Shown one piece after another: positions 1-52,277 of a stretch of 52,277 nucleotides of DNA. The notes under the pieces were generated by a model. The model was not told where the DNA came from, did no database searches, and was given only the letters and a program-made list of their open reading frames with translations. The DNA is from an uncultured Methanosarcinales archaeon (GTDB lineage Archaea > Nanobdellota > Nanobdellia > Woesearchaeales > CAYVYK01), in assembly GCA_964455675.1 (NCBI GenBank), contig CAYVYK010000005.1, positions 62,001 to 114,277 on the forward strand, given 5' to 3'. The translations under genes were made by a program, and so were the position numbers. Numbering within the stretch: the first letter of the stretch is position 1; the number at the start of each line of letters is the position of its first letter.

Positions 1-1
1 T

Positions 2-496
2 GCCGTCGCAAATGAATTGATTGCAACAATGATCCGTGGTATCGTCGAAACAATCTCCGTTCCAAGTCTCGTGAACCTGGACTTCGCTGATGTAAAAGCC
101 ATTATGAAGGAAGGTGGAGTTGCGGCGATCGGCGTCGGTAGTTCCGACACAAACAATCGTGTTGCGGAAGCAGTTCAGGGTGCACTCAACAATCCTCTTC
201 TTGACATCGACTATAAAGGTGCTGTCGGAGCCCTCATCCATCTCGAGGGCGGCGAGGACATGACACTTGAAGAAGTGAATAAGATGGGCGAGCTTGTTAC
301 TGAGAGCCTTTCCGAGGATGCGAACGTCATCTGGGGTGCGCGCGTTTCTCCCGAGATGAAGGGAAGGGTCACGGTGATGACGATCATCACGGGTGTCACA
401 AGCCCTTGGATGCTCGGAAAAACTGCAAGACAGGCTAGTGCCCGTGAAGTTCCAGCAGCGAGAGACGACGATGAGCTGAGGATAATCCCCCTATGA
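2..496 (+). CDS. ftsZ: Cell division protein FtsZ, C-terminal part (5' end outside window)
   Basis: T7 loop LVNLDFADVK, NPLLD, VIWGA and VMTIITGV motifs; frame open from the window start. Confidence 0.95.
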   Translation, partial: AVANELIATMIRGIVETISVPSLVNLDFADVKAIMKEGGVAAIGVGSSDTNNRVAEAVQGALNNPLLDIDYKGAVGALIHLEGGEDMTLEEVNKMGELVTESLSEDANVIWGARVSPEMKGRVTVMTIITGVTSPWMLGKTARQASAREVPAARDDDELRIIPL

Positions 497-572
497 GAAT
501 CGTTGACCTGCTTACATGCATTGATTTTATTATGCTGTTATATAGTGGAATTCCCCAACCGGAGGTCGGAAT

Positions 573-1307
573 ATGACGAAAGGAAATGACATGATTATTC
601 GAAGAATGGTGGATGATCTCGTGGAAAGCAGCGAGCCCTACCTCAACGCCCCAAAGCCTCAGAGTTTTGAGAAGATATTACCTACGTTGATGAAGAAGGG
701 GATTGACAACCTTAACCTCTCCATGTTTAGCGACGATGTGCGCACGCAAATTTTAAATACACTCGGAGAGGAGTATATCCGTCGTGGAAAGATGGGCGAA
801 GCGATCAAGGCGTTCGTTCTCACAAGTAATCGCACGAAACTTTGCGACGTGGGTGATGAGTTTGTTCGGCTCGGCCAATTCGCGAATGCTACGGAAGCGT
901 TCAAGCTCGCGAACGACAAGCAAAAGTTGTTTGAGCTCGGTAACAAATGCTTTGAGGAAGGGCATCTCGCTGATGCCGTAAAAGCATACTCCCAGTTGGA
1001 TGATGTGGCTCTCCTAAAGAAAGTAGGTGACGACTGTGTCAACCGCCTGAAATTCGAGCACGCGTTTGAGCTCTACAGTATTGTGAAGGATAAGGAACGG
1101 CTTATCGAGCTGGGAAACCGATGTGTTGAAGAACGACAGTTTGGTACAGCCATTCGTGCGTTCAAGGCGGCGGAAGCCAAGGAGAGCTTGAATCAGCTTG
1201 GTGACCTCTGCCTGCGGGAAGGATTTTTCATGTCCGCGCTTGAGGTTTACAAACTCACAGAAAACCAGGCAATGGTTGACTTCATCCAGGAGAATTTTGT
1301 AAGGTGA
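573..1307 (+). CDS. TPR-like alpha-solenoid repeat protein
   Basis: Repeated ~28-aa units L..LG..C...G.F..A..AF; GGAGG upstream. Confidence 0.7.
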   Translation: MTKGNDMIIRRMVDDLVESSEPYLNAPKPQSFEKILPTLMKKGIDNLNLSMFSDDVRTQILNTLGEEYIRRGKMGEAIKAFVLTSNRTKLCDVGDEFVRLGQFANATEAFKLANDKQKLFELGNKCFEEGHLADAVKAYSQLDDVALLKKVGDDCVNRLKFEHAFELYSIVKDKERLIELGNRCVEERQFGTAIRAFKAAEAKESLNQLGDLCLREGFFMSALEVYKLTENQAMVDFIQENFVR

Positions 1308-1311
1308 TGTC

Positions 1312-1719
1312 ATGGACACGAAGGAAGGAGACTACTACCTATTTGAGAAGCGCATGGAGCTCAAGGTGAATCTCGCTCTTCAGAAAATGAAGGAGCAAAT
1401 GGATTCCCTCTCAAAAGAGCTGTCCGACGTAAAGGGAGAACTCATGGAAGCGCGCAGGAGTGCGCGCGCGCCGCCAGTCATGCCCTCAGCTTCTCCTCCG
1501 GTGATGAATGTACAACCCGCAGAGCCTCAATTTGATGCAACGCAGGGAGTAACGGGAGCAATGCTCGCGCAGCAGTGGGCGAATCAACCACAGCCTGCAG
1601 CATATGCTGCACCGCAGAATCCTGCCCCTCAGGTCATGCAACAGCCTGTCCAGCAACGTCCACAGGACCCGCCGGTTCCAGACCTTCAGAAGATGTTTTA
1701 CTTTGGAGGTAAGAGATAA
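1312..1719 (+). CDS. Hypothetical protein with N-terminal coiled coil and a Pro/Gln-rich linker
   Basis: Tightly packed in the operon; GGTGA RBS; heptad pattern; conserved-looking C-terminal KMFYFG. Confidence 0.7.
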   Translation: MDTKEGDYYLFEKRMELKVNLALQKMKEQMDSLSKELSDVKGELMEARRSARAPPVMPSASPPVMNVQPAEPQFDATQGVTGAMLAQQWANQPQPAAYAAPQNPAPQVMQQPVQQRPQDPPVPDLQKMFYFGGKR

Positions 1720-2018
1720 TGAATGAGCTCATGCATGTCTGCCGTCATTGCCATGCCAAGACACCTTTTGAACTCCTGCTATATGATGAGTCTGCGGAAG
1801 CGCTTGTATGCAAGAGCTGTGTTGGCAAAGGACGCGCAAAGAAGGTGGAAACTATGAAGGATACTCGCACGAAAATGATGTGTTCAAACTGCAACTATCG
1901 GTTCTATTTGAACCCGAAAGTGTCACCTCGCTGCCCAAACTGCGGCGAGTCTTGCATTGAGGAAGCAATGAGTGCGCAGCAAATCCTCAACCAGGTTGTT
2001 GACCGCGACAAAGACTAG
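1719..2018 (+). CDS. Double zinc-ribbon protein
   Basis: Four CxxC pairs (CRHC, CKSC, CSNC, CPNC); overlaps the upstream stop. Confidence 0.75.
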   Translation: MNELMHVCRHCHAKTPFELLLYDESAEALVCKSCVGKGRAKKVETMKDTRTKMMCSNCNYRFYLNPKVSPRCPNCGESCIEEAMSAQQILNQVVDRDKD

Positions 2019-2057
2019 TGCTCCCCGGACCCGGCTTGATTGTGGCAAATTCTTTTC

Positions 2058-2483
2058 TTATGTATTCATCATCCGACGTAGAGCGCTTGCTAGAACCGTG
2101 TAGGTATCAACCGTTGAATGGAAGAATTCGACAAGATATTTTTTACATTCCTGGACTGGCACCCATATGTATTCGGTATGCTCCTCGCTTAAAGAGACAC
2201 TCACATTGTTCGCTTGGCATAGATACACGATCATCGTTATTGTCTGTCCGTCATCACGCGTAAAATGCCGAACCTCAAGCGGTTGAATCACACGAATATC
2301 AAGTCCCGTTTCTTCTTTTGTCTCGCGTTCTAATCCCTTGACAGGATCCTCGCCCTGTTCCAACCTTCCGCCGGGAATTTCCCAAACACCTGGTTTCTGC
2401 AAAGTGCGTTTGCTCCGACGAAGGAGCAGTATGCACTCATCTTTGATGATGAATGACTTCACGGCGATCGCAAAGTGTTCCAT
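2058..2483 (-). CDS. Nudix hydrolase
   Basis: Nudix box GGRLEQGEDPVKGLERETKEETGL; SEEH motif; start placed at the second Met. Confidence 0.9.
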   Translation of the reverse strand: MEHFAIAVKSFIIKDECILLLRRSKRTLQKPGVWEIPGGRLEQGEDPVKGLERETKEETGLDIRVIQPLEVRHFTRDDGQTITMIVYLCQANNVSVSLSEEHTEYIWVPVQECKKYLVEFFHSTVDTYTVLASALRRMMNT

Positions 2484-2621
2484 GCAGCGATTGGTGGAGA
2501 TATCATATTTCAATATTGTGATATCCTAGGATCCTGGATTAAAGATTAAGTTTATATTACCAAGAGGCTCCATAAGATTTCTCTGTTCTGGCAAACACAT
2601 CCTGAACAGTGGGGTGATATA

Positions 2622-3197
2622 ATGGACAATTGCCAACCAATTATCAATGAGCTTGCGCCGCATGTTGTGGCGAGTGCGTATTATAATGATGATACTATCA
2701 GCGTGGATCTGAGTCAATACCGAGGGAAGTGGGTTGTACTGTTCTTTTATCCCGGTGATTTCACGTTTGTCTGCCCAACGGAACTTGGAGAGCTCGCAGA
2801 TCACTATCCAGAATTGCAGAAGCTGGGTGTTGAGGTATTAAGTGTGAGTATGGATACAGTGTTTGTGCATAAAGCGTGGCATGATCAATCAGAGACCATT
2901 GCGAAGATCAGGTTCCCAATGCTGGCGGATCCGACAGGGAATATCTCTCGTGCGTATGGTGTCTATATTCCAAGTGAGGGTACGAGTCTACGTGGAACGT
3001 TCATTATTGATCCTGACGGCGTTCTCAAAGCTTTCGAAGTGCATGACAACAGCATTGGACGCAGCGCCAAAGAACTTATCCGAAAAATTCAAGCCGCGCA
3101 GTTCGTGAGAAAACATGGTGGTAATGTCTGTCCCGCAAGCTGGCAGCCTGGTGAGGAGACATTAAAACCTGGTCTGCATCTTGTTGGAAAAATCTAG
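2622..3197 (+). CDS. ahpC: 2-Cys peroxiredoxin (alkyl hydroperoxide reductase C)
   Basis: FYPGDFTFVCPTE and VCPASW motifs. Confidence 0.95.
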   Translation: MDNCQPIINELAPHVVASAYYNDDTISVDLSQYRGKWVVLFFYPGDFTFVCPTELGELADHYPELQKLGVEVLSVSMDTVFVHKAWHDQSETIAKIRFPMLADPTGNISRAYGVYIPSEGTSLRGTFIIDPDGVLKAFEVHDNSIGRSAKELIRKIQAAQFVRKHGGNVCPASWQPGEETLKPGLHLVGKI

Positions 3198-3748
3198 GAT
3201 GTTAATCCCTTCACGGATATCTGTGTGGATATAGCTCGATCCATATTGAACAGTCCCCACCTAGTGACTACACTATCACGGGTATATTTTTATAGAGATA
3301 TTTATTCTAATGCTCCGTTGGGAAGCCGTCCAAGACCTGCCAATTTCAAAACCATGAAAACCCTGTATTGCGCTTTGTCATAAACTACCTTTCACACAAA
3401 TCAACCATCAAAACCAGCTTGAAGCAACGAGCCATATCATTCGTATAAGATACTCTCTCCATCCGAGGGATATCCTATTTTCGATTGGTGCCGCATACCA
3501 CATTGGGGGACATCGAAACCTTCCAGGTTCGCATTTCCAACAATGTGAGTTACAAGCGGAAATGGCTGGAAACGGAAGCTAACCGCTGTTTTCCGTTTGA
3601 CACCAACCCTGTGAACATGAGTGTAAGCTCTGTTCCATCGGGTTTGCTCAGTGCTTGCGGATGGGGAACTTTCTACGAGGGTAAGAGGTAGGGTTGGGTT
3701 TTTGCATACGCTCATGGTGTATTCGTGGGTCAAGTGCGGAAATCCGCA

Positions 3749-3848
3749 NNNNNNNNNNNNNNNNNNNNNNNNNNNNNNNNNNNNNNNNNNNNNNNNNNNN
3801 NNNNNNNNNNNNNNNNNNNNNNNNNNNNNNNNNNNNNNNNNNNNNNNN
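3749..3848. other. Assembly gap (100 N)
   Basis: Run of N. Confidence 1.
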
Positions 3849-3849
3849 C

Positions 3850-4032
3850 TACAAGGACTGCATGCCGAACTGCGGTTCGTACGACAGCTGCATCAGCTGT
3901 TGCGGCGGTTTTGACGACCCCTGGTATGAGAAGTGCAAGGGCCGCTGCAAGGACCGCTGGCACCCGACGGTGATGGAGTCTGCAGAAGAGGCCGTATCGC
4001 AGATGGCCGAGATCTTCCACATCAGTCGGTAG
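3850..4032 (+). CDS. Cys-rich secreted-type peptide, copy 1 (N-terminus in the gap)
   Basis: YKDCMPNCGSYDSCISCCGGFDDPWYEKCKGRCKDRW is clearly paralogous to copies 2 and 3. Confidence 0.8.
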   Translation, partial: YKDCMPNCGSYDSCISCCGGFDDPWYEKCKGRCKDRWHPTVMESAEEAVSQMAEIFHISR

Positions 4033-4068
4033 CGCAAGGCATGCGCTCCTGAGCGCGTGAAATTTTCC

Positions 4069-4109
4069 CCCTGCTGGCAGGTGACTTGCCTGCCGGCAGG
4101 GCTCTTTTT
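4069..4109 (+). terminator. Hairpin plus U-tract terminator after peptide copy 1
   Basis: CCCTGCTGGCAGG...CCTGCCGGCAGGG followed by CTCTTTTT. Confidence 0.7.
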
Positions 4110-4273
4110 AGCTCTAAACTCTCTGCTCCGAATGGGGGGAACTCTCGGAGAGTTCAGATATTCGGATGATGTCAACAGCGAACTTCGGTACGGCTATTCC
4201 GTAGAAAGGAGGCACAAACCTCATAGGTCCAGTGTCATGGAAGTTATGGTCTTTCATCGTAAGGAGTACTTTC

Positions 4274-4564
4274 GTGAGCAAACAACTCACGCGGCTTGTT
4301 GTGATCTTTGTGTTCACTGTTGTCGTCGGATCAGCACTCGCTGCTCCGATTGGCGGTGACCTGGGCACATGCAGTGCGCCGAAGAATTACAAGGCCTGCA
4401 TGGTGAAGTGCGGGACGTACGATAGTTGCATTACATGCTGCGGCCATTTCGATTCGCCGTGGTATGAGAAATGCAAGGGTCGTTGTCAGGACCGCTGGCA
4501 TCCGTGCGAGATCGATGCTACCGATAGTGATCCTCCTGTGGTCGAGCCAACGTTTCGACCATAG
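4274..4564 (+). CDS. Cys-rich secreted peptide, copy 2 (96 aa)
   Basis: AAGGAG at 4261 then GTG; signal peptide ending SALA; 9 Cys. Confidence 0.85.
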   Translation: MSKQLTRLVVIFVFTVVVGSALAAPIGGDLGTCSAPKNYKACMVKCGTYDSCITCCGHFDSPWYEKCKGRCQDRWHPCEIDATDSDPPVVEPTFRP

Positions 4565-4610
4565 CAATGCAGATACTGCACGCGTTTGTGCGTGATGTGC
4601 GATTCCCACC

Positions 4611-4652
4611 CCTCTGCTGGCAGGTGACATTCCTGCCAGTGGAGGTTTCTTT
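4611..4652 (+). terminator. Hairpin terminator after copy 2, homologous to the one at 4069
   Basis: CCTCTGCTGGCAGG...CCTGCCAGTGGAGG then TTTCTTT. Confidence 0.65.
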
Positions 4653-4904
4653 CCTTTAGCCCTGTTGGTGTCTGTGTGATCATCCCCTAGCCACATCATT
4701 TTGAAAGCAACCTGATCCGAGTTCGAGCGAGGATTGAGAGGTAAGGTTGGGGAATTCTCGGGCAGTGTACATAGTCGGTGTAGGGTATGTTGTTGTGTGC
4801 GGGTTATGCCGCAGAAAGGAGATTACGAGAAGGCAGTTGTAATACCCGAGAAGTATCAACGTTGGTAGACTAGTACAATAGCCTCACTAACAAGGAGTGT
4901 TCGC

Positions 4905-5165
4905 GTGAGGAAGGCTCTTAACATCGTTGCAGTTTTTGTGGTTATCGCGGCTTTCACTACCGGAGTGGCGATTGCTGCGAGTTCCGACCTCGGTACATGC
5001 ACGTCGCCGAACAACTACAAGGCGTGCATGGTGAAGTGCTCCGACTACGACTCCTGCATCACGTGCTGCGGCCATTTCGATGCGCCGTGGTATGAGACCT
5101 GCAAGAGTCGCTGCAAGGATCGCTTCAAGCCGTGCGAGATGGAGCAGTCGGAAGCTCTGGAGTAG
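4905..5165 (+). CDS. Cys-rich secreted peptide, copy 3 (86 aa)
   Basis: AAGGAG then GTG; hydrophobic signal peptide ending AIA; same Cys spacing as copy 2. Confidence 0.85.
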   Translation: MRKALNIVAVFVVIAAFTTGVAIAASSDLGTCTSPNNYKACMVKCSDYDSCITCCGHFDAPWYETCKSRCKDRFKPCEMEQSEALE

Positions 5166-5447
5166 CAGCCGCGGGCGGCTTTCGTGAGCCAGGCACTTTT
5201 TGTGCTGTCAAACCATTCGTGGGCGAATCCGTGATGAACATCACGTGATTTGTGACGGGCTCTCGCAGAAATATGTGGAAGCGACTTTCCGGCTGACTAT
5301 CTGTCGTCGGGCGGTTGCTTTTCTTTTGGACCTGGGCAGCACGCGCCCTTGTCCTTGATATTCAAGGTGGAGGCAGGTGCGATAGTACCTGCCTGGCTCT
5401 CGCTTGTGGAGCGGAGCTTTCACAAACCCCAAGGAGCAATAACTCTC

Positions 5448-6800
5448 ATGAAACCGTTGATAACAATTGTGTGTCTGATGGCGTTCGTCGGATCTGCCCT
5501 CGCCGACGGGCGGCCCGCTCCATACCTCTTTTCGGACAACTACACCGGTCCCGAAATCGCCGCCTTGGAGGCTCAGGCGATTTTGCTCGAGGAGCAAATC
5601 GATGCTCTGACCACGCAGATTGAGCAGTTGAAGCAGCAAGGGAAGGACGCGTCGGGTGAAGAGGAGCTCCTCGCAGCGCGTGAGAAGGAGCTGATCGACC
5701 TCACGAGGCTTCCCGAGGATATCCGGGAGCTCAACGCGTCCATGATCGAGTTCTGTCAGTCTGAGCTCGAGCGTTTGGTTCCTGATCGTTTCGGCGAGAA
5801 AGCCATAACCTTGGAAAATGCGAAAATCCTTGGTGACCTGCTCTTTACAGATTGGGGCCAGGAAAAGGTCAATTACCGTTGGCAGAGTGGTATCCTCTCC
5901 GGAATGGTTCAAGCATCCCAGCACCCCCGCATCTCGCCGGAAGTGTGTAAAGTCCTCCGGGACATCTCCATGGAGTACTATCAGGGTGTGCGGGCCCACT
6001 ATCCGGATGAGAACATGGTCTCGCCCATGTGGATGTCTGAGATGTCGGAGGCGCTCCTTCGCCTCTCGGAACCTGACGACATCGACGCGCGAGCTGCGGC
6101 AACTAAGCTCTGCCAAGACACGGTCAACTGGGCTGACGCTCTCGAGCGGCCAACCGAGGCGTCCAAGTACCGGGCGACCTTGAAAAATCTCGTCGATGCG
6201 TCCGATGAGATTCAGCTCGTTGGTCCCGATCTTGCCGCCGGGTATGCCAAGCAGCAAGTCGAGATCGTCCTTTCGTCCGGGAAGACCGCGAAGATGTCTC
6301 TTGAGGAAGCTCGGCGGCGCATCGAGTTCCTCCTGCGCAGATTCAACTGGGACATCGACAAGGTGAGAGAGATCACAGATCTCGGCCTTGCGAATTATGG
6401 CGTCGAAGTTTACAACGTCAAAATGCGCAAGGTCCTCTTCGAAGCCTACGCCCGCATCCTCGTGCAGTCTCCTGACACGTACGGTAAAGCGGAGAACGCC
6501 GCCAAGATCATTTCCCACATTGACGCGTCACTACTCACGCTCGCAGAGAAAAACCAAGTTCCTGACGACGCGTGGAGCAAGTGGGCGGTCGCTTCGAGCC
6601 AGCTTGGCGCTCGTGCCTCTGACAAAATGAAGAAGTTCGTCCTGGAAAATACGCAGGTCAAGAAGCGCTCTAGTCTCAAGATCGCCTGCGATCGTGTCTC
6701 CTCTTACTGGGCAAAAAGCCGAGGCACGAAGAATGGCCCGCAGGCAAGCAGCGTGGCCAAAACCGTACCTTCCTCACAGCCCGCTCCGAAGGGACCGTGA
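5448..6800 (+). CDS. Secreted, mostly alpha-helical hypothetical protein with an N-terminal coiled coil
   Basis: AAGGAG at 5431 then ATG; signal peptide MKPLITIVCLMAFVGSALA; long ORF. Confidence 0.8.
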   Translation: MKPLITIVCLMAFVGSALADGRPAPYLFSDNYTGPEIAALEAQAILLEEQIDALTTQIEQLKQQGKDASGEEELLAAREKELIDLTRLPEDIRELNASMIEFCQSELERLVPDRFGEKAITLENAKILGDLLFTDWGQEKVNYRWQSGILSGMVQASQHPRISPEVCKVLRDISMEYYQGVRAHYPDENMVSPMWMSEMSEALLRLSEPDDIDARAAATKLCQDTVNWADALERPTEASKYRATLKNLVDASDEIQLVGPDLAAGYAKQQVEIVLSSGKTAKMSLEEARRRIEFLLRRFNWDIDKVREITDLGLANYGVEVYNVKMRKVLFEAYARILVQSPDTYGKAENAAKIISHIDASLLTLAEKNQVPDDAWSKWAVASSQLGARASDKMKKFVLENTQVKKRSSLKIACDRVSSYWAKSRGTKNGPQASSVAKTVPSSQPAPKGP

Positions 6801-6841
6801 GGATAGGATGAGTCTATGTCGAGCGAGGGAATGAGAGCAAC

Positions 6842-6881
6842 AAGCCGCGGCACGATGCCCACGTACCGCGGCTTCTCTTTT
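6842..6881 (+). terminator. Hairpin terminator
   Basis: AAGCCGCGG...CCGCGGCTT then CTCTTTT. Confidence 0.6.
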
Positions 6882-7000
6882 CCCTACTGCTTCGTTTTTT
6901 CATTCTTTTTTCCATACTTACTTACTATATTGTAATATATTCCAGCGTATTCGTTGCCTCCTCCATCGCAATGGCTTTCACAGTAATGACACACCAATGA

Positions 7001-7029
7001 TTTAAATAATAGTGTAGGGATAACAATTA
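7001..7029 (+). promoter_or_regulatory. TATA box (TTTAAATA) with adjacent NrtR-type operator, upstream of nrtR
   Basis: ATAGTGT-agggata-ACAATTA, a GT-N7-AC palindrome. Confidence 0.7.
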
Positions 7030-7032
7030 GCC

Positions 7033-7710
7033 ATGGAAACTGCCGGTCGTATTCAGGTTGCAGTTGATGCGGTTGTATTCACAATCCATAACAAGGGTAT
7101 CAAGCTGCTTCTCATCGAGAGGAAGTACGCTCCTTTCAAGGGGATGTTTGCACTTCCCGGCGGTTTTGTGCAGCAACACGAAAATCTGGAACAGGCAGCG
7201 AACCGTGAACTTCAGGAAGAGACGGGAGTGAAACATATATTTCTACATCAACTGGGCGCGTACGGAGATGTTGGAAGGGATCCCCGCGGCCGTGTTCTAT
7301 CCATTGCATTCATTGCACTAATTAGCCCGACGCAAGAGCTTCATGCGACGACGGACGCCGCAAAAGCCCAATGGTTCCCAATCGATAGTCTTCCCAAACT
7401 CGCGTTCGATCATGAAAAAATCATTTCCGATGCTCTTGAGCGCTTACGATATGAAATTCAGACGACAAATGTTGCCTTCCAGATACTGCCGGAGCGCTTT
7501 ACGCTTACACATCTGCAGAACCTTTATGAGACAATTCTTGGAAAAAAACTGGATAAACGGAACTTTCGTAAACGAATCCAGGAACTCCATATGCTGCAGG
7601 AGACTCGTGAAACCTTGATGGATGGTGCTCATCGCCCAGCCCGTCTGTTCCGTTTCCGGACGAATGCGTATACGCCGTTGAAGGACCGCATCCAAGTATT
7701 TCTAAAATAG
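7033..7710 (+). CDS. nrtR: NrtR transcriptional regulator (Nudix plus winged HTH)
   Basis: Nudix box, RDPRGR and LAFDH; C-terminal FTL..LQ.LYE.ILGKKLDKRNFRK...RPARLF. Confidence 0.93.
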   Translation: METAGRIQVAVDAVVFTIHNKGIKLLLIERKYAPFKGMFALPGGFVQQHENLEQAANRELQEETGVKHIFLHQLGAYGDVGRDPRGRVLSIAFIALISPTQELHATTDAAKAQWFPIDSLPKLAFDHEKIISDALERLRYEIQTTNVAFQILPERFTLTHLQNLYETILGKKLDKRNFRKRIQELHMLQETRETLMDGAHRPARLFRFRTNAYTPLKDRIQVFLK

Positions 7711-7820
7711 GCTTTTCAATATAGACTTTTCAATATTTTCCATAATTTTCAATAAATTACTGTGGGATTTTGTATACCAATACGTTTTTTTACTCTCATA
7801 TCTGATTGAATAGCGAAATT

Positions 7821-7853
7821 TTTATATAGTAGTTAGTGTATACTATACAATAA
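7821..7853 (+). promoter_or_regulatory. TATA box (TTTATATA) with NrtR-type operator, upstream of the pncB operon
   Basis: TTAGTGT-atactat-ACAATAA at 7833-7853. Confidence 0.75.
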
Positions 7854-7935
7854 CAGGTGGGATCCAGTCCAAAGCGCACTGGATCCTGGAACTACTACCC
7901 TGAAAATAGGGTGGGAGCATTATCATCACAATAGC

Positions 7936-8035
7936 NNNNNNNNNNNNNNNNNNNNNNNNNNNNNNNNNNNNNNNNNNNNNNNNNNNNNNNNNNNNNNNNN
8001 NNNNNNNNNNNNNNNNNNNNNNNNNNNNNNNNNNN
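7936..8035. other. Assembly gap (100 N) covering the pncB start
   Basis: Run of N. Confidence 1.
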
Positions 8036-9256
8036 ATCGAGGACGCTATAGAGTACGCCACAAACATCCATTTTTCTGATGATGACATTGACTACCTTCG
8101 GTCTTCAGGCATATTCAAGGAGGATTACCTAAGGTTCCTCAAGGACCTGAGATTTACCGGGGATATCTACGCTGTTAAAGAGGGAACTCCGATCGCGCCA
8201 AATACTCCCATCCTAAGGGTAACTGCTCCTCGAACAGAGGCGCAGCTCCTCGAGACAACCCTGCTGAACATCATCAATTTCCAAACAATGGTCGCGACAA
8301 AGGCGAGCCGCGTCGTGCAAGCCGCAAGCCCTGGCTGCATCGTCGATTTCGGGCTGCGGCGCGCGCAAGGGATGGATGCCGCGCTGAAGGGTGCTCGCGC
8401 TGCGTACATCGCAGGCGCTATCGGCACGAGTAATGTTCTTGCAGGTAAGGAATATGGTATTCCGATCAAGGGTACTCACGCCCACAGTTTCATCATGAGT
8501 TTTGATTCAGAACTTGAGGCATTTCGCGCATATGTGCGGACATTCCCTGACGCCGCCACGCTGCTCATTGACACCTATGATACGCTGGAAGGCGCGAGGA
8601 ATGCGTGCATTGTGGGCAGAGAGCTTGAGGAGAGAGGCAAAAGGCTTGGCGCAGTGCGCCTTGATTCTGGCGACTTATGTGATCTTTCCATCCGCGTTCG
8701 GGAGATCTTGGATTTGGCTGGACTTTCCTATGTGAAGATTCTTGCAAGCAACGATCTTAATGAGTACAAGATCGCGGACCTTCGCGCAATGGGAGCACGG
8801 ATCGATTCATGGGGTGTCGGTACTGAGATGATTACGGCAAAGCCGACAGCAGCTATTCCTGGTGTGTACAAGCTCGTCGAGGACACTGCTGGCGCGAAGA
8901 TTAAGCTTGCTCCCGGTAAGAAAACGTTCCCTGGACTAAAGCAGGTTTATCGTATCTCAAAAGACGGGCAATACCAGAGTGACATTCTTGCACTTGACGG
9001 TGAAACGATCTCCTTAGAAGAAGGACTCACCGCGACGCCCCTCCTTGAGAAGGTGATCTCGCAAGGTGTGCGCATCTCTTCGAGGCGTTCCCTTGCACAG
9101 ATCCGTTCTTACTCCTTGGATTGTGTTGCGCGGTTGCCTCAAAGTGCGAGGGAATTATCGTGCACGGCGCCGTTTGGCTACTCAGTATCCAAGGGACTAC
9201 GGTCGCTTGTCGATGAATTGTCAGAACGATACATGGTGCGAGGTGAAGCTGCATGA
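8036..9256 (+). CDS. pncB: Nicotinate phosphoribosyltransferase (N-terminus in the gap)
   Basis: EAQLLET, DFGLRRAQG, GTHAHSF, LIDTYD, VRLDSGD and VYKLV motifs. Confidence 0.95.
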   Translation: MEDAIEYATNIHFSDDDIDYLRSSGIFKEDYLRFLKDLRFTGDIYAVKEGTPIAPNTPILRVTAPRTEAQLLETTLLNIINFQTMVATKASRVVQAASPGCIVDFGLRRAQGMDAALKGARAAYIAGAIGTSNVLAGKEYGIPIKGTHAHSFIMSFDSELEAFRAYVRTFPDAATLLIDTYDTLEGARNACIVGRELEERGKRLGAVRLDSGDLCDLSIRVREILDLAGLSYVKILASNDLNEYKIADLRAMGARIDSWGVGTEMITAKPTAAIPGVYKLVEDTAGAKIKLAPGKKTFPGLKQVYRISKDGQYQSDILALDGETISLEEGLTATPLLEKVISQGVRISSRRSLAQIRSYSLDCVARLPQSARELSCTAPFGYSVSKGLRSLVDELSERYMVRGEAA

Positions 9257-9357
9257 AATTGGAACAGATTGTTGGTACGATTCGTGGATCAGAGGGAAAT
9301 ATGACAATCGTTATCCGCTATGAGCGGGCTAGCGATTCAGAACTCATGGGGTGGTAA
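9253..9357 (+). CDS. Possible 34-aa small protein (MKLEQIVG...LMGW)
   Basis: ATGA overlap with the pncB stop, GAGGTGA RBS, and it fills the gap to the next gene. Confidence 0.35.
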   Translation: MKLEQIVGTIRGSEGNMTIVIRYERASDSELMGW

Positions 9358-9359
9358 GT

Positions 9360-10235
9360 ATGAAGCGTGTAATCATCGCAAACTTGATTGATTGGTCAAA
9401 ATCTTTTGTCGATCCTGATGGGACGTTTTATTGCGGGACAACCGTCGAGGAGAAGCGCAATGCTGCACGTATTGTGAGCCTCGCGGATCTCGTGATAAAC
9501 ACGACTGACTTGCATCCCCTGACGGCTCCCGAACACGCGATAAATGGCGGACTATATCCTGTGCATAATGTGGTGCTGCCGCAAACCATCGCATCCGACT
9601 TTGTCTATGCGCGTGCGCCCGACGGAACTCCAGTGCATCTTGGAAATAAAACGCCGAGTCCATGTCTTACAGATGCGCTGCAGAGCGCTGTCGAAGGAAG
9701 GAGTGCTGGCATCATTGTTCCCCGAGGAGTATACTTCCAAGGAAATTCTGGCAAGCCATTCTGTTCTCCGGATGACATTCGCGCAACATTTGGCGAGGAG
9801 ATCGTGAGCGATCAGGATTTTATCAGGGGAGCTATCGACTATGTCATTGCTCCAAAGCAATTTTTTGATGCGACAAGGATTGATAGCGACGCCTCCCTCC
9901 CGGACACGAAAATCCCAAAAGTTCCGGGAAAGAACTACAATGTGTATTCCCTGCTCAAGCAAAGATTTCCAGAGGACCAGTATGAACTCGTCTTCGTGAA
10001 TACTGGGGTAGTCGAGGGAATCTGCAGGCTCCATACATCAATTGGCCTAAAGCAAATGTTTCCTAGGGATCGCGTGATCAATATCGCCGATGCCTCAACT
10101 CCACTGTACGGGATTGGTCTAGGCTACGCCTCTCCGCAGGAATCACGGGATGCATGCATGAGAGTATGCAAGGATATTGGGATCGAATATATGACGACAG
10201 ACGAATGCGTCAAACAGCTCGCGGAGGGAGAATGA
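9360..10235 (+). CDS. Divergent isochorismatase-family cysteine hydrolase, probably a nicotinamidase (PncA-like)
   Basis: ID...F..PDG, TDLH, P.H, K and GVVEGIC..T retain the D-K-C triad; NAD salvage context. Confidence 0.75.
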   Translation: MKRVIIANLIDWSKSFVDPDGTFYCGTTVEEKRNAARIVSLADLVINTTDLHPLTAPEHAINGGLYPVHNVVLPQTIASDFVYARAPDGTPVHLGNKTPSPCLTDALQSAVEGRSAGIIVPRGVYFQGNSGKPFCSPDDIRATFGEEIVSDQDFIRGAIDYVIAPKQFFDATRIDSDASLPDTKIPKVPGKNYNVYSLLKQRFPEDQYELVFVNTGVVEGICRLHTSIGLKQMFPRDRVINIADASTPLYGIGLGYASPQESRDACMRVCKDIGIEYMTTDECVKQLAEGE

Positions 10236-10762
10236 TGCCAAGAGCGATAGTCCGTCCTCTTGATCTTGGGGATCTCGACCACATGATGGAGTGGGTGAAT
10301 GATCGAGAAGTCATTGGCAATTTTGCGAATTTTGCGACTCCTACGTCACGATCCCAGGAGCAGAAGTATCTCGAAAATCTTCTGAAAAGCGAGACGGACA
10401 AAGCTTTTACGATTGAGACCGAACAGGGTGACTATCTTGGGACCGTTGGCATTTATCAAATCCATTGGCCGGCGCGTTCGGGCAGGCTTGGCATCATTAT
10501 TGGCAAACCAGCTTTGCGAGGCAAGGGGTACGGCCAGAGTGCAATCAAGGATGTCCTACGATTGGCATTTGAACAGTATAACCTACATAAGGTTTGGCTC
10601 GTTGTCTTCGAGGAGAACGCGCGCAGTCGCCACGTGTACACCAAATGTGGATTTCGTGAAGAGGGAATCTTGCGGGATGAGTACTTCCATCAGGGAAAGT
10701 ACCACAATATGGTGCGGATGTCCATTCTTGATCGTGAATATTTTGCAGAGGTGAAGATATGA
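10232..10762 (+). CDS. GNAT (RimJ/RimL-type) N-acetyltransferase
   Basis: RGKGYG, LHKVWL.V...N, Y.KCGF.EEG.LR. Confidence 0.9.
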   Translation: MMPRAIVRPLDLGDLDHMMEWVNDREVIGNFANFATPTSRSQEQKYLENLLKSETDKAFTIETEQGDYLGTVGIYQIHWPARSGRLGIIIGKPALRGKGYGQSAIKDVLRLAFEQYNLHKVWLVVFEENARSRHVYTKCGFREEGILRDEYFHQGKYHNMVRMSILDREYFAEVKI

Positions 10763-12762
10763 AAGTCGCACTCGCTCAGATGGAGGTAGTGCCCGGACGA
10801 CCGAGGAAAAACTTGGAGACCATGCTTCGCATGATCGAGCAGGCGAAGCGCGAACATGTGGACCTCATCGCGTTTCCTGAGATGGCTCTCGCAGGGTACC
10901 TTGTGGGTGACGCGTGGTTGAATGATGCGTTCTGCCGCAACCTCATGCGCTGCAATGACGAGATTCTCAAAGCAAGTCATGGCATCGCGGTTGCATACGG
11001 GAATGTTTTTGTCGACGATGGCCAGGGAAAACGAGTCTTTGGTGATGAAAAAACTCCCCATCCGAATAAGGATGGACGGTCCCGCAAGTATAACGCGGTG
11101 TACGTGATGCAGGATGGCAAGATGGTTGCGCGGAGCAGAGAGACATTAATCCTGCCTCCAGGAGTAGAGCCAAAGACGTTGCTACCAAATTACAGATTCT
11201 TCGACGATGAGAGATACTTCTTTTCAACTGAGGATGTAGCGAAAGATTTTGATGTACCTCTTGAGGATCTGTTGCAGCCGTACATGATACGCGTTGGTGA
11301 TCATCATGTTCCCGTGGGGTTTAGCGTCTGTGAGGATCTATGGTGTGCTGACTACCGGAAGTCGGGTAAATCCCTTAATCCAACGAAGATTGTTATTGAT
11401 AATGGCGCGAAGCTCATGGTGAATATCTCGGCGTCTCCTTGGACGTATGGGAAAAATGCGGCGCGCGATCGCAGAATCTTATACATCAAGAGTGATTGTA
11501 AGGGAAAGTTTGTGCCATTCTTGTATGTCAACAAGGTCGGAGTTCAAAATAACGGTAAAAACCTCATTACCTTCGACGGTGGTTCAACAGTCTACAATAC
11601 GGACGGCAGACCCATCATGTTGAGTAGCGAGCCCTTCAAAGAGGAGCTTTTGATGGTTGACCACGGCTCACTTGAGGGGTTGCCTCTAGTTCGGACGGAA
11701 AAGTCCATGATCGCCCAGAAGTATGATGCGATAGTCCGTGGCATCCAGGGAGTGAAGGACACGATGGGAAGAGTTACCGATCCGTGCTATGTCATCGGCC
11801 TCAGCGGCGGTGTTGATAGCGCAGTTGTTGCCGCGTTGCTCGTGCAGGCTGTTGGCAGGAACAAAGTTCTTGGAATCAACATGCCAACGAAATACAATAG
11901 CGAACAGACAAAATCTGCTGCAGCACGTGTTGCAAAGAGGCTGGGAATTGCGTACGAAGTCATCCCTATCGAGGAGATCGTAAGCATAAATGAATCACTC
12001 CTCAATGCGTGTGATGCGGATGGATCAGGGAAGAAATTGAGCTCGCTGAACGAGGAGAACGTGCAGGCCAAGATTCGGGGAACATCAGTTCTGTCGAATA
12101 TCGCCGCAAAGTATGGTGCGCTATTCACAAATAATGGCAACAAGCTTGAGACCGCTCTTGGGTACACAACACTATACGGGGATGTAGGTGGCGCGGTTGC
12201 GCCGATTGCAGACCTCACAAAGGTTGAGGTTTTTGAGCTCGCGCGTTACCTGAACGAGGAAGTGTTCGGGTATGAAGTGATCCCAAGTGATCTCCTTCCT
12301 GACCACCTCTTCCGTTTCCGGGATGATCAGATCCAGCCTTCCGCAGAACTGAGAGATGCGCAAGTCGACCCGATGAAGTTTGGTTATCATGATGCGCTGC
12401 TCGTCGCAATGACTGATTACAAGAAGAAGAGTCCCGAGGATGTCCTTAAGTGGTACCTTGATGGCACGATGGAGGAAAATCTTTCCATTGGCACCGATCT
12501 TATGGAGCGCTGGGGCCTTGTGGATCCAAAGACGTTCGTCGAAGATCTTGAGTGGTTCGTGCGCAGTGTTCAGAACAGCGTGTTCAAGCGCGTCCAATCC
12601 CCTCCCATCATTATCACGAGCAAGTCCTCGTTCGGATATGATATCAGAGAGAGCCTGGTTCCGTGGGAACCTACATTGGAGTTTGATGAGCTTAAAGCTT
12701 GCGTGCTTGCGCACGGCGCGTATGTTCCTCGTGAATATGTCAAAACCGAGGTGCGCGCATGA
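10759..12762 (+). CDS. nadE: Glutamine-dependent NAD+ synthetase
   Basis: Nitrilase domain (FPE, KTLLPNY, VCEDLW) plus GLSGGVDS, NVQAKIRG, GYTTLYGD and PSAEL. Confidence 0.96.
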   Translation: MKVALAQMEVVPGRPRKNLETMLRMIEQAKREHVDLIAFPEMALAGYLVGDAWLNDAFCRNLMRCNDEILKASHGIAVAYGNVFVDDGQGKRVFGDEKTPHPNKDGRSRKYNAVYVMQDGKMVARSRETLILPPGVEPKTLLPNYRFFDDERYFFSTEDVAKDFDVPLEDLLQPYMIRVGDHHVPVGFSVCEDLWCADYRKSGKSLNPTKIVIDNGAKLMVNISASPWTYGKNAARDRRILYIKSDCKGKFVPFLYVNKVGVQNNGKNLITFDGGSTVYNTDGRPIMLSSEPFKEELLMVDHGSLEGLPLVRTEKSMIAQKYDAIVRGIQGVKDTMGRVTDPCYVIGLSGGVDSAVVAALLVQAVGRNKVLGINMPTKYNSEQTKSAAARVAKRLGIAYEVIPIEEIVSINESLLNACDADGSGKKLSSLNEENVQAKIRGTSVLSNIAAKYGALFTNNGNKLETALGYTTLYGDVGGAVAPIADLTKVEVFELARYLNEEVFGYEVIPSDLLPDHLFRFRDDQIQPSAELRDAQVDPMKFGYHDALLVAMTDYKKKSPEDVLKWYLDGTMEENLSIGTDLMERWGLVDPKTFVEDLEWFVRSVQNSVFKRVQSPPIIITSKSSFGYDIRESLVPWEPTLEFDELKACVLAHGAYVPREYVKTEVRA

Positions 12763-12834
12763 GGATGCTTGTGCGTGACAGTCTTTTTTTCATCCATTTT
12801 TATGAATTAATGTATGAATCACTCAATGAAAGAC

Positions 12835-12855
12835 TTAGTGTAAAAAGTACAGGAT
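12835..12855 (+). promoter_or_regulatory. NrtR-type operator upstream of the second transcription unit
   Basis: TTAGTGT-aaaaagt-ACAGGAT. Confidence 0.6.
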
Positions 12856-12866
12856 GGTGAAAGAAC

Positions 12867-13316
12867 ATGGAGAGGAATCTCAAACCATACGGATGGCCGA
12901 TACCGACGACGGATATCATTATTGAGTACGAACAGCAGGGTAAGGCGGGGATAGTGCTCATTACAAGGAAGAATCCGCCTTACGGCATTGCGATTCCAGG
13001 TGGCGTTGCCGAGCTTGGGCTCACGCTTGAGGAGAACGCAGAGAAGGAAGCTCGCGAAGAAACCGGCCTTGTTGTCAGACTGAAAAATCCACAGCGGCCT
13101 TATGTGTACTCTTCCCCCACGCGCGACCCGCGCCATCATATGATCAGCAACACGTACATCGCCGTGGGGTCTGGTACCCTCTGCGCGGGAGATGACGCGG
13201 CCTCTGCAAATCTGTACACGCCTGAGGAGGTCCGAAGCCTTCTTGGTAAAGGCCTCTTTGCATTCGATCATGAGGATATTCTTCGTGATTACCTATCGAG
13301 AGGTGACGCGAGATGA
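12867..13316 (+). CDS. Nudix hydrolase (ADP-ribose pyrophosphatase-like)
   Basis: Nudix box, RDPR, AGDDA, FAFDH. Confidence 0.88.
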   Translation: MERNLKPYGWPIPTTDIIIEYEQQGKAGIVLITRKNPPYGIAIPGGVAELGLTLEENAEKEAREETGLVVRLKNPQRPYVYSSPTRDPRHHMISNTYIAVGSGTLCAGDDAASANLYTPEEVRSLLGKGLFAFDHEDILRDYLSRGDAR

Positions 13317-13924
13317 GCCTTGGGAGATGTGGGGTCGTCGGCAGATTCAAACCGCTGCATCTTGGCGGAGCTCGTATGCTCGATGCTGTCTGTGCGCAGG
13401 CAGATCATGTCATTATAGGGGTCGGGAGCTCCAACAAGTATAACCTTCGTAATCCCTTTACAGCAGATGAGTCTGAGGGTATGATCCGCGCATACTTATC
13501 TCCGAGATTTGCCAACTACTCCTTCATTCACATTCCTGACTATGGGCACATTCCAGAGTATCGCGATGGCCAGCGTTGGAAACGGCATGTTATCGAGGGG
13601 TATGGCAGCCTTGATTGTTTTGTCTCGGGTAACGCTTACGTGTCTGATCTCTTGCAGGATTCTTACCCCATCATCGATTCCCCATCTCTCATTCCGCGGG
13701 ATCAGTGGATCCGCTTGAAAGCGTCGGCAGTCCGAGTCGCGATGGCAAAAGGTGACGAGTGGAGGGGAATGGTTCCTCGCGAGGTTGCGGAGTATCTGGA
13801 TGATCATGCGCTTGTCGAGCGTTTCCGTCGAGAATTTGGTCTGGAGACTCTAGCTTCGAGCGTAGCAGATCCTTCACGCCCTGAATCCTTGCGCATGGAA
13901 CGTGATCACACGTATGAAAGGTGA
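13313..13924 (+). CDS. NadM-like nicotinamide-nucleotide adenylyltransferase
   Basis: GRFKPLHLG, IGVGS, RNPFT, ASAVR...W..MVP; the HxGH motif appears as HLGG. Confidence 0.8.
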   Translation: MSLGRCGVVGRFKPLHLGGARMLDAVCAQADHVIIGVGSSNKYNLRNPFTADESEGMIRAYLSPRFANYSFIHIPDYGHIPEYRDGQRWKRHVIEGYGSLDCFVSGNAYVSDLLQDSYPIIDSPSLIPRDQWIRLKASAVRVAMAKGDEWRGMVPREVAEYLDDHALVERFRREFGLETLASSVADPSRPESLRMERDHTYER

Positions 13925-13928
13925 AACG

Positions 13929-14690
13929 ATGCGAATAGGAAACTATGATATCGTACGGCAGATCGGTGAGGGTGGCTTTGGTCGGACGTACGAAGCACGC
14001 CACATCCTACTTGGGACGAGAGCCTGCATCAAGCAGAATTCGAACATAACGGACGACGACGCGAAACTCTTGATGGACGAGGCGCGGGTCCTTTGGGACG
14101 TGCATCACCACTCCCTTCCCTCAATGCATGATTTCTATCGCGCTCCTGACGGAAGCTACATCATGGTCATGAGTTTTGTGGAAGGCAAGAACCTTGAGGA
14201 TATCGTGAAGAAGCATAAGGCAATTCATCCTGAGGATGTATCATGGGTAACGCAGCGCCTCCTCAATGCGCTCCACTATCTTCATGCATCTGGTGTGATT
14301 CACGGTGACGTGAAGCCTCCAAACGTGATTGTTCAGCCGCGTGTGCATAACGCGGTGCTTGTGGATTATGGCCTTGCCTCCGTCCGTCCGCGGAGCACGA
14401 CTAAGCCCATGGGTTACACAGCGATGTTTGCGGCTCCCGAGATACTCGACGGAAAACCTCCAATTCCTGAGTCTGATCTGTATTCGCTAGGCTTGACGAT
14501 GGTCTACACGCTTGGCGGCGATGTGGTTTCTAAAATAATGCCCGAAACGGTTCCTGCGCCCTTGCAGGAATTCTTTGCGGAACTCACTCGTTACAATCCT
14601 CTCGATCGTCCAAACTGGGACAAGTGCGATCTTGTTGCGAGGTTATCGGATATTCGCCAGGACGTGTTTGGGAGGAGGAGCACGAAATGA
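13929..14690 (+). CDS. Hanks-type Ser/Thr protein kinase (kinase domain only)
   Basis: GEGGFG, HGDVKPPN, DYG, APE, SDLYSLG. Confidence 0.93.
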   Translation: MRIGNYDIVRQIGEGGFGRTYEARHILLGTRACIKQNSNITDDDAKLLMDEARVLWDVHHHSLPSMHDFYRAPDGSYIMVMSFVEGKNLEDIVKKHKAIHPEDVSWVTQRLLNALHYLHASGVIHGDVKPPNVIVQPRVHNAVLVDYGLASVRPRSTTKPMGYTAMFAAPEILDGKPPIPESDLYSLGLTMVYTLGGDVVSKIMPETVPAPLQEFFAELTRYNPLDRPNWDKCDLVARLSDIRQDVFGRRSTK

Positions 14691-14755
14691 TGGAAGGATG
14701 ATGGTTGATAGGTGATTGTTCAGCAACGACATGAAGATGGTTGGAGGTGAAGACC

Positions 14756-15730
14756 ATGTACAGTTGGGGAGATGATACAAAAGAGTGGAAGAATCCTGGA
14801 GCGTTCAAGTATGATGACGCAAAGAAGGGTTATTTAGAAAAACTAGCCGCAGAGGCGACGGAAAAAGGGCCGAGAACCTACCTTACGAAGAAACAACCGA
14901 ACATGAAGATCGTTGATCCGCTCGGTAAGGATATCAGCACGGATAGTAAGAATCCTGTGATTGTTGCAGTGGATGGCACAGGTTCGATGCAGCAGTGGCC
15001 TGCAGGCATTTTTGACCGTTTGCCCTTGCTCTATCAAACGCTCTCGCAATGGCGGGATGATGTTGAGCTTTCGTTTGCGGTTATTGGGGATGCGAACGGC
15101 CCCGATAAGTGGCCTGTGCAAATGACCCCGTTTGGCAAAGGCGTTGTGCTCGATGATTATCTGAAGGCCTTGCATGCGGAGGGTAAAGGTGGCCCCGGAA
15201 TCCGTGAAAGCTATGAGCTCTGGGCGTACTTTGTTAAGGAACATGTGAGGACGCCGAACGCAAAAGCCCCATTCTTGTTTGTTATGGGTGACGAGATGTT
15301 CTACAACCAGGTGAATCCTGAACAAGTGCAGCAGCATTTCGGTGGTGGCCTGCAGGAACCTGTAAGTTCGGTGGATGTCTGGAAATCCCTTGCAGAGCAT
15401 TATGACATTCGCTTCCTGCGAAAGTCCTATGACGGCCATGATGCAAGAATCAGGGATCAATGGGGTTCTGCCATTGGTGTTGATCATATCGTCGACGTTC
15501 CGACGCCCCAGGACATGAACGATCTGCGTATCGTTGATATCGCGATGGGCATTGTGGCGAAGGACTGGGGGAAATTCTCTCAATACCAGAAGAGCCTTGC
15601 TGCGCGTCAGGATGGCAAGAGTATCAAGACCGTGATGGACTCATTGCGTGCTGCATCAGTTGCAGGGACGATGAAATCGACATATGCGGGAAAGGAAGGA
15701 CCAAAGAGCGAAAGCCTAACGGAGGTGTGA
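14756..15730 (+). CDS. vWA-domain protein
   Basis: MIDAS-like VDGTGSM, IGD, ESYEL, FVMGDE. Confidence 0.75.
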   Translation: MYSWGDDTKEWKNPGAFKYDDAKKGYLEKLAAEATEKGPRTYLTKKQPNMKIVDPLGKDISTDSKNPVIVAVDGTGSMQQWPAGIFDRLPLLYQTLSQWRDDVELSFAVIGDANGPDKWPVQMTPFGKGVVLDDYLKALHAEGKGGPGIRESYELWAYFVKEHVRTPNAKAPFLFVMGDEMFYNQVNPEQVQQHFGGGLQEPVSSVDVWKSLAEHYDIRFLRKSYDGHDARIRDQWGSAIGVDHIVDVPTPQDMNDLRIVDIAMGIVAKDWGKFSQYQKSLAARQDGKSIKTVMDSLRAASVAGTMKSTYAGKEGPKSESLTEV

Positions 15731-16605
15731 GTATGGGGATGTCAAAAGCGTACAAGAGCAGTGGCGCGGTGTTTGAGCAGGTAAGCATGCGCTATCAACC
15801 GCAGCTACTCGAGCGTCTGCGGGCGGTGGGTGGTAAGGATATCGTCGTCGTGCAGGGAACCTATGACCACATGGAAAAATTGCTCGACACAATCAGGGTT
15901 CCCTATACCTTGATCGGTTCTGAAGATGTTGCTGGCCATAATGGAGGACGTGTGATGTTCGTGAACTGCAAAGCGTATGACACGGGCGCGCCTGTTGCCG
16001 CTGTTAAGGGATTTGTCGAGGCTGGCGGTCGCCTGGTAACAACAGACTGGGCTCTAGGATTGACCGCGAAGGCGTTTCCCCATCGGTTGGCGAAGGTGGG
16101 ACAGACGCCGGACGACGTGATCGAGATCCAGTGCCATTCGGATCTTGCACGACGTTTTGTGGGAATGAATTATGCGCAGTGTTCGCCAAAGTGGTGGCTT
16201 GAAGGTAGTAGCCACGTGTACACCATAAAGGACGGCGTGACTCCGATCATTCTCTCGGAGGAAATGAAGGAAAAGTATGGATCGCCGTATGTGGCGGTTG
16301 GTTTTCCTGCAGGCCGTGGCGAGGTGTTTCACTTCATCAGCCATCTGGAATTGCAGCGCACGCATCTTCGTAGCAAAGCTGACAAGGGAAGCCTTGATGA
16401 TTACCTAGCAAAGATGAAGATCGAGCGCACGGATGAGATGGAGGACGCGCACGTTGCGGAATTGGAGGCTGCGTTTAGCACACTGAACACGCTCGCGTAC
16501 TTGTGCCTGCCAACGCCTCTGCTTAACCAGGGCATGAATAGCGTGACAATGGACGTGCATGCGGCAGATCCATCAAAAACCATGAAGAGTGTGAAGCTCG
16601 CATGA
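15727..16605 (+). CDS. Hypothetical protein, class I glutamine amidotransferase-like fold
   Basis: FVNC...FVEAGGRLVTTDWA and G.VFHF.SH pattern; translationally coupled. Confidence 0.55.
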   Translation: MSMGMSKAYKSSGAVFEQVSMRYQPQLLERLRAVGGKDIVVVQGTYDHMEKLLDTIRVPYTLIGSEDVAGHNGGRVMFVNCKAYDTGAPVAAVKGFVEAGGRLVTTDWALGLTAKAFPHRLAKVGQTPDDVIEIQCHSDLARRFVGMNYAQCSPKWWLEGSSHVYTIKDGVTPIILSEEMKEKYGSPYVAVGFPAGRGEVFHFISHLELQRTHLRSKADKGSLDDYLAKMKIERTDEMEDAHVAELEAAFSTLNTLAYLCLPTPLLNQGMNSVTMDVHAADPSKTMKSVKLA

Positions 16606-17498
16606 GCGGCGCAATCGTGACCATCCCGCCATACGCTCCGTTTATCCGAGAGGTCGCCCTTCATCCGATGGTTACGGGACTGCGCTTGAACACGGTTATG
16701 CCGACGAAGGGCGGCCTTGAGGATCTTTTACGGCGGCTCAAGCATGATACCTTGGACAAGGATCTCTGGATTGATTTAAAATGCCGTCAGCTTCGGGTGA
16801 AAACGTTTGGGGTTCCTCCGTTCACTGAAATTGAGCTTACGCATAGGATTACTGTTGAAACACCGGTGACCGCGTACTTTAGCGATGGCCGAGAATACGC
16901 GACCGTTCTTGAAGTGGATGGCAACCGCTTGATCATGCAGGAAGGCCCAGGTCGTGTCGTTGGTCCTGGTGAGGCGGTGAATATTCCCCACCCTTCACTC
17001 AGGGTTGAGGGGTATCTCACTGACCTTGACAAGGCATACCTTGAGGCGGGGCAAAAGGTCGGCATCAGGAATTACATGCTCTCATTCGTCGAGAGCCCGT
17101 ATGATGTCCAAAGCGTGCAGAACTTGTGTAGTGACGCAAATCTTGTAGCCAAGATTGAGTCTCGTCATGGACTTGCCTACGTTGCTCATCAGTGGAAAGG
17201 GGAAGCTAGGCTCATGGCCGCGCGAGGCGATCTTTACGTCGAGGTCGGCATGCCCCATGAGATCATCCCAGCCATGGAAAGTATCATCGGGAAGGATAAG
17301 AATGCCATTGCTGCGTCGAGAATTCTTACGAGCCTATCTCGTTCTCCCGAGCCCTCATCTCCTGACATCAGCGATGTGGATAGCCTCATGCGAATGGGCT
17401 ATCGAACGCTCATGCTCGGTGATGATGTCTGCATGCGTAGGGAATCGGTCATCAGCGCGCTGAATGTACTGGACGCGATGTGTGGGAGGTATGTCTGA
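16602..17498 (+). CDS. Pyruvate-kinase-like protein (barrel and B domain only, 298 aa)
   Basis: LRLN, DLKCRQLR, SFVES, AKIES and MAARGDL; no C-terminal alpha/beta domain. Confidence 0.85.
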   Translation: MSGAIVTIPPYAPFIREVALHPMVTGLRLNTVMPTKGGLEDLLRRLKHDTLDKDLWIDLKCRQLRVKTFGVPPFTEIELTHRITVETPVTAYFSDGREYATVLEVDGNRLIMQEGPGRVVGPGEAVNIPHPSLRVEGYLTDLDKAYLEAGQKVGIRNYMLSFVESPYDVQSVQNLCSDANLVAKIESRHGLAYVAHQWKGEARLMAARGDLYVEVGMPHEIIPAMESIIGKDKNAIAASRILTSLSRSPEPSSPDISDVDSLMRMGYRTLMLGDDVCMRRESVISALNVLDAMCGRYV

Positions 17499-17500
17499 TG

Positions 17501-17878
17501 TTAAGAAACGTAGCGGTGCGCTTCGGCAATTTTGTCAGTGATATCTCCCCTCCATCCGACCATAACCGCTGGTCTATGGCCTTCTCTGACGAGGTATGGA
17601 ATAACGCGAGCGGGAATCGAGTCGCCTTCCGGGCAAAAAACGACGGTCGGGATGCTGTGTTCGTCATGCAGTCGAAGGACCGCATCGAGGTACAGGCCAT
17701 TTCGGACAACGATAAGGTCTGTGTCGCAGGGATTAAGGCTGATGAATGCAAGCGCTTCAGCTGCCCTTCCTCTTCCTGGATTGAATACTCTCGGATAATG
17801 CTCGCGCACAGCGTCAACAAGCGGCTTGTTACCATAGATCGCAGAATCCACGACAACTGCCCATTTATCAGTATTCAT
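17501..17878 (-). CDS. Hypothetical protein, possibly a degenerate CheY-like receiver
   Basis: AVVVD, DLIVV and IPTVVF strand pattern; fills the intergenic space. Confidence 0.45.
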   Translation of the reverse strand: MNTDKWAVVVDSAIYGNKPLVDAVREHYPRVFNPGRGRAAEALAFISLNPCDTDLIVVRNGLYLDAVLRLHDEHSIPTVVFCPEGDSIPARVIPYLVREGHRPAVMVGWRGDITDKIAEAHRYVS

Positions 17879-17943
17879 GGACTGATAGGGTTCAATTCAC
17901 ATTTAAAAAACCGTATGGTCCCTAATCCTCGGAGGCAGCCTGC

Positions 17944-18759
17944 ATGAGATACCTGCTTGATACTGATATTGGCTCAGATATTGATGACGCTCTCGCACTG
18001 CTCTATGCAGCATCGCAAGGGCTCCAATTTGATCTGATTACGACGGTGCATGGTGATACTGCGTGCCGTGCGCGTATTGCACGGAAGCTGTGCGATCTGG
18101 TTCGCTATGATGCGCCTGTTGTCGCAGGAGAAAGTGTGCCTCTGCGGCAGACGCATATCTACGCAACAGGGCTTGAGGGTAAAGGTTTTGTCAATGCAAG
18201 GACTCGCGTGCCAACTCATGGAGTTGATGCCCTCATAGAAGAAATCATGGCAAACAAGCATGATGTTACCATCGCCGCTATCGGTCCATTGACGAATCTT
18301 GCTCGCGTCTTTGAGCGGCATCCAAAGATTGCATCCTACATTTCTGGTATTTATATGATGGGGAATGCCATTCTCACACCAAAAACCTATTATGTGAATT
18401 ACCGTTCGCACAATTTCAAAGTAGATCCTGAAGCTGTTGATATCGTGATGGGTGCTGATGTGCCAAAGACGATTATTACTACGGAAGTCGCAAAGAAATC
18501 CGCGCTCTCGAGGGCGGTTATCCAAGCACTTGGCAGGAAGCACAACCCTGCATTCAAGTATGTGCGTAATGCTGGTATCGCGTGGATGGATTTCATCAAG
18601 TATTCAGACTGCTATCTGTATGATCCTCTCGTCGTGCACCATCTTATGGATGATGCGATAACAGCGAAGAAAACGTACGGGAATGTGCGTATAACCACAG
18701 GCGTCGATCCTGGATTTGCCGAGCATGTTGCGGGTGCGCTCAAGGGGTGGATCACATGA
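17944..18759 (+). CDS. Inosine/uridine-preferring nucleoside hydrolase
   Basis: DTDIGSDIDDALA, IGPLTNLA, N...DPEA, YDP. Confidence 0.92.
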   Translation: MRYLLDTDIGSDIDDALALLYAASQGLQFDLITTVHGDTACRARIARKLCDLVRYDAPVVAGESVPLRQTHIYATGLEGKGFVNARTRVPTHGVDALIEEIMANKHDVTIAAIGPLTNLARVFERHPKIASYISGIYMMGNAILTPKTYYVNYRSHNFKVDPEAVDIVMGADVPKTIITTEVAKKSALSRAVIQALGRKHNPAFKYVRNAGIAWMDFIKYSDCYLYDPLVVHHLMDDAITAKKTYGNVRITTGVDPGFAEHVAGALKGWIT

Positions 18760-19607
18760 AGAATGTCCTCGTTGTTTTCAAGAAAAGCGCGTATGAGTTA
18801 TACATGAATTCGCCGGATGAGGAGGTTCAGGAATTCATGCGCACAAAGGAGCAGGATGTTGCGTCCATGAAGCGTAGCCATGATGAGCAGAAGCGAACGC
18901 TCGATGTCGTGACGAATGAGTTAATGCGTACTGGTGTGCACGTTGATACGATCTATCGGGCGGATCTGTCGCCCATCCTTGATCGCGATCTCGTTGTATC
19001 CGTTGGTGGAGACGGGACCTTCCTTGAGGTGGCTCATTATGTTGATACCGTTCCGATTCTTGGAGTCAATTCTAGTCCTGGGAGCAGCGTGGGGTTCTAT
19101 TGTTGTTCAAACGCTGATACCTTTTCAAGGGTATTGGATTCGTTTGGTGACATGCCGCGCACACATGCAGAGCGACTCGCGCTCCGTATAGACGGTAAAA
19201 TCGTTCCAGAACTTGTGCTCAATGATGTGCTCTATGCCCATCCAAATCCTGCAGCGATGTCCCGCTATCAGCTGAGAATTGATGATGCTCCGCAGGTTCA
19301 GTTGCGGGACAGCGGGCTTCTTGTTTGCACCGCGGTTGGTTCTTCCGCGTGGATGTATAATGAGGGAGGGGAAGAAATGCCCATTGAATCCGAGCTTCTT
19401 CAGTATCGTCAGCGTGGAATGAGAAGTCCCCTGCACGGATACGCCTCCGCGCTTGATCTGAGATCCATCACACGCGAAGGTAGACTGTATATTGATGGTC
19501 AGCATCTCACGTATGCTCTTGGTCTTGGATCCACCGTTTCATTTCGCAGAGGAAAACCTCTGACGATCATCGGAGATATTGCAGAGAAAAGATCTCATAA
19601 TTCCTGA
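18756..19607 (+). CDS. nadK: NAD kinase
   Basis: GGDGTFL, LGVN, LND, GLLVCTAVGSSAW. Confidence 0.9.
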   Translation: MKNVLVVFKKSAYELYMNSPDEEVQEFMRTKEQDVASMKRSHDEQKRTLDVVTNELMRTGVHVDTIYRADLSPILDRDLVVSVGGDGTFLEVAHYVDTVPILGVNSSPGSSVGFYCCSNADTFSRVLDSFGDMPRTHAERLALRIDGKIVPELVLNDVLYAHPNPAAMSRYQLRIDDAPQVQLRDSGLLVCTAVGSSAWMYNEGGEEMPIESELLQYRQRGMRSPLHGYASALDLRSITREGRLYIDGQHLTYALGLGSTVSFRRGKPLTIIGDIAEKRSHNS

Positions 19608-20719
19608 ATCAGTTGAAGATACGCACGGGCTATTACCTGTTCTTTTGGTTGCGGGTAGACCGTAGTCGCGAGTGTTTTTCCAGCGAGTGGTATGTCTGAT
19701 CCTACGCCTGAGAAATAATGATGGATTCTTCCAATGTTGGGATATTTGCTTCGGTACCCATGCTGTAGGCTTGCCATGACTGCCCACTCCATATCGAGCC
19801 ATGATCCGTTTACAGCTAGTGCCCGCTCGAGCCGTTGCTTTGTTTGCTGGAGTACGGAACATGTATTTACGGTGACACCGATGCTCAGTTTTTCTCTCAC
19901 AAGTCTTCTGAACCTTTCGTAGAGTCGTTCTGCGAGCTCATTGTGGATTGGTTTTACCCTCAGCTCTCCTCGTGCGATGTCCTCTTCTTCAATGGAAGCG
20001 TCAGGAATTCCGATTGCTCCAATGGTTGCGTCTCTCTTCAGGAGTCCTATCTTTCCGTAATGGAACGTGTGCACATCCATCCCCGGTCTCGTCACATTTG
20101 CAAGAGCGTAGAGCTTGGCAAGGACGTTGTATGCTTGGTCTGCAAATACGTAATCGAACGAGATTACGCGTCTCGTGCCTACTGCGGCAATCTTATAGTT
20201 GAGAAAATCATTGCACTCTTCCTGCAGTGTATCTACGTGGAGAGAGCTATGAGGGCCGAAGATGACGAAGAGATGTTCACGATGATTCGCGCGAAGTTCG
20301 TCGGAAAGTCCGTCGACGAGATCGTGGGCGAACGCAACGAATCTGCTGCTTGCGGTATACTCATTCCCTCCGTAGTTGCGTACCCGAACTGTGATATCAT
20401 GATTCACAAGCTCTTGTAAGACTTTTGCTTGATCGTGATCACGTACGAGTCTTGTCACTCCTCGTGCATTGACTGCATGGAGCCTTCCAGGTATTTCCTC
20501 AAAGAAGTGTGTCTCTGTGCTTTTGCGAGGTTGGTATTCGATGAACGGAGTCCCGAATTCGAGGATTGAATCCCGTACTTCGTCTGTGCGGTATCCATTA
20601 TGGATAACTATTTCTCTAAGTGTAGCACGCTGCTTTTCCTCTGTTTCCTTGTCACGATGAAGCTTCCTGTCTACCGTATATTGGAGACGCTGTTCATCGT
20701 TCATGACGAGATCCTGCAT
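19595..20719 (-). CDS. Nucleoside phosphorylase / AMP nucleosidase-like fold protein
   Basis: GKIG, DME and SDIPL motifs in the order expected for the PNP_UDP superfamily. Confidence 0.55.
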   Translation of the reverse strand: MQDLVMNDEQRLQYTVDRKLHRDKETEEKQRATLREIVIHNGYRTDEVRDSILEFGTPFIEYQPRKSTETHFFEEIPGRLHAVNARGVTRLVRDHDQAKVLQELVNHDITVRVRNYGGNEYTASSRFVAFAHDLVDGLSDELRANHREHLFVIFGPHSSLHVDTLQEECNDFLNYKIAAVGTRRVISFDYVFADQAYNVLAKLYALANVTRPGMDVHTFHYGKIGLLKRDATIGAIGIPDASIEEEDIARGELRVKPIHNELAERLYERFRRLVREKLSIGVTVNTCSVLQQTKQRLERALAVNGSWLDMEWAVMASLQHGYRSKYPNIGRIHHYFSGVGSDIPLAGKTLATTVYPQPKEQVIARAYLQLIQEL

Positions 20720-20774
20720 GAGGGGAGATTATCTTGCGTGCTATATAAATATTATGAGAAATAATCACTAATAA

Positions 20775-20795
20775 GTAGTGTCAATAAAACATCCA
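20775..20795. promoter_or_regulatory. Possible fourth NrtR-type operator
   Basis: GTAGTGT-caataaa-ACATCCA, upstream of the gene at 20719(-). Confidence 0.4.
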
Positions 20796-20811
20796 CTAAC
20801 TGGCTTCGTAC

Positions 20812-21486
20812 TCACCACGAAACGCCCTGTTCCCGAAGAAATTTCTTCACTTCGCGCATAGTGTACGCTGCAGGGATATTGCGCTCCTTCGAATCATCGA
20901 TGACTTGTTTTGGTTCCTCAAGGTCAACTCTCCCTCGAAAAACAATTCCTTTCCATCCATGCTTTACCGCTGCCTCGATATACGGTGGCCGGTCATCGAT
21001 GAAGATAATCTTGGAATATGGTAGTTTTGGATACATCGGATTCTCGGGTTTTGCGGATTTACGCTCAAACGATAACAGCTTCGGAAACCTTGGATTGTAC
21101 GTCTTGAGGACTTGGGGCATCTGCTCTTTGAGTATGCCGACGTGCAGTTTTGCGATGTTTGAGTCAATGCCGACGGCGTGTCCTGCCTCGAACAGTTGCT
21201 TCTTCAGTTCTACCATCTCGCTGATCGGCCGCTTGTAAGCTTTTTTCCAGAGTGCCACAAGATCAATCCGGTTCCCGATAATTCTCTCCAGGCGTTCCTG
21301 GTACTGTTTGGTGGTTATCTCGCCCCGAAGGTAGAGGCGATTGATGTCGCTATGGATATACGCCTCCTTGAACGATTCTTTCGTATGCTTCCCGGAAATT
21401 CTCGCTGCTTCCTTGTAAAACTCTTTGAAGTTCAACTCGACGAGCACACCACCAATATCAAAGAGGATGAGGGTTTTCTTTGGCAT
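20812..21486 (-). CDS. HAD-family phosphatase
   Basis: FDIGGVL, SN, KP, FIDD. Confidence 0.88.
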   Translation of the reverse strand: MPKKTLILFDIGGVLVELNFKEFYKEAARISGKHTKESFKEAYIHSDINRLYLRGEITTKQYQERLERIIGNRIDLVALWKKAYKRPISEMVELKKQLFEAGHAVGIDSNIAKLHVGILKEQMPQVLKTYNPRFPKLLSFERKSAKPENPMYPKLPYSKIIFIDDRPPYIEAAVKHGWKGIVFRGRVDLEEPKQVIDDSKERNIPAAYTMREVKKFLREQGVSW

Positions 21487-21857
21487 TATTTCAGCGCCTT
21501 GACAATCTCCATGTGGTGCTTCTCTTCTTTCACCATCTTTGTGAGCGTCGCGATCACTTTGTGGTCCTTGGTATTCTCAATAATATATCCGTAGATACCT
21601 CGCGCAGTGTCCTCCTCGCGGCGGGCTTCCTTCTTCAGTCGTGGTTCCATCGTGCTTTTCTCATGCTCCTCAAGGTACAGAACGCAGTCCGAAAGCATTC
21701 GTGCGTGGTTGACGGATTACATGATGAGCTCCCGTATCTTGTTCTGATTCTTCTGATAGTTGAGCTTGTGCAGATTATCTAGATAAAACATGATAACGTC
21801 AAACTCAACCTTGATATTTCGTGCGATTGCTTTGGATAGTTGTTTTTTTGTGTACAT
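21486..21857 (-). pseudogene. Ferritin/rubrerythrin-like protein with an in-frame TAA at codon 47 (21717-21719)
   Basis: Reading through the stop gives a 123-aa frame with duplicated E...ExxH half-sites (LIM*SVNH, EEKHH). Confidence 0.65.
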
Positions 21858-21911
21858 GCGGTTCACCGCAATGAATCTAGGTCACGAGGCTTTTAAACGT
21901 TGCGTTGAACT

Positions 21912-23129
21912 CTAGCGAAGGCCCAAGAAAAACAGCATGACGGGAACGAGAATGCACGCCATGGTGTTTGATCGCTTTACTCCGACGAGAGGAGCGAGGA
22001 GTCCGACAGCTGTTGATGTGATGAGTACAAGGAGTCCAGGCAGTCCACAGAGGAGTATTGCGAGTACTGTCACAAATGACATGATCGCAATGCACACGCG
22101 CTGATAGTTGATCTTGCTCATGATGTTTGCAAATACCCTGGCAAGCGATAGCGTGATGAACGCAGCTATTCCTCCCGTTATGGCGCAGACGGCGAGCAGT
22201 GTCCACAGATCGTGCAGGCTGATGTGCGCGGTGAGTTCTTGCAGTGCGACGATCGCCCCGTTGCGCGGTTTGTCAAGCGCATAGAATGCGCCTAGTCCGA
22301 AGACAAAATTTGATGTGCTGATACCGCCAGTAAGTATGAGAAATCCGTACTCACCGAGTCCTCCAATAAGATACAGGCAGACTGTTGCGGCTGTTGAGCT
22401 GCCGACTCCGGGGAGCATGCCGACGAGCGAGCCGCTGAATACCGAGCCCGCTATCGCTTTGATCTGCGCGATCGGCGAAATCTTGAGTGATGCGGATGTT
22501 TCTTGTGGTGGGATCTTCATTTCTTCGTCGAGAGCCGTGATAAGTGTTGATATTCCAAACAGTCCTGAGAGGAGCGGAAAGAGCGGCTGTTCGAGCCGTT
22601 CAAAATCAAGCACAATGTACCCAAGCACTCCGGACAGAAGGATGACGAATAATCCCCACACTTTTTTCCCCCATCCTCGTTCCGTGAGGACCATGAAAGA
22701 GAGAACCCAAAGGAGGATGATTCCCATGAGCGGGGAGATGCTGTCATACACTCGTTCGAGGAACGGAATGACCGCCGGGATAATCGCAATCGTCAGGATG
22801 AGCGCGCAAAGACTGCCAAGGACAGTCAGGTAGACTGCTTCGTATCCTTTTCCTTTGAGGAGGAGCTTATGGCCTGGCAGTACGTTCAGTACGGTTGCCT
22901 CATTGGGGGCTCCAAGGAAGATGCTTGGCACAGCATCGACAAATGAGTGCGTGACCCCCATCGAGATGATGAACGCTCCAAGCTCAAGAGGTTGCGTGTA
23001 TTTCAGGAGAATTCCCGACATGCTGACGAGCAGCACGCTCACGAGATTGATATGCACGCCGGGAGTGAGGCCTGTGATAATTCCGCAGAGGATTCCAAGG
23101 ATGGTGGCAAGGAGGAGTGCGATGAACAC
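21912..23129 (-). CDS. Tripartite tricarboxylate transporter TctA family (archaeal DUF112 type)
   Basis: GLTPGVHIN, PSIFLGAP, VLPGH..L..G.G, GVKRS; start set at GTG 23129. Confidence 0.88.
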   Translation of the reverse strand: MFIALLLATILGILCGIITGLTPGVHINLVSVLLVSMSGILLKYTQPLELGAFIISMGVTHSFVDAVPSIFLGAPNEATVLNVLPGHKLLLKGKGYEAVYLTVLGSLCALILTIAIIPAVIPFLERVYDSISPLMGIILLWVLSFMVLTERGWGKKVWGLFVILLSGVLGYIVLDFERLEQPLFPLLSGLFGISTLITALDEEMKIPPQETSASLKISPIAQIKAIAGSVFSGSLVGMLPGVGSSTAATVCLYLIGGLGEYGFLILTGGISTSNFVFGLGAFYALDKPRNGAIVALQELTAHISLHDLWTLLAVCAITGGIAAFITLSLARVFANIMSKINYQRVCIAIMSFVTVLAILLCGLPGLLVLITSTAVGLLAPLVGVKRSNTMACILVPVMLFFLGLR

Positions 23130-23225
23130 GCGTACATGTCGCCAGGTATCCTTCTTATTCCTTTGACCATTTTGTCCGCAAATATTTCGCAATGCTTCAC
23201 TAATATTTACTATATAGTAAACAAT

Positions 23226-23265
23226 AAAGAAAAAAAGGAAGGCGATCCTTGCGGGATGGCCTTCC
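23226..23265 (-). terminator. Intrinsic terminator closing the stem-loop array transcript
   Basis: Minus strand GGAAGGCCATCCC-GCAA-GGATCGCCTTCC followed by TTTTTTTCTTT. Confidence 0.85.
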
Positions 23266-23270
23266 AGAGA

Positions 23271-23961
23271 GTGGCGGACATATGACTCAGAGGGTGAATC
23301 CTCGCGATTGTCCGCCACGTTGGTGTCAAATGCCCCGCACATTGTCGATATTGCGGATTTCGGGGTATACGGGGCAGCGTTGTGTATTATGCGGCACGCA
23401 CCTCCAGTTTTGAGAGGAGAACTACGATTACGCACCGCGAGTATGTCAGAGTGGCGGACACGCGACGGGTTAAGGTAACTTCGGCTTATGGCCGCCACGT
23501 TGGTGTCTGTTGCCCCACACACCTCTCATATTTAGATGCTGTATGTAGTGGGGCAACGTTGTGCGGCGCGTATGTTGACGGTTTAATCCATCCGAGCTTT
23601 GGCGCGCCGCGTGTATGTCGGAGTGGCGGGCACCTGGGGTACAGTGTGTCATAGTAATCTATGTCCGCCACGTTAATGTCTGCTGCCCCACATCACCGGC
23701 GTTGTGTTTACGAATTCGACAGTGGGGCAGCGTTGTGCGGCGCGCAGTAACTCAGAAGACTGTACCGCTTGTTTTGCGCGCCGCGTGTATGTCTTGTGGC
23801 GGTTAGTCCCGGTATTCTGTAAACGTAATGAAAAAACCGCCACGTTGGTGTCTGTTGCCCCACACGGCCTCGTCAACCAGAGTAACACATTTGTGGGGCA
23901 GATGGTATGTTGTGCGGCGCGCAACTCCACTTAATCTGTTAGGACACCAATTGCGCGCCGC
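23271..23961 (-). repeat. Stem-loop guide-like array, downstream of the Tas-like gene (12 hairpins, A-B-C x4)
   Basis: Stems GTGGCGGA/TCCGCCAC, TGCCCCAC/GTGGGGCA and GCGGCGCG/CGCGCCGC close 27-29-nt unique loops; A stems at 23271, 23451, 23623, 23796. Confidence 0.92.
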
Positions 23962-24026
23962 GTGCGTGACTGGAGAATTCCAGGATGATTCCGGAGCGGT
24001 CGCGCAGTGCACGCCGCTCGTTGAGA

Positions 24027-25757
24027 TTACACGGTCACGAGCTGCTGCTCGTCGATGCGCTTCCACTCTTTGAACAACCACGTGGCGAATTCGCCGAGCA
24101 TGTACCAGATCGCTTGCCTGCGGATGTGGCCGTCGGTGTACATCTCATGGTGGCCCTTGTCTGCGCAGTCAAACTTCTTCTTGTACAAGCGATACGGCGC
24201 GGGGAGAAATGGCGGAGTCTCGTTGGGGAACGGATGCCGGTAGCGTATACCGCGATCATAGTCAATCACGTCATCCCGCATTGCGTCGCGCCATCCATTC
24301 TTCGCGCCGGGACTGCTGATCCTCTCGATGAACCGGTGCTCCCAGTCATGCGGTGCGCGCCATTGCTTCATGCTGTCCGGGAGCTTCCAGTGCTCATCAG
24401 CCTTCGTCGCAGAGCGCCAACCACGCTCTCTGGTTGAGTCCATAATCTCGAGCATGACGACGTTGCCGTCGTTCCAGCCGAACACGCGGTCGAGCCGTTC
24501 GAGGCGATACCCACGCGGTTGTGTGGGATCGTCATGCCGGCGCCATCCGCCGCGGAGCCAATGTCCATTATGTGCACTATCGTCGGGGATTTGCAGAATC
24601 TCAGCGCATTCCCTGCAAAGAATGTCCGGGCGCTGCGTTCTGAGCTCTGCGATCAGCTCGCGTAGTCGATCGCCCCACTGAGTTCCGGGTCGCTTGCTCG
24701 CTTGCATCGCGAGCTGGTAGAGGCTCTGGCGTGCGTCGCCGCTCCAGTTCGCGATCTTTCCAACCTGTCGGTGGGGGAAGCTTCCGTCAGCACGCGGGCG
24801 AACGCCACAGTAGGATGCGAACGCTGCCGCGTTCGGGAATCGCTTGATGTTCTGAACTGCCGCGATGAGGCCGCCTGCGATGCGGGGTCCAACGCCTGTG
24901 ATGCTCGAGAGCACTGCTGTATAGATCGCGGTTCCCTCGACGGCTTCCGCAAGCGCCTTGTAGCATTCGTCCTCGTCCGCCTGCAGGAGCGCGAGCCGCT
25001 CGTTATTGGCGACAGCCGCCTCGCATGCATCGAGGATGCTGCCCTCCGGGTAGTATCCCTCCTCGTTCATGAAGATGCGCCCGTTGAAGCGCTGCCGCAG
25101 CCGTTGTTGGCATGCGATACGGGACTTCATGGCGTCCATACGATCCTGGAAACGTGCACTCACGAGGATCAGGCTCCGCTCCACAGGATCTACCCGGTAA
25201 AAGATCTCGCGCTTCTCCTTGACGAGTGTTGCGAGCAGTTCATGATCGTCGTTCTTGTCGCGCGTGCCACGCTCTTCCTTGAGCCTTGCTGGCGGAATGC
25301 GGAAGATCTCAAATCCCTTCTGTTCGCCACATCGCGAGATGGCGAACGCGAGTGCATCGCCGCTGCCGCCGAGCACCATGCCGACGATATCATCCTTCTC
25401 GAGTCCTTCGAACCTGATCGGCACATGCGTGGCTATCTCGAAGTCGTGCTTGAATCCGAGTAGGATCTTGCGTGCGCGTTCGATCGGGCGCACGAACTTC
25501 TGAGGGTGTTGCGGCACTTCCTCCGCGCTGATGCCCTTCCACCGTACCTGGTAATCGCGAAAGTTCGCAAGTTCATCCTCTTCCGTGATCTCGCGATACT
25601 TCACGGGATGGATGCCGCGCACGAAATCGAGTTCTGCCTGCTCGTCCGGAAGGTCGAGGGTTTTTGTCTTCTCACCCTGGATGATGGTGACTTGCGTCGG
25701 CCGCGGCTTGCCTTCCGCTGTCATCTTCACCCTGTGCCTGATCCCGATGTGTCTCAC
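24027..25757 (-). CDS. IS110/TIGR-Tas-like Nop-domain protein with degenerate RuvC-like N-terminus and large insertion
   Basis: ITGVGPRIAGGLIAAVQNIKRFPNAAAFASYCG (IS110/Nop-like), DGSFP.R..G...NW, C-terminal GHIRRQA.WYM..F..WLFKEW; AGGAGG RBS. Confidence 0.85.
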   Translation of the reverse strand: MRHIGIRHRVKMTAEGKPRPTQVTIIQGEKTKTLDLPDEQAELDFVRGIHPVKYREITEEDELANFRDYQVRWKGISAEEVPQHPQKFVRPIERARKILLGFKHDFEIATHVPIRFEGLEKDDIVGMVLGGSGDALAFAISRCGEQKGFEIFRIPPARLKEERGTRDKNDDHELLATLVKEKREIFYRVDPVERSLILVSARFQDRMDAMKSRIACQQRLRQRFNGRIFMNEEGYYPEGSILDACEAAVANNERLALLQADEDECYKALAEAVEGTAIYTAVLSSITGVGPRIAGGLIAAVQNIKRFPNAAAFASYCGVRPRADGSFPHRQVGKIANWSGDARQSLYQLAMQASKRPGTQWGDRLRELIAELRTQRPDILCRECAEILQIPDDSAHNGHWLRGGWRRHDDPTQPRGYRLERLDRVFGWNDGNVVMLEIMDSTRERGWRSATKADEHWKLPDSMKQWRAPHDWEHRFIERISSPGAKNGWRDAMRDDVIDYDRGIRYRHPFPNETPPFLPAPYRLYKKKFDCADKGHHEMYTDGHIRRQAIWYMLGEFATWLFKEWKRIDEQQLVTV

Positions 25758-25819
25758 GTCTGTTCCTCCTTTTCATGAACCGTGTTGTATTGGGAAGCCG
25801 TCAGGCTTGAGTGTCATGT

Positions 25820-26467
25820 GCTGCCGTGCAACTCCCAAGGTTTAGATTACTTGAGCATCAGCACGGCAGCGTGTGACGGACAGACATGGCTCTGCTTGGA
25901 CGAGTCCTCTTGTCCGCCACGTTGGTGTCAAGCGCGCCCTGCAGTTGGATTCTTTGGTAAAACAGCCCTTCGAGCAGGACGCGTGGAATCTTGTGCGGCG
26001 CGCACTCACACTATTCTCTCAAGGACCTCATTGCGCGCCGCGTGTATGTCGTGTGGCGGACACGAGCGCAATTTATTTTGAGTCGCCTCGTAGTCCGCCA
26101 CGTTGGTGTCAAGCGCTGCTCCGCACCCTCACCATTGGGGTGTATCCACTTCACAGCGGAGCAGCGTGGGGTGTAAAGTGCGGCGCGGAGATCCTCGCAG
26201 GGAAAATGGGCTCCATTATGCGCCGCGTATGTGTCGTGTGGCGGACAATGCCAACTTATGAATGACTGGGACCCTTGTCCGCCACGTTAGTGTCAAGCGC
26301 TGCCCCACATTTCCTGGCGTGGAGTAAGACCATTCCCATTGTGGGGCAGCGTGTGTGTTGTGCGGCGCACAACCACCCATGTTGGTGAAAACTCCCTTGA
26401 GTGCGCCGCGTATATGTTGTGTGCGGACAGTCCCGGTACAGCGATGAACGTAATGATAGTCCGCCAT
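25820..26467 (-). repeat. Stem-loop guide-like array, upstream of the Tas-like gene (11 hairpins)
   Basis: Same three stem classes and linkers; A stems at 25873, 26053, 26238, 26421; loops 27-30 nt. Confidence 0.92.
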
Positions 26468-26892
26468 GTTCGTGTTAACGCATCGAGGGCAAGTCTTATT
26501 CGGGGGTGACTATTCTGACTTTGGAATGTACTCCGCAGGCTAGAGAAATCTGTTTCTTCCACCGACGAAAACGCGAGTTTTCTCGCATTTCCGCTCTTCT
26601 CCATTGTGTTTTCGAGACTGCCGATCCTGTTCATTCAGAGTATTGCTGCATGTGTGCTCGCAATAGCGAGGATGATTGATCGGTCGTGGTGTTGCGCGTT
26701 CTAGCGTTAGGTTTGTTAGGGTAAAATGAGTATCACGAATCGGTAGTGAATATTTAAAGGTTGTTGCGTTTTTTCAAGTCATGAAACGGATTCAATCCGT
26801 CGCCGTAACCCTTCAATAATTTACCACTACTAGATGATGAAAAAGCAAAGGTTTAAAAATCTGGACTACCTTCTCCGTTGCGGTGATACGTA

Positions 26893-27513
26893 ATGCCTGA
26901 TAGACTTTCAGACCTTTCTATGGATGAATTGCTATGCATGGGAGCTGTTGACCTTCTACAGATCGGTCCTGGCGGCCCAGCGAGCCTTGATGCTCATTCC
27001 GCAATCACTCAGAGGGGGAGAAGCGGAGAGAGTTATGACCGCACGGCAGGCCCAAGCAAAGTGCGCCGCGGCTCAAGAGAAATCGGATTCAAGTATCCCT
27101 TGCGCATGCAGGCAGTCATTATTGACAAGCCACGATACGTCGTCCAGCGTGATATTCGGCTTCCGGTCGAGATTGAGCCAGGAAACGTGCAAGAACTTTC
27201 CTGGTGGTATCATCCTGATACGCCCGGCATCACTCGCGTCTTTAGCCGCGGCGATAATGTCGCGGAACTTGATTTTGGAATGACTATGTCATACCTGAAT
27301 GGTGCGTGGCTTGGTGATCCAAGGCAAGTTGAGCAAGTACGCCGTGCACTTGAAACAGAAGTAAGCCTTGCGCAGGCGCAACGGCCTGATAATCCGCACC
27401 GTCTAGAGATTGTTGACAATCTCCATATATTGAGGCAGATGTACAGGAATCATGAGAAACGATTGCCCATCATGCCATGTTCAGTGTATACGCTGTTTGA
27501 GCCCAAAGAATAG
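26893..27513 (+). CDS. Hypothetical protein
   Basis: TTTAAAAA TATA and GGTGA RBS; first gene of the AAA-vWA operon. Confidence 0.7.
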   Translation: MPDRLSDLSMDELLCMGAVDLLQIGPGGPASLDAHSAITQRGRSGESYDRTAGPSKVRRGSREIGFKYPLRMQAVIIDKPRYVVQRDIRLPVEIEPGNVQELSWWYHPDTPGITRVFSRGDNVAELDFGMTMSYLNGAWLGDPRQVEQVRRALETEVSLAQAQRPDNPHRLEIVDNLHILRQMYRNHEKRLPIMPCSVYTLFEPKE

Positions 27514-27520
27514 GTGACGC

Positions 27521-28432
27521 ATGAGCACAGATCCCCAAGAATCCAGAGCGAAAACGTTTGGTATCCAGACCTATCGGGTGACTGAGGATCGGCTCTATGT
27601 GCCTCAGTTTTCTCCTAGCGAAGTTGAGGAACTTCTCATCGCGTATGAGGAGAGAATTCCCGTGGCGCTCATCGGTCCAACAGGTTGTGGGAAGACAACT
27701 CTTGTGGAAAAGCTTGCGTATATGATCGGCCAGATGCATCCCGAAAATCCGTACGCTGGTACGATCACAACGATCCTTGGGCAGGAGGACATGACCGCGA
27801 CGGAATTGCGCGGCGAGCCCATTCTTGGTCCTGGAGGAACAACCAATTTCCAAGAGGGTCCATTGACGATACGCGTGAAGTACGGTGGAATTTTTTATCT
27901 TGATGAGCTCCCCGAAGCCCGGCCTGGAACGCTGACGTCCGTTCACTCCGTGACTGATTATCGAAGGACGCTAACAATCCCTGAGCTTAAGCTCGTGTTC
28001 GAGGCTCCGGATGATTTTATGTTTATGACTTCTTGGAATCCTGGTCATCAGCAGCGAAGGATGAAGATTAGCACTCGCGATCGTTTTTATCCAATCAAAT
28101 TACGTTATCATCCGCCTGAGGTCGAGGCTGGAATCATCTCCCATTACGGTAAGGTGGATGAAGATACCGCGCTTTTAATCGCGCGTGTGGGTGCGCATGT
28201 TCGAGGGGGAACTCCTGATGGAAAGCCGTATCTTGGCCAGCGCGAACTTGGTACGAGGCGGTTGATTGATGCCGCAAAATTCATCCGCCGTGGAAGGCCT
28301 GTCAGGCTTACACTGCAGCGCCTCTCCGCAAGTGTTGATGCATCATCAACAGAAGACCAGCAGGCGCTCGATGAAGCCATTGATACACTCCTTTCGGATA
28401 TGGGTCTAGAGGAGTCAGATGGCGGAAGATAA
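27521..28432 (+). CDS. MoxR-family AAA+ ATPase (CbbQ/NirQ/NorQ type)
   Basis: GPTGCGKT, EDMTA.EL.G, YLDE, D.RR.L, SWNPG, ST.DRF, TRRLI. Confidence 0.92.
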   Translation: MSTDPQESRAKTFGIQTYRVTEDRLYVPQFSPSEVEELLIAYEERIPVALIGPTGCGKTTLVEKLAYMIGQMHPENPYAGTITTILGQEDMTATELRGEPILGPGGTTNFQEGPLTIRVKYGGIFYLDELPEARPGTLTSVHSVTDYRRTLTIPELKLVFEAPDDFMFMTSWNPGHQQRRMKISTRDRFYPIKLRYHPPEVEAGIISHYGKVDEDTALLIARVGAHVRGGTPDGKPYLGQRELGTRRLIDAAKFIRRGRPVRLTLQRLSASVDASSTEDQQALDEAIDTLLSDMGLEESDGGR

Positions 28433-31400
28433 TTCTGATTTGGAATCCCGTGTCAAGGTGAAACTTTCTGCACAATCAAATGCAATTCTTGCAGAGGTCA
28501 TGGCTAGGATAGGTGATCTTGCATTGAGGAGCGGTGGGAGGCTGGTTCCCGTCGCTCAGGTAGCGATCAAGCAACGTCGTAAGAACCTTCTCTATCTGCT
28601 TAATGATCTGCCCCATCTTACGGATCGTGAGCAGGAAGTCTATATCCGCCTTCAGGGTGACATGGCAAGTACTGCTGCCGGCGTATCTCAGAGCGATGAG
28701 CTTCATATGATCTACACCAAGTTCCCTTCGGATGTCCGGGAAATGGTCGCTCGTCATTTGGACATCCTGCAGATTTCGGGGCGATCTGCACACTACCTCT
28801 GCAAGAAGATGGTTGATGGTATAGACAAGGCGCATGGTATCGACCGTCTGAGGAATTCGCTCAACCTTACATTGCGAGGATTTGACGCCTATACCGATGC
28901 GTTTCCGAGGAGGGATTTGGATAGTGAACCGCGGTCTCAAAGAGCTTCGGAGCGGAGAACGTCGCTGTTAAAAACGGCGTATAAAACGTATCACTCCCTA
29001 CCTGTTAAGGTTGAGGAGTGGGAGAACGTTTTGCAGCTTCAGGATGTTTTGCATCAGTACTATTTCGGTCAGGTAAAAGAGTGGATGGCAAAAGAGGATC
29101 CGGTTATCGTATCAGAGACTATATCCAATATTTGGAGGACACGAGGTAATTTCCTGGAGAAGAATTCTGCTCTCGAGAACGTCATTTCATGGCAAGCCCT
29201 CGCAGGTGAATCCGACGGGGCATTACTGCCAATCCTCTGGCATGGTGTTATGAAAGCTCGTGGGGAGATCGTGCATGAATGGTACGATGCGTATCGGAGA
29301 AGGATTCAGTCTAATCCGCGCCGAGCATCCATCGCGCTCGAGCATCTCGCCGCAGTACCGCGTTTGCGAGACGAGGATGAGGTTACGCGAAGATTTCGCG
29401 CGGTCACGCTATTCCTGGACGGAAAAACCGAGGATTTCTGGCTGAGCACGGAAGTCCTCAGCAATCCGAACACTCCTGAGGAATTAAAGCCAGGTCTTGA
29501 TGGAATCGCATCACTTATGGAAAAAAGTTATCACCAGATCGGAAAGAGGTCTGCCCCATCCCGTGCCTGTGAAGAAGTATCTCGTCAGATCATCGGCGAT
29601 CTTCTGCTCCAGAATACGGAGTCTAGTCTGCGCATGATGAGGCTGCTCTCTGATTATGTTCCTCGGGCAGCAAAGCAAGCAGCGCGTGGGGGTAATCCTA
29701 CACTCGAATATATGCGCGCGCTCCGTTCGTTTGCTCAATCATTTTCCGATCTCGTCAACCTCCCTGAGGAACGCGCGCGTGAAGTGCTCGGTTTGACAAG
29801 CGCTCTTCGCTCGAAGGATACTGAACAGCTATCCCGTGATATGGTTCGAAGCGTGCATGACAGGTCTGGTTCTGCCAAACTTGATTCGGTGCGCAGAAAG
29901 CTTGAGTACTATGCGAACATGCTTGCGGGAACAGACGGTGGAATCTCTATCCAGCAGGGAGACATAATCGCTGCAGAATTCAATCCTGAACGGAGAACCA
30001 CGCTGATCTCCCTGCCAAAATCCATGGGCCATTTTTCGGCGGTAGGTGATAACGAGCGGCTGTACAAGGCATTCACCGCCATGTTTGCTGGCCACTTGAG
30101 GTATGCGACGGGCTATGACAAGGAACATGTGTATATCCCAGTTCTTGAGGTCGCCGCTCAGAAGGATAATCCAGAATTATTCCTGCTCGTGCTTGAGGTG
30201 CTTGAGGAGTCGCGCATCCGCTCGCGTTTAGAAGAGGAGTATCCAGGTTCTCGTCAAGACATCGAGCTCCTCTGTCAGTATTTGCTGCAGCGGAGCGAGA
30301 CAAGACGTGCTGATTTGAGCATACGTTCAGGCGATTTATCTTCACTCATTGAGAGGAGCCTTAAGAAGGACCAAGTTCCTGACAGGGTTGGCAAGGCAAT
30401 TGAGAGGGCTACTCATAGGGGTGCTATCTTCGCTGACGCTTTGGAAGCGGCCACAGAATACTATGAAAAAATAAATCCTAGCGATCGCAGGCTTGTTGAC
30501 GAGAAAGAACTTCGTGGTCTCACTGTTGGCGGGTACGCGTCCATCGATAAGATCATCAGCGCCATGGAACGTATCGCTCGCGAGATTCCGCAAGGCCGGA
30601 AATTTCGTTATCCCGAGTTTGACGAAAAAACAGGTCTTGTGATTCCCCAGGCTACCATCGTGACGGAGACTCCCGTACCAATGATCGAGTACACGCCAGA
30701 ACTTACCGTCGCTATCGATCCGCGAATGCTTGATGTGATGATGCAGCAGTTTGAGTTGCTCGCTCCTGAGGAGATCACTAGGCTTCGTGAACAGACACGC
30801 GGCAGACTTTCCTTGCGGGATCATGCGCGGTGGTTTGCGCACAAGGCCGCAGGATCCGCATCCTGCTACCCCAAGTTTTACACAGAGAAGCGCTATAGCA
30901 CGCGCGATGTGGCGGTTGCGGTCGCGATAGAGCTTTCAGGATCAACGAGAGATTTTCTCGGACGCAGCGAATTCAAGGTTGACTACATGAGGATTATTGC
31001 TGATCATCTTGTTCGCTGTATCCAAACGCTCGGTGATGATGTTGCGCTTTTTGCGTATAACGGGCGGGGTTCTGACACGATCCGGTGTACGCCCATCCTT
31101 TCCTTTGGCCAGATGTACGACGAGAATGCTCGCCGGGCTCTGCTCGCGGTTGATCCGCGGGATAACAATCGTGATGGCGCAGTCATCCGTCATGTCGGGG
31201 AATATCACCTTGCAGAGCATCCTGCTCACACCCGTATGCTTATTAATATCACTGATGGTGTTCCTCACGATTTAGGATATGATAATGGATATGGGCTTGC
31301 GGACATCAGGCATGCGTGTAAAAAGCTGCTTGACCGTCAGGTGTACGCAATGAGACTTGTTATTGATCCGAAATTGACAGGAGAGAAAGCGAGCGCCATG

Positions 31401-31484
31401 CAGGATGAGTTCACGACTGTTCTGCATGACTTCAAGCGCGCGATCTATGAGATTCCTTGGATATACTTTCAGAAAACAAGATAA
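28419..31484 (+). CDS. Large CbbO/NorD-like vWA protein
   Basis: YPEFD, C-terminal ELSGST, NRDGAVIRH, ITDGVPHD..Y. Confidence 0.85.
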   Translation: MAEDNSDLESRVKVKLSAQSNAILAEVMARIGDLALRSGGRLVPVAQVAIKQRRKNLLYLLNDLPHLTDREQEVYIRLQGDMASTAAGVSQSDELHMIYTKFPSDVREMVARHLDILQISGRSAHYLCKKMVDGIDKAHGIDRLRNSLNLTLRGFDAYTDAFPRRDLDSEPRSQRASERRTSLLKTAYKTYHSLPVKVEEWENVLQLQDVLHQYYFGQVKEWMAKEDPVIVSETISNIWRTRGNFLEKNSALENVISWQALAGESDGALLPILWHGVMKARGEIVHEWYDAYRRRIQSNPRRASIALEHLAAVPRLRDEDEVTRRFRAVTLFLDGKTEDFWLSTEVLSNPNTPEELKPGLDGIASLMEKSYHQIGKRSAPSRACEEVSRQIIGDLLLQNTESSLRMMRLLSDYVPRAAKQAARGGNPTLEYMRALRSFAQSFSDLVNLPEERAREVLGLTSALRSKDTEQLSRDMVRSVHDRSGSAKLDSVRRKLEYYANMLAGTDGGISIQQGDIIAAEFNPERRTTLISLPKSMGHFSAVGDNERLYKAFTAMFAGHLRYATGYDKEHVYIPVLEVAAQKDNPELFLLVLEVLEESRIRSRLEEEYPGSRQDIELLCQYLLQRSETRRADLSIRSGDLSSLIERSLKKDQVPDRVGKAIERATHRGAIFADALEAATEYYEKINPSDRRLVDEKELRGLTVGGYASIDKIISAMERIAREIPQGRKFRYPEFDEKTGLVIPQATIVTETPVPMIEYTPELTVAIDPRMLDVMMQQFELLAPEEITRLREQTRGRLSLRDHARWFAHKAAGSASCYPKFYTEKRYSTRDVAVAVAIELSGSTRDFLGRSEFKVDYMRIIADHLVRCIQTLGDDVALFAYNGRGSDTIRCTPILSFGQMYDENARRALLAVDPRDNNRDGAVIRHVGEYHLAEHPAHTRMLINITDGVPHDLGYDNGYGLADIRHACKKLLDRQVYAMRLVIDPKLTGEKASAMQDEFTTVLHDFKRAIYEIPWIYFQKTR

Positions 31485-31499
31485 AATCGAGAAATAAGT

Positions 31500-31964
31500 A
31501 TGACAGCAAACGATCCTGTCCGTCTGCGCGGCCATCACGTGGAAGTGTTTATGCAGTATGCGTTAAGCGAATGCTGGAGTGGTCGGCACGATCCCGGTCT
31601 TCTGAAGCTTGACGATGTGCATCCTGACGCGGCGCGCTATATCGACGCCCAGGTGCAAGTATACCACAAAGCTCGGCAGATCAGTCGTGAGCGCTATGGC
31701 GATGTCATGACGGAAAGAATCAACAGACTGTGGGACCGCCTTCTTATGACGCATGATCAAGTGGAAATAGTTGATGGTCTTGATGATGTGTGCAGGGAGT
31801 GCCCGATCGCGAGGCCATTTTGCGGGGATACCGAGGGTGATGATGCATTTTTGCAGAGGTTTGGCTTGGAAAAAGGGAGAAGGTATGATGTTAGCACTCT
31901 TCGAGAATCCTTGGCTCTTTATGCGCAAAGCCTAGTTCCACCGATGATGAGATTTGACATCTGA
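31500..31964 (+). CDS. DUF1284-like metal-binding protein
   Basis: LRGHH and DDVCRECP...C motifs. Confidence 0.65.
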   Translation: MTANDPVRLRGHHVEVFMQYALSECWSGRHDPGLLKLDDVHPDAARYIDAQVQVYHKARQISRERYGDVMTERINRLWDRLLMTHDQVEIVDGLDDVCRECPIARPFCGDTEGDDAFLQRFGLEKGRRYDVSTLRESLALYAQSLVPPMMRFDI

Positions 31965-31988
31965 ATATTTTTCTGGGAATCTAAATTC

Positions 31989-32693
31989 TTATCGTCCACC
32001 AAAATAGACGTTTGTGATGCGTTTGTCATTCAAAACATCCCGTCCACCTTCAAGTTTGATCTTACCATCTTCAAGAACATATGTGCGATGAGCGATCATC
32101 GCTGCCTGTTTTGCATTCTGCTCCACGAGAAACACAGCGACACCTGACTTGCTTATCCTGACGATCTCCTTAAAGATTCCTTTCATTGCGATGGGTGAGA
32201 GCCCTAGGGAAGGCTCGTCAAGCAGGAGCACTTTTGGCTTCATCACGAGCGCCCGAGCGATTGCGAGTATCTGTTGCTGTCCTCCGGAGAGCGTGTTTGC
32301 GCGCGCATGCTGCTTCTCTGATAGCATCGGAAACAACTGGAGCAGCTCATTCATTCGTTTGTCCAGCTTCCTTCGGTCATGAAGCATGAATGCACCCATC
32401 TCGATATTCTCCTTGACGGTAAGAAGTGTGAAGACCTGCCGACCCTGCGGGACATAGCACACTCCTGCCCTGATAAGTTCGTGTGTTGGAATTCCTGTGA
32501 TGTTGCGTTTTTCCAGACGTATTGTTCCGTTGGTTACCTCGCACTGATTGAATACTGCTTTAAGCACGGTGGATTTTCCTGCTCCGTTTGGTCCAATGAT
32601 CGCAATAATCTCTCCTGCATCCGCGGCAAGGCTCACTCCTTTGAGGATCTCCTGCCCGTGGTATCCTGCATGTACATGAGTGATCTCTATCAT
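31989..32693 (-). CDS. livF: Branched-chain amino acid ABC ATPase
   Basis: GPNGAGKS, LSGGQQQ, LLDEPSLGLSP, VEQN. Confidence 0.93.
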   Translation of the reverse strand: MIEITHVHAGYHGQEILKGVSLAADAGEIIAIIGPNGAGKSTVLKAVFNQCEVTNGTIRLEKRNITGIPTHELIRAGVCYVPQGRQVFTLLTVKENIEMGAFMLHDRRKLDKRMNELLQLFPMLSEKQHARANTLSGGQQQILAIARALVMKPKVLLLDEPSLGLSPIAMKGIFKEIVRISKSGVAVFLVEQNAKQAAMIAHRTYVLEDGKIKLEGGRDVLNDKRITNVYFGGR

Positions 32694-33433
32694 GATCCTA
32701 AATACGCCTCCAAAACGTTCTTGTTCTTTCTGATCTTTGAGGGTGGGCCCTGCGCGATCACCCTTCCTTCATCCATGACGATGACGATATCCGCGATTCC
32801 CATGATAAAATCCATGTCATGTTCGATAATGAGGATTGACTCTCCATCGGAGCGAAGGTGCATAAGAAGTCTGCCGATCTCGGTGCGTAGCGCTGGATTG
32901 ACTCCGGCGACTGGCTCGTCGAGGAGGAGAAGCTCGTGCGGCAAGATGAGTGTGCGCGCGATCTCCACGAGCCTTTTCTGGCCATAGCTTAAGTCGCGCG
33001 CAGTCTTAAGATATTCCTTTTCCATGTGGACAAGCGCTAGGGTACTCTCGATTCGGTCTTCATCAACCGAGGCGTATCGATTTGATCCGCGTAAGGTTTT
33101 CCAGAGCATAGTGTCTTTTGCTGATACTGCAATTCCAAGGTTCTCTCCAACCGTGAGGTTGTTGAAAAGCCTTGAGTGCTGGAAGAGTCTCGCAATGCCT
33201 GCATTCGCGATGCGTTCAATTGGCCATGCGCTGATTTCCTGCTGCTTGAAGACTATTCTTCCCTCGTCCGGTACAATAATCCCCGAGATCATGTTGAACA
33301 CGGTCGTTTTTCCCGATCCGTTTGGTCCGATAAGCGCTGTGATTTTCCCTTTCTCAACGGAAAAGCTGCAGGTATTAACAGCGTGCACACCTCCGAAATT
33401 CTTTCGTAACTTTTGAATTGAGAGGATGTTCAC
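32690..33433 (-). CDS. livG: Branched-chain amino acid ABC ATPase
   Basis: GPNGSGKT, LSYGQKRLVEIAR, IEHDM, AYLG. Confidence 0.93.
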   Translation of the reverse strand: MNILSIQKLRKNFGGVHAVNTCSFSVEKGKITALIGPNGSGKTTVFNMISGIIVPDEGRIVFKQQEISAWPIERIANAGIARLFQHSRLFNNLTVGENLGIAVSAKDTMLWKTLRGSNRYASVDEDRIESTLALVHMEKEYLKTARDLSYGQKRLVEIARTLILPHELLLLDEPVAGVNPALRTEIGRLLMHLRSDGESILIIEHDMDFIMGIADIVIVMDEGRVIAQGPPSKIRKNKNVLEAYLGS

Positions 33434-34302
33434 GTGAGCTGCACCTTCCCGAAAAATCCTCTTGGTTTGTAAAGCAGTATGATGATGAGCATGACAGCAT
33501 ACATGAGTTGGCGTGCGGGCCCGACGATCGAAGAGGGAAACCCGATAAACCGCAGCGGCTCTGGGAGTAGCACAAGGATAATCGTCGCAATCATTGTTCC
33601 CCGCAGAGAGCCTAGTCCTCCGATGATGACGATGGCAAGGACCGGTATGATTTGGAGGACGCTGAATGTCGACGGGTCGATATAGCTGATGTAGTGTGCG
33701 TACAAGCTGCCCGCGATTCCTGCAAAGAATGCTGAGATGCCGAGGCAGTAGCTTTTCATTTTCATGGTGTTTTTTCCTAGGCAGCGCGCGGCTAGTTCAT
33801 CATCACGGATGGCCTCCAGCACCTTTCCAAATGGTGAGCGGGTGATCCTTCTTATGATGAGATACGTGAGGAATGTAATGATCCAGGTTAGGGCTAGGTA
33901 GCTGACGGGTGACTTGATGATTACCCCAAAGATCAATGGTTTTTGGATCCCCGCTATTCCCAGGGGGCCGTGTGTGAAGCTTGTCCAGTTGAGCGCCACC
34001 GCGTAGGTGACGAATGCGAATCCCATTGTCGCGAGCGCAAGGTAATCTCCTTTGAGTCGATGGACGGGGATTGCGACGAGGAATCCGAGAATCATGGCAA
34101 GTGTTCCAGCAGCGATGATTGCTGCGCCAAAGGGCACTCCTGCCTGCACGAGGATGGCTGAGGTATATGCGCCGATGGCGTAGAATGCGATATGCCCAAG
34201 GTTAATGAGTCCCCCAAAGCCCATCGAGAGCTGTAGTGATAGTGCAAGGATCATCATGATCCCTATAAGTATGAGGAGATGGATGAGATACCCCTCAATC
34301 AT
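33430..34302 (-). CDS. livM: Branched-chain amino acid ABC permease
   Basis: GHIAFYAIGAY, LKGDYLALAT, AIRDDE. Confidence 0.93.
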   Translation of the reverse strand: MIEGYLIHLLILIGIMMILALSLQLSMGFGGLINLGHIAFYAIGAYTSAILVQAGVPFGAAIIAAGTLAMILGFLVAIPVHRLKGDYLALATMGFAFVTYAVALNWTSFTHGPLGIAGIQKPLIFGVIIKSPVSYLALTWIITFLTYLIIRRITRSPFGKVLEAIRDDELAARCLGKNTMKMKSYCLGISAFFAGIAGSLYAHYISYIDPSTFSVLQIIPVLAIVIIGGLGSLRGTMIATIILVLLPEPLRFIGFPSSIVGPARQLMYAVMLIIILLYKPRGFFGKVQLT

Positions 34303-35180
34303 TTGCCTTCGCCTCTTTTAGTTCCTATGATGCCTTGCGGCTTCATGAGAAGGAATCCGAGGAGAATGACAAATGCGATTGCGTCTTTGTATCCGGAGGG
34401 GAGAAACCATATCCCTATGTTTTCTGTCAAGCCAAGCAGGAATGATCCGAGCACAGCTCCAGGAACGCTGTGGATGCCTCCGATGATTGCTCCTGTGAAC
34501 CCTTTTATGATCAGGTGTGTCCCCATGATTGGCTCAAGATTCTGTTCAAGGCTTACAAGAATTCCGGCAATTCCTGCGATACCCGATCCCATCATGATAG
34601 AGATTGAATAAATCCGCTCGGAGGATATCCCGCAGATCTCCGCCACATCCTTGTTGTCGGCGACCGCGCGCATGGCTTTCCCGATTCTCGTTTTGTTCAT
34701 GAATACATAGAGGAGTGCGAGGAGTACGAGCGCGCTGATTACGATGACAATCTGCAGTGGTGTGATGATCGCTCCAAGGAGATGTACTCCCTGCTGCAAG
34801 GGGAGCGCGTTGATGGTTTTTACGTTGGCGCCAAAGATAATGACGACTACTGACTCAAGGAGTATGAGGAGCGCGACGCTTGCGATGAGTAAGATCACGC
34901 TGCTTGCCTTTCGTTTGCGAAGCTGTCGGTACACGAGGAGGTTCATGAGATAACCGATGAGAACGCTTCCAGCGACAGAAAGGAACACGGCTCCCGCGAT
35001 GGGAATGCCAAGCACGCTAAATAGTAGGTAGAGCAAGTACGCTGCGAGCATGACTGCTGCTCCGTGGGCAAAATGGATGAATTTGCATGTTGAGTAAATG
35101 AGAGAGAATCCTGATGCTACGAGTGCATATATCGCTCCCGCGATTAGCCCATTCACGATGAGTTGCGCTGCGATTGACAT
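34299..35180 (-). CDS. livH: Branched-chain amino acid ABC permease
   Basis: GAIYALVASGFSLIY, HFAHG, GKAMRAVADN. Confidence 0.93.
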   Translation of the reverse strand: MSIAAQLIVNGLIAGAIYALVASGFSLIYSTCKFIHFAHGAAVMLAAYLLYLLFSVLGIPIAGAVFLSVAGSVLIGYLMNLLVYRQLRKRKASSVILLIASVALLILLESVVVIIFGANVKTINALPLQQGVHLLGAIITPLQIVIVISALVLLALLYVFMNKTRIGKAMRAVADNKDVAEICGISSERIYSISIMMGSGIAGIAGILVSLEQNLEPIMGTHLIIKGFTGAIIGGIHSVPGAVLGSFLLGLTENIGIWFLPSGYKDAIAFVILLGFLLMKPQGIIGTKRGEGK

Positions 35181-35238
35181 CGTTTAGGAACTTTATTCTG
35201 CTCCTTAATAAATATTTCAGCGGAAGGATTGTTAGGCG

Positions 35239-36003
35239 TTAACCTCCTCGCGTGGACTCGGTTCGTTCTGCGATCCGCCACAATTCCTCAAAATACTTGC
35301 GGTGGTTGTCTGCCATCTCCTGGCTCTCGATCATTACGGCGAATGGATCTCTTGTCCATGATTGGAGCACGACTTTGTTTGCGTAGATGATCGTTGCCGT
35401 CGGTGATTCGAGCCTTACAGGCATGAGCCGATACTTCGTGTGCTTCATTGAGTGTGCGATGCGCTGGATTTTCTCCTTGGCTGCTTTTGTGTTGTTGTAG
35501 ATAATCCTCATGATTACCTTCTTCTGGATGCGCTGCCTGTGCCATTCATCCATGAAGGCAGGGATGATGTCATAGGATGATCGTGAGCTCCCGTATCCAA
35601 GGAATTCCCCTACATTTGACCTGAGGATGTCATTCATCATCGTCTTCATGCCGTCCTTGCCCTCGAAGATGGTTACCCTTGGCCTGTTGTAACCTTTCAA
35701 TCTTTGGATCCTTTCAAGTTTTGGAAGCACGTCATTGATCGAATTCTCCTTTTCTTTGAGGATTCTGAGGAGCTCATGCGGGTCTGATGCTGTAAAATAC
35801 TTCTTCTTGTCCATGACTGAATAAGCCATCAATCCATCGTCGATGAGCCTTTCGAGGATGTCATAGACAAGGGTGCGCGGGAGGTCACTCTTGAGCGCGA
35901 TGTCACTCGCTGTCATCTTCCCTAGTTCGAGGCTCGCAAGGTATACTTTGGATTCTTTCTCGCTGAGCCCGAATTTTCTTAAGGAACCTATGAGCTCTTC
36001 CAT
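35239..36003 (-). CDS. TrmB-family transcriptional regulator
   Basis: FGLSEKESKVY..L, PRTLVYDIL.RL HTH and a C-terminal effector domain. Confidence 0.88.
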   Translation of the reverse strand: MEELIGSLRKFGLSEKESKVYLASLELGKMTASDIALKSDLPRTLVYDILERLIDDGLMAYSVMDKKKYFTASDPHELLRILKEKENSINDVLPKLERIQRLKGYNRPRVTIFEGKDGMKTMMNDILRSNVGEFLGYGSSRSSYDIIPAFMDEWHRQRIQKKVIMRIIYNNTKAAKEKIQRIAHSMKHTKYRLMPVRLESPTATIIYANKVVLQSWTRDPFAVMIESQEMADNHRKYFEELWRIAERTESTRGG

Positions 36004-36087
36004 GTCGTAAATAATTGACAGCACATTATTAAATATAAGCCACCACTGAGTGATGACTAAAATATCTAAAACTTAGTTGGTGGTGAG

Positions 36088-37212
36088 ATGATGGGATGTG
36101 TACAATATCTAGCGATAGCTCTCGTCCTCTTGTTTGTTGGTTGCACGGGAAGTGTCACGGGCGAGGCCGTCGGGCAAGTGAAGAACGAGGTGAACATTGG
36201 TGCTGTTCTTTCCCTCACGGGGGCGTATGCATCCGTAGGTGAAGACGTGAGGAATGGCGTGAGCCTCGCCGAGAAGGAGTTGAACGCTCGTGATCCTTCA
36301 TACCGATTTAATGTGATATACGATAATGATCAGTCAGACACCTCAGCAGCTGTGACGATCGTTCGGAAATATATTGATATCAATAACGTGAATCTTATCA
36401 TCGGTCCCACAAGTTCGGGTGCTGTGCTCGCGGTGGCTCCCATGACTGAGGAGGCAAAGCGCCTGCTGTTTGTCTTTACATCTGCTGAGCAGGTGACAAG
36501 TGCCGGCGATTTTGTATTTCGGAATCGAGAGACTGGTAAGACGCACGGCGAGCGAATGGCTGAAGTTATGATCGGGAATGGAATCCAGAAGGTAGGAGTC
36601 TATGCCGCGGAGTCCCCAAACTCCTTAACTTATTCTGATGCGTTCACAAGTGCTTTTGTACGAAACGGTGGAATAATCGTGTATAGCGCGACGTATAAGC
36701 CTGAGGAAAAAGATTTCCGCACCATTATTTTGCGGGGGATCGATAGCGGTGCACAAGCATTCTATATTGCTGGAGCATCCGGCTCAGATGCTGGGCTGCT
36801 CGTTCGCCAGGTGCGTGAGCAAAATGAAGGGATACGTATCGCAGGAACGACAGTCTTTGGCCTAGAGGAATTCCGCAGTGCTGCAATGGCCGCTTCCGAG
36901 GGAGCATTGTACACGTATCCCATTCTGGATGAGAATCAAAAAGCGACTCTCGATTTTGCGCAAGACTACCGCACTGCGTACGGAAAAGAGCCCACCTATT
37001 TTGCTGCCCTTGGGTACGACATGATGCAGCTTATTGCGAATGCTGTCCGTAGCTGTGGTGGGGATGATGCTTCATGCGTACGGGACTATCTTTACAGCGT
37101 TTCGGATTATGATGGTGCGAGCGGGCGCACGACCTTTGATGAGAACGGCGACGTCTTGAAGGACATCGCGCTCATGACCTTCCGTCAAGGCGAGCCTGTC
37201 ATCATGATTTAG
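36088..37212 (+). CDS. LivJ/LivK-type ABC substrate-binding protein
   Basis: IGAVLSLTG, GDFVFR, ALGYD, GASG..TFDENGD. Confidence 0.9.
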   Translation: MMGCVQYLAIALVLLFVGCTGSVTGEAVGQVKNEVNIGAVLSLTGAYASVGEDVRNGVSLAEKELNARDPSYRFNVIYDNDQSDTSAAVTIVRKYIDINNVNLIIGPTSSGAVLAVAPMTEEAKRLLFVFTSAEQVTSAGDFVFRNRETGKTHGERMAEVMIGNGIQKVGVYAAESPNSLTYSDAFTSAFVRNGGIIVYSATYKPEEKDFRTIILRGIDSGAQAFYIAGASGSDAGLLVRQVREQNEGIRIAGTTVFGLEEFRSAAMAASEGALYTYPILDENQKATLDFAQDYRTAYGKEPTYFAALGYDMMQLIANAVRSCGGDDASCVRDYLYSVSDYDGASGRTTFDENGDVLKDIALMTFRQGEPVIMI

Positions 37213-38174
37213 TGTGTGAATGGAAAATAGTTGAGGAGGTGCTCCTCGTGGATAAGCAGCGTTTCGTAATCCCTGATGATTGACGTAAATCTGTTCCTGA
37301 TGTCCGTGAGGATTGAATGCAATTCCTCATCGCTGCCGACTTCAAATTCCAGTTCAGCGTCCCATCCTCCGAGCAGTTTGAGGTACTGGATGCCGCGTTC
37401 GTGCTGCCGCATATACTGCATGAGTTCCTGTTCCTTGCTTACAGTGAGGTTTTGTAGACGAAGCATAATCTTGTATACTCGTCGGTCAATCGCTTGCAGG
37501 TTGACGAGAATGCGGTGCTGTACAAGGATCCCTTCCTGCCTGAGTTTTTTTATCCGGTAGCTTATGACATCTCTCGTAATGCTGGTTTTTTCGGAGAGTT
37601 CAAGGATTGGGATTCGTGCGTTTAGTGCGAGCTCCCGAAGTATGCTTTTCTCCTGCGTATCAAGCGAAATGTGTTTGATGGATTCTCCATACACATATTC
37701 TTTTTTCCCGGACTCCTTGGTATAGTTGAGGGTAAACACTGGCGATATCTCCGTAAGAAGAATATTTTTTTCAAGGATGCTCGTGGCGTATTTCGCCCCA
37801 AACGCTGAAATGATTTCTCCAAGTTCATTCACGTCGCGCGCAAGGACGCTCACGGCAAGGTCCCATCGCCCTCGGCATGTTCCGCACCAGATCGTATTCT
37901 GCCGTTTCCAGTACTTTACTATTTCCTGCTCTTTCTCTATGCCGGTGCTGTGGAACTTGAAGTAGAGTTTGTACTGGGTATACCCCAGTTTTGAGAAGTT
38001 GACGACGGTATAGAACTGCCTGATGACTCCCCTGCGAACGAGGTTTTTCAGTCGATAATCCACGACCTGCGCTGATAATCTTACGGTCCTTGCGATCTCA
38101 TGGAGCGACGCTCTGCTGTTCTGGTCGAGAGCTTGGAGGATTTTGCGGTCCTTCAAATCAAGTTTCACTCTCAT
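37209..38174 (-). CDS. Tandem-domain Lrp/AsnC regulator
   Basis: Two HTH-RAM repeats (LDLKDRKIL..., LDTQEKSIL...). Confidence 0.88.
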   Translation of the reverse strand: MRVKLDLKDRKILQALDQNSRASLHEIARTVRLSAQVVDYRLKNLVRRGVIRQFYTVVNFSKLGYTQYKLYFKFHSTGIEKEQEIVKYWKRQNTIWCGTCRGRWDLAVSVLARDVNELGEIISAFGAKYATSILEKNILLTEISPVFTLNYTKESGKKEYVYGESIKHISLDTQEKSILRELALNARIPILELSEKTSITRDVISYRIKKLRQEGILVQHRILVNLQAIDRRVYKIMLRLQNLTVSKEQELMQYMRQHERGIQYLKLLGGWDAELEFEVGSDEELHSILTDIRNRFTSIIRDYETLLIHEEHLLNYFPFTH

Positions 38175-38294
38175 GAATTGATGTATAAGGTATTCATATA
38201 TAATTCTTGCGTAAATGTCAAAAAAATAGATAATAATTTTGATATATTTGTGATATGAATTTTGTCACTAATAGATAATAAAAGGGTGGTTATA

Positions 38295-39416
38295 ATGATA
38301 CAACGCACACAAAGGTTTTTGACCGCAGTACTTGCTGCAGCAATCATGCTTCTTGTGGCTTGTTCTAGCGTGCCAACAGGAAAGGTCGTTGCGGAGCAGC
38401 CTCCAATAAAGATTGGTGTGATCGTGCCGCTAACTGGAGAAGCTGCCGCGTATGGCATTGCCGCAAAGGAAGGGATGGATCTCGCTGTCGAGGAAATCAA
38501 TAGGAACGGTGGTGTTCTTGGGAAAAAGCTCGAGCTCGTGTATCAGGACAGCAAGTTTGACCCAAAAGAGGCTGTCTCGATCATGCAAAAGTTTGTTGCC
38601 GTTGACGACTTTGACCTGATAGTCATGGCTGACGGATCCGGCCCCACCTTGGCCGCTGCTCCAGTGGCTCAGCAGAATGGCCGCATCTTCCTCGCGACGC
38701 TTGCCTCAACACCGATGCTATCGGCGACGGGAGACTTCTTTTTCCGTACGGTTCCGTCAGATGCGTATCAGGGAGTTGAGCTAGCGAAGTTTGCGCAAAG
38801 CAAGGGCTTTAAGACTGCGGCAATCCTGTATGTGAACGATCCGTATGGAGTTGGTATCCGTGATGTCTTCACTCGCGAGTTTGATGGTACGGTGCTAATT
38901 GCTGAGGCCTTTGAGAATGGTGACACTGATTTCCGGACCCAGCTCACAAAAATCAAGGCGAAGAATCCGGAGGTGCTTTTGCTTGTCGTTAGGAAAGAAC
39001 TGCCAAACGTACTCATCCAGCGCCAGACTCTTGAGATCAAAGGCGTAATGATTGGCTCTGAAACGACAAAGGATCAATCGCTCATCGACTCATCGCAGGG
39101 TGCGGCTGAGGGAATGTTCACTGTATACTTCACTGAGCCTGATGACTTCCGAGGATATCGGGAGCATTTCCAGCAAAAATATGGACGCGAGCCCGGCATG
39201 TTTAGCGATTATTCCTATGACGGAATATATGTGCTCGCCGACGCAGTTGCAAAAGCCGGTTCCACAAATCCTGATGCGGTGCGCGGGCAGCTCCGAGAGG
39301 CGAAGTACTATGGCGCGACCGGAATCGTGCAGTTTGATGCGAACGGCGATGTGGTAGGAAAGCCCTTTACCGTCTTCCAAGTCCAGCAAGGCCGGTTCGT
39401 CGAGGTGACGGTCTGA
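38295..39416 (+). CDS. LivJ/LivK-type ABC substrate-binding lipoprotein
   Basis: LVAC lipobox, IKIGVIVPLTG, FFRTVPSD, GATG..FDANGD. Confidence 0.92.
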   Translation: MIQRTQRFLTAVLAAAIMLLVACSSVPTGKVVAEQPPIKIGVIVPLTGEAAAYGIAAKEGMDLAVEEINRNGGVLGKKLELVYQDSKFDPKEAVSIMQKFVAVDDFDLIVMADGSGPTLAAAPVAQQNGRIFLATLASTPMLSATGDFFFRTVPSDAYQGVELAKFAQSKGFKTAAILYVNDPYGVGIRDVFTREFDGTVLIAEAFENGDTDFRTQLTKIKAKNPEVLLLVVRKELPNVLIQRQTLEIKGVMIGSETTKDQSLIDSSQGAAEGMFTVYFTEPDDFRGYREHFQQKYGREPGMFSDYSYDGIYVLADAVAKAGSTNPDAVRGQLREAKYYGATGIVQFDANGDVVGKPFTVFQVQQGRFVEVTV

Positions 39417-39460
39417 GAAACTATTTCAAATTATTTTTTTAATCCATTTTTATTAAATTA

Positions 39461-39491
39461 AAAAAAGAAAAAAATGTAGGCTCTCGCCTAC
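39461..39491 (-). terminator. GNRA hairpin plus T-tract at the end of the Wza-like gene
   Basis: Minus strand GTAGGC-GAGA-GCCTAC then ATTTTTTCTTTTTT. Confidence 0.65.
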
Positions 39492-40549
39492 TTGGGTGCG
39501 TGGGCGCCGATTCCGGCGACGTTGTCAAGGAGCGTCTTGACTTGGCCGGTTCGCTCGATTGCCTTGTCCATTCCTGACGGCTGATCCGGGATGTATGTCC
39601 GGTGTCCGACGGTGTACGCGGCATTGTCGAGGTTGCCCCATGCGGTGATTGGTCCTTCGAGCGTTTGGATGAAGTCCGTGATCTCGGTCACGAAGGCTTT
39701 TCCATCCCTGTACGCTCGCGCGACGGGGTGCTGCGCATACGCGAGCACGGTGTCGTTGTGACGCAGGCCCATGTTGTCTAGGCCAGCCGCGACGCGTTGT
39801 GCGTTTCCGAGGATGACGACGCGGTCGAAGGTCTCCCCCTCATACTCGCCATCGCACTGCCTGATGACTGCCACTTTTTGCGTGTTGCTTACTCCTCCAA
39901 GGAGTGTCAGCACTTTTGTGGCGTTGTAGGGGTAGCCGAGGCGTGCAGTCCTTCGCTGTCCGGTCTCGTCGATCTCGACGACGTTCACCGCTCCGGCGAA
40001 TGGTGAGTACGCGGTTGCTGCAAACGGCGCTGAGTTGATCACCTGGACTGTTGGGTCCTTCTTTGTCGCTTCAAGGATATCCTTTTCAACTTCTGCCGCG
40101 GTTCGGTCCGCTGCCTGCATCCTTGGGATTCCTGGAAGGTCGATCGTCCTGTCTGGTCCGATCATTTGCTCTTCCATGATTTCCTGCCCTGTTTCTGGGT
40201 TTGTGTACTTTACCCGTAGTGTGTCTCCGATGCAGAGTGCAGCGTATTGTTCGCTTCCGACGCTGACGTGTGCCTTCGGTGCTTTGCTTTGGATCACGTT
40301 CGCATGATCGTTGATCTGACCCATGACAGAGTCATAGCTGTCGATCGTGGTGTAGAGCACGCCGTCTTGTACCGCAAAGACCTTCTTGTCGAGCGCTCGT
40401 TCGCTTTGGTCTTCGAACTGGAGCGCGAAGCGGTCTGCTTCGGTCGTTGTAATATGTGTTGCAAGGGGCGCTCGTCCGCTGACGCATCCTGTGGTTCCAA
40501 GGACAAGTGCGGCAAGGCCCGTTATCGCATTTCTCATCATTCGTTGCAT
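39488..40549 (-). CDS. Lipoprotein with a polysaccharide-export (Wza/OPX-like) domain
   Basis: Lipobox-like TTGC; L.IGD.L.V...IGPD.TIDLPGI..M.AA..T..EVEK.I....P.V.V pattern. Confidence 0.65.
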   Translation of the reverse strand: MQRMMRNAITGLAALVLGTTGCVSGRAPLATHITTTEADRFALQFEDQSERALDKKVFAVQDGVLYTTIDSYDSVMGQINDHANVIQSKAPKAHVSVGSEQYAALCIGDTLRVKYTNPETGQEIMEEQMIGPDRTIDLPGIPRMQAADRTAAEVEKDILEATKKDPTVQVINSAPFAATAYSPFAGAVNVVEIDETGQRRTARLGYPYNATKVLTLLGGVSNTQKVAVIRQCDGEYEGETFDRVVILGNAQRVAAGLDNMGLRHNDTVLAYAQHPVARAYRDGKAFVTEITDFIQTLEGPITAWGNLDNAAYTVGHRTYIPDQPSGMDKAIERTGQVKTLLDNVAGIGAHAPK

Positions 40550-40694
40550 AGTTCATCCCTCTTGTTTGTAATTACTTATTGATAGTAACAGGAGAGGATA
40601 CTAAGGTATATACTTTGTTATTATAGAATATATATTAGTATAAATCTATAAACAAATGAAAAAGTTTAAATATGTAATGTGTATTCGCGAGTGT

Positions 40695-41600
40695 ATGAGA
40701 CGTAAACTGGTTAAGCAGGGCGCGGCGACCATGATGGTCAGCCTCCCAGCGAAGTGGATTCACGAGCACAACTTGCGGAAGGGTTCTGAAGTCTTGATAG
40801 AGCCCCAGCATGGTAACCTTCTTGTCTCCACAGAAACGGTCGCTCCAAAAACTGAGACGTCCATAAGCCTTGGCGCCCACAATGAGTCTGCCATTCGAAC
40901 CTTGCTTACGAATACCTACCGTCGCGGTTTTGACCGCATTCTTGTCAGTTTTCGCTCGGAAGCGCAGTACCAGACAATTGTTGATACCGTGAAGACAAGA
41001 CTCATTGGTTTTGAGGTTATGAAGCGCGAGAAGACCTCGTGCGTCGTCGAAAATATCACCGAGCCATCGTTTGATCACTATGAGAACCTCTTCAAGAAAG
41101 TCATGTTCAACGTGAGCGAGATGATCACGATCGTGCTGCAGCACGCCCAAAAGATCACACCCTCAGAAAATTATGAGGATGTTGAAGAGCGGATCCAGAA
41201 ATATGACAACTTCTGCCGAAGGGTCCTCATCAACACTAAGCCGAAGAATTATGAATTCATCTGGACGTTCCTCACGCTCATTGTGCACGCGCAGCGTGAA
41301 CTCTACCATCTTGTTCGCGCGCTCGAGAAGGCTAGGCGCGATCCGCCGTCCAAGGAAATCGTTGATTTTGTGCGGCAGTGCGAATCACTCTACGAACTCC
41401 TGAAGAAAGCGTATATGGATAAAAACATCGCGCTCGCGGCGGAGATACATGCCGTCGAGAAACAGCTGATCTACGAGAAGGGCTACAAGCTTCTCTCCGA
41501 GAACAAGGGTACGAACGTGATTATAATCCATCACTGCATGGCATCCATCAGGATGTTCTATCTCGCGGCATCGCCGCTTCTTGGAATGATGATGGAATAA
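40695..41600 (+). CDS. AbrB-PhoU phosphate uptake regulator
   Basis: RKLVKQG..TMMVSLP.KW AbrB domain; Y..GFD, GFEV; helical PhoU-like repeats. Confidence 0.85.
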   Translation: MRRKLVKQGAATMMVSLPAKWIHEHNLRKGSEVLIEPQHGNLLVSTETVAPKTETSISLGAHNESAIRTLLTNTYRRGFDRILVSFRSEAQYQTIVDTVKTRLIGFEVMKREKTSCVVENITEPSFDHYENLFKKVMFNVSEMITIVLQHAQKITPSENYEDVEERIQKYDNFCRRVLINTKPKNYEFIWTFLTLIVHAQRELYHLVRALEKARRDPPSKEIVDFVRQCESLYELLKKAYMDKNIALAAEIHAVEKQLIYEKGYKLLSENKGTNVIIIHHCMASIRMFYLAASPLLGMMME

Positions 41601-42532
41601 TCTGGGGGGGACTCTGGCCTAGCGTTCACGCGTCCATTCCAGCTAGATTCGGTGACACTTGGCATGGTAACATCCTTTATCTCGTCTGCGTTAATCTTGT
41701 GAATGACAAAACTTTCGGTATGCTTGTCCCACGGGTGAAAGAAATCCTCTCCGTCCACACCAATGATGAGTTCTGGTTCCTTTCCATACGCATGTCTTTT
41801 TAGTTTCTCAGGTTTTAGTACCTCGTGTTCTGAATAAGGGATGCAGTCGATCTCAGGCACACGTAAATGAAACACGTACAGTCTTCCAGGCTCTCCAGAA
41901 CCAAAATGTCTTCCGACCGCAATCGCGACGTCCTGGTGCGAAGTGACTGATACAAACGGCGATTCGTAATCTTCGTTGTGAAAACGTCCTTCGACGAGAC
42001 TCCATATGTATGAGGAAAGGACATGTGCTTCAAACTGTTCCAGCTGCTCGGGCTTGTTGCGCGTTTGAGTGAGAAATGAGGAAGGAATACCCTCGTGAAG
42101 TATCTGTTCAAGCGCCCCTTGCGAAAGCACCATTCCCCGGTACACATCTCGAAATCCAAGGTATTCCTTGAACTTTGCCCGCACTCGTTTAGGGTCATGT
42201 ACATCGTTCGTACTCTCCACGAATGCCCTGAATTCTGGCAAGTGAGTGATGAATCCCGGATCGAGGGAGAGCGCATCTAGGTTGGGCCACTTCTCACGGA
42301 ACTCTCCATAAAGAGTGGGAACTTTCGGTGTCGTCCATCCTCCGGTGTACGTGGGCCAGTTTTGGTCGCCGTATGCCTTTCCTGAGTACGTTGCCATCGT
42401 AGCTAAAATGATTTCTTCTCGTGTACCTTCTCCTGCGAGAAGTTTGCTTAGCTTCTTCATATCCCCGATACGATTCACCGCATCGTCCTTTCCGCGCAAC
42501 CTACGTAGTCTGCTGATATGCTCGTTTGCCAT
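41558..42532 (-). CDS. Hypothetical protein with a putative ADP-ribosyltransferase (R-S-E) fold
   Basis: VYRG, FVSVTS...VA..., LYVF, TESFV..KI...EI. Confidence 0.55.
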   Translation of the reverse strand: MANEHISRLRRLRGKDDAVNRIGDMKKLSKLLAGEGTREEIILATMATYSGKAYGDQNWPTYTGGWTTPKVPTLYGEFREKWPNLDALSLDPGFITHLPEFRAFVESTNDVHDPKRVRAKFKEYLGFRDVYRGMVLSQGALEQILHEGIPSSFLTQTRNKPEQLEQFEAHVLSSYIWSLVEGRFHNEDYESPFVSVTSHQDVAIAVGRHFGSGEPGRLYVFHLRVPEIDCIPYSEHEVLKPEKLKRHAYGKEPELIIGVDGEDFFHPWDKHTESFVIHKINADEIKDVTMPSVTESSWNGRVNARPESPPDYSIIIPRSGDAAR

Positions 42533-42534
42533 CG

Positions 42535-44403
42535 TTAGTCCTGATCCATTTGCGTCCAGTGCTCAAGCCGCGTTTTATGAAATCCCGGATATGGTTTGAC
42601 CTGTGGAATATTCTCAAAGTGGAGATTTCCTTCCTCGTCCGCGAGGAAGAAGAGCGCGGTCGCCATGTCGATGATTCTTCGCTGGTAGGGTTTTACCCAT
42701 GTGCGATACCCGATTTCCATAACAGGACCGTTGTCCGCGGTTTCCGTCATGCGGGGCAGATATCTGATGCTTCCCGCCTTCACGCGCGCGGTGTTCACTT
42801 CTTCAAAGCCTGCAAAGTACATGGCGAAAACATCCGCGATATCGTGGCTGGGGCTGAGGCATTGCTTGAGATACTGCGCTCCCATTGCGGTGTTTGATCC
42901 GCCTTCAAGTTCGAGATTCGTGAGTAAGTCGGAACGATAATTCCTCATGACAAACTCCCGTGGCGCGAGGCTGTGCGGGATTCTCATCTGATGGTCACGC
43001 TCGTATGCTTCCAGCATTTCTGGTCTGGATTCGAGCACGATCGCAGTGGCCCACGCTGAAATCAGCCGCTTGTCAAGGAAGGTGCAGATATTTGCGTTCC
43101 AGATCGAATCCTTGATATATTCCTTTTGGTGCTCGGTGAGGCGCGCGATTCGTTCTTTCGCATCGTTCATGTACGGGACGAGGATATCGTCTGCGTATCC
43201 TCTGCCGACAGGATCCATATCCTGCAAGCTGAATCTTCGGTAGTCATCGTGCTGAAGGATTTGCGCGAGCGTCGGTCGGGCGCTCTCTTTGACATCGCAG
43301 CGAAGCCCGGCAGTAACTCCTGCCGCGAGCGCTCCGCCAAGCAATGCCCATCCGATTCCGCGCTTGATCTTGTGCGCATAGCTTTTCGCGATGTCACTCC
43401 ATGATTCTTTTTCGAGCTCTTCGAATTCCATTTTTGCGGATTTTATATCGTAGTATGTTTTACTGTTGTTGAGCGTCAGGCAGCGGTACAGGAAGGTCCG
43501 GTATTTTGAGGGCGCGAGCTTGAGTGCTTTTCGGAGCCTCTTCTCGTGCTGTTCTTCGTCGATGCGGGTGATCTTCCCATGTTCGTCCTCAAGTGAGATT
43601 CTGAATGTGGCATTCCCAATCGTGACTTCTTTTCCGTTTGGATCCGCGACGATCTTGTAGGGGAATGGCGCCCTGCCAGTGAGTGCCTGGTAGAGCGATG
43701 CGCCAAGTCCGTACAATTCGCTCCTGCTGTCTGCTCGCATGTTCTCTCCGTCGAATGGCGCGTTGAGCAGTGTCGGCCTCGTAAACGGCGTTCCGCCATG
43801 CGTCGGGAGCGAGCTTGGCATCGAGTAGCCCCATTGCGTCACGCTCGCGTTCTGCAGGTCGTCAAGTTTCACTCCTCCTTCTTTCGTGATGAGGATGTTG
43901 GATGGCTTGATGTCGTTGTGCACGATGCGTTTGGATTCGAGGTAGCTCATCGCGGTGAGCACGTCCCCAAAGATGCGCTGCACTTTATGGGGGTCTTCGA
44001 TTTTTCCCCATTGCTTGAGCCGCTCCTCGAGCGTTTGTCCTTCCACGAGTTCCTCAACGTTGATGCGGACATCGTCAATCTTGAAGCTGTCATACATCTG
44101 CACGATGTATGGGTGCTGGAGCATATTAGTCGCGTGCACTTCTGCAAGTTCCAGGTCCCTGCGTGATCTGTTCATCTGTGTATTCACGCTTGTTTTGTCT
44201 TCAAATGGGATTTTCACCGCGCAGAATCGATCAACATCACCGACGTGATAGCGCGCAAGATAGACGTTTCTCGTTTTTCCCTGCCCGATCTTTTTAATGA
44301 GTTCGTAGCCGCGTTTCTCGAGCGCGAGAAGGAAGTCCTCTGGGATATCTTCTAGCGCTTCGGTTCCATCTGGGATTGAGAGCTCCTGGTCGAGGCTATG
44401 CAT
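42535..44403 (-). CDS. Membrane Ser/Thr kinase with a C-terminal lytic transglycosylase-like domain
   Basis: GQG, AVK, HNDIKPSN; a single hydrophobic segment; AIVLES, N..MGAQYLK.., AMYFAG. Confidence 0.8.
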   Translation of the reverse strand: MHSLDQELSIPDGTEALEDIPEDFLLALEKRGYELIKKIGQGKTRNVYLARYHVGDVDRFCAVKIPFEDKTSVNTQMNRSRRDLELAEVHATNMLQHPYIVQMYDSFKIDDVRINVEELVEGQTLEERLKQWGKIEDPHKVQRIFGDVLTAMSYLESKRIVHNDIKPSNILITKEGGVKLDDLQNASVTQWGYSMPSSLPTHGGTPFTRPTLLNAPFDGENMRADSRSELYGLGASLYQALTGRAPFPYKIVADPNGKEVTIGNATFRISLEDEHGKITRIDEEQHEKRLRKALKLAPSKYRTFLYRCLTLNNSKTYYDIKSAKMEFEELEKESWSDIAKSYAHKIKRGIGWALLGGALAAGVTAGLRCDVKESARPTLAQILQHDDYRRFSLQDMDPVGRGYADDILVPYMNDAKERIARLTEHQKEYIKDSIWNANICTFLDKRLISAWATAIVLESRPEMLEAYERDHQMRIPHSLAPREFVMRNYRSDLLTNLELEGGSNTAMGAQYLKQCLSPSHDIADVFAMYFAGFEEVNTARVKAGSIRYLPRMTETADNGPVMEIGYRTWVKPYQRRIIDMATALFFLADEEGNLHFENIPQVKPYPGFHKTRLEHWTQMDQD

Positions 44404-44545
44404 GGTGTTCCTCCAGTTTTTCGAATGTTACTTTCACGAGGACTCCTGGGCGTAGCTCATGCTCGAGCACTCGCGGTACGACGAGAATTGCCTGGCTGCC
44501 GTGCTTCGCGATCTTTTTCGTTATCGTAAATGTATTAGTCACCAT
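44396..44545 (-). CDS. Small AbrB/SpoVT-like DNA-binding protein (49 aa, absent from the ORF track)
   Basis: Hand translation MVTNTFTITKKIAKHGSQAILVVPRVLEHELRPGVLVKVTFEKLEEHHA; overlaps the kinase start; TATA upstream. Confidence 0.75.
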   Translation of the reverse strand: MVTNTFTITKKIAKHGSQAILVVPRVLEHELRPGVLVKVTFEKLEEHHA

Positions 44546-44708
44546 AGAGTAGTTATACATAGGGTATACATATATATAAATCTTTCGGTATTTAACTACG
44601 TATTAGTGACGACAAAGGAGACCCTGACAACAAACAGCCAAGACATCACATGGTTAACCAAGAAAGTCACAAAAAGCAACTTAAGAATTTCTCCACTCCC
44701 GAACTTCT

Positions 44709-45374
44709 CTACTCCTTGATCTCTTCAAAGCTGTGTATGATGGGATACCTGCCGCTTGGCACATCGATATTCCCTGGTCGAACGACTGCGCGAACCTCGT
44801 ATCCCGCAGCATTTGCCGCGTCTAATTCCTTTTCGACATCAGCAACATACAGGATCTTCGAAGGATCCTGGCCTATTCTATCTGCGATATTCAAAAAGCT
44901 GCCGCGCTCGTATTTTGATCCGATCAAGTCAGTATCAAAGAATTCCGCTACGTAAAGGGAGAGGTCTCCTTGCGGTGCCGTGCGAAACATCTCGCGCTGC
45001 GAGCGTGCGCTCCCGTTTCCAAAAGTATAGATGCCCTTGCCATTCTTCGTCCACCGCTGCATCGCGACAGGTACGTCGTCGTAGAATTCTCCGTGGAGTC
45101 TTCCTTGCGCGTATCCCTCGACATTGACCATCCCTGCAAGCGCGAGATGTTCTGGTCGAAACCTCCTGCACTTGATTTCCTGGGTGATGAACGCGGTGAC
45201 ATCCTGGATGGATGCGAGTCCTGCCTGCGCACGTATCTGCTCTGCGATTTCACGAGCGTCAGCGTGATCTTGGATGTACTGTGTTCCATTCTCCGCAAAA
45301 TCATTCGTTCCTTTCCGTGCATAGCTTGCTGGGCTTGTCGTGCCCATGATATCGGTGAGAATCACATTTGCCAT
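44709..45374 (-). CDS. mtnC: Enolase-phosphatase E1 (HAD)
   Basis: TDIMGTT, G.L.GEFY.DV, GS..SQ..MF, FFDT..GSK, D...ELDAA..AG, RPGN. Confidence 0.8.
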   Translation of the reverse strand: MANVILTDIMGTTSPASYARKGTNDFAENGTQYIQDHADAREIAEQIRAQAGLASIQDVTAFITQEIKCRRFRPEHLALAGMVNVEGYAQGRLHGEFYDDVPVAMQRWTKNGKGIYTFGNGSARSQREMFRTAPQGDLSLYVAEFFDTDLIGSKYERGSFLNIADRIGQDPSKILYVADVEKELDAANAAGYEVRAVVRPGNIDVPSGRYPIIHSFEEIKE

Positions 45375-45376
45375 TC

Positions 45377-45568
45377 CTAGTCCTCCCGCGGATTGTACAG
45401 TCGATCATCGGGATGCACCAGCGGTGGATGTGCATTCAGATATTGAATGTTACCCTCTCGGCCGGTAGGTAGCGTTTCATCTTTTCCCACGTTCTGCTCA
45501 AGAATTCCGGTTACGGTATCATCCATTCGATCCGCATCATGAACGTCAACACTCCATTTTTGTGTCAT
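45377..45568 (-). CDS. Small hypothetical protein
   Basis: AGGTGA RBS and TTTAAATA upstream; ends 2 nt before mtnC. Confidence 0.5.
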   Translation of the reverse strand: MTQKWSVDVHDADRMDDTVTGILEQNVGKDETLPTGREGNIQYLNAHPPLVHPDDRLYNPRED

Positions 45569-45736
45569 ACAATCACCTTGAGTAAACATCTATTTAAATG
45601 TTTCGGAGTGTTACCACTAAATAGTACTAAACATAAGGATGAGCGTTCACCAATGCTAAGAACCCGAGAACGTTCAACCACGCGAATCAAAGGCATCATT
45701 AAAGCGAACGCTTTAAGATGCCGTCCGAGACCGGCC

Positions 45737-45893
45737 GACCGATGGGAGGCCGACCGTCCTGCGATAGTATTGTGATTTCGTGTCCTTTTTTTTACCTTCT
45801 TTGACCGATGGGAGGCCGACCGTCCTACTCTGGTATCATTTATTATTTGCTTTGAGTCTCATCCTTTGCGACCGATGGGAGGCCGACTGTTCT
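45737..45893. repeat. Three 24-bp direct repeats separated by 42-43-nt AT-rich spacers
   Basis: GACCGATGGGAGGCCGAC(C/T)GT(C/T)CT at 45737, 45803, 45870. Confidence 0.9.
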
Positions 45894-45971
45894 GGGATGG
45901 ATCTTTTATCCGCAGATGGTAAGAGAAATTTTGTCATAACATTATTATACCACACAGTCCAGAAAAGTGCT

Positions 45972-46394
45972 ATGCGCGCTGTCGAAATAACTGTCTTTCT
46001 GGTTGTCGCAATTATCGTCGGAGGATTGATATTTCATTTTGTGACGTCAATCAAGTATGAAGATGTTGAGCGGCAAGTGCTCCAAAAGGACGAGCCGGAC
46101 TTTCGATCCGTTGACCGTGCCGAACTTGTGGGCGAGCTCGCGAGGTTCTGGGACCTTTGCGGCAGGGGCGATATTGATGCTTCCCTAGTTATACACATTA
46201 ATGATAATGGTGTCTTGGACAAACAATCGCTATTCTCATGGGTAAAATCAGCTCACCTCTGTGAGACTCTGCAGTCGCAAGCCGAGGAATGCGGACATCG
46301 GGAGGACACCATATTGGTGACGCCGATCCAACTGCCGGCCGTGATCAATGCCTCCTGCAGTGTCGCAGAGCAGAAACTCATTATCTCTGGCTAG
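45972..46394 (+). CDS. Pilin-like membrane-anchored protein
   Basis: MRAVEITVFLVVAIIVGGLIF N-terminus; paired Cys. Confidence 0.65.
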   Translation: MRAVEITVFLVVAIIVGGLIFHFVTSIKYEDVERQVLQKDEPDFRSVDRAELVGELARFWDLCGRGDIDASLVIHINDNGVLDKQSLFSWVKSAHLCETLQSQAEECGHREDTILVTPIQLPAVINASCSVAEQKLIISG

Positions 46395-46897
46395 ACAAGG
46401 GTGCACATTCCGTTCGTCTCGCAAATTCGTCCAAGATCGCATCCACACTTGCCACAATCATCGACGAGTACGCCATTATTGCAGAATGATGGCCTTGTAT
46501 CTGAGCACCGTCCGTATGGCGTTCCATCGGCACACCGCTGCAGAACGAACGAGGCGACAACTGGTTCGGTCGTCACGCAGTTACCCTCGATATCGCAGGA
46601 TTCGAGATAATATTCAACATCACCAGAAAGTTCTGTGATGCGTACGCGGTGCACGCGCGAATATCGGGCGTCGTGTACCACTCGCTGTCCGCTTCCGTTA
46701 TGGTGCACCGCGCCGTCCATATCATCACGTGTCTGCCAGGAGATATCAAGCATGTCTCGATCGATCCGAGGCTGAATAGAGAGGATTGTCCCCTCGCCGA
46801 TTGACGTTTTGAGCTGGCTTTGGACCGTGCGGAGAATGACGCCCATTGCGATGACTGCGAAGATGATGCCAATGGTAATCCATATTGTCTTCTCCAT
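46391..46897 (-). CDS. Membrane-anchored protein with an FN3-like domain and Cys-rich tail
   Basis: N-terminal TM; ISW.T...H.V.I..L....EYY.ES.D..GN; CADGTPYG.CS. Confidence 0.65.
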   Translation of the reverse strand: MEKTIWITIGIIFAVIAMGVILRTVQSQLKTSIGEGTILSIQPRIDRDMLDISWQTRDDMDGAVHHNGSGQRVVHDARYSRVHRVRITELSGDVEYYLESCDIEGNCVTTEPVVASFVLQRCADGTPYGRCSDTRPSFCNNGVLVDDCGKCGCDLGRICETNGMCTLV

Positions 46898-46989
46898 GCA
46901 TTTTTCAAGGGCGAGGGCGTATTTAACGATGTTTATCCATCCTTTAGTGGTAAACAAGGTTCTTATAAGCTCCGAATAGCAAACCGTCC

Positions 46990-47394
46990 ATGGAGGAGAC
47001 GGTGTGGCTGTATTTTTCAGTAATGGCAATTATCGTGCTCTTTGGTATCATCGGATTCATTGTGTACCAGAATGCTGATGATGTGAAGGCTCAGACAGCG
47101 CTGCGCTCGCTTGATGAGCTTGAGCGGCAATGCACGTACATTTGTGATCTTGGTATTGGGACCGTGCTTCCGATGGAAGTTACTTTTCCGTCGGGACTCT
47201 ATCTTTACACGAACGGCAAAAAGATATGCGGGACGTTCAATGAGGAAAATGATTGTCGGGTATGCAAGTGTGATCTCGTTCCATACGAGCTCGCATTGAA
47301 TTCCACATTCATCAGGAAAGCGTTCAGCACGCATCCTTATACATGCACATTCGAGCGTGCTAGCGCGGGGGTTTCGCTGTCATGTCAAGGGTAG
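46990..47394 (+). CDS. Pilin-like protein
   Basis: N-terminal TM, paired Cys, operon context. Confidence 0.7.
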   Translation: MEETVWLYFSVMAIIVLFGIIGFIVYQNADDVKAQTALRSLDELERQCTYICDLGIGTVLPMEVTFPSGLYLYTNGKKICGTFNEENDCRVCKCDLVPYELALNSTFIRKAFSTHPYTCTFERASAGVSLSCQG

Positions 47395-47780
47395 CCTCAA
47401 CAGCGGTGAACGTCATCATGTGGTTTACAGGGATCGTCGCTGTTCTCATCATTCTCGTGTGGTTCTTGCAGAATAATCCCTACAAGCAGCTCGTGCTCGT
47501 CGACCAGATTGATGAGGATCTTCTACAGCTCTCTGAGCAAATCAGTAGCGCCTGCATGACGATGGAGTACCGCTCCAAATATAATCCGGTGACGGAGAGT
47601 GGATTTGCTTCTTTTTCTGGAAGAGACCTCTGCATCGAGCGCGAAGGTGTCCGCGGAAACACGCTCAGGCGCTGCTCGCTTCTTGCTTGTGAATTGAACC
47701 TGACGAAAACGCTTGATCTCTCAACCTATAATTATATCATTATCAGCAAGAAAGGAGGGTTTGGCATTGATGGAGAATAG
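47382..47780 (+). CDS. Pilin-like protein
   Basis: N-terminal TM, paired Cys, overlaps its neighbours. Confidence 0.7.
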   Translation: MSRVASTAVNVIMWFTGIVAVLIILVWFLQNNPYKQLVLVDQIDEDLLQLSEQISSACMTMEYRSKYNPVTESGFASFSGRDLCIEREGVRGNTLRRCSLLACELNLTKTLDLSTYNYIIISKKGGFGIDGE

Positions 47781-49950
47781 GAGTAGGAAGGGCATTTATT
47801 CGATCGTCTCCACGTATGTCCTCATCATTATCGTTGTCGTCTGCATTATGATGGTTTTTTTTCTGAATAATACACTTCTGAAATATAAGGACGCGCAGTC
47901 ACAGGCGCTTGTTGAGCGTAGCGAATTCCGTCACATTCGCGATCGTATGTTCCACTGTTTTGGTACGGTTCTTGATCCTAGCCTGCTCGTGCAGAATATC
48001 TCCTGTATCGGCCTGCAGGGGGATCAGGGCATATCCGTGAGGAGGATTCCTTACAGCGATTGCCCGACATCTCCGGTGCGGGAGCTCAATTTCCGAGGGT
48101 TTGGGAGAGTAGAGCATTATCACGTATCCATGTTTGGTCACAATCAGAGCACGGTATGTCCAGCTGTGCTCTCCATCTATGAGCATGCTGTTGTCGTGCC
48201 GTTGATCCTGAATGCCAGCGTTTCGCCGCTGATCTCGGTGAAGCCCTCGCCTTTCACTGCGAGTGTTTCCTATTTCCAGACGAAGGACCCAAGCTATCTG
48301 AACATCTCCATTCGTAATGCAGGAATTGTGCGGCAGAACCTAGGAAGTGGTCCCTTGCTTCACAGTGCAAGTCCATTCATCACATCGATCAACAGTGCGC
48401 TTCTCGATCCCGGGCTCTATCTTGTTTCGGTCATTGCGACGCATGATCGAGAATTTTTTGACACCACTGATGATATAGCTCGATTCCGAGTTGTCGATCC
48501 TCTTGATGCGCCAATAATCAACAGTGTCACAGTAACTCCAAGATCAGGTTCCATCTATGATTATTACACGGTGCAGGTGAACATTTCTGACTACCTTGCG
48601 CTCGCATCCGTGAATGTTGACATTCTCGAGGCGGGAGTTGTTGTCAGTACGTTTCCGCTCGCTGAGATCTCATCAAATTTTGACAAGAACGAGCTCGTAT
48701 ACAATTACGTCTATCGGGGTGCATGGGATGCTTCGTCCATGCCAAACGAAAACAGGACATACGACGTAAGGGTTACAGCAACCAACTCGCTCGGTAATCC
48801 CTCCATCGCGGCTGGAGGATCGATCAATACCTCGCAGCTGCTCTCCCTAGTCCTCATCGTCACGAATTCCCGTGTCGCTAGCGCGTACCCTGCCGATATC
48901 TCAGCATACCGCGCGGCACTTACAACCGATGGATATGGGAGCATTCTTCTGCGGCTTGATACAAACGATGTGCAGCTCTGTGATGCCGCGCTTTCCCCTG
49001 CGGCCGGCCCAACAATTGAACAGGATGACGCGCTCGTGCTCATTCCTCAGTGTATCACGAAATATGATGCAAAGTACGTGCTCATCCTCGGAGGTCACGC
49101 GCAGGTTGAGCAATACCTCGGGGGAAAATACGATCAATGGGATTATTACACGGACGATTATTACGCAGACACGATTGGGGGCGATGGAAGGCCCGATGTC
49201 CCGATAGGGAGAATTCCCGACGGGAATCCACCGGGCGATGATACCGTCCAGAAAGGCTTGATTACTGCAACCGGTATGCATGTGAGTCGTGGCTGGGCGG
49301 CTGGCGGCACGCACTATTCCTGGAATCTTGATGTTCCCTACGGCCACAAGAGCCCGAATGTGATTGCGTTGGAATGCTCAAACCGCGCCGCTTCGCCAGA
49401 GGATGAACAAACCTGTGGCGCGGATTCCCATTGTTACTTTGCGCCTCCTCACAGTAGTTCGGGCGGAAGGACGCCCCCGGATTGGGCCTTACGGACTGAT
49501 CTCGTGTACATTTGCGGTCATGGGAATGAGTTTGGCCTGCAGACTATTCATGATCATGGCGGTGGTCGCATGGGTGATGCAAGCACGATCGCCGGGCGTG
49601 ACTTCACAGGTACTGTACTTTTCTACAATCCATGCTTTGGGGGTAAGATCGACAATCGCAGGCTTGATGAATCCTCGATCATGCAAGGATTCCAGAAGGG
49701 AGTGGTTGCCATCTTTGCAGGCACAACGCCTCAGACATTCATGCCCAATAATGGTGCGTGCAGTTCGTTTCCTGTCACAAACGGCGTTGGCACAGGAACG
49801 ACATATCTCGCAAACCTCGCGTACGAAATCAATCGCGAGAGTCCAAAGACACTTGGTGATGCATGGCAGAAGCAGCACAACCTCTGTCCGGACAAGGTAC
49901 AGCGCGAGCATAATGTGATGTATGGAGATCCCTCCATCAGGGTGAAATAA
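47770..49950 (+). CDS. Class III signal-peptide protein with Ig-like domains and a C-terminal peptidase C25 (gingipain-like) domain
   Basis: RKG/IYSIV; YVLILGG, TDDYYA, PIGRIP, GHG, PC, YGDPS. Confidence 0.8.
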   Translation: MENRSRKGIYSIVSTYVLIIIVVVCIMMVFFLNNTLLKYKDAQSQALVERSEFRHIRDRMFHCFGTVLDPSLLVQNISCIGLQGDQGISVRRIPYSDCPTSPVRELNFRGFGRVEHYHVSMFGHNQSTVCPAVLSIYEHAVVVPLILNASVSPLISVKPSPFTASVSYFQTKDPSYLNISIRNAGIVRQNLGSGPLLHSASPFITSINSALLDPGLYLVSVIATHDREFFDTTDDIARFRVVDPLDAPIINSVTVTPRSGSIYDYYTVQVNISDYLALASVNVDILEAGVVVSTFPLAEISSNFDKNELVYNYVYRGAWDASSMPNENRTYDVRVTATNSLGNPSIAAGGSINTSQLLSLVLIVTNSRVASAYPADISAYRAALTTDGYGSILLRLDTNDVQLCDAALSPAAGPTIEQDDALVLIPQCITKYDAKYVLILGGHAQVEQYLGGKYDQWDYYTDDYYADTIGGDGRPDVPIGRIPDGNPPGDDTVQKGLITATGMHVSRGWAAGGTHYSWNLDVPYGHKSPNVIALECSNRAASPEDEQTCGADSHCYFAPPHSSSGGRTPPDWALRTDLVYICGHGNEFGLQTIHDHGGGRMGDASTIAGRDFTGTVLFYNPCFGGKIDNRRLDESSIMQGFQKGVVAIFAGTTPQTFMPNNGACSSFPVTNGVGTGTTYLANLAYEINRESPKTLGDAWQKQHNLCPDKVQREHNVMYGDPSIRVK

Positions 49951-50747
49951 TGGATGAATCACCGATGCGGCAAAACGTGATCACACTCCTTGTGGTCGTG
50001 CTCCTCATTGCGGGAGCTTTTACTTACTTCCTTTTGCGGGATTCGGAGGAGCTATTCTGCGGAGATGGCGTGTGCAACGAGCGAGCTTGTTGTACTGACT
50101 GTGGGTGTGACCCTGGATTCGAATGCGTTGACAATTCGTGCTCTGCGCCCGATGTATGTGGCGATGGCAAGTGCGATGATGGTGAGCTCTGTTGCGAGGA
50201 CTGTGGTTGTCCTGATTCCATGTGGTGCAATGAGGTATCCCAGGTCTGCGAGTCATCGCGATCATCTCAGTGCGGCAACCAGATTTGTGACGCTGGAGAA
50301 GATTCAATGAACTGCTGCCTTGACTGTGGATGCGTACAGAGCGGCACCGCGTGTGATAAGAACCTTAATGTGTGCGAGTTGCGCGGAACAGCACGGATTT
50401 GTGGGGATGGCCGTTGTGATTTCGGTGAGAATATTAATCTCTGCTGCGAGGACTGCGGGACGTGCGACATTGGCACGCGCTGCAATGCCGATTCCCACAA
50501 GTGCGAAGTGATCGCTGTTGCGATCGATCGTGCGCAGGCGATCACGACATTTAAGCTCTACCTTATCGGCCTTGGCGAGTCCGGCCGTGACCTTGAAAGT
50601 TATCGATGGGATGCGTATCCTGACACATTCGAGGGAAATCCGGTGCTGCGGGTCTGTAACGTGCCGGAGAGCGGAATCCCTGCGGGTCGTACATGCGGAA
50701 AAGTCTCGACTGAATACAAGGTTGTCGAACATGTGAGGTACTGGTAG
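49950..50747 (+). CDS. Membrane-anchored Cys-rich repeat surface protein
   Basis: Four CG(D/N)..C...CC.DCG repeats. Confidence 0.8.
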   Translation: MDESPMRQNVITLLVVVLLIAGAFTYFLLRDSEELFCGDGVCNERACCTDCGCDPGFECVDNSCSAPDVCGDGKCDDGELCCEDCGCPDSMWCNEVSQVCESSRSSQCGNQICDAGEDSMNCCLDCGCVQSGTACDKNLNVCELRGTARICGDGRCDFGENINLCCEDCGTCDIGTRCNADSHKCEVIAVAIDRAQAITTFKLYLIGLGESGRDLESYRWDAYPDTFEGNPVLRVCNVPESGIPAGRTCGKVSTEYKVVEHVRYW

Positions 50748-51881
50748 ATGGCGACTCTTGAGGATATTGTTGCGGGCGTCCTTGTCCTTGTCGTATTTCT
50801 TGTCGCTGGTTTATTCATGACGAGCCAGTATTCGCGGGCCATTGCCGATAAGGACCGTTTGTGGATACTCTATGACCAGGAGAACAAATACTCTTCCATG
50901 TTTGATTCTCTTCTTCTCGTGACTGAGCAGGAGACAGGAAGGTCGTTTGGCGATCTTCTTGGGAGTGCAGCGTACTACCGTGATGATCTTATTTTGACGA
51001 CTGGAGGGCAGATGCGGATTGAAGCAGAGTTTAAGGAACTCCTTGATGCTGCTTTCCCTTCGCAGAACTACTATGTTGAGGTTGAGGCTCCTTTGCAGCA
51101 GTTTGAGCTAGTTTTTATCGTGGACGGTTCTGATACCATGAAGGATGAGTCACTCTACCTCGCGAATTATTCCACGGCGATCGCGGAGTCTGCGCAGAAT
51201 GCGACTGGCATTCCTGTGACGATGCTTGCGTATATCTTGAGTTATCCTAATCTGACTTGGTGCGATAACTATACATCGATGGCGTGCGAGTACTACACTC
51301 CTGACATGATATACGTGAATGATACATACACTGTCTTTGATCTTGTGAAAAAGCAGAAAAAACTCGAAAAGCCGTATCATTATTATGACGAGCCTGAGGT
51401 TTGGATGTCTGATTGGGAGACTGCTCTCTCATCGCTCGTGCTGTTCCATCAAGGGACTGACTTGAACATCGGGCGTGTTTATCTTCCGTTGACGGATGGT
51501 CTTCCATCATCAACGCAGTTCTTCTATCCCTGTCCCAAGGATTACGCAACGAGCATATTGGTGCGTGATGTGGACATTTTGCGCGAATCAAACGTGATCG
51601 TGGATCCGGTTTTCTCGACGACCGGGGATCCCGTCATGTATTGTGATCCGTATGTTATTGATCATATGAATACGCTCATGCACTTCAATAATGGTGTCGT
51701 GATCAAGAATCAGGATAATCTTATGCGTCAGCTTCCTGGCGCGCTGCTTGAGAATCTTGATCAGTTGAAGATTCGGATTGGTGAGAAGAGGATGGGGCGC
51801 GCGTTTGCCATAGAGCGCAAACTCCCCATGCCGAATGGTGACTTGGCGAATGCGAGGTTGTATATCTATGATCAGGAATAG
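50748..51881 (+). CDS. Pilin-like protein with an inserted vWA domain
   Basis: N-terminal TM; VDGSDTM and LTDG MIDAS-like motifs. Confidence 0.7.
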   Translation: MATLEDIVAGVLVLVVFLVAGLFMTSQYSRAIADKDRLWILYDQENKYSSMFDSLLLVTEQETGRSFGDLLGSAAYYRDDLILTTGGQMRIEAEFKELLDAAFPSQNYYVEVEAPLQQFELVFIVDGSDTMKDESLYLANYSTAIAESAQNATGIPVTMLAYILSYPNLTWCDNYTSMACEYYTPDMIYVNDTYTVFDLVKKQKKLEKPYHYYDEPEVWMSDWETALSSLVLFHQGTDLNIGRVYLPLTDGLPSSTQFFYPCPKDYATSILVRDVDILRESNVIVDPVFSTTGDPVMYCDPYVIDHMNTLMHFNNGVVIKNQDNLMRQLPGALLENLDQLKIRIGEKRMGRAFAIERKLPMPNGDLANARLYIYDQE

Positions 51882-52277
51882 GCGAGGAAACGTCTTTGTC
51901 GTCTTGCTTCTCGTAGTTCTCGCTCTTGGCCTCTTTCTCGTATTGACAAGGTTTACCTCCCATAAGGAGATTATCCGTGACAATACGCCTCAAGCAGTTA
52001 CGGAGTCAGACACGGCAGTGAGGAAGGCCGTCTTTACGGGCGTGGGTAAAGCGATGCATGAAGGTCTTGCCTTGCAGGATAAGGCGTGGTTTTGCAACCG
52101 GCCGCTCCCCCCAAGCTATTTGGAGGCGAATCTCTCGCTCAAGCAGTATACCGAGGTCATGCTCAGTCACTACTATGAAGGATTGCAGCGTGAGGGGTAT
52201 TATGAGCATTTTGATGATATTTTTTACAACATCAGTTTTCCGGCGATTGATAATGCGACGATCAAGATTCCTGGAAA
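51868..52277 (+). CDS. Class III signal-peptide protein (3' end outside window; absent from the ORF track)
   Basis: Hand translation MIRNRRG/NVFVVLLLVVLALGLFLVL..., open to the window end. Confidence 0.7.
   Translation, partial: MIRNRRGNVFVVLLLVVLALGLFLVLTRFTSHKEIIRDNTPQAVTESDTAVRKAVFTGVGKAMHEGLALQDKAWFCNRPLPPSYLEANLSLKQYTEVMLSHYYEGLQREGYYEHFDDIFYNISFPAIDNATIKIPG

What the first reader, a model, noticed from the sequence alone, without database searches (positions are those of the whole stretch)
23226..26467. Candidate RNA-guided system: IS110/TIGR-Tas-like Nop-domain gene flanked on both sides by 23 stem-loop guide units
Seen in sequence: 12 hairpins downstream (23271-23961) and 11 upstream (25820-26467) of a single 576-aa gene. 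Each hairpin is a GC-rich stem, then usually CA, a unique 27-30-nt loop (mostly 28), usually TG or AG, and the closing stem. A minus-strand intrinsic terminator (23226-23265) sits right after the last hairpin, and the gene is on the same strand. Established knowledge: IS110 bridge recombinases, TIGR-Tas and box C/D Nop5 share a guide-RNA-binding Nop domain, and stem-loop-type TIGR arrays have been described. Inference: a programmable nucleic-acid-targeting system with about 23 guides in a DPANN-type archaeon. It departs from the canonical TIGR I know (36-nt units, conserved loop repeat, smaller Tas) in unit size, in lacking a conserved internal loop repeat, in having arrays on both sides, and in protein architecture.
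Basis: partly seen in the sequence, partly recalled or inferred. Interest (0 to 1): 0.95.

Follow-up and report, generated by a model that had tools for sequence, protein, structure and literature searches.

The report
Dead-TasR TIGR guide-RNA system in archaeon
The 23 hairpins and the gene between them are a TIGR-Tas system, a recently described RNA-guided DNA-binding system with a nuclease-dead protein, so this is a new example of a known kind, unusual mainly because it sits in an archaeal chromosome.

Summary
On the minus strand, 11 hairpins (26467-25820) and 12 hairpins (23961-23271) flank a 576-aa gene (25757-24027), followed by a hairpin plus T-run (23265-23226). The stems covary and the loops are unique.

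The protein passes NCBI's curated TIGR-Tas model. Its best solved-structure match is TIGR-TasR (9MTY), ahead of IS621. It is about 40% identical to two published nuclease-dead TasR loci: the Buchananbacteria contig of Faure 2025 and CsTasR of Xu 2026. It has the same replacements at the first two RuvC catalytic positions (R7, V128).

Each loop reads CA-N10-U-(5-8 nt)-(A/U)-N10-UG, that is, two 10-nt spacers. Two units share both spacers but not the linker.

Most likely it is an RNA-guided DNA binder and transcriptional repressor, by homology to CsTasR. No target was found.

What is unusual here:
- The host is an archaeon. None of 60 same-order genomes has the gene, and the locus G+C is foreign.
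- There is no inner stem between the spacers.
- The protein has a unique 162-aa insertion.
- Three stem types alternate.

This scan has found the same kind before in CPR bacteria. Verdict: new member of a known kind, modest interest.

The parts
26750..26757 (-). Candidate archaeal TATA box (TTTAAATA), about 280 nt upstream of the first hairpin. It is a possible promoter of the whole unit.
   Evidence: Read in the sequence. This is inference only; no transcript data are available.
25820..26467 (-). Upstream stem-loop tigRNA array of 11 units, in the order A B C A B C A B C A C.
25765..25770 (-). Shine-Dalgarno-like AGGAGG, 7 nt before the GTG start codon.
   Evidence: read in the sequence.
24027..25757 (-). 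tasR gene for a 576-aa nuclease-dead TasR. The domains are a RuvC-like domain (1 to about 185, with R7 and V128 at the first two catalytic positions), a coiled coil (about 191-274), a Nop/CTD region (about 277-380 and 540-576) and a unique insertion (about 378-539).
23271..23961 (-). Downstream stem-loop tigRNA array of 12 units, in the order B C A B C A B C A B C A.
23226..23265 (-). Hairpin followed by TTTTTTTCTTT, the likely end of the transcription unit.
   Evidence: Seen in the minimum-energy fold. Not flagged by the consensus scan.

Best explanation
This is a stem-loop TIGR-Tas system of the nuclease-dead TasR clade that is otherwise known from CPR (Patescibacteria) bacteria. Here it sits in the chromosome of an archaeon and was probably acquired by horizontal transfer.

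Likely mechanism, step by step:
1. The two arrays and the gene are probably transcribed as one minus-strand unit (inferred).
2. The transcript is cut in the short conserved linkers into about 23 hairpin guides (inferred).
3. Each guide has a 9-11-bp stem closed by a CA/UG pair (box C and box D). It presents two 10-nt spacers separated by an invariant U, a 5-8-nt G-poor linker and an A/U (shown in the sequence).
4. A TasR dimer binds one guide. The two spacers pair with opposite strands of a DNA site of about 18-20 bp (by homology to TaTasR and CsTasR).
5. The first two RuvC catalytic positions are Arg and Val, so the complex binds without cutting and blocks transcription (by homology to CsTasR, shown experimentally by Xu 2026).

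The natural targets are unknown.
For: Protein identity:
- NCBIfam TIGR_Tas_endo scores 107.6 bits (cut-off 100), E 8.7e-31. The IS110 model scores 65.9 bits, below its cut-off of 140.
- The family profile against the PDB gives 9MTY (TIGR-TasR) at E 3.1e-29 and IS621 at 1.6e-5.
- The AlphaFold model has pLDDT 78.7, above 90 for residues 1-380 and 540-576. Its top Foldseek hits are 9MTY (8e-11), then IS621, ISCro4 and TasH.

Link to published loci:
- 59 related loci were found in genome contigs. L042 is the Buchananbacteria scaffold that Faure 2025 names as an inactivated-RuvC TasR. L041 is a Staskawiczbacteria locus.
- The L041 ORF is 547 aa from its Met, with R at 8 and V at 126, exactly as Xu 2026 reports for CsTasR.
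- P0001 is 39% identical to L042 over 383 aa (E 2e-86) and 40% identical to L041 over 318 aa (E 3e-70).
- P0001 has R7 and V128 at those positions. Across 47 family members position 7 is R in 45, and position 128 is never D or E.

Guides:
- Covarying stems.
- An invariant internal U and an invariant box-D U, each 23 of 23.
- The layout is N-N10-U-(5-8 nt)-(A/U)-N10-U.
- Units 1 and 14 share both 10-mers exactly, but their linkers differ.
- The type A stem (GTGGCGGAC../..GTCCGCCAC) also occurs in the CsTasR locus L041 and in L004.

Relatives have hairpins enriched on both sides of the gene.
Against: - No expression, processing or binding data exist for this locus.
- No spacer target was found. 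Whole loops gave no match beyond chance in the own genome. Cognate spacer pairs in tandem geometry gave 5 near-matches, against a mean of 2.15 (maximum 4) for non-cognate pairs.
- Two features reported for CsTasR guides are missing. An inner stem of at least 4 bp occurs in 1 of 27 detected hairpins here. A CUU motif occurs in only 4 of 21 linkers.
- In a six-frame genome search the same NCBIfam model scored this locus 98.8 bits, just under the cut-off.
- The 162-aa insertion is modelled with pLDDT below 50 and could change function.
- The gene is foreign to its host lineage, so it might not be functional there.
Confidence: 0.85

Rival explanations
1. A horizontally acquired relic. The locus is a TIGR-dTasR cassette that landed in the archaeon but does nothing there, being not expressed or not matched to archaeal transcription and processing.
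For: None of 60 same-order genomes has the gene. The locus G+C is 55-63% against about 50% in the flanks, and the gene is 59.7% against 49% for the genome. The RBS and terminator look bacterial. All 59 named relatives carry bacterial labels.
Against: The ORF is intact and keeps the family's invariant residues. 91.5% of stem cells still pair. Units 1 and 14 keep 20 of 20 spacer bases while the linker has changed. Both DNA runs hold a further unit with the same scaffold and other loops, which suggests array turnover.
Confidence: 0.08
2. An RNA-guided RNA-targeting or RNA-modifying system, an intermediate towards box C/D sRNPs. The spacers would pair with host RNAs such as rRNA.
For: The protein has the Nop-type fold. 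Faure 2025 speculated that this clade may be a step towards box C/D systems. The host has Nop5 and fibrillarin.
Against: Antisense matches of at least 9 nt between the 46 spacers and the 16S-23S region numbered 3, against 1.06 for shuffled spacers (maximum 5). Matches of at least 8 nt numbered 7 against 6.15. No Rfam family, box C/D included, matches the window. CsTasR was solved on dsDNA and represses transcription.
Confidence: 0.04
3. An IS110-family mobile element whose hairpins act as bridge-RNA-like loops for recombination.
For: Pfam finds only Transposase_20 (E 1.9e-12). PHROGs calls it a transposase. IS621 is a clear structural match.
Against: The IS110 curated model scores 65.9 bits, below its cut-off of 140. 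The first two RuvC catalytic positions are R and V. The gene is single-copy in the genome, and the stem motifs do not cluster anywhere else. TasR is a far better match than IS621, 3e-29 against 2e-5.
Confidence: 0.02

Closest known systems
CsTasR with its stem-loop TIGR arrays (Candidatus Staskawiczbacteria; Xu et al. 2026, bioRxiv 10.64898/2026.09.09.750476). It is the CPR clade of nuclease-dead TasR.
   Same: - About 40% identity.
- Arg and Val at the first two RuvC catalytic positions.
- A long segment between the first strands and the GGSG strand of RuvC: 97 aa here and 65-102 aa in the family.
- Arrays on both sides of the gene.
- Two 10-nt spacers.
- The stem sequence GTGGCGGAC/GTCCGCCAC is shared.
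- A short C-terminal tail after the last helix.
   Different: - The host is an archaeon.
- There is no 5-bp inner stem between the spacers.
- There is no 'insertion 1' after the RRF motif: 4 aa here, 82-102 aa in 15 of 47 members.
- There is a unique 162-aa segment before the last helix, against 2-57 aa in the other 46 members.
- CUU occurs in only 4 of 21 linkers.
Inactivated-RuvC TasR of Candidatus Buchananbacteria RIFCSPHIGHO2_02_FULL_56_16 scaffold_15087, and the 'stem arrays' of CPR bacteria (Faure et al. 2025, PMC12045711)
   Same: 39% identity over 383 aa. Hairpin units have CA/GACGA-type box C and UG/UGUC box D at the stem end.
   Different: In that locus the loops carry a conserved inner TGTC...GACGA pair. 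Here only a U and an A/U remain.
TaTasR (PDB 9MTY), the active dual-repeat TIGR-TasR
   Same: It is the best sequence and fold match among solved structures. The box C/box D logic is the same, CA and UG.
   Different: TaTasR is an active nuclease that uses 36-nt dual-repeat guides with 9-nt spacers. Here the RuvC is dead, the guides are hairpins of about 50 nt, and the protein is larger.
IS110/IS621 bridge recombinases
   Same: They share the RuvC-coiled-coil-Nop/Tnp fold and the Transposase_20 motif. Guide segments are presented in an RNA loop.
   Different: The protein is below the curated IS110 cut-off and its catalytic positions are replaced. It is single-copy. It has many one-loop guides instead of one two-loop bridge RNA.

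Membership tests
TIGR-Tas | Tas protein with the Nop-type RNA-binding domain | tested here: met
   NCBIfam NF052498 scores 107.6 bits against a cut-off of 100 on the protein. The six-frame genome search gave 98.8 bits. The profile matches 9MTY at 3.1e-29, and the Foldseek top hit is 9MTY.
TIGR-Tas | [quoted passage not shown] | tested here: met
   23 units have CA...UG at the stem end, N10 spacers and an invariant inner U. Units 1 and 14 share both spacers but not the linker. The inner box C' is only an A/U.
TIGR-Tas | Guides are expressed, processed and bound by the Tas dimer | not testable with these tools
   No RNA run is listed for this sequence.
Nuclease-dead TasR clade of CPR bacteria (CsTasR type) | RuvC-like domain with the canonical catalytic positions replaced (R8 and V126 in CsTasR) | tested here: met
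   P0001 has R7 and V128. The equivalence comes from the alignment with L041 and the text of Xu 2026.
Nuclease-dead TasR clade of CPR bacteria (CsTasR type) | Sequence membership in the clade | tested here: met
   E values of 1e-60 to 1e-90 to 47 homologues. 262 representatives score at E <= 1e-30. The protein is placed among CPR rows in the tree, but on a long branch (1.64) with weak support.
Nuclease-dead TasR clade of CPR bacteria (CsTasR type) | Inner stem or hairpin between the two spacers | tested here: not met
   1 of 27 detected hairpins has an inner stem of at least 4 bp. In 58 relatives' loci the share ranges from 0 to 86%, and some (L013, L059, L022, L031) also lack it.
Nuclease-dead TasR clade of CPR bacteria (CsTasR type) | CUU motif at the base of the stem (processing site) | tested here: not met
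   4 of 21 linkers hold CTT, 12 of 21 hold GACA, and 19 of 21 end in AC.
Nuclease-dead TasR clade of CPR bacteria (CsTasR type) | RNA-guided DNA binding and transcriptional repression without cleavage | not testable with these tools
   Inferred from CsTasR.
IS110 transposases | Curated family score, intact DEDD residues, and mobile multi-copy behaviour | tested here: not met
   65.9 bits against a cut-off of 140. R and V occupy the first two catalytic positions. There is one copy in the genome. The catalytic serine was not examined residue by residue.
Box C/D sRNP (Nop5-fibrillarin-L7Ae) | Pfam Nop domain match, box C/D sRNA models, and guides complementary to rRNA | tested here: not met
   The Pfam Nop model finds only the C1 gene in this genome. 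There is no Rfam match in the window. There is no excess of rRNA complementarity. 3PLA matches only at Foldseek E 0.57.

The most novel reading that the evidence does not exclude
A working TIGR-dTasR repressor that crossed domains, from CPR bacteria into the chromosome of a small-genome archaeon, and adapted there. Its guides have lost the inner stem. The protein has gained a 162-aa Trp-rich, Cys/His-bounded insertion found in no other member. The array is still turning over in the population. If so, dTasR repression works on archaeal transcription. It would also be a non-viral, non-CPR host with arrays, which Xu 2026 states is not known.
Probability: 0.25. Interest if true: 0.5.

Novelty: new member of a known kind. 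Interest (0 to 1): 0.3.

Why it matters
The kind of system is known and its closest relative has been characterised, so the locus adds no new mechanism.

It has modest value in three ways:
- It is a complete, well-bounded example in a 99%-complete archaeal genome. Published members of this clade are from CPR bacteria, and most TIGR loci lie on short metagenomic contigs.
- It shows a stripped-down guide (CA-N10-U-linker-A/U-N10-UG, with no inner stem) paired with an unusual protein insertion. This is a natural test of the proposed co-variation between Tas insertions and guide shape.
- The pair of units with identical spacers and the extra unit seen in the reads bear on the open question of how TIGR arrays gain spacers.

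Tried and rejected
- **Targets in the own genome.** blastn-short of the 23 loops gave a best hit of 15 nt at E 0.02, which is chance level for 23 queries. An exact 9+9 tandem search in four geometries gave 1 hit, unit 9 at C2:132032, where roughly 0.2 are expected by my estimate. With one mismatch allowed in one half, there were 5 cognate sites against 2.15 for non-cognate pairs, not significant.
- **rRNA complementarity.** No excess was found.
- **Virus or defence context.** Viral contigs held no relative: 33 pattern matches, 0 confirmed. PHROGs and PADLOC on 6 neighbouring ORFs gave nothing viral or defence-like beyond weak AAA ATPase hits.
- **Expression.** No RNA holder is listed.
- **The insertion (residues 375-545).** The ESM Atlas gave no usable hit. 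Pfam gave only a sub-threshold zinc-ribbon hint. AlphaFold gave pLDDT below 50.
- **Tree.** It is star-like and the query sits on a long branch, so no donor lineage can be named.
- **Supplements.** Those of Faure 2025 held as text (4 files, one cut when stored) name no DPANN-type host. bioRxiv supplements and TIGRSafari were not available, so I cannot say whether this locus is already catalogued.
- **Spacer scan of viral contigs.** I considered searching with the duplicated guide but did not run it. 18 specified bases with a variable gap would give several chance hits in a collection of that size (my estimate).
Full report
**What is there.** Read on the minus strand, the region holds, in order:
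- an array of 11 hairpins (26467-25820);
- an AGGAGG and a GTG start;
- a 576-aa ORF (25757-24027);
- an array of 12 hairpins (23961-23271);
- a hairpin followed by a T-run (23265-23226, seen in the fold).

The hairpins fall into three stem types that alternate in a fixed order, A B C, with a period of 170-185 nt. The linkers are short and conserved: 19 of 21 end in AC and 12 of 21 hold GACA.

**Is it more than chance?** Yes.
- There are 15 perfect hairpins in 1,339 nt of array, against 13 in the other 50,938 nt of the window. Shuffled arrays give a mean of 0.39.
- On the alignment of the 23 units, 91.5% of stem cells pair and 8 of 11 pairs show compensatory changes. None of 500 shuffles reaches the covariation score.
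- Some pairs are kept only as G.U on the minus-strand transcript. This argues for an RNA made from the strand of the gene.

**The protein.**
- Pfam sees only the IS110-type Transposase_20 motif. NCBI's curated model for the 'TIGR-Tas system RNA-guided endonuclease' is passed (107.6 bits, cut-off 100), while the IS110 model is not (65.9 against 140).
- In a six-frame genome search the same Tas model gave 98.8 bits, just under its cut-off.
- A profile of 47 homologues matches the solved TIGR-TasR 9MTY at E 3.1e-29 and IS621 at 1.6e-5.
- The AlphaFold model is confident for residues 1-380 and 540-576 and poor for 392-526. It finds 9MTY first, then IS621, ISCro4 and TasH; Nop5 structures appear only at E about 0.6.

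**Relatives.**
- The word-index search gave 47 homologues at 31-44% identity.
- The exhaustive search gave 557 representatives at E <= 0.001 and 262 at <= 1e-30. None of the best 150 is above 48% identical, apart from the protein's own copy.
- Of 59 loci in species genomes, 50 carry CPR/Patescibacteria labels, 5 'Gammaproteobacteria', 1 'Deltaproteobacteria' and 3 'uncultured bacterium'. None is archaeal.
- Two of these loci are published. L042 is the Buchananbacteria scaffold that Faure et al. 2025 name as a TasR with an inactivated RuvC.
- L041 encodes a 547-aa protein with R8 and V126. These are the length and the residues that Xu et al. 2026 report for CsTasR.
- P0001 is 39-40% identical to both and has R7 and V128 at the same places. 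In the family, position 7 is R in 45 of 47 members and position 128 is never acidic.
- The 59 loci have hairpins enriched on both sides of the gene: 3.6 and 2.9 per kb, against 0.8 per kb further away.

**The guides.** With the stem taken as 9-10 bp, the loop reads: one base, ten variable bases, a U, 5-8 G-poor bases, an A or U, ten variable bases, then a U that starts the 3' arm.
- The inner U and the box-D U are present in 23 of 23 aligned units.
- The stem ends in CA and restarts with UG. [quoted passage not shown]
- Units 1 and 14 share both 10-mers exactly while the linker between them is different. This is what one expects if the two ends of the loop are the working spacers.
- Relatives show the same plan with a conserved inner pair. 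Examples are GGACGA-N9-TGTCC-N5-8-GGACGA-N8-9-TTGTCC in L066, L004 and L042, and ACG-N9-10-TGT-T3-5-ACGA-N9-TGT in L013 and L059.
- Here the inner boxes are reduced to U and A/U, and an inner stem of at least 4 bp is seen in 1 of 27 detected hairpins. In relatives the share runs from 0 to 86%.
- The type A stem sequence also occurs in the CsTasR locus.

**How it most likely works.** The mechanism is taken from homology to TaTasR and CsTasR:
1. A TasR dimer holds one hairpin guide.
2. The two spacers pair with opposite strands of an 18-20-bp DNA site.
3. Because the RuvC site is dead, the complex binds and blocks transcription rather than cutting.

What is shown here is the identity of the protein, the replaced catalytic positions and the guide anatomy. 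Transcription as one unit, processing in the linkers, binding and repression are inferred.

**Targets.** None was found. Loops and cognate spacer pairs match the own genome no better than controls, and there is no excess of complementarity to rRNA. [quoted passage not shown]

**Host and origin.**
- The genome (1.72 Mb, 25 contigs, 99% complete) is archaeal by its SSU rRNA. It has a Nop5-fibrillarin pair elsewhere.
- The TctA-family gene next to the locus is found in 56 of 60 same-order genomes, at up to 53% identity. So the contig looks native.
- The AAA ATPase on the other side is found in 8 of 60.
- The tasR gene was found in 0 of 60 same-order genomes.
- The locus is 55-63% G+C in a background of about 50%.
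- No viral signature was found around it.
- The tree places the protein among CPR sequences, but on a long branch and with weak support. Transfer from a CPR bacterium is therefore likely but not shown.
[quoted passage not shown] I could not see their supplementary table.
- In a sample of 400 other genomes of the phylum, one (G246, same order) has a Tas protein above the cut-off. It is a different, 338-aa Tas with a classical dual-repeat array.

**What is particular to this locus.**
- The segment between the RPD motif and the last helix is 162 aa here, against 2-57 aa in the other 46 members. No listed representative aligns across it.
- That segment is Trp-rich, with three GWR motifs, and is bounded by CxxC and C..HH. 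It is modelled poorly.
- The three alternating stem types are a local pattern. L004 and L034 also show two or three alternating types, and an earlier finding of this scan judged such alternation a by-product of duplication.
- Both DNA runs, from one study, hold a 226-nt contig at about half the depth. It has the same arms and linkers but three other loops. This is an extra A-B-C block that the window lacks. It is either array variation in the population or a collapsed assembly.

**Verdict.** The system belongs to a kind described in 2025 and characterised in 2026, and this scan has met it several times in CPR genomes. It is a new member of a known kind.

Noticed in passing
L157 (G246:C2:2456-6193), positions about 1369-2385 and 2415-3480: Another genome of the same archaeal order carries a different TIGR system: a 338-aa Tas protein (156 bits to NF052498) followed by a classical dual-repeat array. 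The array alternates GAGCGAGCCA-type and GATGTTCA-type repeats with 9-nt spacers, for roughly 30 units.
   Followed up: partly
window 23664-23929 and 26019-26065 (runs X1, X2): Both DNA runs, from one study, hold a 226-nt contig at about half the depth of the main contigs. It has the array's arms and linkers but three different loops. This is an extra A-B-C block not present in the window.
   Followed up: partly
window 27521-31484: An AAA_5 (MoxR-like) ATPase gene is followed by a 1021-aa ORF with no family match, next to the TIGR locus. The ATPase was found in only 8 of 60 same-order genomes, so this flank looks like accessory DNA.
   Followed up: partly
window 7033-19607: A cluster of NAD salvage and synthesis genes: a Nudix-type NtrR-like regulator, nicotinate phosphoribosyltransferase, NAD synthase, NMN adenylyltransferase and NAD kinase. 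A Ser/Thr kinase and a nucleoside hydrolase lie among them.
   Followed up: no
window 21912-23522: The 536-aa ORF listed here runs into the downstream array only because of an upstream in-frame GTG. The TctA-family match starts near 23201, and an AT-rich TATA-like stretch lies at about 23200-23225.
   Followed up: partly
G000:C2:132032 (own genome): One exact 9+2+9 match to unit 9, in the geometry reverse complement of spacer A, then spacer B. It is within what chance allows, and its gene was not identified.
   Followed up: partly
window 24654-24716: A perfect 9-bp hairpin with a 45-nt loop lies inside the tasR coding sequence. It has no CA/UG boxes and is probably chance, though intragenic tigRNAs are reported in other TIGR systems.
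   Followed up: no

What the first reader, a model, noticed from the sequence alone, without database searches (positions are those of the whole stretch)
23271..26467. Higher-order A-B-C grammar: three stem classes cycle with a ~180-nt period and show compensatory changes
Seen: stems A (GTGGCGGA/TCCGCCAC), B (TGCCCCAC/GTGGGGCA) and C (GCGGCGCG/CGCGCCGC) alternate in that order, the only break being the B-then-A start of the upstream array. Linkers are class-specific (GTTGGTGTC after A, GTGTATGTC after C). A-to-A distances are 180, 172, 173 and 180, 185, 183. Stem variants covary: GTGGCGGT/ACCGCCAC, TGCCCCG/CGGGGCA, GCTGCTCCG/CGGAGCAGC, GCTGCCGTG/CACGGCAGC, GCGGCGCA/TGCGCCGC. Mismatches in the stems at 25873, ~25933 and ~23391 become G-U pairs only on the minus strand, while two others favour the plus strand. 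Inference: selection acts on RNA structure. Alternating stems could prevent neighbouring units mispairing or recombining, or the functional RNA is a three-loop ~180-nt unit, similar in length to IS110 bridge RNAs.
Basis: partly seen in the sequence, partly recalled or inferred. Interest (0 to 1): 0.8.

Follow-up and report, generated by a model that had tools for sequence, protein, structure and literature searches.

The report
TIGR guide-RNA array in an archaeon
The cycling hairpins are the guide RNAs of a TIGR-Tas system, an RNA-guided DNA-binding system described in 2025-26, so the kind is known, but this copy sits in the chromosome of a tiny archaeon rather than in the bacteria where this type is usually found.

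Summary
There are 23 hairpin units with 9-12 bp stems and 29-32 nt loops. They form two arrays (23271-23961 and 25820-26467) on either side of a 576-aa gene on the minus strand. Three stem classes cycle with a period of about 180 nt, and the stems covary strongly.

It is a stem-loop TIGR array with a nuclease-dead TasR of the "CPR clade" (Faure 2025; Xu 2026 preprint). The protein passes NCBIfam's TIGR-Tas model and fails the IS110 model. Its best solved relative is TasR 9MTY. Read on the minus strand, every loop fits the tigRNA plan: box C, a 9-nt spacer, an invariant U (23 of 23), a roughly 9-nt G-poor loop, a second 9-nt spacer, then U-G.

By homology the working unit is one hairpin, not a 180-nt triple. 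The A-B-C cycle looks like a three-unit block structure. Related arrays show similar ordered cycles, and a metagenome contig carries one extra A-B-C block.

The new point is the host. The genome is archaeal and resembles Woesearchaeota (DPANN). This TasR clade was not found in 400 order-level or 400 phylum-level relatives.

This scan has found the same kind of array before, on other DNA. Verdict: a new member of a known kind, of moderate interest.

The parts
25820..26467 (-). TIGR stem-loop array 2 (units 23 to 13 in transcription order), upstream of tasR on the minus strand; 11 units
24027..25757 (-). tasR: 576-aa nuclease-dead TasR. It has a RuvC-like N-terminal domain, a coiled coil and a Nop/IS110-type RNA-binding domain. 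A unique low-confidence insert spans aa 392-536. The GTG start is preceded by an AGGAGG-like site.
   Evidence: Pfam PF02371 E 1.9e-12. NCBIfam NF052498 scores 107.6 bits against a cut-off of 100. PDB profile hit 9MTY, E 9.7e-24. Foldseek best match 9MTY, E 3e-11. R7 and V128 sit at the positions of R8 and V126 of a 547-aa Staskawiczbacteria TasR.
23271..23961 (-). TIGR stem-loop array 1 (units 12 to 1 in transcription order), downstream of tasR; 12 units
23229..23262 (-). Terminator-like hairpin followed by U7, directly after the last unit on the minus strand. An oligo-T tract also fits archaeal termination (recalled knowledge).
   Evidence: fold -17.5 kcal/mol, z -3.9, 0 of 200 shuffles as good
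26749..26777 (-). Possible promoter region upstream of array 2. It has a sigma-70-like consensus match and, by eye, a TATA-like A/T box. Weak evidence only.
   Evidence: 3 promoter-like sites found against 1.9 expected, so not significant; reading
23271..23318 (-). unit 1, class A (loop 23280-23309)
23331..23376 (-). unit 2, class B variant (loop 23339-23368); G-U closing pair on the minus strand only
23391..23439 (-). unit 3, class C variant (loop 23400-23429); three G-U pairs on the minus strand only
23451..23498 (-). unit 4, class A (loop 23460-23489)
23509..23557 (-). unit 5, class B (loop 23519-23547)
23563..23610 (-). unit 6, class C (loop 23570-23601)
23623..23671 (-). unit 7, class A (loop 23632-23662)
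23682..23731 (-). unit 8, class B (loop 23692-23721)
23737..23784 (-). unit 9, class C (loop 23746-23775)
23796..23843 (-). unit 10, class A with a compensated stem variant (loop 23805-23834); shares both spacers with unit 23
23856..23900 (-). unit 11, class B (loop 23864-23892)
23914..23961 (-). unit 12, class C (loop 23923-23952)
25820..25870 (-). unit 13, odd class (B-like outer half, own inner half; loop 25830-25860); only 2 nt from unit 14
25873..25920 (-). unit 14, class A (loop 25882-25911); one G-U pair on the minus strand only
25934..25982 (-). unit 15, class B variant with a compensated stem (loop 25943-25973); one G-U pair on the minus strand only
25995..26041 (-). unit 16, class C (loop 26004-26032)
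26053..26101 (-). unit 17, class A (loop 26062-26092)
26114..26166 (-). unit 18, class B variant with a compensated stem (loop 26125-26155)
26180..26226 (-). unit 19, class C (loop 26189-26217)
26238..26285 (-). unit 20, class A (loop 26247-26276)
26298..26351 (-). unit 21, class B (loop 26309-26340)
26362..26409 (-). unit 22, class C variant with a compensated stem (loop 26371-26400)
26421..26467 (-). unit 23, degenerate class A, first unit transcribed (loop 26429-26458)

Best explanation
The 23 hairpins are the guide-RNA units (tigRNAs) of a stem-loop TIGR array. The array is split into two sub-arrays that flank tasR, and it is read on the minus strand, the same strand as tasR.

Each unit reads as follows on the minus strand:
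- a 9-12 bp stem closed by a C-G pair
- box C (C, then A or U, then mostly A)
- spacer A, 9 nt
- an invariant U (inner box D)
- a G-poor connecting loop of about 8 nt that often ends in AA (inner box C)
- spacer B, 9 nt
- U-G (outer box D), then the 3' stem arm

Inferred by homology to solved and tested relatives: a TasR dimer binds one hairpin, and the two 9-nt spacers pair with opposite strands of an 18-bp DNA site. The first two RuvC catalytic positions are R and V, so the complex should bind DNA without cutting it and block transcription or another DNA transaction.

The A-B-C cycle is a property of how the array is built. The array is a tandem of roughly 180-nt three-unit blocks with class-specific stems and linkers. 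Recombination between like stems or junctions adds or removes whole blocks, which preserves the order. Unlike neighbouring stems also keep adjacent hairpins from mispairing.

The locus lies in the chromosome of a DPANN-type (Woesearchaeota-like) archaeon. It was most likely acquired horizontally from CPR bacteria or a shared mobile element.
For: Protein.
- NCBIfam NF052498 'TIGR-Tas system RNA-guided endonuclease' scores 107.6 bits, above its cut-off of 100. The IS110 model NF033542 scores 65.9, below its cut-off of 140.
- The family profile hits TasR 9MTY at E 9.7e-24 and IS621 at only 0.034.
- The AF2 model (pLDDT 75.7) best matches 9MTY (E 3e-11), then IS621, then TasH.
- R7 and V128 align with R8 and V126 of a 547-aa Staskawiczbacteria TasR. 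R8 and V126 are the residues Xu et al. report at the first two catalytic positions of the dead CsTasR (preprint section 9, read).

RNA.
- Loop lengths are 29-32 nt.
- On the minus strand, loop position 12 is T in 23 of 23 units and the last loop position is T in 22 of 23. No plus-strand position is invariant.
- The middle segment is 10% G, against 31-36% G in the spacers.
- A terminator-like hairpin plus U7 follows the last unit on the minus strand.

Family context.
- In 80 homologous loci, a strict tigRNA grammar finds 488 units on the tasR sense strand against 108 antisense. Sixty-five of 80 loci have 3 or more sense units, against 12 of 80 antisense.
- No other neighbouring gene is shared with those loci.

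Block structure.
- Linkers are class-specific.
- Same-class arms are 79-83% identical, while spacers and the middle loop are at the random level of 22-29%.
- Ordered multi-class cycles also occur in L014 (a 3-class cycle), L031 (a 5-class cycle of about 425 nt) and L019.
- A 226-nt contig is present in both DNA runs at about 4x against 8-10x for the main path. It carries one more A-B-C block with other loops, bounded on both sides by the same C-to-A junction.
- Folding: a same-class neighbour gives 0.52 of designated stem pairs, a different-class neighbour gives 0.87.

Host.
- The genome has two TBP domains and a Nop5 gene on contig C1, and archaeal SSU and LSU rRNA on contig C17.
- The TctA gene lies next to array 1. 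All 10 of its listed homologues that carry an organism name are Woesearchaeota or Nanoarchaeota.
- For NadE, 10 of 12 organism-named homologues are DPANN, and the best hit has 67% identity.
- A LivM-like permease 7 kb to the right has 37-62% identical copies in 6 of 40 same-order genomes.
- Contig C5 has a tetranucleotide correlation of 0.968 with the rest of the genome.
Against: - Only 6 of the 23 units pass a strict TIGRFinder-like grammar on the minus strand, and 2 pass on the plus strand. The inner box D is U followed by any base, and the inner box C is AA in only about half of the units.
- G-U pairs barely favour the minus strand (6 against 4). The plus strand could extend many stems by G-U pairs.
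- The CUU motif reported at processing sites stands in only about 4 of 22 linkers (my reading).
- No expression or processing data exist for this locus.
- No target was found. In the own genome, tandem 9+9 matches with up to 2 mismatches number 42, against 53.8 per shuffled control.
- The native cyclic order folds no better than random orders.
- Same-class units do not share more spacer letters than different-class units (4.59 against 4.91 of 18). Any block duplications are therefore old, or loops are replaced by an unknown route.
- The extra-block contig could come from a related strain, or from a part the assembly left out.
- The direction of horizontal transfer is not shown, because the tree is unrooted and weakly resolved around the window's long branch.
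Confidence: 0.88

Rival explanations
1. The functional RNA is a three-hairpin unit of about 180 nt (A+B+C), acting like an extended bridge RNA that brings two or three DNA sites together.
For: The three-class order is strict and the period is about 180 nt. The linkers are class-specific. The extra block seen in the metagenome is exactly one A-B-C triple. No RNA data exclude this reading.
Against: Each hairpin alone has the complete two-spacer tigRNA plan. In related stem-loop systems, single hairpins are the processed units, bound 2 TasR: 1 RNA (PMC12045711 section 9; Xu et al. sections 9 and 11, read). Related arrays cycle with 2, 3 or 5 classes or with none, so three is not a family constant. 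The RuvC positions are dead and no recombinase serine was tested. Array 2 starts out of phase, with an odd unit.
Confidence: 0.05
2. An IS110-family insertion sequence, with its bridge RNA, has inserted into an older hairpin-repeat array.
For: Pfam sees only the IS110 C-terminal domain PF02371. IS110 elements are known to target repeated palindromes (recalled). The gene is richer in G+C (0.58-0.61) than the genome (0.48-0.52).
Against: The IS110 model scores below its cut-off, while the TIGR-Tas model scores above its own. The catalytic positions are R and V. There is a single copy in the genome, and the array motif occurs only here. The class phase does not continue across the gene. Arrays on both sides of tas are the norm in 80 relatives.
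Confidence: 0.02
3. The repeats act as DNA or on the plus strand (for example as recombination sites, protein-binding palindromes, or a plus-strand RNA), unrelated to TasR guiding.
For: Stems are palindromic, so both strands fold equally. On the plus strand many stems could be lengthened by G-U pairs.
Against: The invariant U after exactly 9 nt, and the U-G closure, exist only on the minus strand. Across 80 loci the grammar is strand-specific, 488 units against 108. The terminator lies on the minus strand.
Confidence: 0.03

Closest known systems
Stem-loop TIGR-TasR systems of the CPR clade, e.g. CsTasR of Candidatus Staskawiczbacteria (Xu et al., bioRxiv 10.64898/2026.09.09.750476; Faure et al. 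2025, PMC12045711)
   Same: A dead-RuvC TasR with R and V at the first two catalytic positions. Large inserts in the Nop region. Arrays of hairpins on both sides of the gene, on the gene's strand. Two 9-nt spacers per hairpin between box C and box D. A loop of about 9 nt between the spacers. Stems that differ within one array.
   Different: The host is an archaeon, not a CPR bacterium. The inner box D is reduced to U and the inner box C is weak. There is no inner hairpin between the spacers, whereas CsTasR guides have a 5-bp one. Stems fall into just three conserved classes in strict rotation. The CUU motif is rare. The protein is at most 46% identical to relatives and has its own insert of about 145 aa.
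Dual-repeat TIGR-TasR (TaTasR, PDB 9MTY)
   Same: It is the best solved relative by sequence profile and by fold. Both use the tandem-spacer guide principle.
   Different: TaTasR is an active nuclease. Its guides are 36-nt units cut from alternating edge and loop repeats, without long stems.
IS110/IS621 bridge recombinases and bridge RNA (PDB 8WT6)
   Same: A homologous RNA-binding domain and a RuvC-like N-terminal domain. The guide loops have two strands that read the two DNA strands. The bridge RNA length of about 180 nt equals the block period here.
   Different: It falls below the IS110 family cut-off. The catalytic residues are replaced. It is single-copy and not mobile. There are many independent one-loop guides instead of one two-loop RNA.
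Archaeal box C/D sRNPs (Nop5-fibrillarin-L7Ae)
   Same: A Nop-type domain and a two-guide RNA with box C/D logic. The host also has its own Nop5.
   Different: There was no Rfam hit at E <= 1 in 22000-28000. I did not see K-turn box sequences. The published relatives target DNA, not RNA.

Membership tests
TIGR-Tas (stem-loop type, CPR TasR clade) | Tas protein with a Nop/IS110-type RNA-binding domain that meets the curated family model | tested here: met
   NF052498 scores 107.6 bits against a cut-off of 100. PF02371, E 1.9e-12. 9MTY by profile, E 9.7e-24, and by fold, E 3e-11.
TIGR-Tas (stem-loop type, CPR TasR clade) | RuvC-like N-terminal domain with the catalytic positions replaced (dead nuclease) | tested here: met
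   The window's R7 and V128 align with R8 and V126 of a 547-aa Staskawiczbacteria TasR. Position 7 is R in 20 of 22 family members and position 128 is never acidic. The assignment of those positions as catalytic comes from Xu et al. section 9 (read). No residue-level superposition was done here.
TIGR-Tas (stem-loop type, CPR TasR clade) | Tandem array of hairpin units beside tas, on its strand | tested here: met
   23 units flank the gene. The minus-strand asymmetry and terminator are shown.
TIGR-Tas (stem-loop type, CPR TasR clade) | Two 8-12-nt spacers per unit, each between a box C (CNA) and a box D (UG or CG) | tested here: inconclusive
   The outer boxes are present: C-W-A, and U-G in 22 of 23 units. 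The inner box D is U in 23 of 23 units but is followed by any base. The inner box C is AA in about half of the units. Only 6 of 23 units pass the strict grammar.
TIGR-Tas (stem-loop type, CPR TasR clade) | Stems kept by compensatory change while spacers vary | tested here: met
   0 of 500 shuffles; arms 79-83% identical, spacers 22-29%
TIGR-Tas (stem-loop type, CPR TasR clade) | Processing into single-hairpin tigRNAs bound by a TasR dimer; RNA-guided DNA binding | not testable with these tools
   No RNA run is listed.
TIGR-Tas (stem-loop type, CPR TasR clade) | CUU motif at the stem base (reported processing mark) | tested here: not met
   By eye, it stands in about 4 of 22 minus-strand linkers. 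Xu et al. describe it as frequent, not as defining.
IS110 family transposase with bridge RNA | Meets the family model; DEDD catalytic residues; several copies or mobile ends; one two-loop RNA | tested here: not met
   NF033542 scores 65.9 bits against a cut-off of 140. R and V sit at catalytic positions. There is one copy in the genome. The RNA is a set of 23 one-loop units.
Box C/D sRNA | Match to Rfam C/D models; K-turn boxes | tested here: not met
   No Rfam match at E <= 1 in 22000-28000.
CRISPR array | One identical direct repeat alternating with spacers; cas genes | tested here: not met
   There are three different junction 'repeats'. The tandem-repeat finder sees nothing here. No defence-family hit was found for the neighbours except weak AAA matches.

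The most novel reading that the evidence does not exclude
This may be the first stem-loop TIGR-TasR system resident in the chromosome of a cellular archaeon (DPANN, Woesearchaeota-like). It would have been acquired across domains from CPR bacteria or a shared mobile element and kept in working order. Signs of that are an intact gene, 23 or more guides with compensated stems, and a whole-block copy-number variant in the population. Its strict A-B-C block structure would then show that such arrays grow and shrink by recombination between like stems. That is a first handle on the open question of how TIGR arrays evolve. Because the host also runs Nop5 box C/D RNPs, it offers a natural setting to test the proposed link between dead TasR and Nop5.
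Probability: 0.3. Interest if true: 0.6.

Novelty: new member of a known kind. Interest (0 to 1): 0.35.

Why it matters
The kind of system is published and NCBI already has a model for its protein, so the hairpin grammar itself is not a discovery. Two points add something.

First, the host. The main texts of both TIGR papers name phages, archaeal viruses and CPR bacteria. [quoted passage not shown] Neither main text mentions DPANN, Woesearchaeota or Nanoarchaeota. I could not see their supplementary tables, which may list such hosts. A well-kept copy in a DPANN archaeon would widen the host range across domains. It would also place a dead TasR beside a native Nop5 system.

Second, the ordered multi-unit blocks recur in related arrays, and one whole extra block is present in the source metagenome. 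Both point to block-wise recombination as the way these arrays change size. Both papers list array expansion as unsolved.

Tried and rejected
- Rfam scan of 22000-28000 at E <= 1: no match.
- Tandem Repeats Finder: nothing in the arrays, because the copies are too diverged.
- IS element reading: rejected.
- Self-targets: all four strand geometries were tried, with gaps of 0-6 and up to 2 mismatches. This gave 42 hits against 53.8 per shuffled control, and no perfect match. There is no sign of own-genome targets.
- Targets in phage or viral collections: not searched. The pattern tools would need typed, joined or reverse-complemented spacer strings.
- RNA evidence: no RNA holder is listed, so expression and processing remain untested.
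- Other arrays in the genome: a loose hairpin grammar gives 19 minus-strand and 2 plus-strand hits in the locus, against 1187 scattered hits elsewhere. Adjacent pairs among those 1187 are about as many as chance predicts. This was not a rigorous search.
- N-terminal 230 aa against PDB sequences: only chance-level hits.
- Shared neighbour genes between this locus and 80 relatives: none, apart from one marginal AAA match.
- The 1021-aa neighbour protein: not found in 40 relatives.
- Partition-function folding of whole arrays: timed out, and was replaced by MFE folding.
- MAFFT alignment A2 put the 3' arms of class B out of register. A3 still has 4 rows shifted. The in-register counts are therefore those.
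The same analysis was then run from coordinates.
Full report
**1. What is in the sequence**

Between 23271 and 26467 there are 23 hairpins with stems of 7-12 perfect pairs and loops of 26-35 nt (imperfect units read). Twelve lie at 23271-23961 and eleven at 25820-26467. A 576-aa ORF on the minus strand (24027-25757) lies between them.

On the plus strand, the first array reads A B C four times.

By my arithmetic, a perfect cycle is 6 of 34,650 arrangements for the first array. It is 2 of 4,200 arrangements for units 14-23.

Stem pairing is far above controls:
- 91.8% of 207 cells pair, against 70.5 +/- 2.3 in shuffles (0 of 500 reach the observed value).
- The covariation score is 0.616 against 0.243 (0 of 500).
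- Eight of 9 pairs change on both sides.
- Slid registers pair at 27-55%.
- Four rows of that alignment are slightly out of register. The in-register count is 195 of 207 cells on the minus strand.

The units are paralogues, so the independent events are the three classes plus about 6-7 within-class compensated variants.

**2. What the gene is**

Pfam sees only the IS110 C-terminal domain. NCBIfam separates the two families. The TIGR-Tas model NF052498 scores 107.6 bits (cut-off 100). The IS110 model scores 65.9 bits (cut-off 140).

A profile of the protein and 21 homologues hits TasR 9MTY at E 9.7e-24 and IS621 at 0.034.

An AlphaFold model has pLDDT 75.7 and pTM 0.68, with aa 392-536 unstructured. 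It best matches 9MTY, then IS621 and ISCro4, then TasH.

The window's R7 and V128 align with R8 and V126 of a 547-aa Candidatus Staskawiczbacteria TasR (L030). Xu et al. report those residues at the first two catalytic positions of the inactive CsTasR (preprint section 9, read). The gene is single-copy, and the array motif occurs only at this locus.

**3. What the hairpins are**

Two papers describe this architecture:
- Faure et al. 2025 (PMC12045711; I read sections 4, 6, 9, 10, 24 and the figure legends).
- Xu et al. 2026 (bioRxiv 10.64898/2026.09.09.750476; I read sections 7, 9, 11, 12, 13 and the extended-data legends, plus passages found by search).

They describe 'stem-loop TIGR arrays' beside Tas proteins. 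[quoted passage not shown] A CPR clade of TasR has an inactive RuvC domain and large inserts.

On the minus strand the window's loops fit this plan:
- Loop lengths are 29-32 nt.
- Positions 1-2 are mostly W-A.
- Nine variable positions follow.
- Position 12 is T in 23 of 23 units.
- A middle of about 8 nt has only 10% G and often ends in AA.
- Nine more variable positions follow.
- The last loop position is T in 22 of 23 units, and the stem then starts with G.

No plus-strand position is invariant. A hairpin plus U7 follows the last unit on the minus strand.

Among 80 loci that encode homologues, a strict grammar finds 488 units on the tasR sense strand against 108 antisense. It finds 3 or more sense units in 65 of 80 loci, against 12 of 80 antisense.

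The fit here is looser than in those relatives. Only 6 of 23 units pass the strict grammar, because the inner box D is U plus any base and the inner box C is weak. G-U pairs give little help on strand choice: 6 on the minus strand and 4 on the plus strand in the core.

**4. How it most likely works**

*Shown here:* the family membership of the protein, the guide-like anatomy of every unit, the strand asymmetry, and compensated stems.

*Inferred from published relatives, not tested on this locus:*
- One TasR dimer binds one hairpin.
- The two spacers pair with opposite strands of an 18-bp site.
- With a dead RuvC the complex binds without cutting and can repress transcription (Xu et al. sections 9 and 12).

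Natural targets are unknown. In the organism's own genome, spacer pairs match no better than shuffled ones: 42 hits against 53.8 per control at up to 2 mismatches, with no perfect match. Units 10 and 23 share both spacers (spacer B 9 of 9; spacer A shifted by one base), but their middle loops differ completely. That pattern fits selection on the guide parts.

**5. The A-B-C cycle**

Arms of one class are 79-83% identical. Spacers and middle loops are at the random level of 22-29%. The linkers are class-specific. The array is therefore a tandem of three-unit blocks of about 180 nt with a conserved scaffold and free loops.

Ordered cycles of several stem classes also occur in relatives: a three-class cycle in L014, a five-class cycle of about 425 nt in L031, and repeated multi-unit blocks in L019.

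Both DNA runs that hold the locus come from one study. In both, a 226-nt contig at about 4x depth (main path 8-10x) carries one further A-B-C block with other loops. It begins and ends in the same C-to-A junction. This fits gain or loss of whole blocks by recombination between like junctions. It could also be a strain variant or an unassembled part of the array.

Folding tests support only part of the anti-mispairing idea. A same-class neighbour leaves 0.52 of the designated pairs in the MFE fold, and a different-class neighbour leaves 0.87. Grouping by class gives 0.32 and 0.36. The native order (0.63 and 0.64) is matched by 63 of 150 and 33 of 150 random orders.

Same-class units do not share more spacer letters than other pairs (4.59 against 4.91 of 18). 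So duplications are old, or loops are replaced by an unknown route.

**6. The host**

The genome is 1.72 Mb in 25 contigs and 99% complete. It is archaeal:
- Two TBP domains and a Nop5 gene lie on contig C1.
- Archaeal SSU and LSU rRNA lie on contig C17.

The window's contig fits the rest of the genome by composition (r 0.968).

The genes around the locus are of DPANN type:
- TctA lies next to array 1. All 10 of its listed homologues with organism names are Woesearchaeota or Nanoarchaeota.
- For NadE, 10 of 12 organism-named homologues are DPANN, and the best hit has 67% identity.
- A permease 7 kb to the right has 37-62% identical copies in 6 of 40 same-order genomes.

The TasR clade profile was found in none of 400 other genomes of the same order and none of 400 of the same phylum at E <= 1e-10. 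The two samples may overlap.

In a quick tree of the window protein and 70 of the 80 loci, the window TasR sits inside the CPR radiation. It has a long branch (1.29) and only weak sister support (SH-aLRT 82). Ten loci were dropped for a missing N-terminus or a length under 330 aa. The tree is unrooted.

The gene is richer in G+C (0.58-0.61) than the genome (0.48-0.52). Horizontal acquisition is the simplest reading, but its direction is not shown.

**7. Comparison and verdict**

The locus is a member of the stem-loop TIGR-TasR kind (see the membership table). It works like CsTasR systems by inference.

It differs from CsTasR systems in these ways:
- its archaeal host
- the reduced inner boxes
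- the lack of an inner hairpin
- three conserved stem classes in strict rotation
- a rare CUU motif
- a private insert of about 145 aa

This scan had already met stem-loop TIGR arrays with multi-hairpin periodicity in other genomes. Those notes agree with this reading and were found after I had reached it.

Neither paper's main text mentions DPANN hosts. Their supplementary tables were not visible to me and may bear on the claim of a new host.

Noticed in passing
G000 contigs C1 and C17; window flanks 10759-12762 and 21912-23150: The genome is archaeal. It has TBP, Nop5 and archaeal rRNA, and its flanking genes have closest named relatives in Woesearchaeota or Nanoarchaeota. The TasR clade itself is otherwise found in CPR bacteria.
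   Followed up: yes
window 23664-23692, 23880-23929, 26019-26065 (pieces of one 226-nt metagenome contig): Both DNA runs hold a contig at about half the depth of the main path. It encodes one more A-B-C block with different loops and is bounded by the same C-to-A junction at both ends. It is either a block copy-number variant or an unassembled block. Part of its B loop resembles the loop of unit 11.
   Followed up: partly
window 24150-24584 (aa 392-536 of TasR): An insert of about 145 aa is absent from all 21 aligned homologues and is predicted with pLDDT under 50. It starts near a CxxC-like motif that some homologues also carry.
   Followed up: no
window 26893-31484: Three genes lie next to array 2: a 206-aa protein, an AAA_5 ATPase of 303 aa, and a 1021-aa protein. 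Apart from the ATPase they have no family match. The 1021-aa protein was not found in 40 relatives. This may be an accessory island that arrived with, or beside, the TIGR locus.
   Followed up: partly
window 23796-23843 and 26421-26467: Units 10 and 23 carry the same two spacers but unrelated middle loops and different stem variants. Unit 10 also has a T6 run on the minus strand, which could act as an internal archaeal terminator.
   Followed up: partly
L014 5424-6621; L031 363-1540; L019 5589-6914: Related CPR arrays also show ordered cycles of several stem classes (3-class, 5-class and multi-unit blocks). Some have their own promoter-like and terminator-like elements between blocks.
   Followed up: partly
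window 7033-19604: A cluster of NAD salvage and turnover genes: an NrtR-like Nudix regulator, nicotinate phosphoribosyltransferase, NAD synthase, an archaeal-type NMN adenylyltransferase, a nucleoside hydrolase and NAD kinase.
   Followed up: no
G000:C5:1-10000 and 50001-60000 (outside the window): Two 10-kb stretches of the same contig have low G+C (0.42) and a poor tetranucleotide fit to the genome (r 0.54-0.57). They may be foreign islands.
   Followed up: no

Follow-up and report, generated by a model that had tools for sequence, protein, structure and literature searches.

Results

A tas gene between two arrays of hairpins

On the minus strand of the window, i.e., the whole 52,277-nt stretch of DNA analysed here, a single tas gene lies between two arrays of RNA hairpins (Table 1). 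The upstream array, array 2, ends 63 nt before the tas start, and array 1 begins 66 nt after the tas stop. A hairpin scan places the 23 hairpins in three alternating stem classes, and the RNA fold z scores are -7.41 for array 2 and -7.39 for array 1. The stems covary: 88.7% of the stem cells are paired while slid controls collapse to 24 to 54%, double (compensatory) changes occur in nine of ten stem pairs, and the covariation score was reached in none of 500 shuffles. Tandem Repeats Finder missed the arrays, an Rfam search of the whole window matched no family, and a tRNA scan of the window returned none.

Table 1. Position of the tas gene, the arrays and the two matching units in window coordinates
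Feature	Position	Strand	Description
Array 1, downstream stem-loop TIGR	23271..23961	-	12 hairpins, 12C ... 1A in transcript order
Unit 10A	23796..23843	-	Third unit of the downstream array; loop 23805-23834
10A stem closing pair		-	U-A in place of C-G
10A spacer B	23806-23814	-	Identical to 23A spacer B, in register
10A shared spacer-A block	23822-23831	-	1 nt further from the stem than that of 23A
10A spacer A by strict register	23824-23832	-	
tas gene (P0001)	24027..25757	-	576 aa; GTG start; AGGAGG a few bases upstream
Array 2, upstream stem-loop TIGR	25820..26468	-	11 hairpins, 23A, 22C, 21B ... 13B in transcript order
Unit 23A	26419..26468	-	First unit at the 5' end of the locus; perfect stem of only 6 bp
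23A loop	26429-26458	-	From hairpin scan and register table
23A spacer B	26430-26438	-	Box D U at 26429
23A linker and box C'	26439-26446	-	
23A spacer A	26448-26456	-	Box D' U at 26447
Candidate promoter, upstream of array 2	26749..26777	-	Sigma-70-like match overlapping A/T-rich TTTAAATA; low confidence

The minus (tas) strand is probably the transcribed one, as judged from motif orientation and from a strand asymmetry in 55 related loci, where hairpins with the shared loop plan described below number 766 on the tas strand and 254 on the opposite strand. A wobble test on the window stems counted six G-U pairs on the minus strand versus four would-be G-U pairs on the plus strand, too even a balance to favour either. 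The counts from promoter and terminator scans were at shuffle level, and the four promoter-like sites versus 2.3 expected are not a significant excess; the host, moreover, is probably archaeal.

The tas product is a TasR with a probably inactive RuvC-like domain

By sequence comparison, the tas product is a TasR whose RNA-binding domain is Nop/IS110-like and whose N-terminal domain is RuvC-like, and it belongs to a clade otherwise found in Patescibacteria. It scores 107.6 bits against the NCBIfam model NF052498 (TIGR_Tas_endo; cut-off 100), matches Pfam PF02371 (Transposase_20) and has as its best PDB sequence match the TasR structure 9mty (1.5e-9). The same structure is the best match to the predicted fold (pLDDT 76.5; E 6e-10), followed by IS621 and then TasH. 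ISCro4 is also among the next-best folds, and 3pla and 3nmu are weak matches (E 0.5-0.7). Residues 389-535 form an insertion of ~150 aa that is predicted with low confidence. Relatives with E <= 1e-3 number 47, and those that carry a name are from Patescibacteria; a tblastn search with TasR against a phage collection gave no match.

The N-terminal motif IGIRHRVK is kept across 26 aligned relatives. R7 within this motif occupies the first RuvC catalytic position, and the strand 124-129 is without an acidic residue; by motif alone, these features parallel R8 and V126 of CsTasR in a recent preprint (10.64898/2026.09.09.750476). The RuvC-like domain of the window protein is, therefore, probably inactive. 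The CPR TasR clade is described there as one of repressors with a dead RuvC domain (10.64898/2026.09.09.750476, Results and Discussion).

The genes around the locus, including one 120 nt from an array, have named relatives only in Woesearchaeota and Nanoarchaeota. From these neighbours, the locus looks like part of a DPANN archaeal chromosome. According to the preprint, no non-viral hosts of TIGR arrays are known other than CPR bacteria (10.64898/2026.09.09.750476).

Each loop carries two 9-nt spacers

Read on the tas strand, the 23 loops all follow a common plan: the C of the stem, 2 nt, a variable 9-mer, U, a linker of 5-8 nt, 2 nt, a second variable 9-mer, U and the G of the stem. In the minus-strand alignment, U is invariant at loop positions +12 and -1 (23/23), while A or U is found at +1 in 22/23 loops and at -12 likewise in 22/23; the variable 9-mers have an information content of at most 0.55 bits per position. 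These fixed positions define two 12-nt modules, each of 2 nt, 9 variable nt and U, with the linker between them. C-G closes the stem in 18 of the 23 units and, measured from this pair, the loops are 29-32 nt long rather than the ~28 nt given in an earlier reading made from the sequence only. That reading had also proposed two short guides per loop, a proposal borne out by the invariant U, the two modules and the match to the published plan of stem-loop tigRNAs. In this plan, a spacer lies between box C and box D (PMC12045711 sections 8, 9 and 24; 10.64898/2026.09.09.750476 Results), box C being C plus 2 nt, the spacer 9 nt and box D UG (PMC12045711 section 8), and stem-loop arrays have two spacers and a variable linker (PMC12045711 sections 9 and 24).

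For comparison, 55 related loci were fetched, all from Patescibacteria-like MAGs. Their TasR proteins are 33-44% identical to that of the window. In these relatives, GA follows the closing C in 360/564 units and precedes spacer B in 318/564, G is found at +13 in 451/564 and C at -13 in 427/564, and an inner hairpin sits between the two spacers. The scan did not impose any of these features, and they agree with the published boxes. The window loops lack this inner hairpin as well as a conserved inner C'-G pair: G stands at +13 in no more than 3 of the 23, and at -13 there are 10 loops with C and 9 with A. The stem GTGGCGGAC is common to the window, L001 and others.

Units 23A and 10A share both spacers

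The sequence-only reading had drawn attention to two loops in different arrays with two exact blocks around a different middle. This match is real. The pattern GTCCCGGTA-N{5,12}-AACGTAATGA occurs in the window at 23806-23831 (N7) and 26430-26456 (N8) and nowhere else, and two matches were obtained in none of 100 dinucleotide-preserving shuffles. The first site lies in unit 10A of array 1 and the second in unit 23A of array 2; the middles are TTCTGTA (7 nt) and CAGCGATG (8 nt). Of the block lengths given earlier, the 10 nt stand while the 9 nt become 10, because the A preceding GTCCCGGTA is also common to both loops. The blocks agree at 20/20 positions while the rest of the loop, even if gaps are placed freely, yields no more than 4 matches in 10 positions (Fisher p = 3.5e-4). 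No other pair among the 23 loops shares an exact 9-nt spacer, and other shared 7-8-mers are about as numerous as estimated for chance by our own arithmetic.

Placed on the loop plan, the block first described as 9 nt is exactly spacer B, and the 10-nt block is spacer A plus the box D' U. Because the blocks are the spacers, with the unconstrained linker as the different middle, the earlier inference of bipartite guides was correct, but guides of this kind are already known. The suggestion that both units recognise the same target fares less evenly: the two copies of spacer B agree in sequence and in register, but the spacer A block of 10A is shifted by 1 nt relative to the stem, next to a run of six T. 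For both units to specify the same 18-bp site, 10A would, therefore, have to be read from the box D' side; in a strict box-C-anchored reading, their sites are not the same. We consider it likely that 23A and 10A have the same target, which the earlier reading supposed to be an important one. Either unit may be impaired, 10A by its closing pair and 23A by its short stem.

Searches for targets

Paired targets on opposite strands (rc(A)+B and B+rc(A), both strands, gaps of -1 to +2) were sought in the window. There were no sites with up to two mismatches, eight with three (mean 5.7 in 30 shuffles) and 60 with four (mean 69). With all eight combinations of order and orientation and gaps of -1 to 12, three sites in the window had two mismatches versus 1-7 in 10 shuffles. 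The enrichment of paired matches over shuffles that the earlier reading led one to look for is thus not seen in the window, which at 52 kb is too small to weigh against the idea. A contiguous protospacer was not found in the window either, the best candidates having 10-12 mismatches of 29-32.

In the 52 related loci, targets within the own locus amounted to five sites with two mismatches (mean 1.5) and 40 with three (mean 21), with no perfect match; degenerate units that escaped masking, or spacers of low complexity, may account for this weak excess. A site with two mismatches to the shared pair of the window, found among the 55 loci in a large ORF of L032, was rejected, as ~0.17 such sites are expected by chance by our estimate.

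Repeated spacer pairs in related loci

Duplicated pairs of units within a locus were found eight times in 52 loci, and in six of the eight the linker is the same or nearly so. In L039, units 3788 and 4165 have exactly the same two spacers and different inner hairpins, a parallel to 23A and 10A. L021 and L040 have a common eight-slot series of stems and no spacers in common except one pair, which is identical at 16/18 positions and occupies a different slot in each genome; ~0.003 such pairs are expected by chance (our arithmetic, uniform base composition). The two stem classes concerned differ at only 2/11 positions. Repetition of a pair of half-guides is seen in three settings, i.e., in 23A and 10A, in the units of L039 and in the slots of L021 and L040, and in each of them all neighbouring spacers differ. 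We found no passage on repeated spacer pairs in the preprint (10.64898/2026.09.09.750476).

Discussion

The region is very probably a stem-loop TIGR-Tas locus in which one TasR gene is flanked by arrays of tigRNA hairpins and the blocks shared by 23A and 10A are guides. Each hairpin of the minus strand would consist of a stem of ~9 bp ending in a C-G pair and a loop with the remainder of box C (2 nt, mostly A/U), spacer A (9 nt), the box D' U, a short G-poor linker, the remainder of box C' (2 nt), spacer B (9 nt) and the box D U. We suggest that the arrays are processed and that, by analogy with solved and tested relatives, one hairpin RNA is bound by a TasR dimer, with spacers A and B pairing with opposite strands of an 18-bp DNA site. 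The complex probably binds DNA and represses rather than cuts, given a RuvC-like domain that appears inactive. Units 23A and 10A would present the same pair of spacers on dissimilar scaffolds, differing in linker, box C' bases and details of the stem, and the unrelated middle would be the stretch of the loop where the sequence does not matter. Most likely, the pattern arose because the guides were held constant by their target while the linker drifted.

Alternatively, the same two half-guides could have been installed twice, independently and from one target, by an adaptation process, so that no duplication followed by selection took place. This would explain why identity is confined to two blocks of 10 nt while linker, box C' bases and stem details differ, why the two window arrays have stem classes in common while all other spacers differ, and why a pair with so low a chance expectation occupies different slots in L021 and L040. 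However, the window ORF scan found no adaptation genes near the locus, and none are known for TIGR (PMC12045711; 10.64898/2026.09.09.750476, discussions). Moreover, the same or nearly the same linker in most duplicated pairs of the relatives is what plain segmental duplication would give, and the L021 and L040 stem classes are themselves nearly alike. We therefore regard a twofold installation as unlikely.

Somewhat less probable still is a plain duplication under no special selection, in which the identity of the blocks is a leftover, the target is unimportant and decay affects one copy or both. Duplicated units are frequent in the relatives, and the U-A closing pair of 10A, its 1-nt shift by the six-T run and the short stem of 23A at the edge of its array could all be read as decay. 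But uniform decay cannot yield two perfectly kept blocks beside so poorly matching a remainder within the same 30-nt loop.

It is quite improbable that the guides act on RNA in the manner of box C/D sRNAs, with the two spacers addressing RNA sites separately. The Nop-domain fold is common to box C/D RNPs, as the weak matches to 3pla and 3nmu recall, and the CPR clade with dead RuvC has been suggested as a possible intermediate towards snoRNPs (PMC12045711 discussion). By contrast, two TasR proteins of this clade and TasA bind DNA and repress (10.64898/2026.09.09.750476 Results), the window has no k-turn box C/D motifs and no Rfam family, and no fibrillarin-like gene is present among the 50 window ORFs scanned.

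Hardly any weight remains for contiguous CRISPR-like spacers or an IS110 transposase with bridge RNAs, as the interspaced repeats, the Transposase_20 match and the next-best folds IS621 and ISCro4 could suggest, since the invariant internal U divides each loop into two equal modules, the relatives have a hairpin between the two halves, and 23 guide hairpins contrast with one two-loop bridge RNA. A CRISPR array was rejected on the three alternating half-palindromic repeat classes, each of which pairs with its neighbours, the split spacers, the lack of a cas family among the 50 window ORFs scanned and the lack of an Rfam CRISPR-DR match, and an IS110 transposase on a score of 65.9 bits against the cut-off of 140 of NF033542 and on R at the first D position of the DEDD site.

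The split-guide principle of TIGR-Tas was published in 2025 (PMC12045711), and stem-loop arrays with the dead-TasR clade were described in a 2026 preprint (10.64898/2026.09.09.750476). This logic can, as the present case shows, be recovered from the sequence alone; the principle itself is not new. The pair 23A/10A is, in effect, a natural experiment: both 9-nt guides are kept to the letter and the linker is unrelated, which marks the guide boundaries without biochemistry. The pair also argues for selection on at least some TIGR guides toward a specific target. Natural targets and spacer acquisition have been called open questions (PMC12045711; 10.64898/2026.09.09.750476). We raise, as a speculation that we think will probably not hold, that the installation of guide pairs into conserved scaffolds, or their maintenance there, does not depend on the scaffold, and that a CPR-type TasR has come to reside in a DPANN chromosome. 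If repeated target-templated acquisition were true, this would be the first sequence-level trace of adaptation in TIGR arrays; the CPR-type TasR in a DPANN chromosome, if true, would imply transfer between two groups of ultra-small episymbionts.

Among known systems, archaeal box C/D sRNAs with Nop5 are analogous in having two guides per RNA, a box D-type element after each and a dimer of a Nop-domain protein. They differ by their RUGAUGA/CUGA k-turn boxes, which the window lacks, and the published relatives of the window system bind DNA (10.64898/2026.09.09.750476). The IS110/IS621 recombinases (8WT6) have a homologous Tnp/Nop-like RNA-binding domain, a RuvC-like fold and split guides in loops, and use one bridge RNA with a target and a donor loop; by contrast, the window protein scores below the family cut-off and has a non-acidic first catalytic position, and the locus encodes many guide units in tandem. 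The dual-repeat TaTasR (9MTY; PMC12045711), the best PDB match, uses the same module of box C, 9-nt spacer and box D (UG), twice per guide. However, its 36-nt tigRNAs come from alternating edge and loop repeats of 8-12 nt, without a long stem, and its RuvC domain is active (PMC12045711), whereas the window units have long stems and variable linkers and the RuvC-like domain is probably dead.

The closest systems are the stem-loop systems with dead TasR of CPR bacteria, e.g., that of CsTasR (547 aa), a protein of similar size with the same IGIRHRVK including the R (10.64898/2026.09.09.750476; PMC12045711 sections 9-10). As in these systems, arrays lie on both sides of tas, the hairpins have two 9-nt spacers, each between box C and box D (UG), and stem classes recur in a fixed order. 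The window differs in its neighbouring genes, which look archaeal (DPANN), and in the ~150-aa insertion of low confidence in the protein. Its loops of 29-32 nt compare with mostly 33-40 nt in the relatives, it has neither the inner hairpin nor the conserved inner G-C pair between the spacers, and its box C is C, A/U and N versus C-G-A in the 360/564 units of the relatives. The locus would, in this respect, encode a compact tigRNA version of the clade, in which the loop is 30 nt long, the inner hairpin is missing and box C is relaxed.

Shared guide blocks in two arrays

A search of the window for the pattern GTCCCGGTA-N(5-12)-AACGTAATGA returned exactly two matches, one in hairpin unit 10A of the array downstream of the tas gene and one in unit 23A of the upstream array (see table). 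Two matches to this pattern were obtained in 0/100 dinucleotide-preserving shuffles of the window, confirming the sequence-only reading that two exact blocks surround differing middles. The A preceding the first block is also common to both loops, making each shared block 10 nt. The block positions are identical between the two units at 20/20, while the remaining loop positions can be matched at ≤4/10, even with free gaps allowed (Fisher p = 3.5e-4). No further pair among the 23 loops shares an exact 9-nt spacer, and the number of scattered 7-8-mers common to these loops is approximately that expected by chance by our own arithmetic estimate.

Features of the TIGR-Tas locus, in window positions
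Feature	Position	Strand	Description
Downstream array	23271-23961		12 hairpins (hairpin scan); begins 66 nt past the tas stop
First block-pair match (10A)	23806-23831		7-nt middle
tas ORF (TasR)	24027-25757	minus	576 codons; situated between the two matching sites
Upstream array	25820-26468		11 hairpins (hairpin scan); 63 nt ahead of the tas start
Second block-pair match (23A)	26430-26456		8-nt middle
Unit 23A		minus	2 nt, spacer A UCAUUACGU, U, 6-nt linker, 2 nt, spacer B UACCGGGAC, U
Stem class A			GTGGCGGAC / GTCCGCCAC
Stem class B			GCCCCAC / GTGGGGC; variants altered on both sides
Stem class C			GCGGCGCG / CGCGCCGC

Arrays and loop plan

Three stem classes alternate in the arrays with a period of ∼180 nt. 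Several lines of evidence support the stems. First, in the alignment of all 23 units, 88.7% of stem cells are paired, and compensatory double changes occur in 9/10 stem pairs. Second, the covariation score was reached by 0/500 shuffles, and sliding the partner by 1-3 columns lowers pairing to 24-54%. Third, each array folds much better than shuffles (z = −7.4 for both). Tandem Repeats Finder and Rfam gave no detection at either array.

On the tas strand, U is present at loop position +12 and at the last position in 23/23 loops, A/U occupies +1 in 22/23 and −12 in 22/23, and the stem closing pair is C-G in 18/23 units. Because these features recur, the loop resolves into two modules, i.e., C, 2 nt, 9 variable nt and U, a linker of 5-8 nt, and then 2 nt, 9 variable nt, U and G. 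The module equals that of TasR tigRNAs, in which box C (C and two bases), a 9-nt spacer and box D (UG) occur twice per guide (PMC12045711 section 8); hairpins with a variable linker are described as a “stem-loop array” (PMC12045711 sections 9 and 24; 10.64898/2026.09.09.750476). Thus, the suggestion of bipartite guides was right: the 9-nt block first noted corresponds to spacer B and the 10-nt block to spacer A with box D', and the middles described as unrelated linkers comprise the linker and two box C' bases. The linkers between spacers (loops in 23280-23952 and 25830-26458) are strongly G-poor (10% G versus 24% background) and A- and C-rich. The spacers in these loops are G-rich (31-36% versus 24% background), an excess that is weaker in related loci (28% versus 24%).

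Unit 23A is the first unit of the locus and has a perfect stem of just 6 bp. In unit 10A, spacer B is identical to that of 23A and in equal register; however, the spacer-A block lies 1 nt farther from the stem and is preceded by six U/T. Loop positions +12 and +13 of 10A are both U. The two units also have different scaffolds, the stem of 10A closing with U-A rather than C-G. Slippage by one base within the T run may account for the offset. Reading the guides from box C, which the cleavage rule in PMC12045711 suggests, would give the two units sites whose half-site spacing differs by 1 bp; reading them from box D' would give identical sites. The earlier claim that both units recognize the same target is, therefore, likely with this 1-nt caveat: spacer B in register speaks for it and the shifted spacer-A block against it.

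TasR is a putative non-cutting repressor

Against NCBIfam NF052498, the model named “TIGR-Tas system RNA-guided endonuclease”, TasR reaches 107.6 bits, above the cut-off of 100; the IS110 transposase model gives 65.9 bits, below its cut-off of 140; the Pfam match is to the IS110-type C-terminal domain. The closest PDB sequence match is the TasR-tigRNA-DNA complex 9mty (1.5e-9), which is also the best structural match (E 6e-10) of a model predicted from an alignment of 26 sequences (mean pLDDT 76.5, with low confidence at residues 389-535), followed by the IS621 and ISCro4 recombinases and then TasH structures. Relatives are 33-44% identical, and those bearing names are from Patescibacteria. 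The N terminus contains a conserved IGIRHRVK with an arginine at the first RuvC-type catalytic aspartate position, and strand 124-129 has no acidic residue. In CsTasR, a demonstrated non-cutting RNA-guided repressor, R8 and V126 occupy the first two catalytic positions (10.64898/2026.09.09.750476). From these residues, we infer that the TasR encoded here would be of the same kind, i.e., a non-cutting repressor.

Residues 389-535 (window ∼24150-24590) form a ∼150-residue insertion before the last helix. It is rich in tryptophan and arginine, has pLDDT <50, and is missing from relatives of 395-460 aa. Residues 378-395 give a weak zinc-ribbon-like match.

Host and gene neighborhood

Chromosomal genes in the window encode NAD synthase, nicotinate phosphoribosyltransferase, a branched-chain amino-acid ABC transporter, TrmB and Lrp regulators, and a partial FtsZ. 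Among the matches listed for NAD synthase, those named by organism are nearly all from Woesearchaeota, Nanoarchaeota or Nanoarchaeia (≤67% identity), with one Promethearchaeota and one Bacteroidota match lower down; those of the TctA permease are all from Woesearchaeota or Nanoarchaeota. The regions behind this signal are 10759-12762 and 21912-23150. By contrast with these archaeal-looking neighbors, all 55 TasR relatives are from Patescibacteria-like MAGs. The G+C content of tas is 0.59, compared to ∼0.50 in its surroundings. These two genes point to a probable DPANN archaeal host with a TasR of a clade otherwise seen in CPR bacteria, and the DPANN-like neighbors, the Patescibacteria-like relatives and the G+C-rich tas together suggest cross-domain transfer.

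Because the window contains two 100-N runs (3749-3848 and 7936-8035), it is a scaffold; its gap-free part, 8036-52277, contains the TIGR locus and both host-assignment genes. The mechanical TctA ORF (21912-23522, minus strand) extends ∼120 codons into the downstream array. Because its Pfam match begins only at residue 137, the gene probably starts close to 23150, ∼120 nt from the array, which would then be non-coding.

Related loci and the origin of the shared guide pair

The 55 related loci derive from one scan of genome contigs. Hairpins with the plan C...U(+12)...U-G numbered 766 on the tas strand versus 254 on the opposite strand, and only clustered units were retained, leaving 564 units spread over 52 loci. 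The published tigRNA boxes are also matched by features on which the scan placed no requirement: GA follows the closing C in 360/564 units and precedes spacer B in 318/564, G is at +13 in 451/564 and C at −13 in 427/564, and an inner hairpin of 3-6 bp separates the spacers.

The contrast between block and remaining loop positions in 10A and 23A leaves two possibilities. In the reading that we prefer, the blocks are identical through selection on the guides, with the linker free to change. Less probably, the same guides were installed repeatedly. Uniform decay after duplication is ruled out by this contrast. Among the relatives, eight within-locus pairs share both spacers, and in the majority the linker is equal or near-equal, as expected of plain duplications. 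The window's case is paralleled in locus L039, in which units 3788-3840 and 4165-4216 share both spacers exactly and have different inner hairpins. Locus L040 has one identical unit in each of its two arrays (4592-4657 and 6755-6820), the neighbors all being different. In L009, one guide pair is found twice (2836 and 3111) amid neighboring units that all differ.

L021 (6534-7921) and L040 (4300-6881), from two species, have about eight stem classes in common, arranged in the same order and forming a ∼725-nt super-repeat. Their spacers are unshared except for one pair, identical at 16/18 positions and in different slots (L021 7518 and L040 4862), of which we estimate ∼0.003 by chance. We hold this pair loosely because the two stem classes carrying it differ at just 2/11 positions. 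Between these two loci, scaffolds are kept while guides turn over.

Target search

In the window, which at 52 kb is too short to weigh, no unit has a site that matches it more closely than is seen with shuffled spacers, and no loop has a contiguous protospacer. The proposed test for enrichment of paired-guide targets was, therefore, negative on the sole host sequence, a result that carries little weight at this length. Natural targets of such systems have so far mostly been undeterminable (10.64898/2026.09.09.750476, Discussion). In the 52 related loci, spacer-pair near-matches within the own locus are in weak excess, with 5 versus a mean of 1.5 at two mismatches and 40 versus a mean of 21 at three; possible sources of this excess are degenerate units that escaped detection and spacers of low complexity.

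Comparison with known systems

Arrays of the relatives likewise repeat their stem classes in a fixed order, and the class A stem is common to several of them. Compared to relatives of this TasR clade, in which loops are mostly 33-40 nt, the window loops are shorter (29-32 nt), lack the inner hairpin, have G at +13 in just 3/23 and have a box C of C, A/U, N. This form is inside the range of stem-loop tigRNAs in 10.64898/2026.09.09.750476, yet unusual for its protein clade. Altogether, the system belongs to a known kind, stem-loop TIGR-TasR, and this locus adds a new, somewhat compact member to it.

Follow-up and report, generated by a model that had tools for sequence, protein, structure and literature searches.

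The 52-kb stretch of DNA analysed here (the window) probably carries a stem-loop TIGR-Tas locus, whose effector is a TasR that has lost RuvC catalysis and that serves in guide-directed binding and blocking. That a disarmed RuvC Tas protein binds without cutting is already in print, with structures and repression assays; the reading of the present protein as a binder or repressor is supported by homology and is not new. The new elements are the DPANN-archaeal-looking flanks of the locus, an orphan insertion within the protein and divergent box motifs in the arrays. The gene and the elements around it are as follows.

24027..25757, minus strand: tasR coding sequence, encoding a TasR with an inactive RuvC domain (intact 576-aa ORF, GTG start)
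25765..25770, minus strand: AGGAGG, a Shine-Dalgarno-like sequence 7 bases 5' of the tasR GTG
25820..26468, minus strand: upstream stem-loop TIGR array, 11 units (hairpins, alignment, covariation, loop template)
23270..23962, minus strand: downstream stem-loop TIGR array, 11 parsable units and one degenerate unit (hairpins, alignment, covariation)
23230..23265, minus strand: terminator-like hairpin at 23265-23237 with a U7 tail at 23236-23230, immediately 3' of the final array unit
26749..26777, minus strand: AT-rich stretch resembling a promoter, 5' of the tasR-proximal array (weak; consensus scan)

The tasR product exhibits 107.6 bits against the NCBIfam model NF052498 (TIGR_Tas_endo, cut-off 100), in a match covering only residues 205-387, and the only Pfam domain detected is PF02371, the IS110 C-terminal domain (E-value = 1.9e-12). 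Among proteins of solved structure, TaTasR (9MTY) is the top relative both by sequence (profile E-value = 9.3e-25) and by fold (Foldseek E-value = 8e-10, 273 columns). The IS110 proteins IS621 (8WT6/8WT9) and ISCro4 (9T56) follow with Foldseek E-values of about 4e-9, the IS621 alignment extending over 388 columns, and the alignments to both 9MTY and IS621 take in the N-terminal part of the TasR model. The two domains expected of a TIGR-Tas protein are thus found: an N-terminal RuvC-like fold, modelled as beta1-beta2-beta3 ... beta4-alpha-beta5-alpha with pLDDT >90, and a C-terminal Nop / IS110-type RNA-binding domain. The protein is at most 44% identical to any relative compared (46% over 263 columns in the tree alignment) and sits on a long branch of the tree (1.54). 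An N-terminal motif (R2..G5..H8 R9..K11) is invariant or nearly so among relatives. A public gene call (P0001, 565 aa) begins at M12 of the 576-aa ORF, and strand beta-1 of the RuvC fold is therefore lost from the annotation. This makes an annotation trap, as NCBIfam would in addition label a dead-RuvC protein as an "RNA-guided endonuclease". The segments of the protein are listed below.

25203..25757, minus strand: RuvC-like domain, residues 1 to about 185 (model, conservation, Foldseek to 9MTY and 8WT6/8WT9)
25398..25649, minus strand: RuvC insertion of 84 aa, residues 37-120 (model; conserved among relatives)
24936..25187, minus strand: coiled-coil helices, residues 191-274, predicted dimer interface (model, homodimer prediction)
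24627..24929, minus strand: first part of the Nop / PF02371 RNA-binding domain, residues 277-377 (profile matches)
24141..24626, minus strand: orphan insertion, residues 378-539 (alignment, homology search, model)
24030..24140, minus strand: last Nop helix, residues 540-576, YTDGHI...W551 (alignment, model)

The segments HIGIRHR (residues 3-9) and IVGMVLGG (residues 124-131), in which a preliminary description of this DNA had noted the loss of the first and the second acidic residue of the DEDD site, form the strands beta-1 (E3-7) and beta-4 (E124-128) of the model. Both observations hold throughout a family set of 51 members, the window protein included. Position 7 is R in 46 members, Q in three, and I and A in one each; position 128 is V in 21, S in 9, I and A in 7 each, L in 4, T in 2 and C in one, and an acidic residue occurs at neither position in any of the 51. 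R7 and V128 are assigned to catalytic sites one and two from their places in beta-1 and beta-4 of the model, from the family motifs, and from the residues stated for the homologue CsTasR (R8/V126). The substituting motifs IRHR and M-x-LGGSG are themselves conserved, L129-G-G-S-G133 being invariant or nearly so. KNDD is present at residues 168-171, as had been claimed; only its K168 (48/51) and D171 (49/51) are conserved, and they sit in the last helix of the RuvC-like domain. The third DEDD position corresponds either to K168 or to D170, depending on the alignment. An hhalign comparison of the family profile with a Rhodococcus plasmid IS110 transposase covered residues 240-321 alone, in the C-terminal domain, while BLASTP against IS110 aligned residues 132-388, placing KND on KND before a long gap. 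We propose that the replacement of the first two metal-binding residues by R7 and V128 causes DNA to be held and not cut. The inactivation of RuvC is family-wide, not private to the window gene, and already in print. The dead domain would have been kept by selection as a DNA-binding and dimer-bracing scaffold, not as a decaying relic.

The claim that the IS110 catalytic-serine loop is replaced holds in part. The replacing sequence, YCGVRPRADGSFPHR, is indeed present at residues 316-330, but its S326 is aligned by HMMER with the Ser of the "YES" loop of IS621. Serine occurs at this position only in the window protein (1/51) and is best read as chance; the other members exhibit K (24), R (16), T (5), and E, Q, I, F or a gap (one each), and the aligned residue of TaTasR is K. 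Tas proteins as a whole normally lack the IS110 serine.

A clade of stem-loop TasR with inactive RuvC was first noted in CPR bacteria by Faure et al. 2025 (PMC12045711), and the dead-RuvC TasR clade is described as "predominantly" CPR. In the study of Xu et al. (bioRxiv 10.64898/2026.09.09.750476), CsTasR of Candidatus Staskawiczbacteria exhibits R8 and V126 at the first two catalytic sites (on the basis of its structure), an insertion of about 80 residues between beta-3 and beta-4, and arrays flanking both sides of its gene. It does not cleave DNA, and gives reversible, tigRNA-dependent repression of a reporter and of an E. coli gene. PateTasR has an arginine occupying its catalytic pocket, and no cleavage was detectable with it, as with CsTasR (Xu et al., 10.64898/2026.09.09.750476). 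The window locus shares with this clade the R and V at catalytic sites one and two, the beta-3/beta-4 insertion (84 aa), a coiled coil that may likewise mediate a dimer, a Nop domain lacking the Y/H processing loop, stem-loop arrays flanking the gene on either side, with spacers that would pair over 9 nt, and the lack of a conserved accessory gene. The match of the R/V sites, the RuvC insertion and the two-sided arrays lends support by homology, at an identity of 44% or less, to the earlier suggestion that the protein is not a standard TasR nuclease and is more likely a binder or repressor. CsTasR itself was compared by its description. The window TasR differs from the clade in its orphan insertion before the last Nop helix, in lacking an insertion of about 90 aa after the HhH motif that is found in many members of 540-550 aa, in several details of its arrays (below), including three alternating stem types with a super-period of about 180 nt, and in flanks that look DPANN-archaeal, not CPR.

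Two other systems help to place the protein. TaTasR has the same domain order (RuvC, coiled coil, Nop) and a dual-spacer guide; in contrast to the window protein, with R and V at the first two sites, it is an active nuclease with four acidic residues, which cuts both strands and is abolished in cutting by D11A (Faure et al. 2025, PMC12045711). Its tigRNAs are 36 nt long and derive from dual-repeat arrays, whereas the window guides are predicted hairpins of about 50-60 nt. An analogy with dCas9 and Cas12k is drawn in the Discussion of the preprint (10.64898/2026.09.09.750476): a RuvC fold is kept without catalysis, and DNA binding is guide-directed. Those proteins are unrelated in sequence, and use a guide for a single strand together with a PAM, as opposed to two 9-nt spacers for opposite strands.

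The RuvC insertion, located between beta-3 (E30-36) and beta-4, is modelled as a small helix-and-sheet subdomain and contains a conserved AELDF motif. Long helices at residues 191-229 and 240-274 form the coiled coil. A homodimer prediction for residues 1-390 gave an ipSAE of 0.82 against 0.00 for the best control, a pass that likeness to the solved complex 9MTY may explain; three runs share at least 98% of the contacts, and the partner pLDDT does not fall below 75. Among proteins solved as same-chain pairs, 20 of 30 pass the mark used, as does one of 23 solved as single chains. The last helix spans residues 542-575 in the model and the protein stops one residue later; the C-terminal Y/H loop for tigRNA processing is absent. 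Between the two parts of the Nop domain lies the orphan insertion (about 163 aa), a W- and R-rich segment with CxxC at its start and C..HH near its end. It is missing from 25 aligned relatives, and a search of 1.84 billion representative proteins matched it only to the window protein itself; an Atlas search with it gave no usable match. The model does not fold it (pLDDT <50 at residues 391-470 and 495-536), and no array-type unit was found inside it.

The tasR gene sits between two arrays, overlooked in the preliminary description, which total 22 parsable units and one degenerate unit. On the minus strand the upstream array reads a8, c8, b8, a7, c7, b7, a6, c6, b6, a5, b5, and the downstream array c4, b4, a4, c3, b3, a3, c2, b2, a2, b1, a1, with the degenerate unit near 23385-23445. 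Three stem types alternate, and the super-period consists of three hairpin units of about 60 nt with differing, covarying stems and spacers. In each unit a stem closes a loop of 29-33 nt containing two 9-nt spacers, each followed by U: read in the tasR sense, U is found at loop position 12 in 19 of the 22 units and at the loop end in 19 of 22, these being the positions directly after the spacers. Pairing in the array stems amounts to 94.9%, compared with 69.6% for shuffled versions; eight of nine stem pairs vary on both sides, and the covariation score was reached by none of 500 shuffles. Of the 24 strong hairpins with loops of 26-34 nt in the window, 15 fall in the arrays, which make up about 1.4 kb of the 52 kb. 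Global folding of the array RNA gave structures entangled by long-range pairing, so local hairpins were used instead. Units a4 and a8 have both 10-nt spacer blocks identical and differ in stem and loop centre, which we count as evidence for selection on the guides. A further hairpin, inside the tasR gene (25554-25597), has a 30-nt loop that starts with GA and ends with U, with A at position 12. A tRNA search of the window found none.

Among 31 related loci, the pattern GA-N9-UG...GA-N9-U fits 58 units in the tasR sense and none in antisense. In the window the box before the spacer is AA, UA or UG, as opposed to GA in the relatives. CUU, which has been reported at stem bases, follows the 3' stem directly in only three linkers, all in the right array, and the loop centres (4-8 nt) contain no conserved stem in the place of the inter-spacer hairpin typical of the CPR clade; the loop hairpin is also missing in some relatives (L025, L030). 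Read on the plus strand, the G/U-rich linkers would extend most stems through G-U pairs, and the internal stem mismatches are split, one being G-U on the plus strand against two A-C. The orientation of units in the relatives and the 3' hairpin with its seven U are evidence for the minus strand (the tasR sense) as the predicted tigRNA strand. This terminator-like hairpin folds at -17.5 kcal/mol (z = -3.88), a value equalled by none of 200 shuffles; a generic terminator scan did not flag it. At the other end, the consensus scan returned four promoter-like sites against 2.3 expected, using a sigma-70 consensus; as the host looks archaeal, the match at 26749..26777 only marks an AT-rich stretch, which is a candidate for the start of the array-tasR-array transcript.

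These elements suggest the following course of events. A single minus-strand transcript would start near 26.75 kb, cover both arrays with tasR between them, and end at the hairpin and U7 at 23.23 kb. By analogy with relatives, host RNases may cleave in the A/C-rich linkers, setting free tigRNAs that are hairpins of about 50-60 nt. One tigRNA, of the anatomy seen in the arrays, would be taken up by a coiled-coil TasR dimer, and its two spacers would base-pair with the two strands of an 18-bp DNA site, one spacer per strand, as shown for relatives. The bound complex would then block transcription or another process at that site, as shown for CsTasR.

Nop5 recruits fibrillarin and Cas12k recruits a transposase. 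The preliminary description had likewise offered a scaffold delivering another activity: a dead TasR-tigRNA complex would find DNA (or RNA) and recruit an enzyme, with the orphan insertion as a docking module. The insertion is unique to the window TasR and is placed in the Nop domain, where relatives have lineage-specific insertions; an archaeal-looking host would be expected to have box C/D partners, and Faure et al. 2025 (PMC12045711) raise the possibility that the dead-RuvC clade was a step on the way to box C/D systems. However, we consider this scaffold unlikely, and found no support for it. No neighbouring gene family is common to more than four of 32 loci once the antisense shadows of tasR are removed, and PADLOC gives no call for TasR and only weak P-loop matches for its neighbours. 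CsTasR represses alone in E. coli (10.64898/2026.09.09.750476). The fold similarity to box C/D Nop5 is not significant (Foldseek E-value = 0.5 for 3PLA and 0.31 for 3NMU), no Rfam family was matched across the window, and the insertion is modelled at pLDDT <50.

It is still less likely that TasR remains a nuclease, with a rebuilt or partial site, or a nickase, using D123, D134 and D170/D171. D123 is invariant in an alignment of 26 sequences, D171 and D134 are found in 49 and 45 of the 51 members, respectively, and the NCBIfam family name is "RNA-guided endonuclease", though that model covers residues 205-387 only. Against this, none of the 51 members has an acidic residue at either of the first two catalytic sites, and PateTasR and CsTasR exhibit no detectable cleavage (10.64898/2026.09.09.750476). 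Moreover, the dimer prediction brings the invariant GGSG loop, together with the helix after it, into contact with the partner's coiled coil, which points to a structural role for them.

A bridge RNA is close to 180 nt in length. IS110 elements have the same architecture of RuvC and RNA-binding domain (PF02371; IS621 8WT6, ISCro4 9T56) but a single two-loop bridge RNA, whereas the window has many-guide arrays. The earlier exclusion of a transposase is borne out: the protein scores 65.9 bits against a cut-off of 140 for the NCBIfam IS110 model (NF033542), a catalytic serine is not conserved in its family, the first two DEDD residues are absent in 51 of 51 members, and the single tasR copy in the window has guide arrays on its flanks where one bridge RNA and IS ends would be expected of such an element. 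A decaying IS110-type element, with a dead transposase gene and repeats as remnants of ends or of a bridge RNA, is a most improbable reading: Pfam sees only PF02371, the super-period is near the bridge RNA length, and tasR has a GC content of 0.58-0.61 against about 0.50 for the window, but the ORF is intact with a strong ribosome-binding site, the period resolves into three distinct hairpins, and conservation of the substituting residues across 51 sequences contradicts decay.

For a TasR that binds and blocks, as we prefer, the 22-23 distinct guides would imply many targets, lying outside the window. Exact 8-mer pairs from the loop halves within 40 nt gave six rows at three places, where about six are estimated by chance, none of them adjacent or in the expected geometry. 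Searches of the 52-kb window with 9-nt spacer pairs, in both opposite-strand arrangements and with gaps of 0-2, returned no site at two or fewer mismatches; at exactly three mismatches there were seven matches, against three for same-strand controls. We take both results as chance, and no candidate object of a repressor role was thus found within the window. Target identification is named as the main gap by the authors of the preprint (Xu et al., bioRxiv 10.64898/2026.09.09.750476). With 22 readable guides on a long contig, targets could here be sought in the same genome and community.

All ten taxon-named matches of the adjoining TctA gene are from Woesearchaeota or Nanoarchaeota, as are 10 of the 12 for NadE, 11 kb off; the two genes are recorded on one contig of 114,277 nt. 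In contrast, the 31 related genome loci are all bacterial, 26 of them titled as CPR lineages. The window thus departs from the CPR (Patescibacteria) host of the dead-RuvC clade, a property that is not strictly defining, the clade being described as "predominantly" CPR. A literature search found the terms TIGR-Tas and DPANN together in a single review, and there only among its references. The terms "DPANN", "Woesearchae" and "Nanoarchae" are absent from the main texts of Faure et al. 2025 (PMC12045711) and of the preprint (10.64898/2026.09.09.750476), and from the supplementary files of the former, as far as the accessible part of its Table S1 extends.

We tentatively suggest that a CPR-type dead-TasR/TIGR module may have crossed from bacteria into a DPANN (Woesearchaeota-like) chromosome and been retained as a programmable binder served by about 23 guides, the insertion and the altered boxes adapting it. 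If true, arrays would for the first time be placed in a cellular host outside the CPR bacteria, and the module would act as a natural multi-guide repressor in an archaeon, or on the partners and viruses with which the archaeon lives. Should the archaeal host hold, the range of these systems would widen beyond CPR bacteria and phages, and would point to gene flow between ultra-small symbiont groups.

The window exhibits a TasR gene (tasR) of the TIGR-Tas family with an array of stem-loop guide units on either side of it.

24027..25757, minus strand: tasR coding sequence, 576 aa, GTG start
24141-24626, within tasR: insertion of about 163 residues (378-539) in the Nop domain, rich in W and R
25820-26468: upstream array, 11 units
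23270-23962: downstream array, 11 units and one degenerate unit

An AGGAGG motif lies seven bases 5' of the GTG codon, and residues 1-11 carry a near-invariant motif shared with relatives (R2, G5, H8, R9, K11). Because of this conservation, the 576-aa long form is taken as the real tasR product. The public gene call (P0001, 565 aa) begins at M12, so that the first RuvC β strand is lost. This is one annotation trap at the locus; another is the NCBIfam equivalog, which would label the protein an "RNA-guided endonuclease" despite its lost nuclease site. This model ("TIGR-Tas system RNA-guided endonuclease") scores 107.6 bits against a cut-off of 100, over residues 205-387 only. The NCBIfam IS110 transposase model stays far below its cut-off (65.9 versus 140 bits), and the only Pfam match is the IS110-type C-terminal domain PF02371. 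The best matching solved structure is the active nuclease TaTasR (9MTY), both by sequence (E-value = 1.5e-9 alone, 9.3e-25 with the family profile) and by fold (E-value = 8e-10); next by fold are the IS621 and ISCro4 recombinases and TasH.

With a 26-sequence alignment as input, AlphaFold gave a model of mean pLDDT 76.8, the score exceeding 90 for the greater part of residues 1-385 and 540-576. Its strand order is that of the RuvC fold, with HIGIR (3-7) as β1, IVGMV (124-128) as β4 and the last helix starting from K168. The preliminary description had read the N-terminal HIGIRHR as lacking the first acidic residue and IVGMVLGG as lacking the second, with only KNDD remaining. All three observations are borne out by the model and by an alignment of 51 sequences, the window protein and 50 database relatives.

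Residues at the RuvC positions among the 51 aligned sequences
Position 7: R 46, Q 3, I 1, A 1; acidic in 0
Position 128: V 21, S 9, I 7, A 7, L 4, T 2, C 1; acidic in 0
Position 168: K 48; acidic in 1
Position 171: D 49; acidic in 50

R7 and V128 are assigned to the first two catalytic sites by their place in the fold and by a preprint statement for CsTasR, a Candidatus Staskawiczbacteria TasR with a dead RuvC; the profile alignment of the family to an IS110 transposase covered the C-terminal domain only. Positions 169 and 170 are variable. The loss of the catalytic site is ancient and shared across the family, the replacement residues being under selection, because positions 7 and 128 are never acidic while little or no variation is seen in their neighbours (H8, R9, L129, G130-S132-G133).

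The IS110 catalytic-serine loop had also been described as replaced. The family indeed has no conserved catalytic serine, but S326 of the window protein is paired by HMMER with the serine of the IS621 "YES" loop. The latter is the catalytic S241; the IS621 residues are D11, E60, D102, D105 and S241. Serine at 326 occurs in the window protein alone (1/51), 40 of the 51 sequences having K or R, and TaTasR has K at the IS621-serine position. This lack of a conserved serine is shared by all Tas proteins and nothing special to this one.

TasR proteins with an "inactivated" RuvC are already described in Faure et al. 2025 (PMC12045711), and two such proteins have been solved (Xu et al., bioRxiv 10.64898/2026.09.09.750476). 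According to the latter work, CsTasR (547 aa) has R8 and V126 at the first two catalytic positions, an insertion of about 80 residues between β3 and β4, guide RNAs (tigRNAs) encoded on either side of its gene and 9-nt pairing per spacer. Cleavage was not detected, and both a reporter and an E. coli gene are repressed by CsTasR in a reversible, tigRNA-dependent manner. The window protein fits this clade because of its R7/V128 pair, an 84-residue insertion (residues 37-120) placed by the model likewise between β3 and β4, and a model that ends without a loop after the last helix. The suggestion of an RNA-guided binder or repressor instead of a nuclease is thus supported by homology to characterised proteins, yet the disarmed TasR is already in print.

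The guide arrays were absent from the preliminary description. Direct repeats at about 180-nt spacing on either side of tasR are made up of hairpins spaced by about 60 nt, whose loops measure 29-33 nt and whose stems alternate between three types:

GUGGCGGAC / GUCCGCCAC
GCCCCAC / GUGGGGC
GCGGCGCG / CGCGCCGC

Strong hairpins of this kind number 24 across the window, and 15 of them fall within the 1.4 kb of the arrays. When the 22 units are aligned, 94.9% of cells in the 9-bp stem are paired (69.6% in shuffles). Of its 9 pairs, 8 change on both sides, and the covariation score is matched by none of 500 shuffles. On the tasR strand, the loop reads two nt, 9 variable nt, U and any base, 4-8 nt, two nt, 9 variable nt, U; the U follows the first 9-nt block in 19/22 units, and the second block also in 19/22. 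Related loci exhibit a sharper version, GA-N9-UG-(hairpin)-GA-N9-U. The window arrays differ from them in having AA/UA before the spacers in place of GA, a loop centre without a hairpin, and CUU after three stems only. A hairpin at 25554-25597 inside tasR (about codon 54) has a 7-bp stem, a 30-nt loop, a GA start and a U end as in the relatives' units, but A stands where their first 9-nt block is followed by U. This hairpin is possibly an intragenic unit, possibly a chance occurrence.

The guides are likely transcribed from the tasR strand, perhaps in one transcript with the gene, because related loci show a sense bias (58 units fit the GA-N9 plan in tasR sense and none antisense; a final U is found in 168 of 275 hairpins in sense versus 37 antisense) and a hairpin with U7 directly follows the last unit on the minus strand (-17.5 kcal/mol, z -3.88). 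Against this, G/U-rich linkers on the plus strand would lengthen most stems by G-U pairs; the few internal stem mismatches divide between both strands. Units a4 (23795-23844) and a8 (26419-26468), from different arrays, have both 10-nt blocks identical while their stems and loop centres differ, which suggests that selection acts on the guide sequence itself.

In the window system, one hairpin tigRNA would be bound by a TasR dimer, one of its two 9-nt spacers pairing with each strand of an 18-bp site. Such pairing has been shown for TaTasR (Faure et al. 2025, PMC12045711) and CsTasR (bioRxiv 10.64898/2026.09.09.750476). With the first two metal ligands gone, DNA would be held uncut, and so the complex would act as a roadblock. 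The predicted homodimer of residues 1-390 (ipSAE 0.82, best control 0.00; contact agreement at least 98%, partner pLDDT at least 75) is to be read as likeness to a solved complex rather than as binding, since a similar complex is already solved; 20 of 30 proteins whose solved structure is a pair of one chain reached the ipSAE mark, as did 1 of 23 whose structure is a single chain. In the predicted dimer, the invariant GGSG loop and the following helix contact the tip of the partner's coiled coil, a hint that the former catalytic strand may now brace the dimer.

Across 32 loci (31 related genome loci and the window locus) no conserved neighbouring gene was found, so the system looks self-contained. 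Antisense ORFs within tasR form recurring "families" in 17 of the 32 loci; as candidate partners they were rejected, being shadows of conserved tasR. An operon divergent from the array (26893-31484) encodes a MoxR-like AAA_5 ATPase together with two proteins, of 206 and 1021 aa, that fall in no family. No link between it and the TIGR locus was found, as it has no PADLOC system and no conservation beside relatives. Within the window, no composite spacer target with two or fewer mismatches was found, and hits with three mismatches do not exceed chance expectation.

The genes around the locus suggest a DPANN archaeon as its host. The TctA permease gene adjoining the array (21912-23180) has Woesearchaeota/Nanoarchaeota in 10/10 taxon-named best matches, and the NAD synthase gene 11 kb off (10759-12762) in 10 of 12 taxon-named matches; both proteins have records on one 114,277-nt contig. 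Further matches in the window are TrmB- and LrpA-type regulators and an archaeal-type NMN adenylyltransferase. The NAD synthase gene belongs to an NAD salvage/synthesis cluster (7033-19607) with an NrtR-like Nudix regulator, nicotinate phosphoribosyltransferase, an NMN adenylyltransferase-like protein, nucleoside hydrolase and NAD kinase; a Ser/Thr kinase gene is located amid these genes. At 3820-5143, three tandem copies of a unit of about 540-630 nt (61-79% alike), each with an SD-like AAAGGAG and an ORF of 86-112 aa without Pfam match, look like tandem paralogous small genes; two of the three have a strong hairpin and T-run.

All five relatives with taxon names are CPR bacteria (Patescibacteria). 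The 31 related loci comprise 26 with CPR titles, 4 with proteobacterial bin labels, one "uncultured bacterium" and none archaeal; the five in Gamma-/Deltaproteobacteria or "uncultured bacterium" bins are probably a binning or labelling effect. No other kilobase of the window is as GC-rich as that of tasR (0.61 versus about 0.50). In a midpoint-rooted tree the protein falls within the CPR set; its branch is long (1.54) and the placement weakly supported (SH-aLRT 90). Inter-domain transfer is suggested because the flanking genes are DPANN-like while all TasR relatives are in CPR or other bacterial bins. From two marker genes, a midpoint-rooted tree and a metagenomic contig, it is fair to propose, though not established, that a DPANN archaeon acquired tasR from CPR bacteria.

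The insertion at residues 378-539 is missing in 25/25 aligned relatives, and a search among 1.84 billion representatives returned no relative of it but the window's own protein. It has low model confidence, and it interrupts a zinc-ribbon-like CxxC...C/H element that is compact in some relatives. The window protein is a member of a known clade, with a private insertion and possibly a new host domain.
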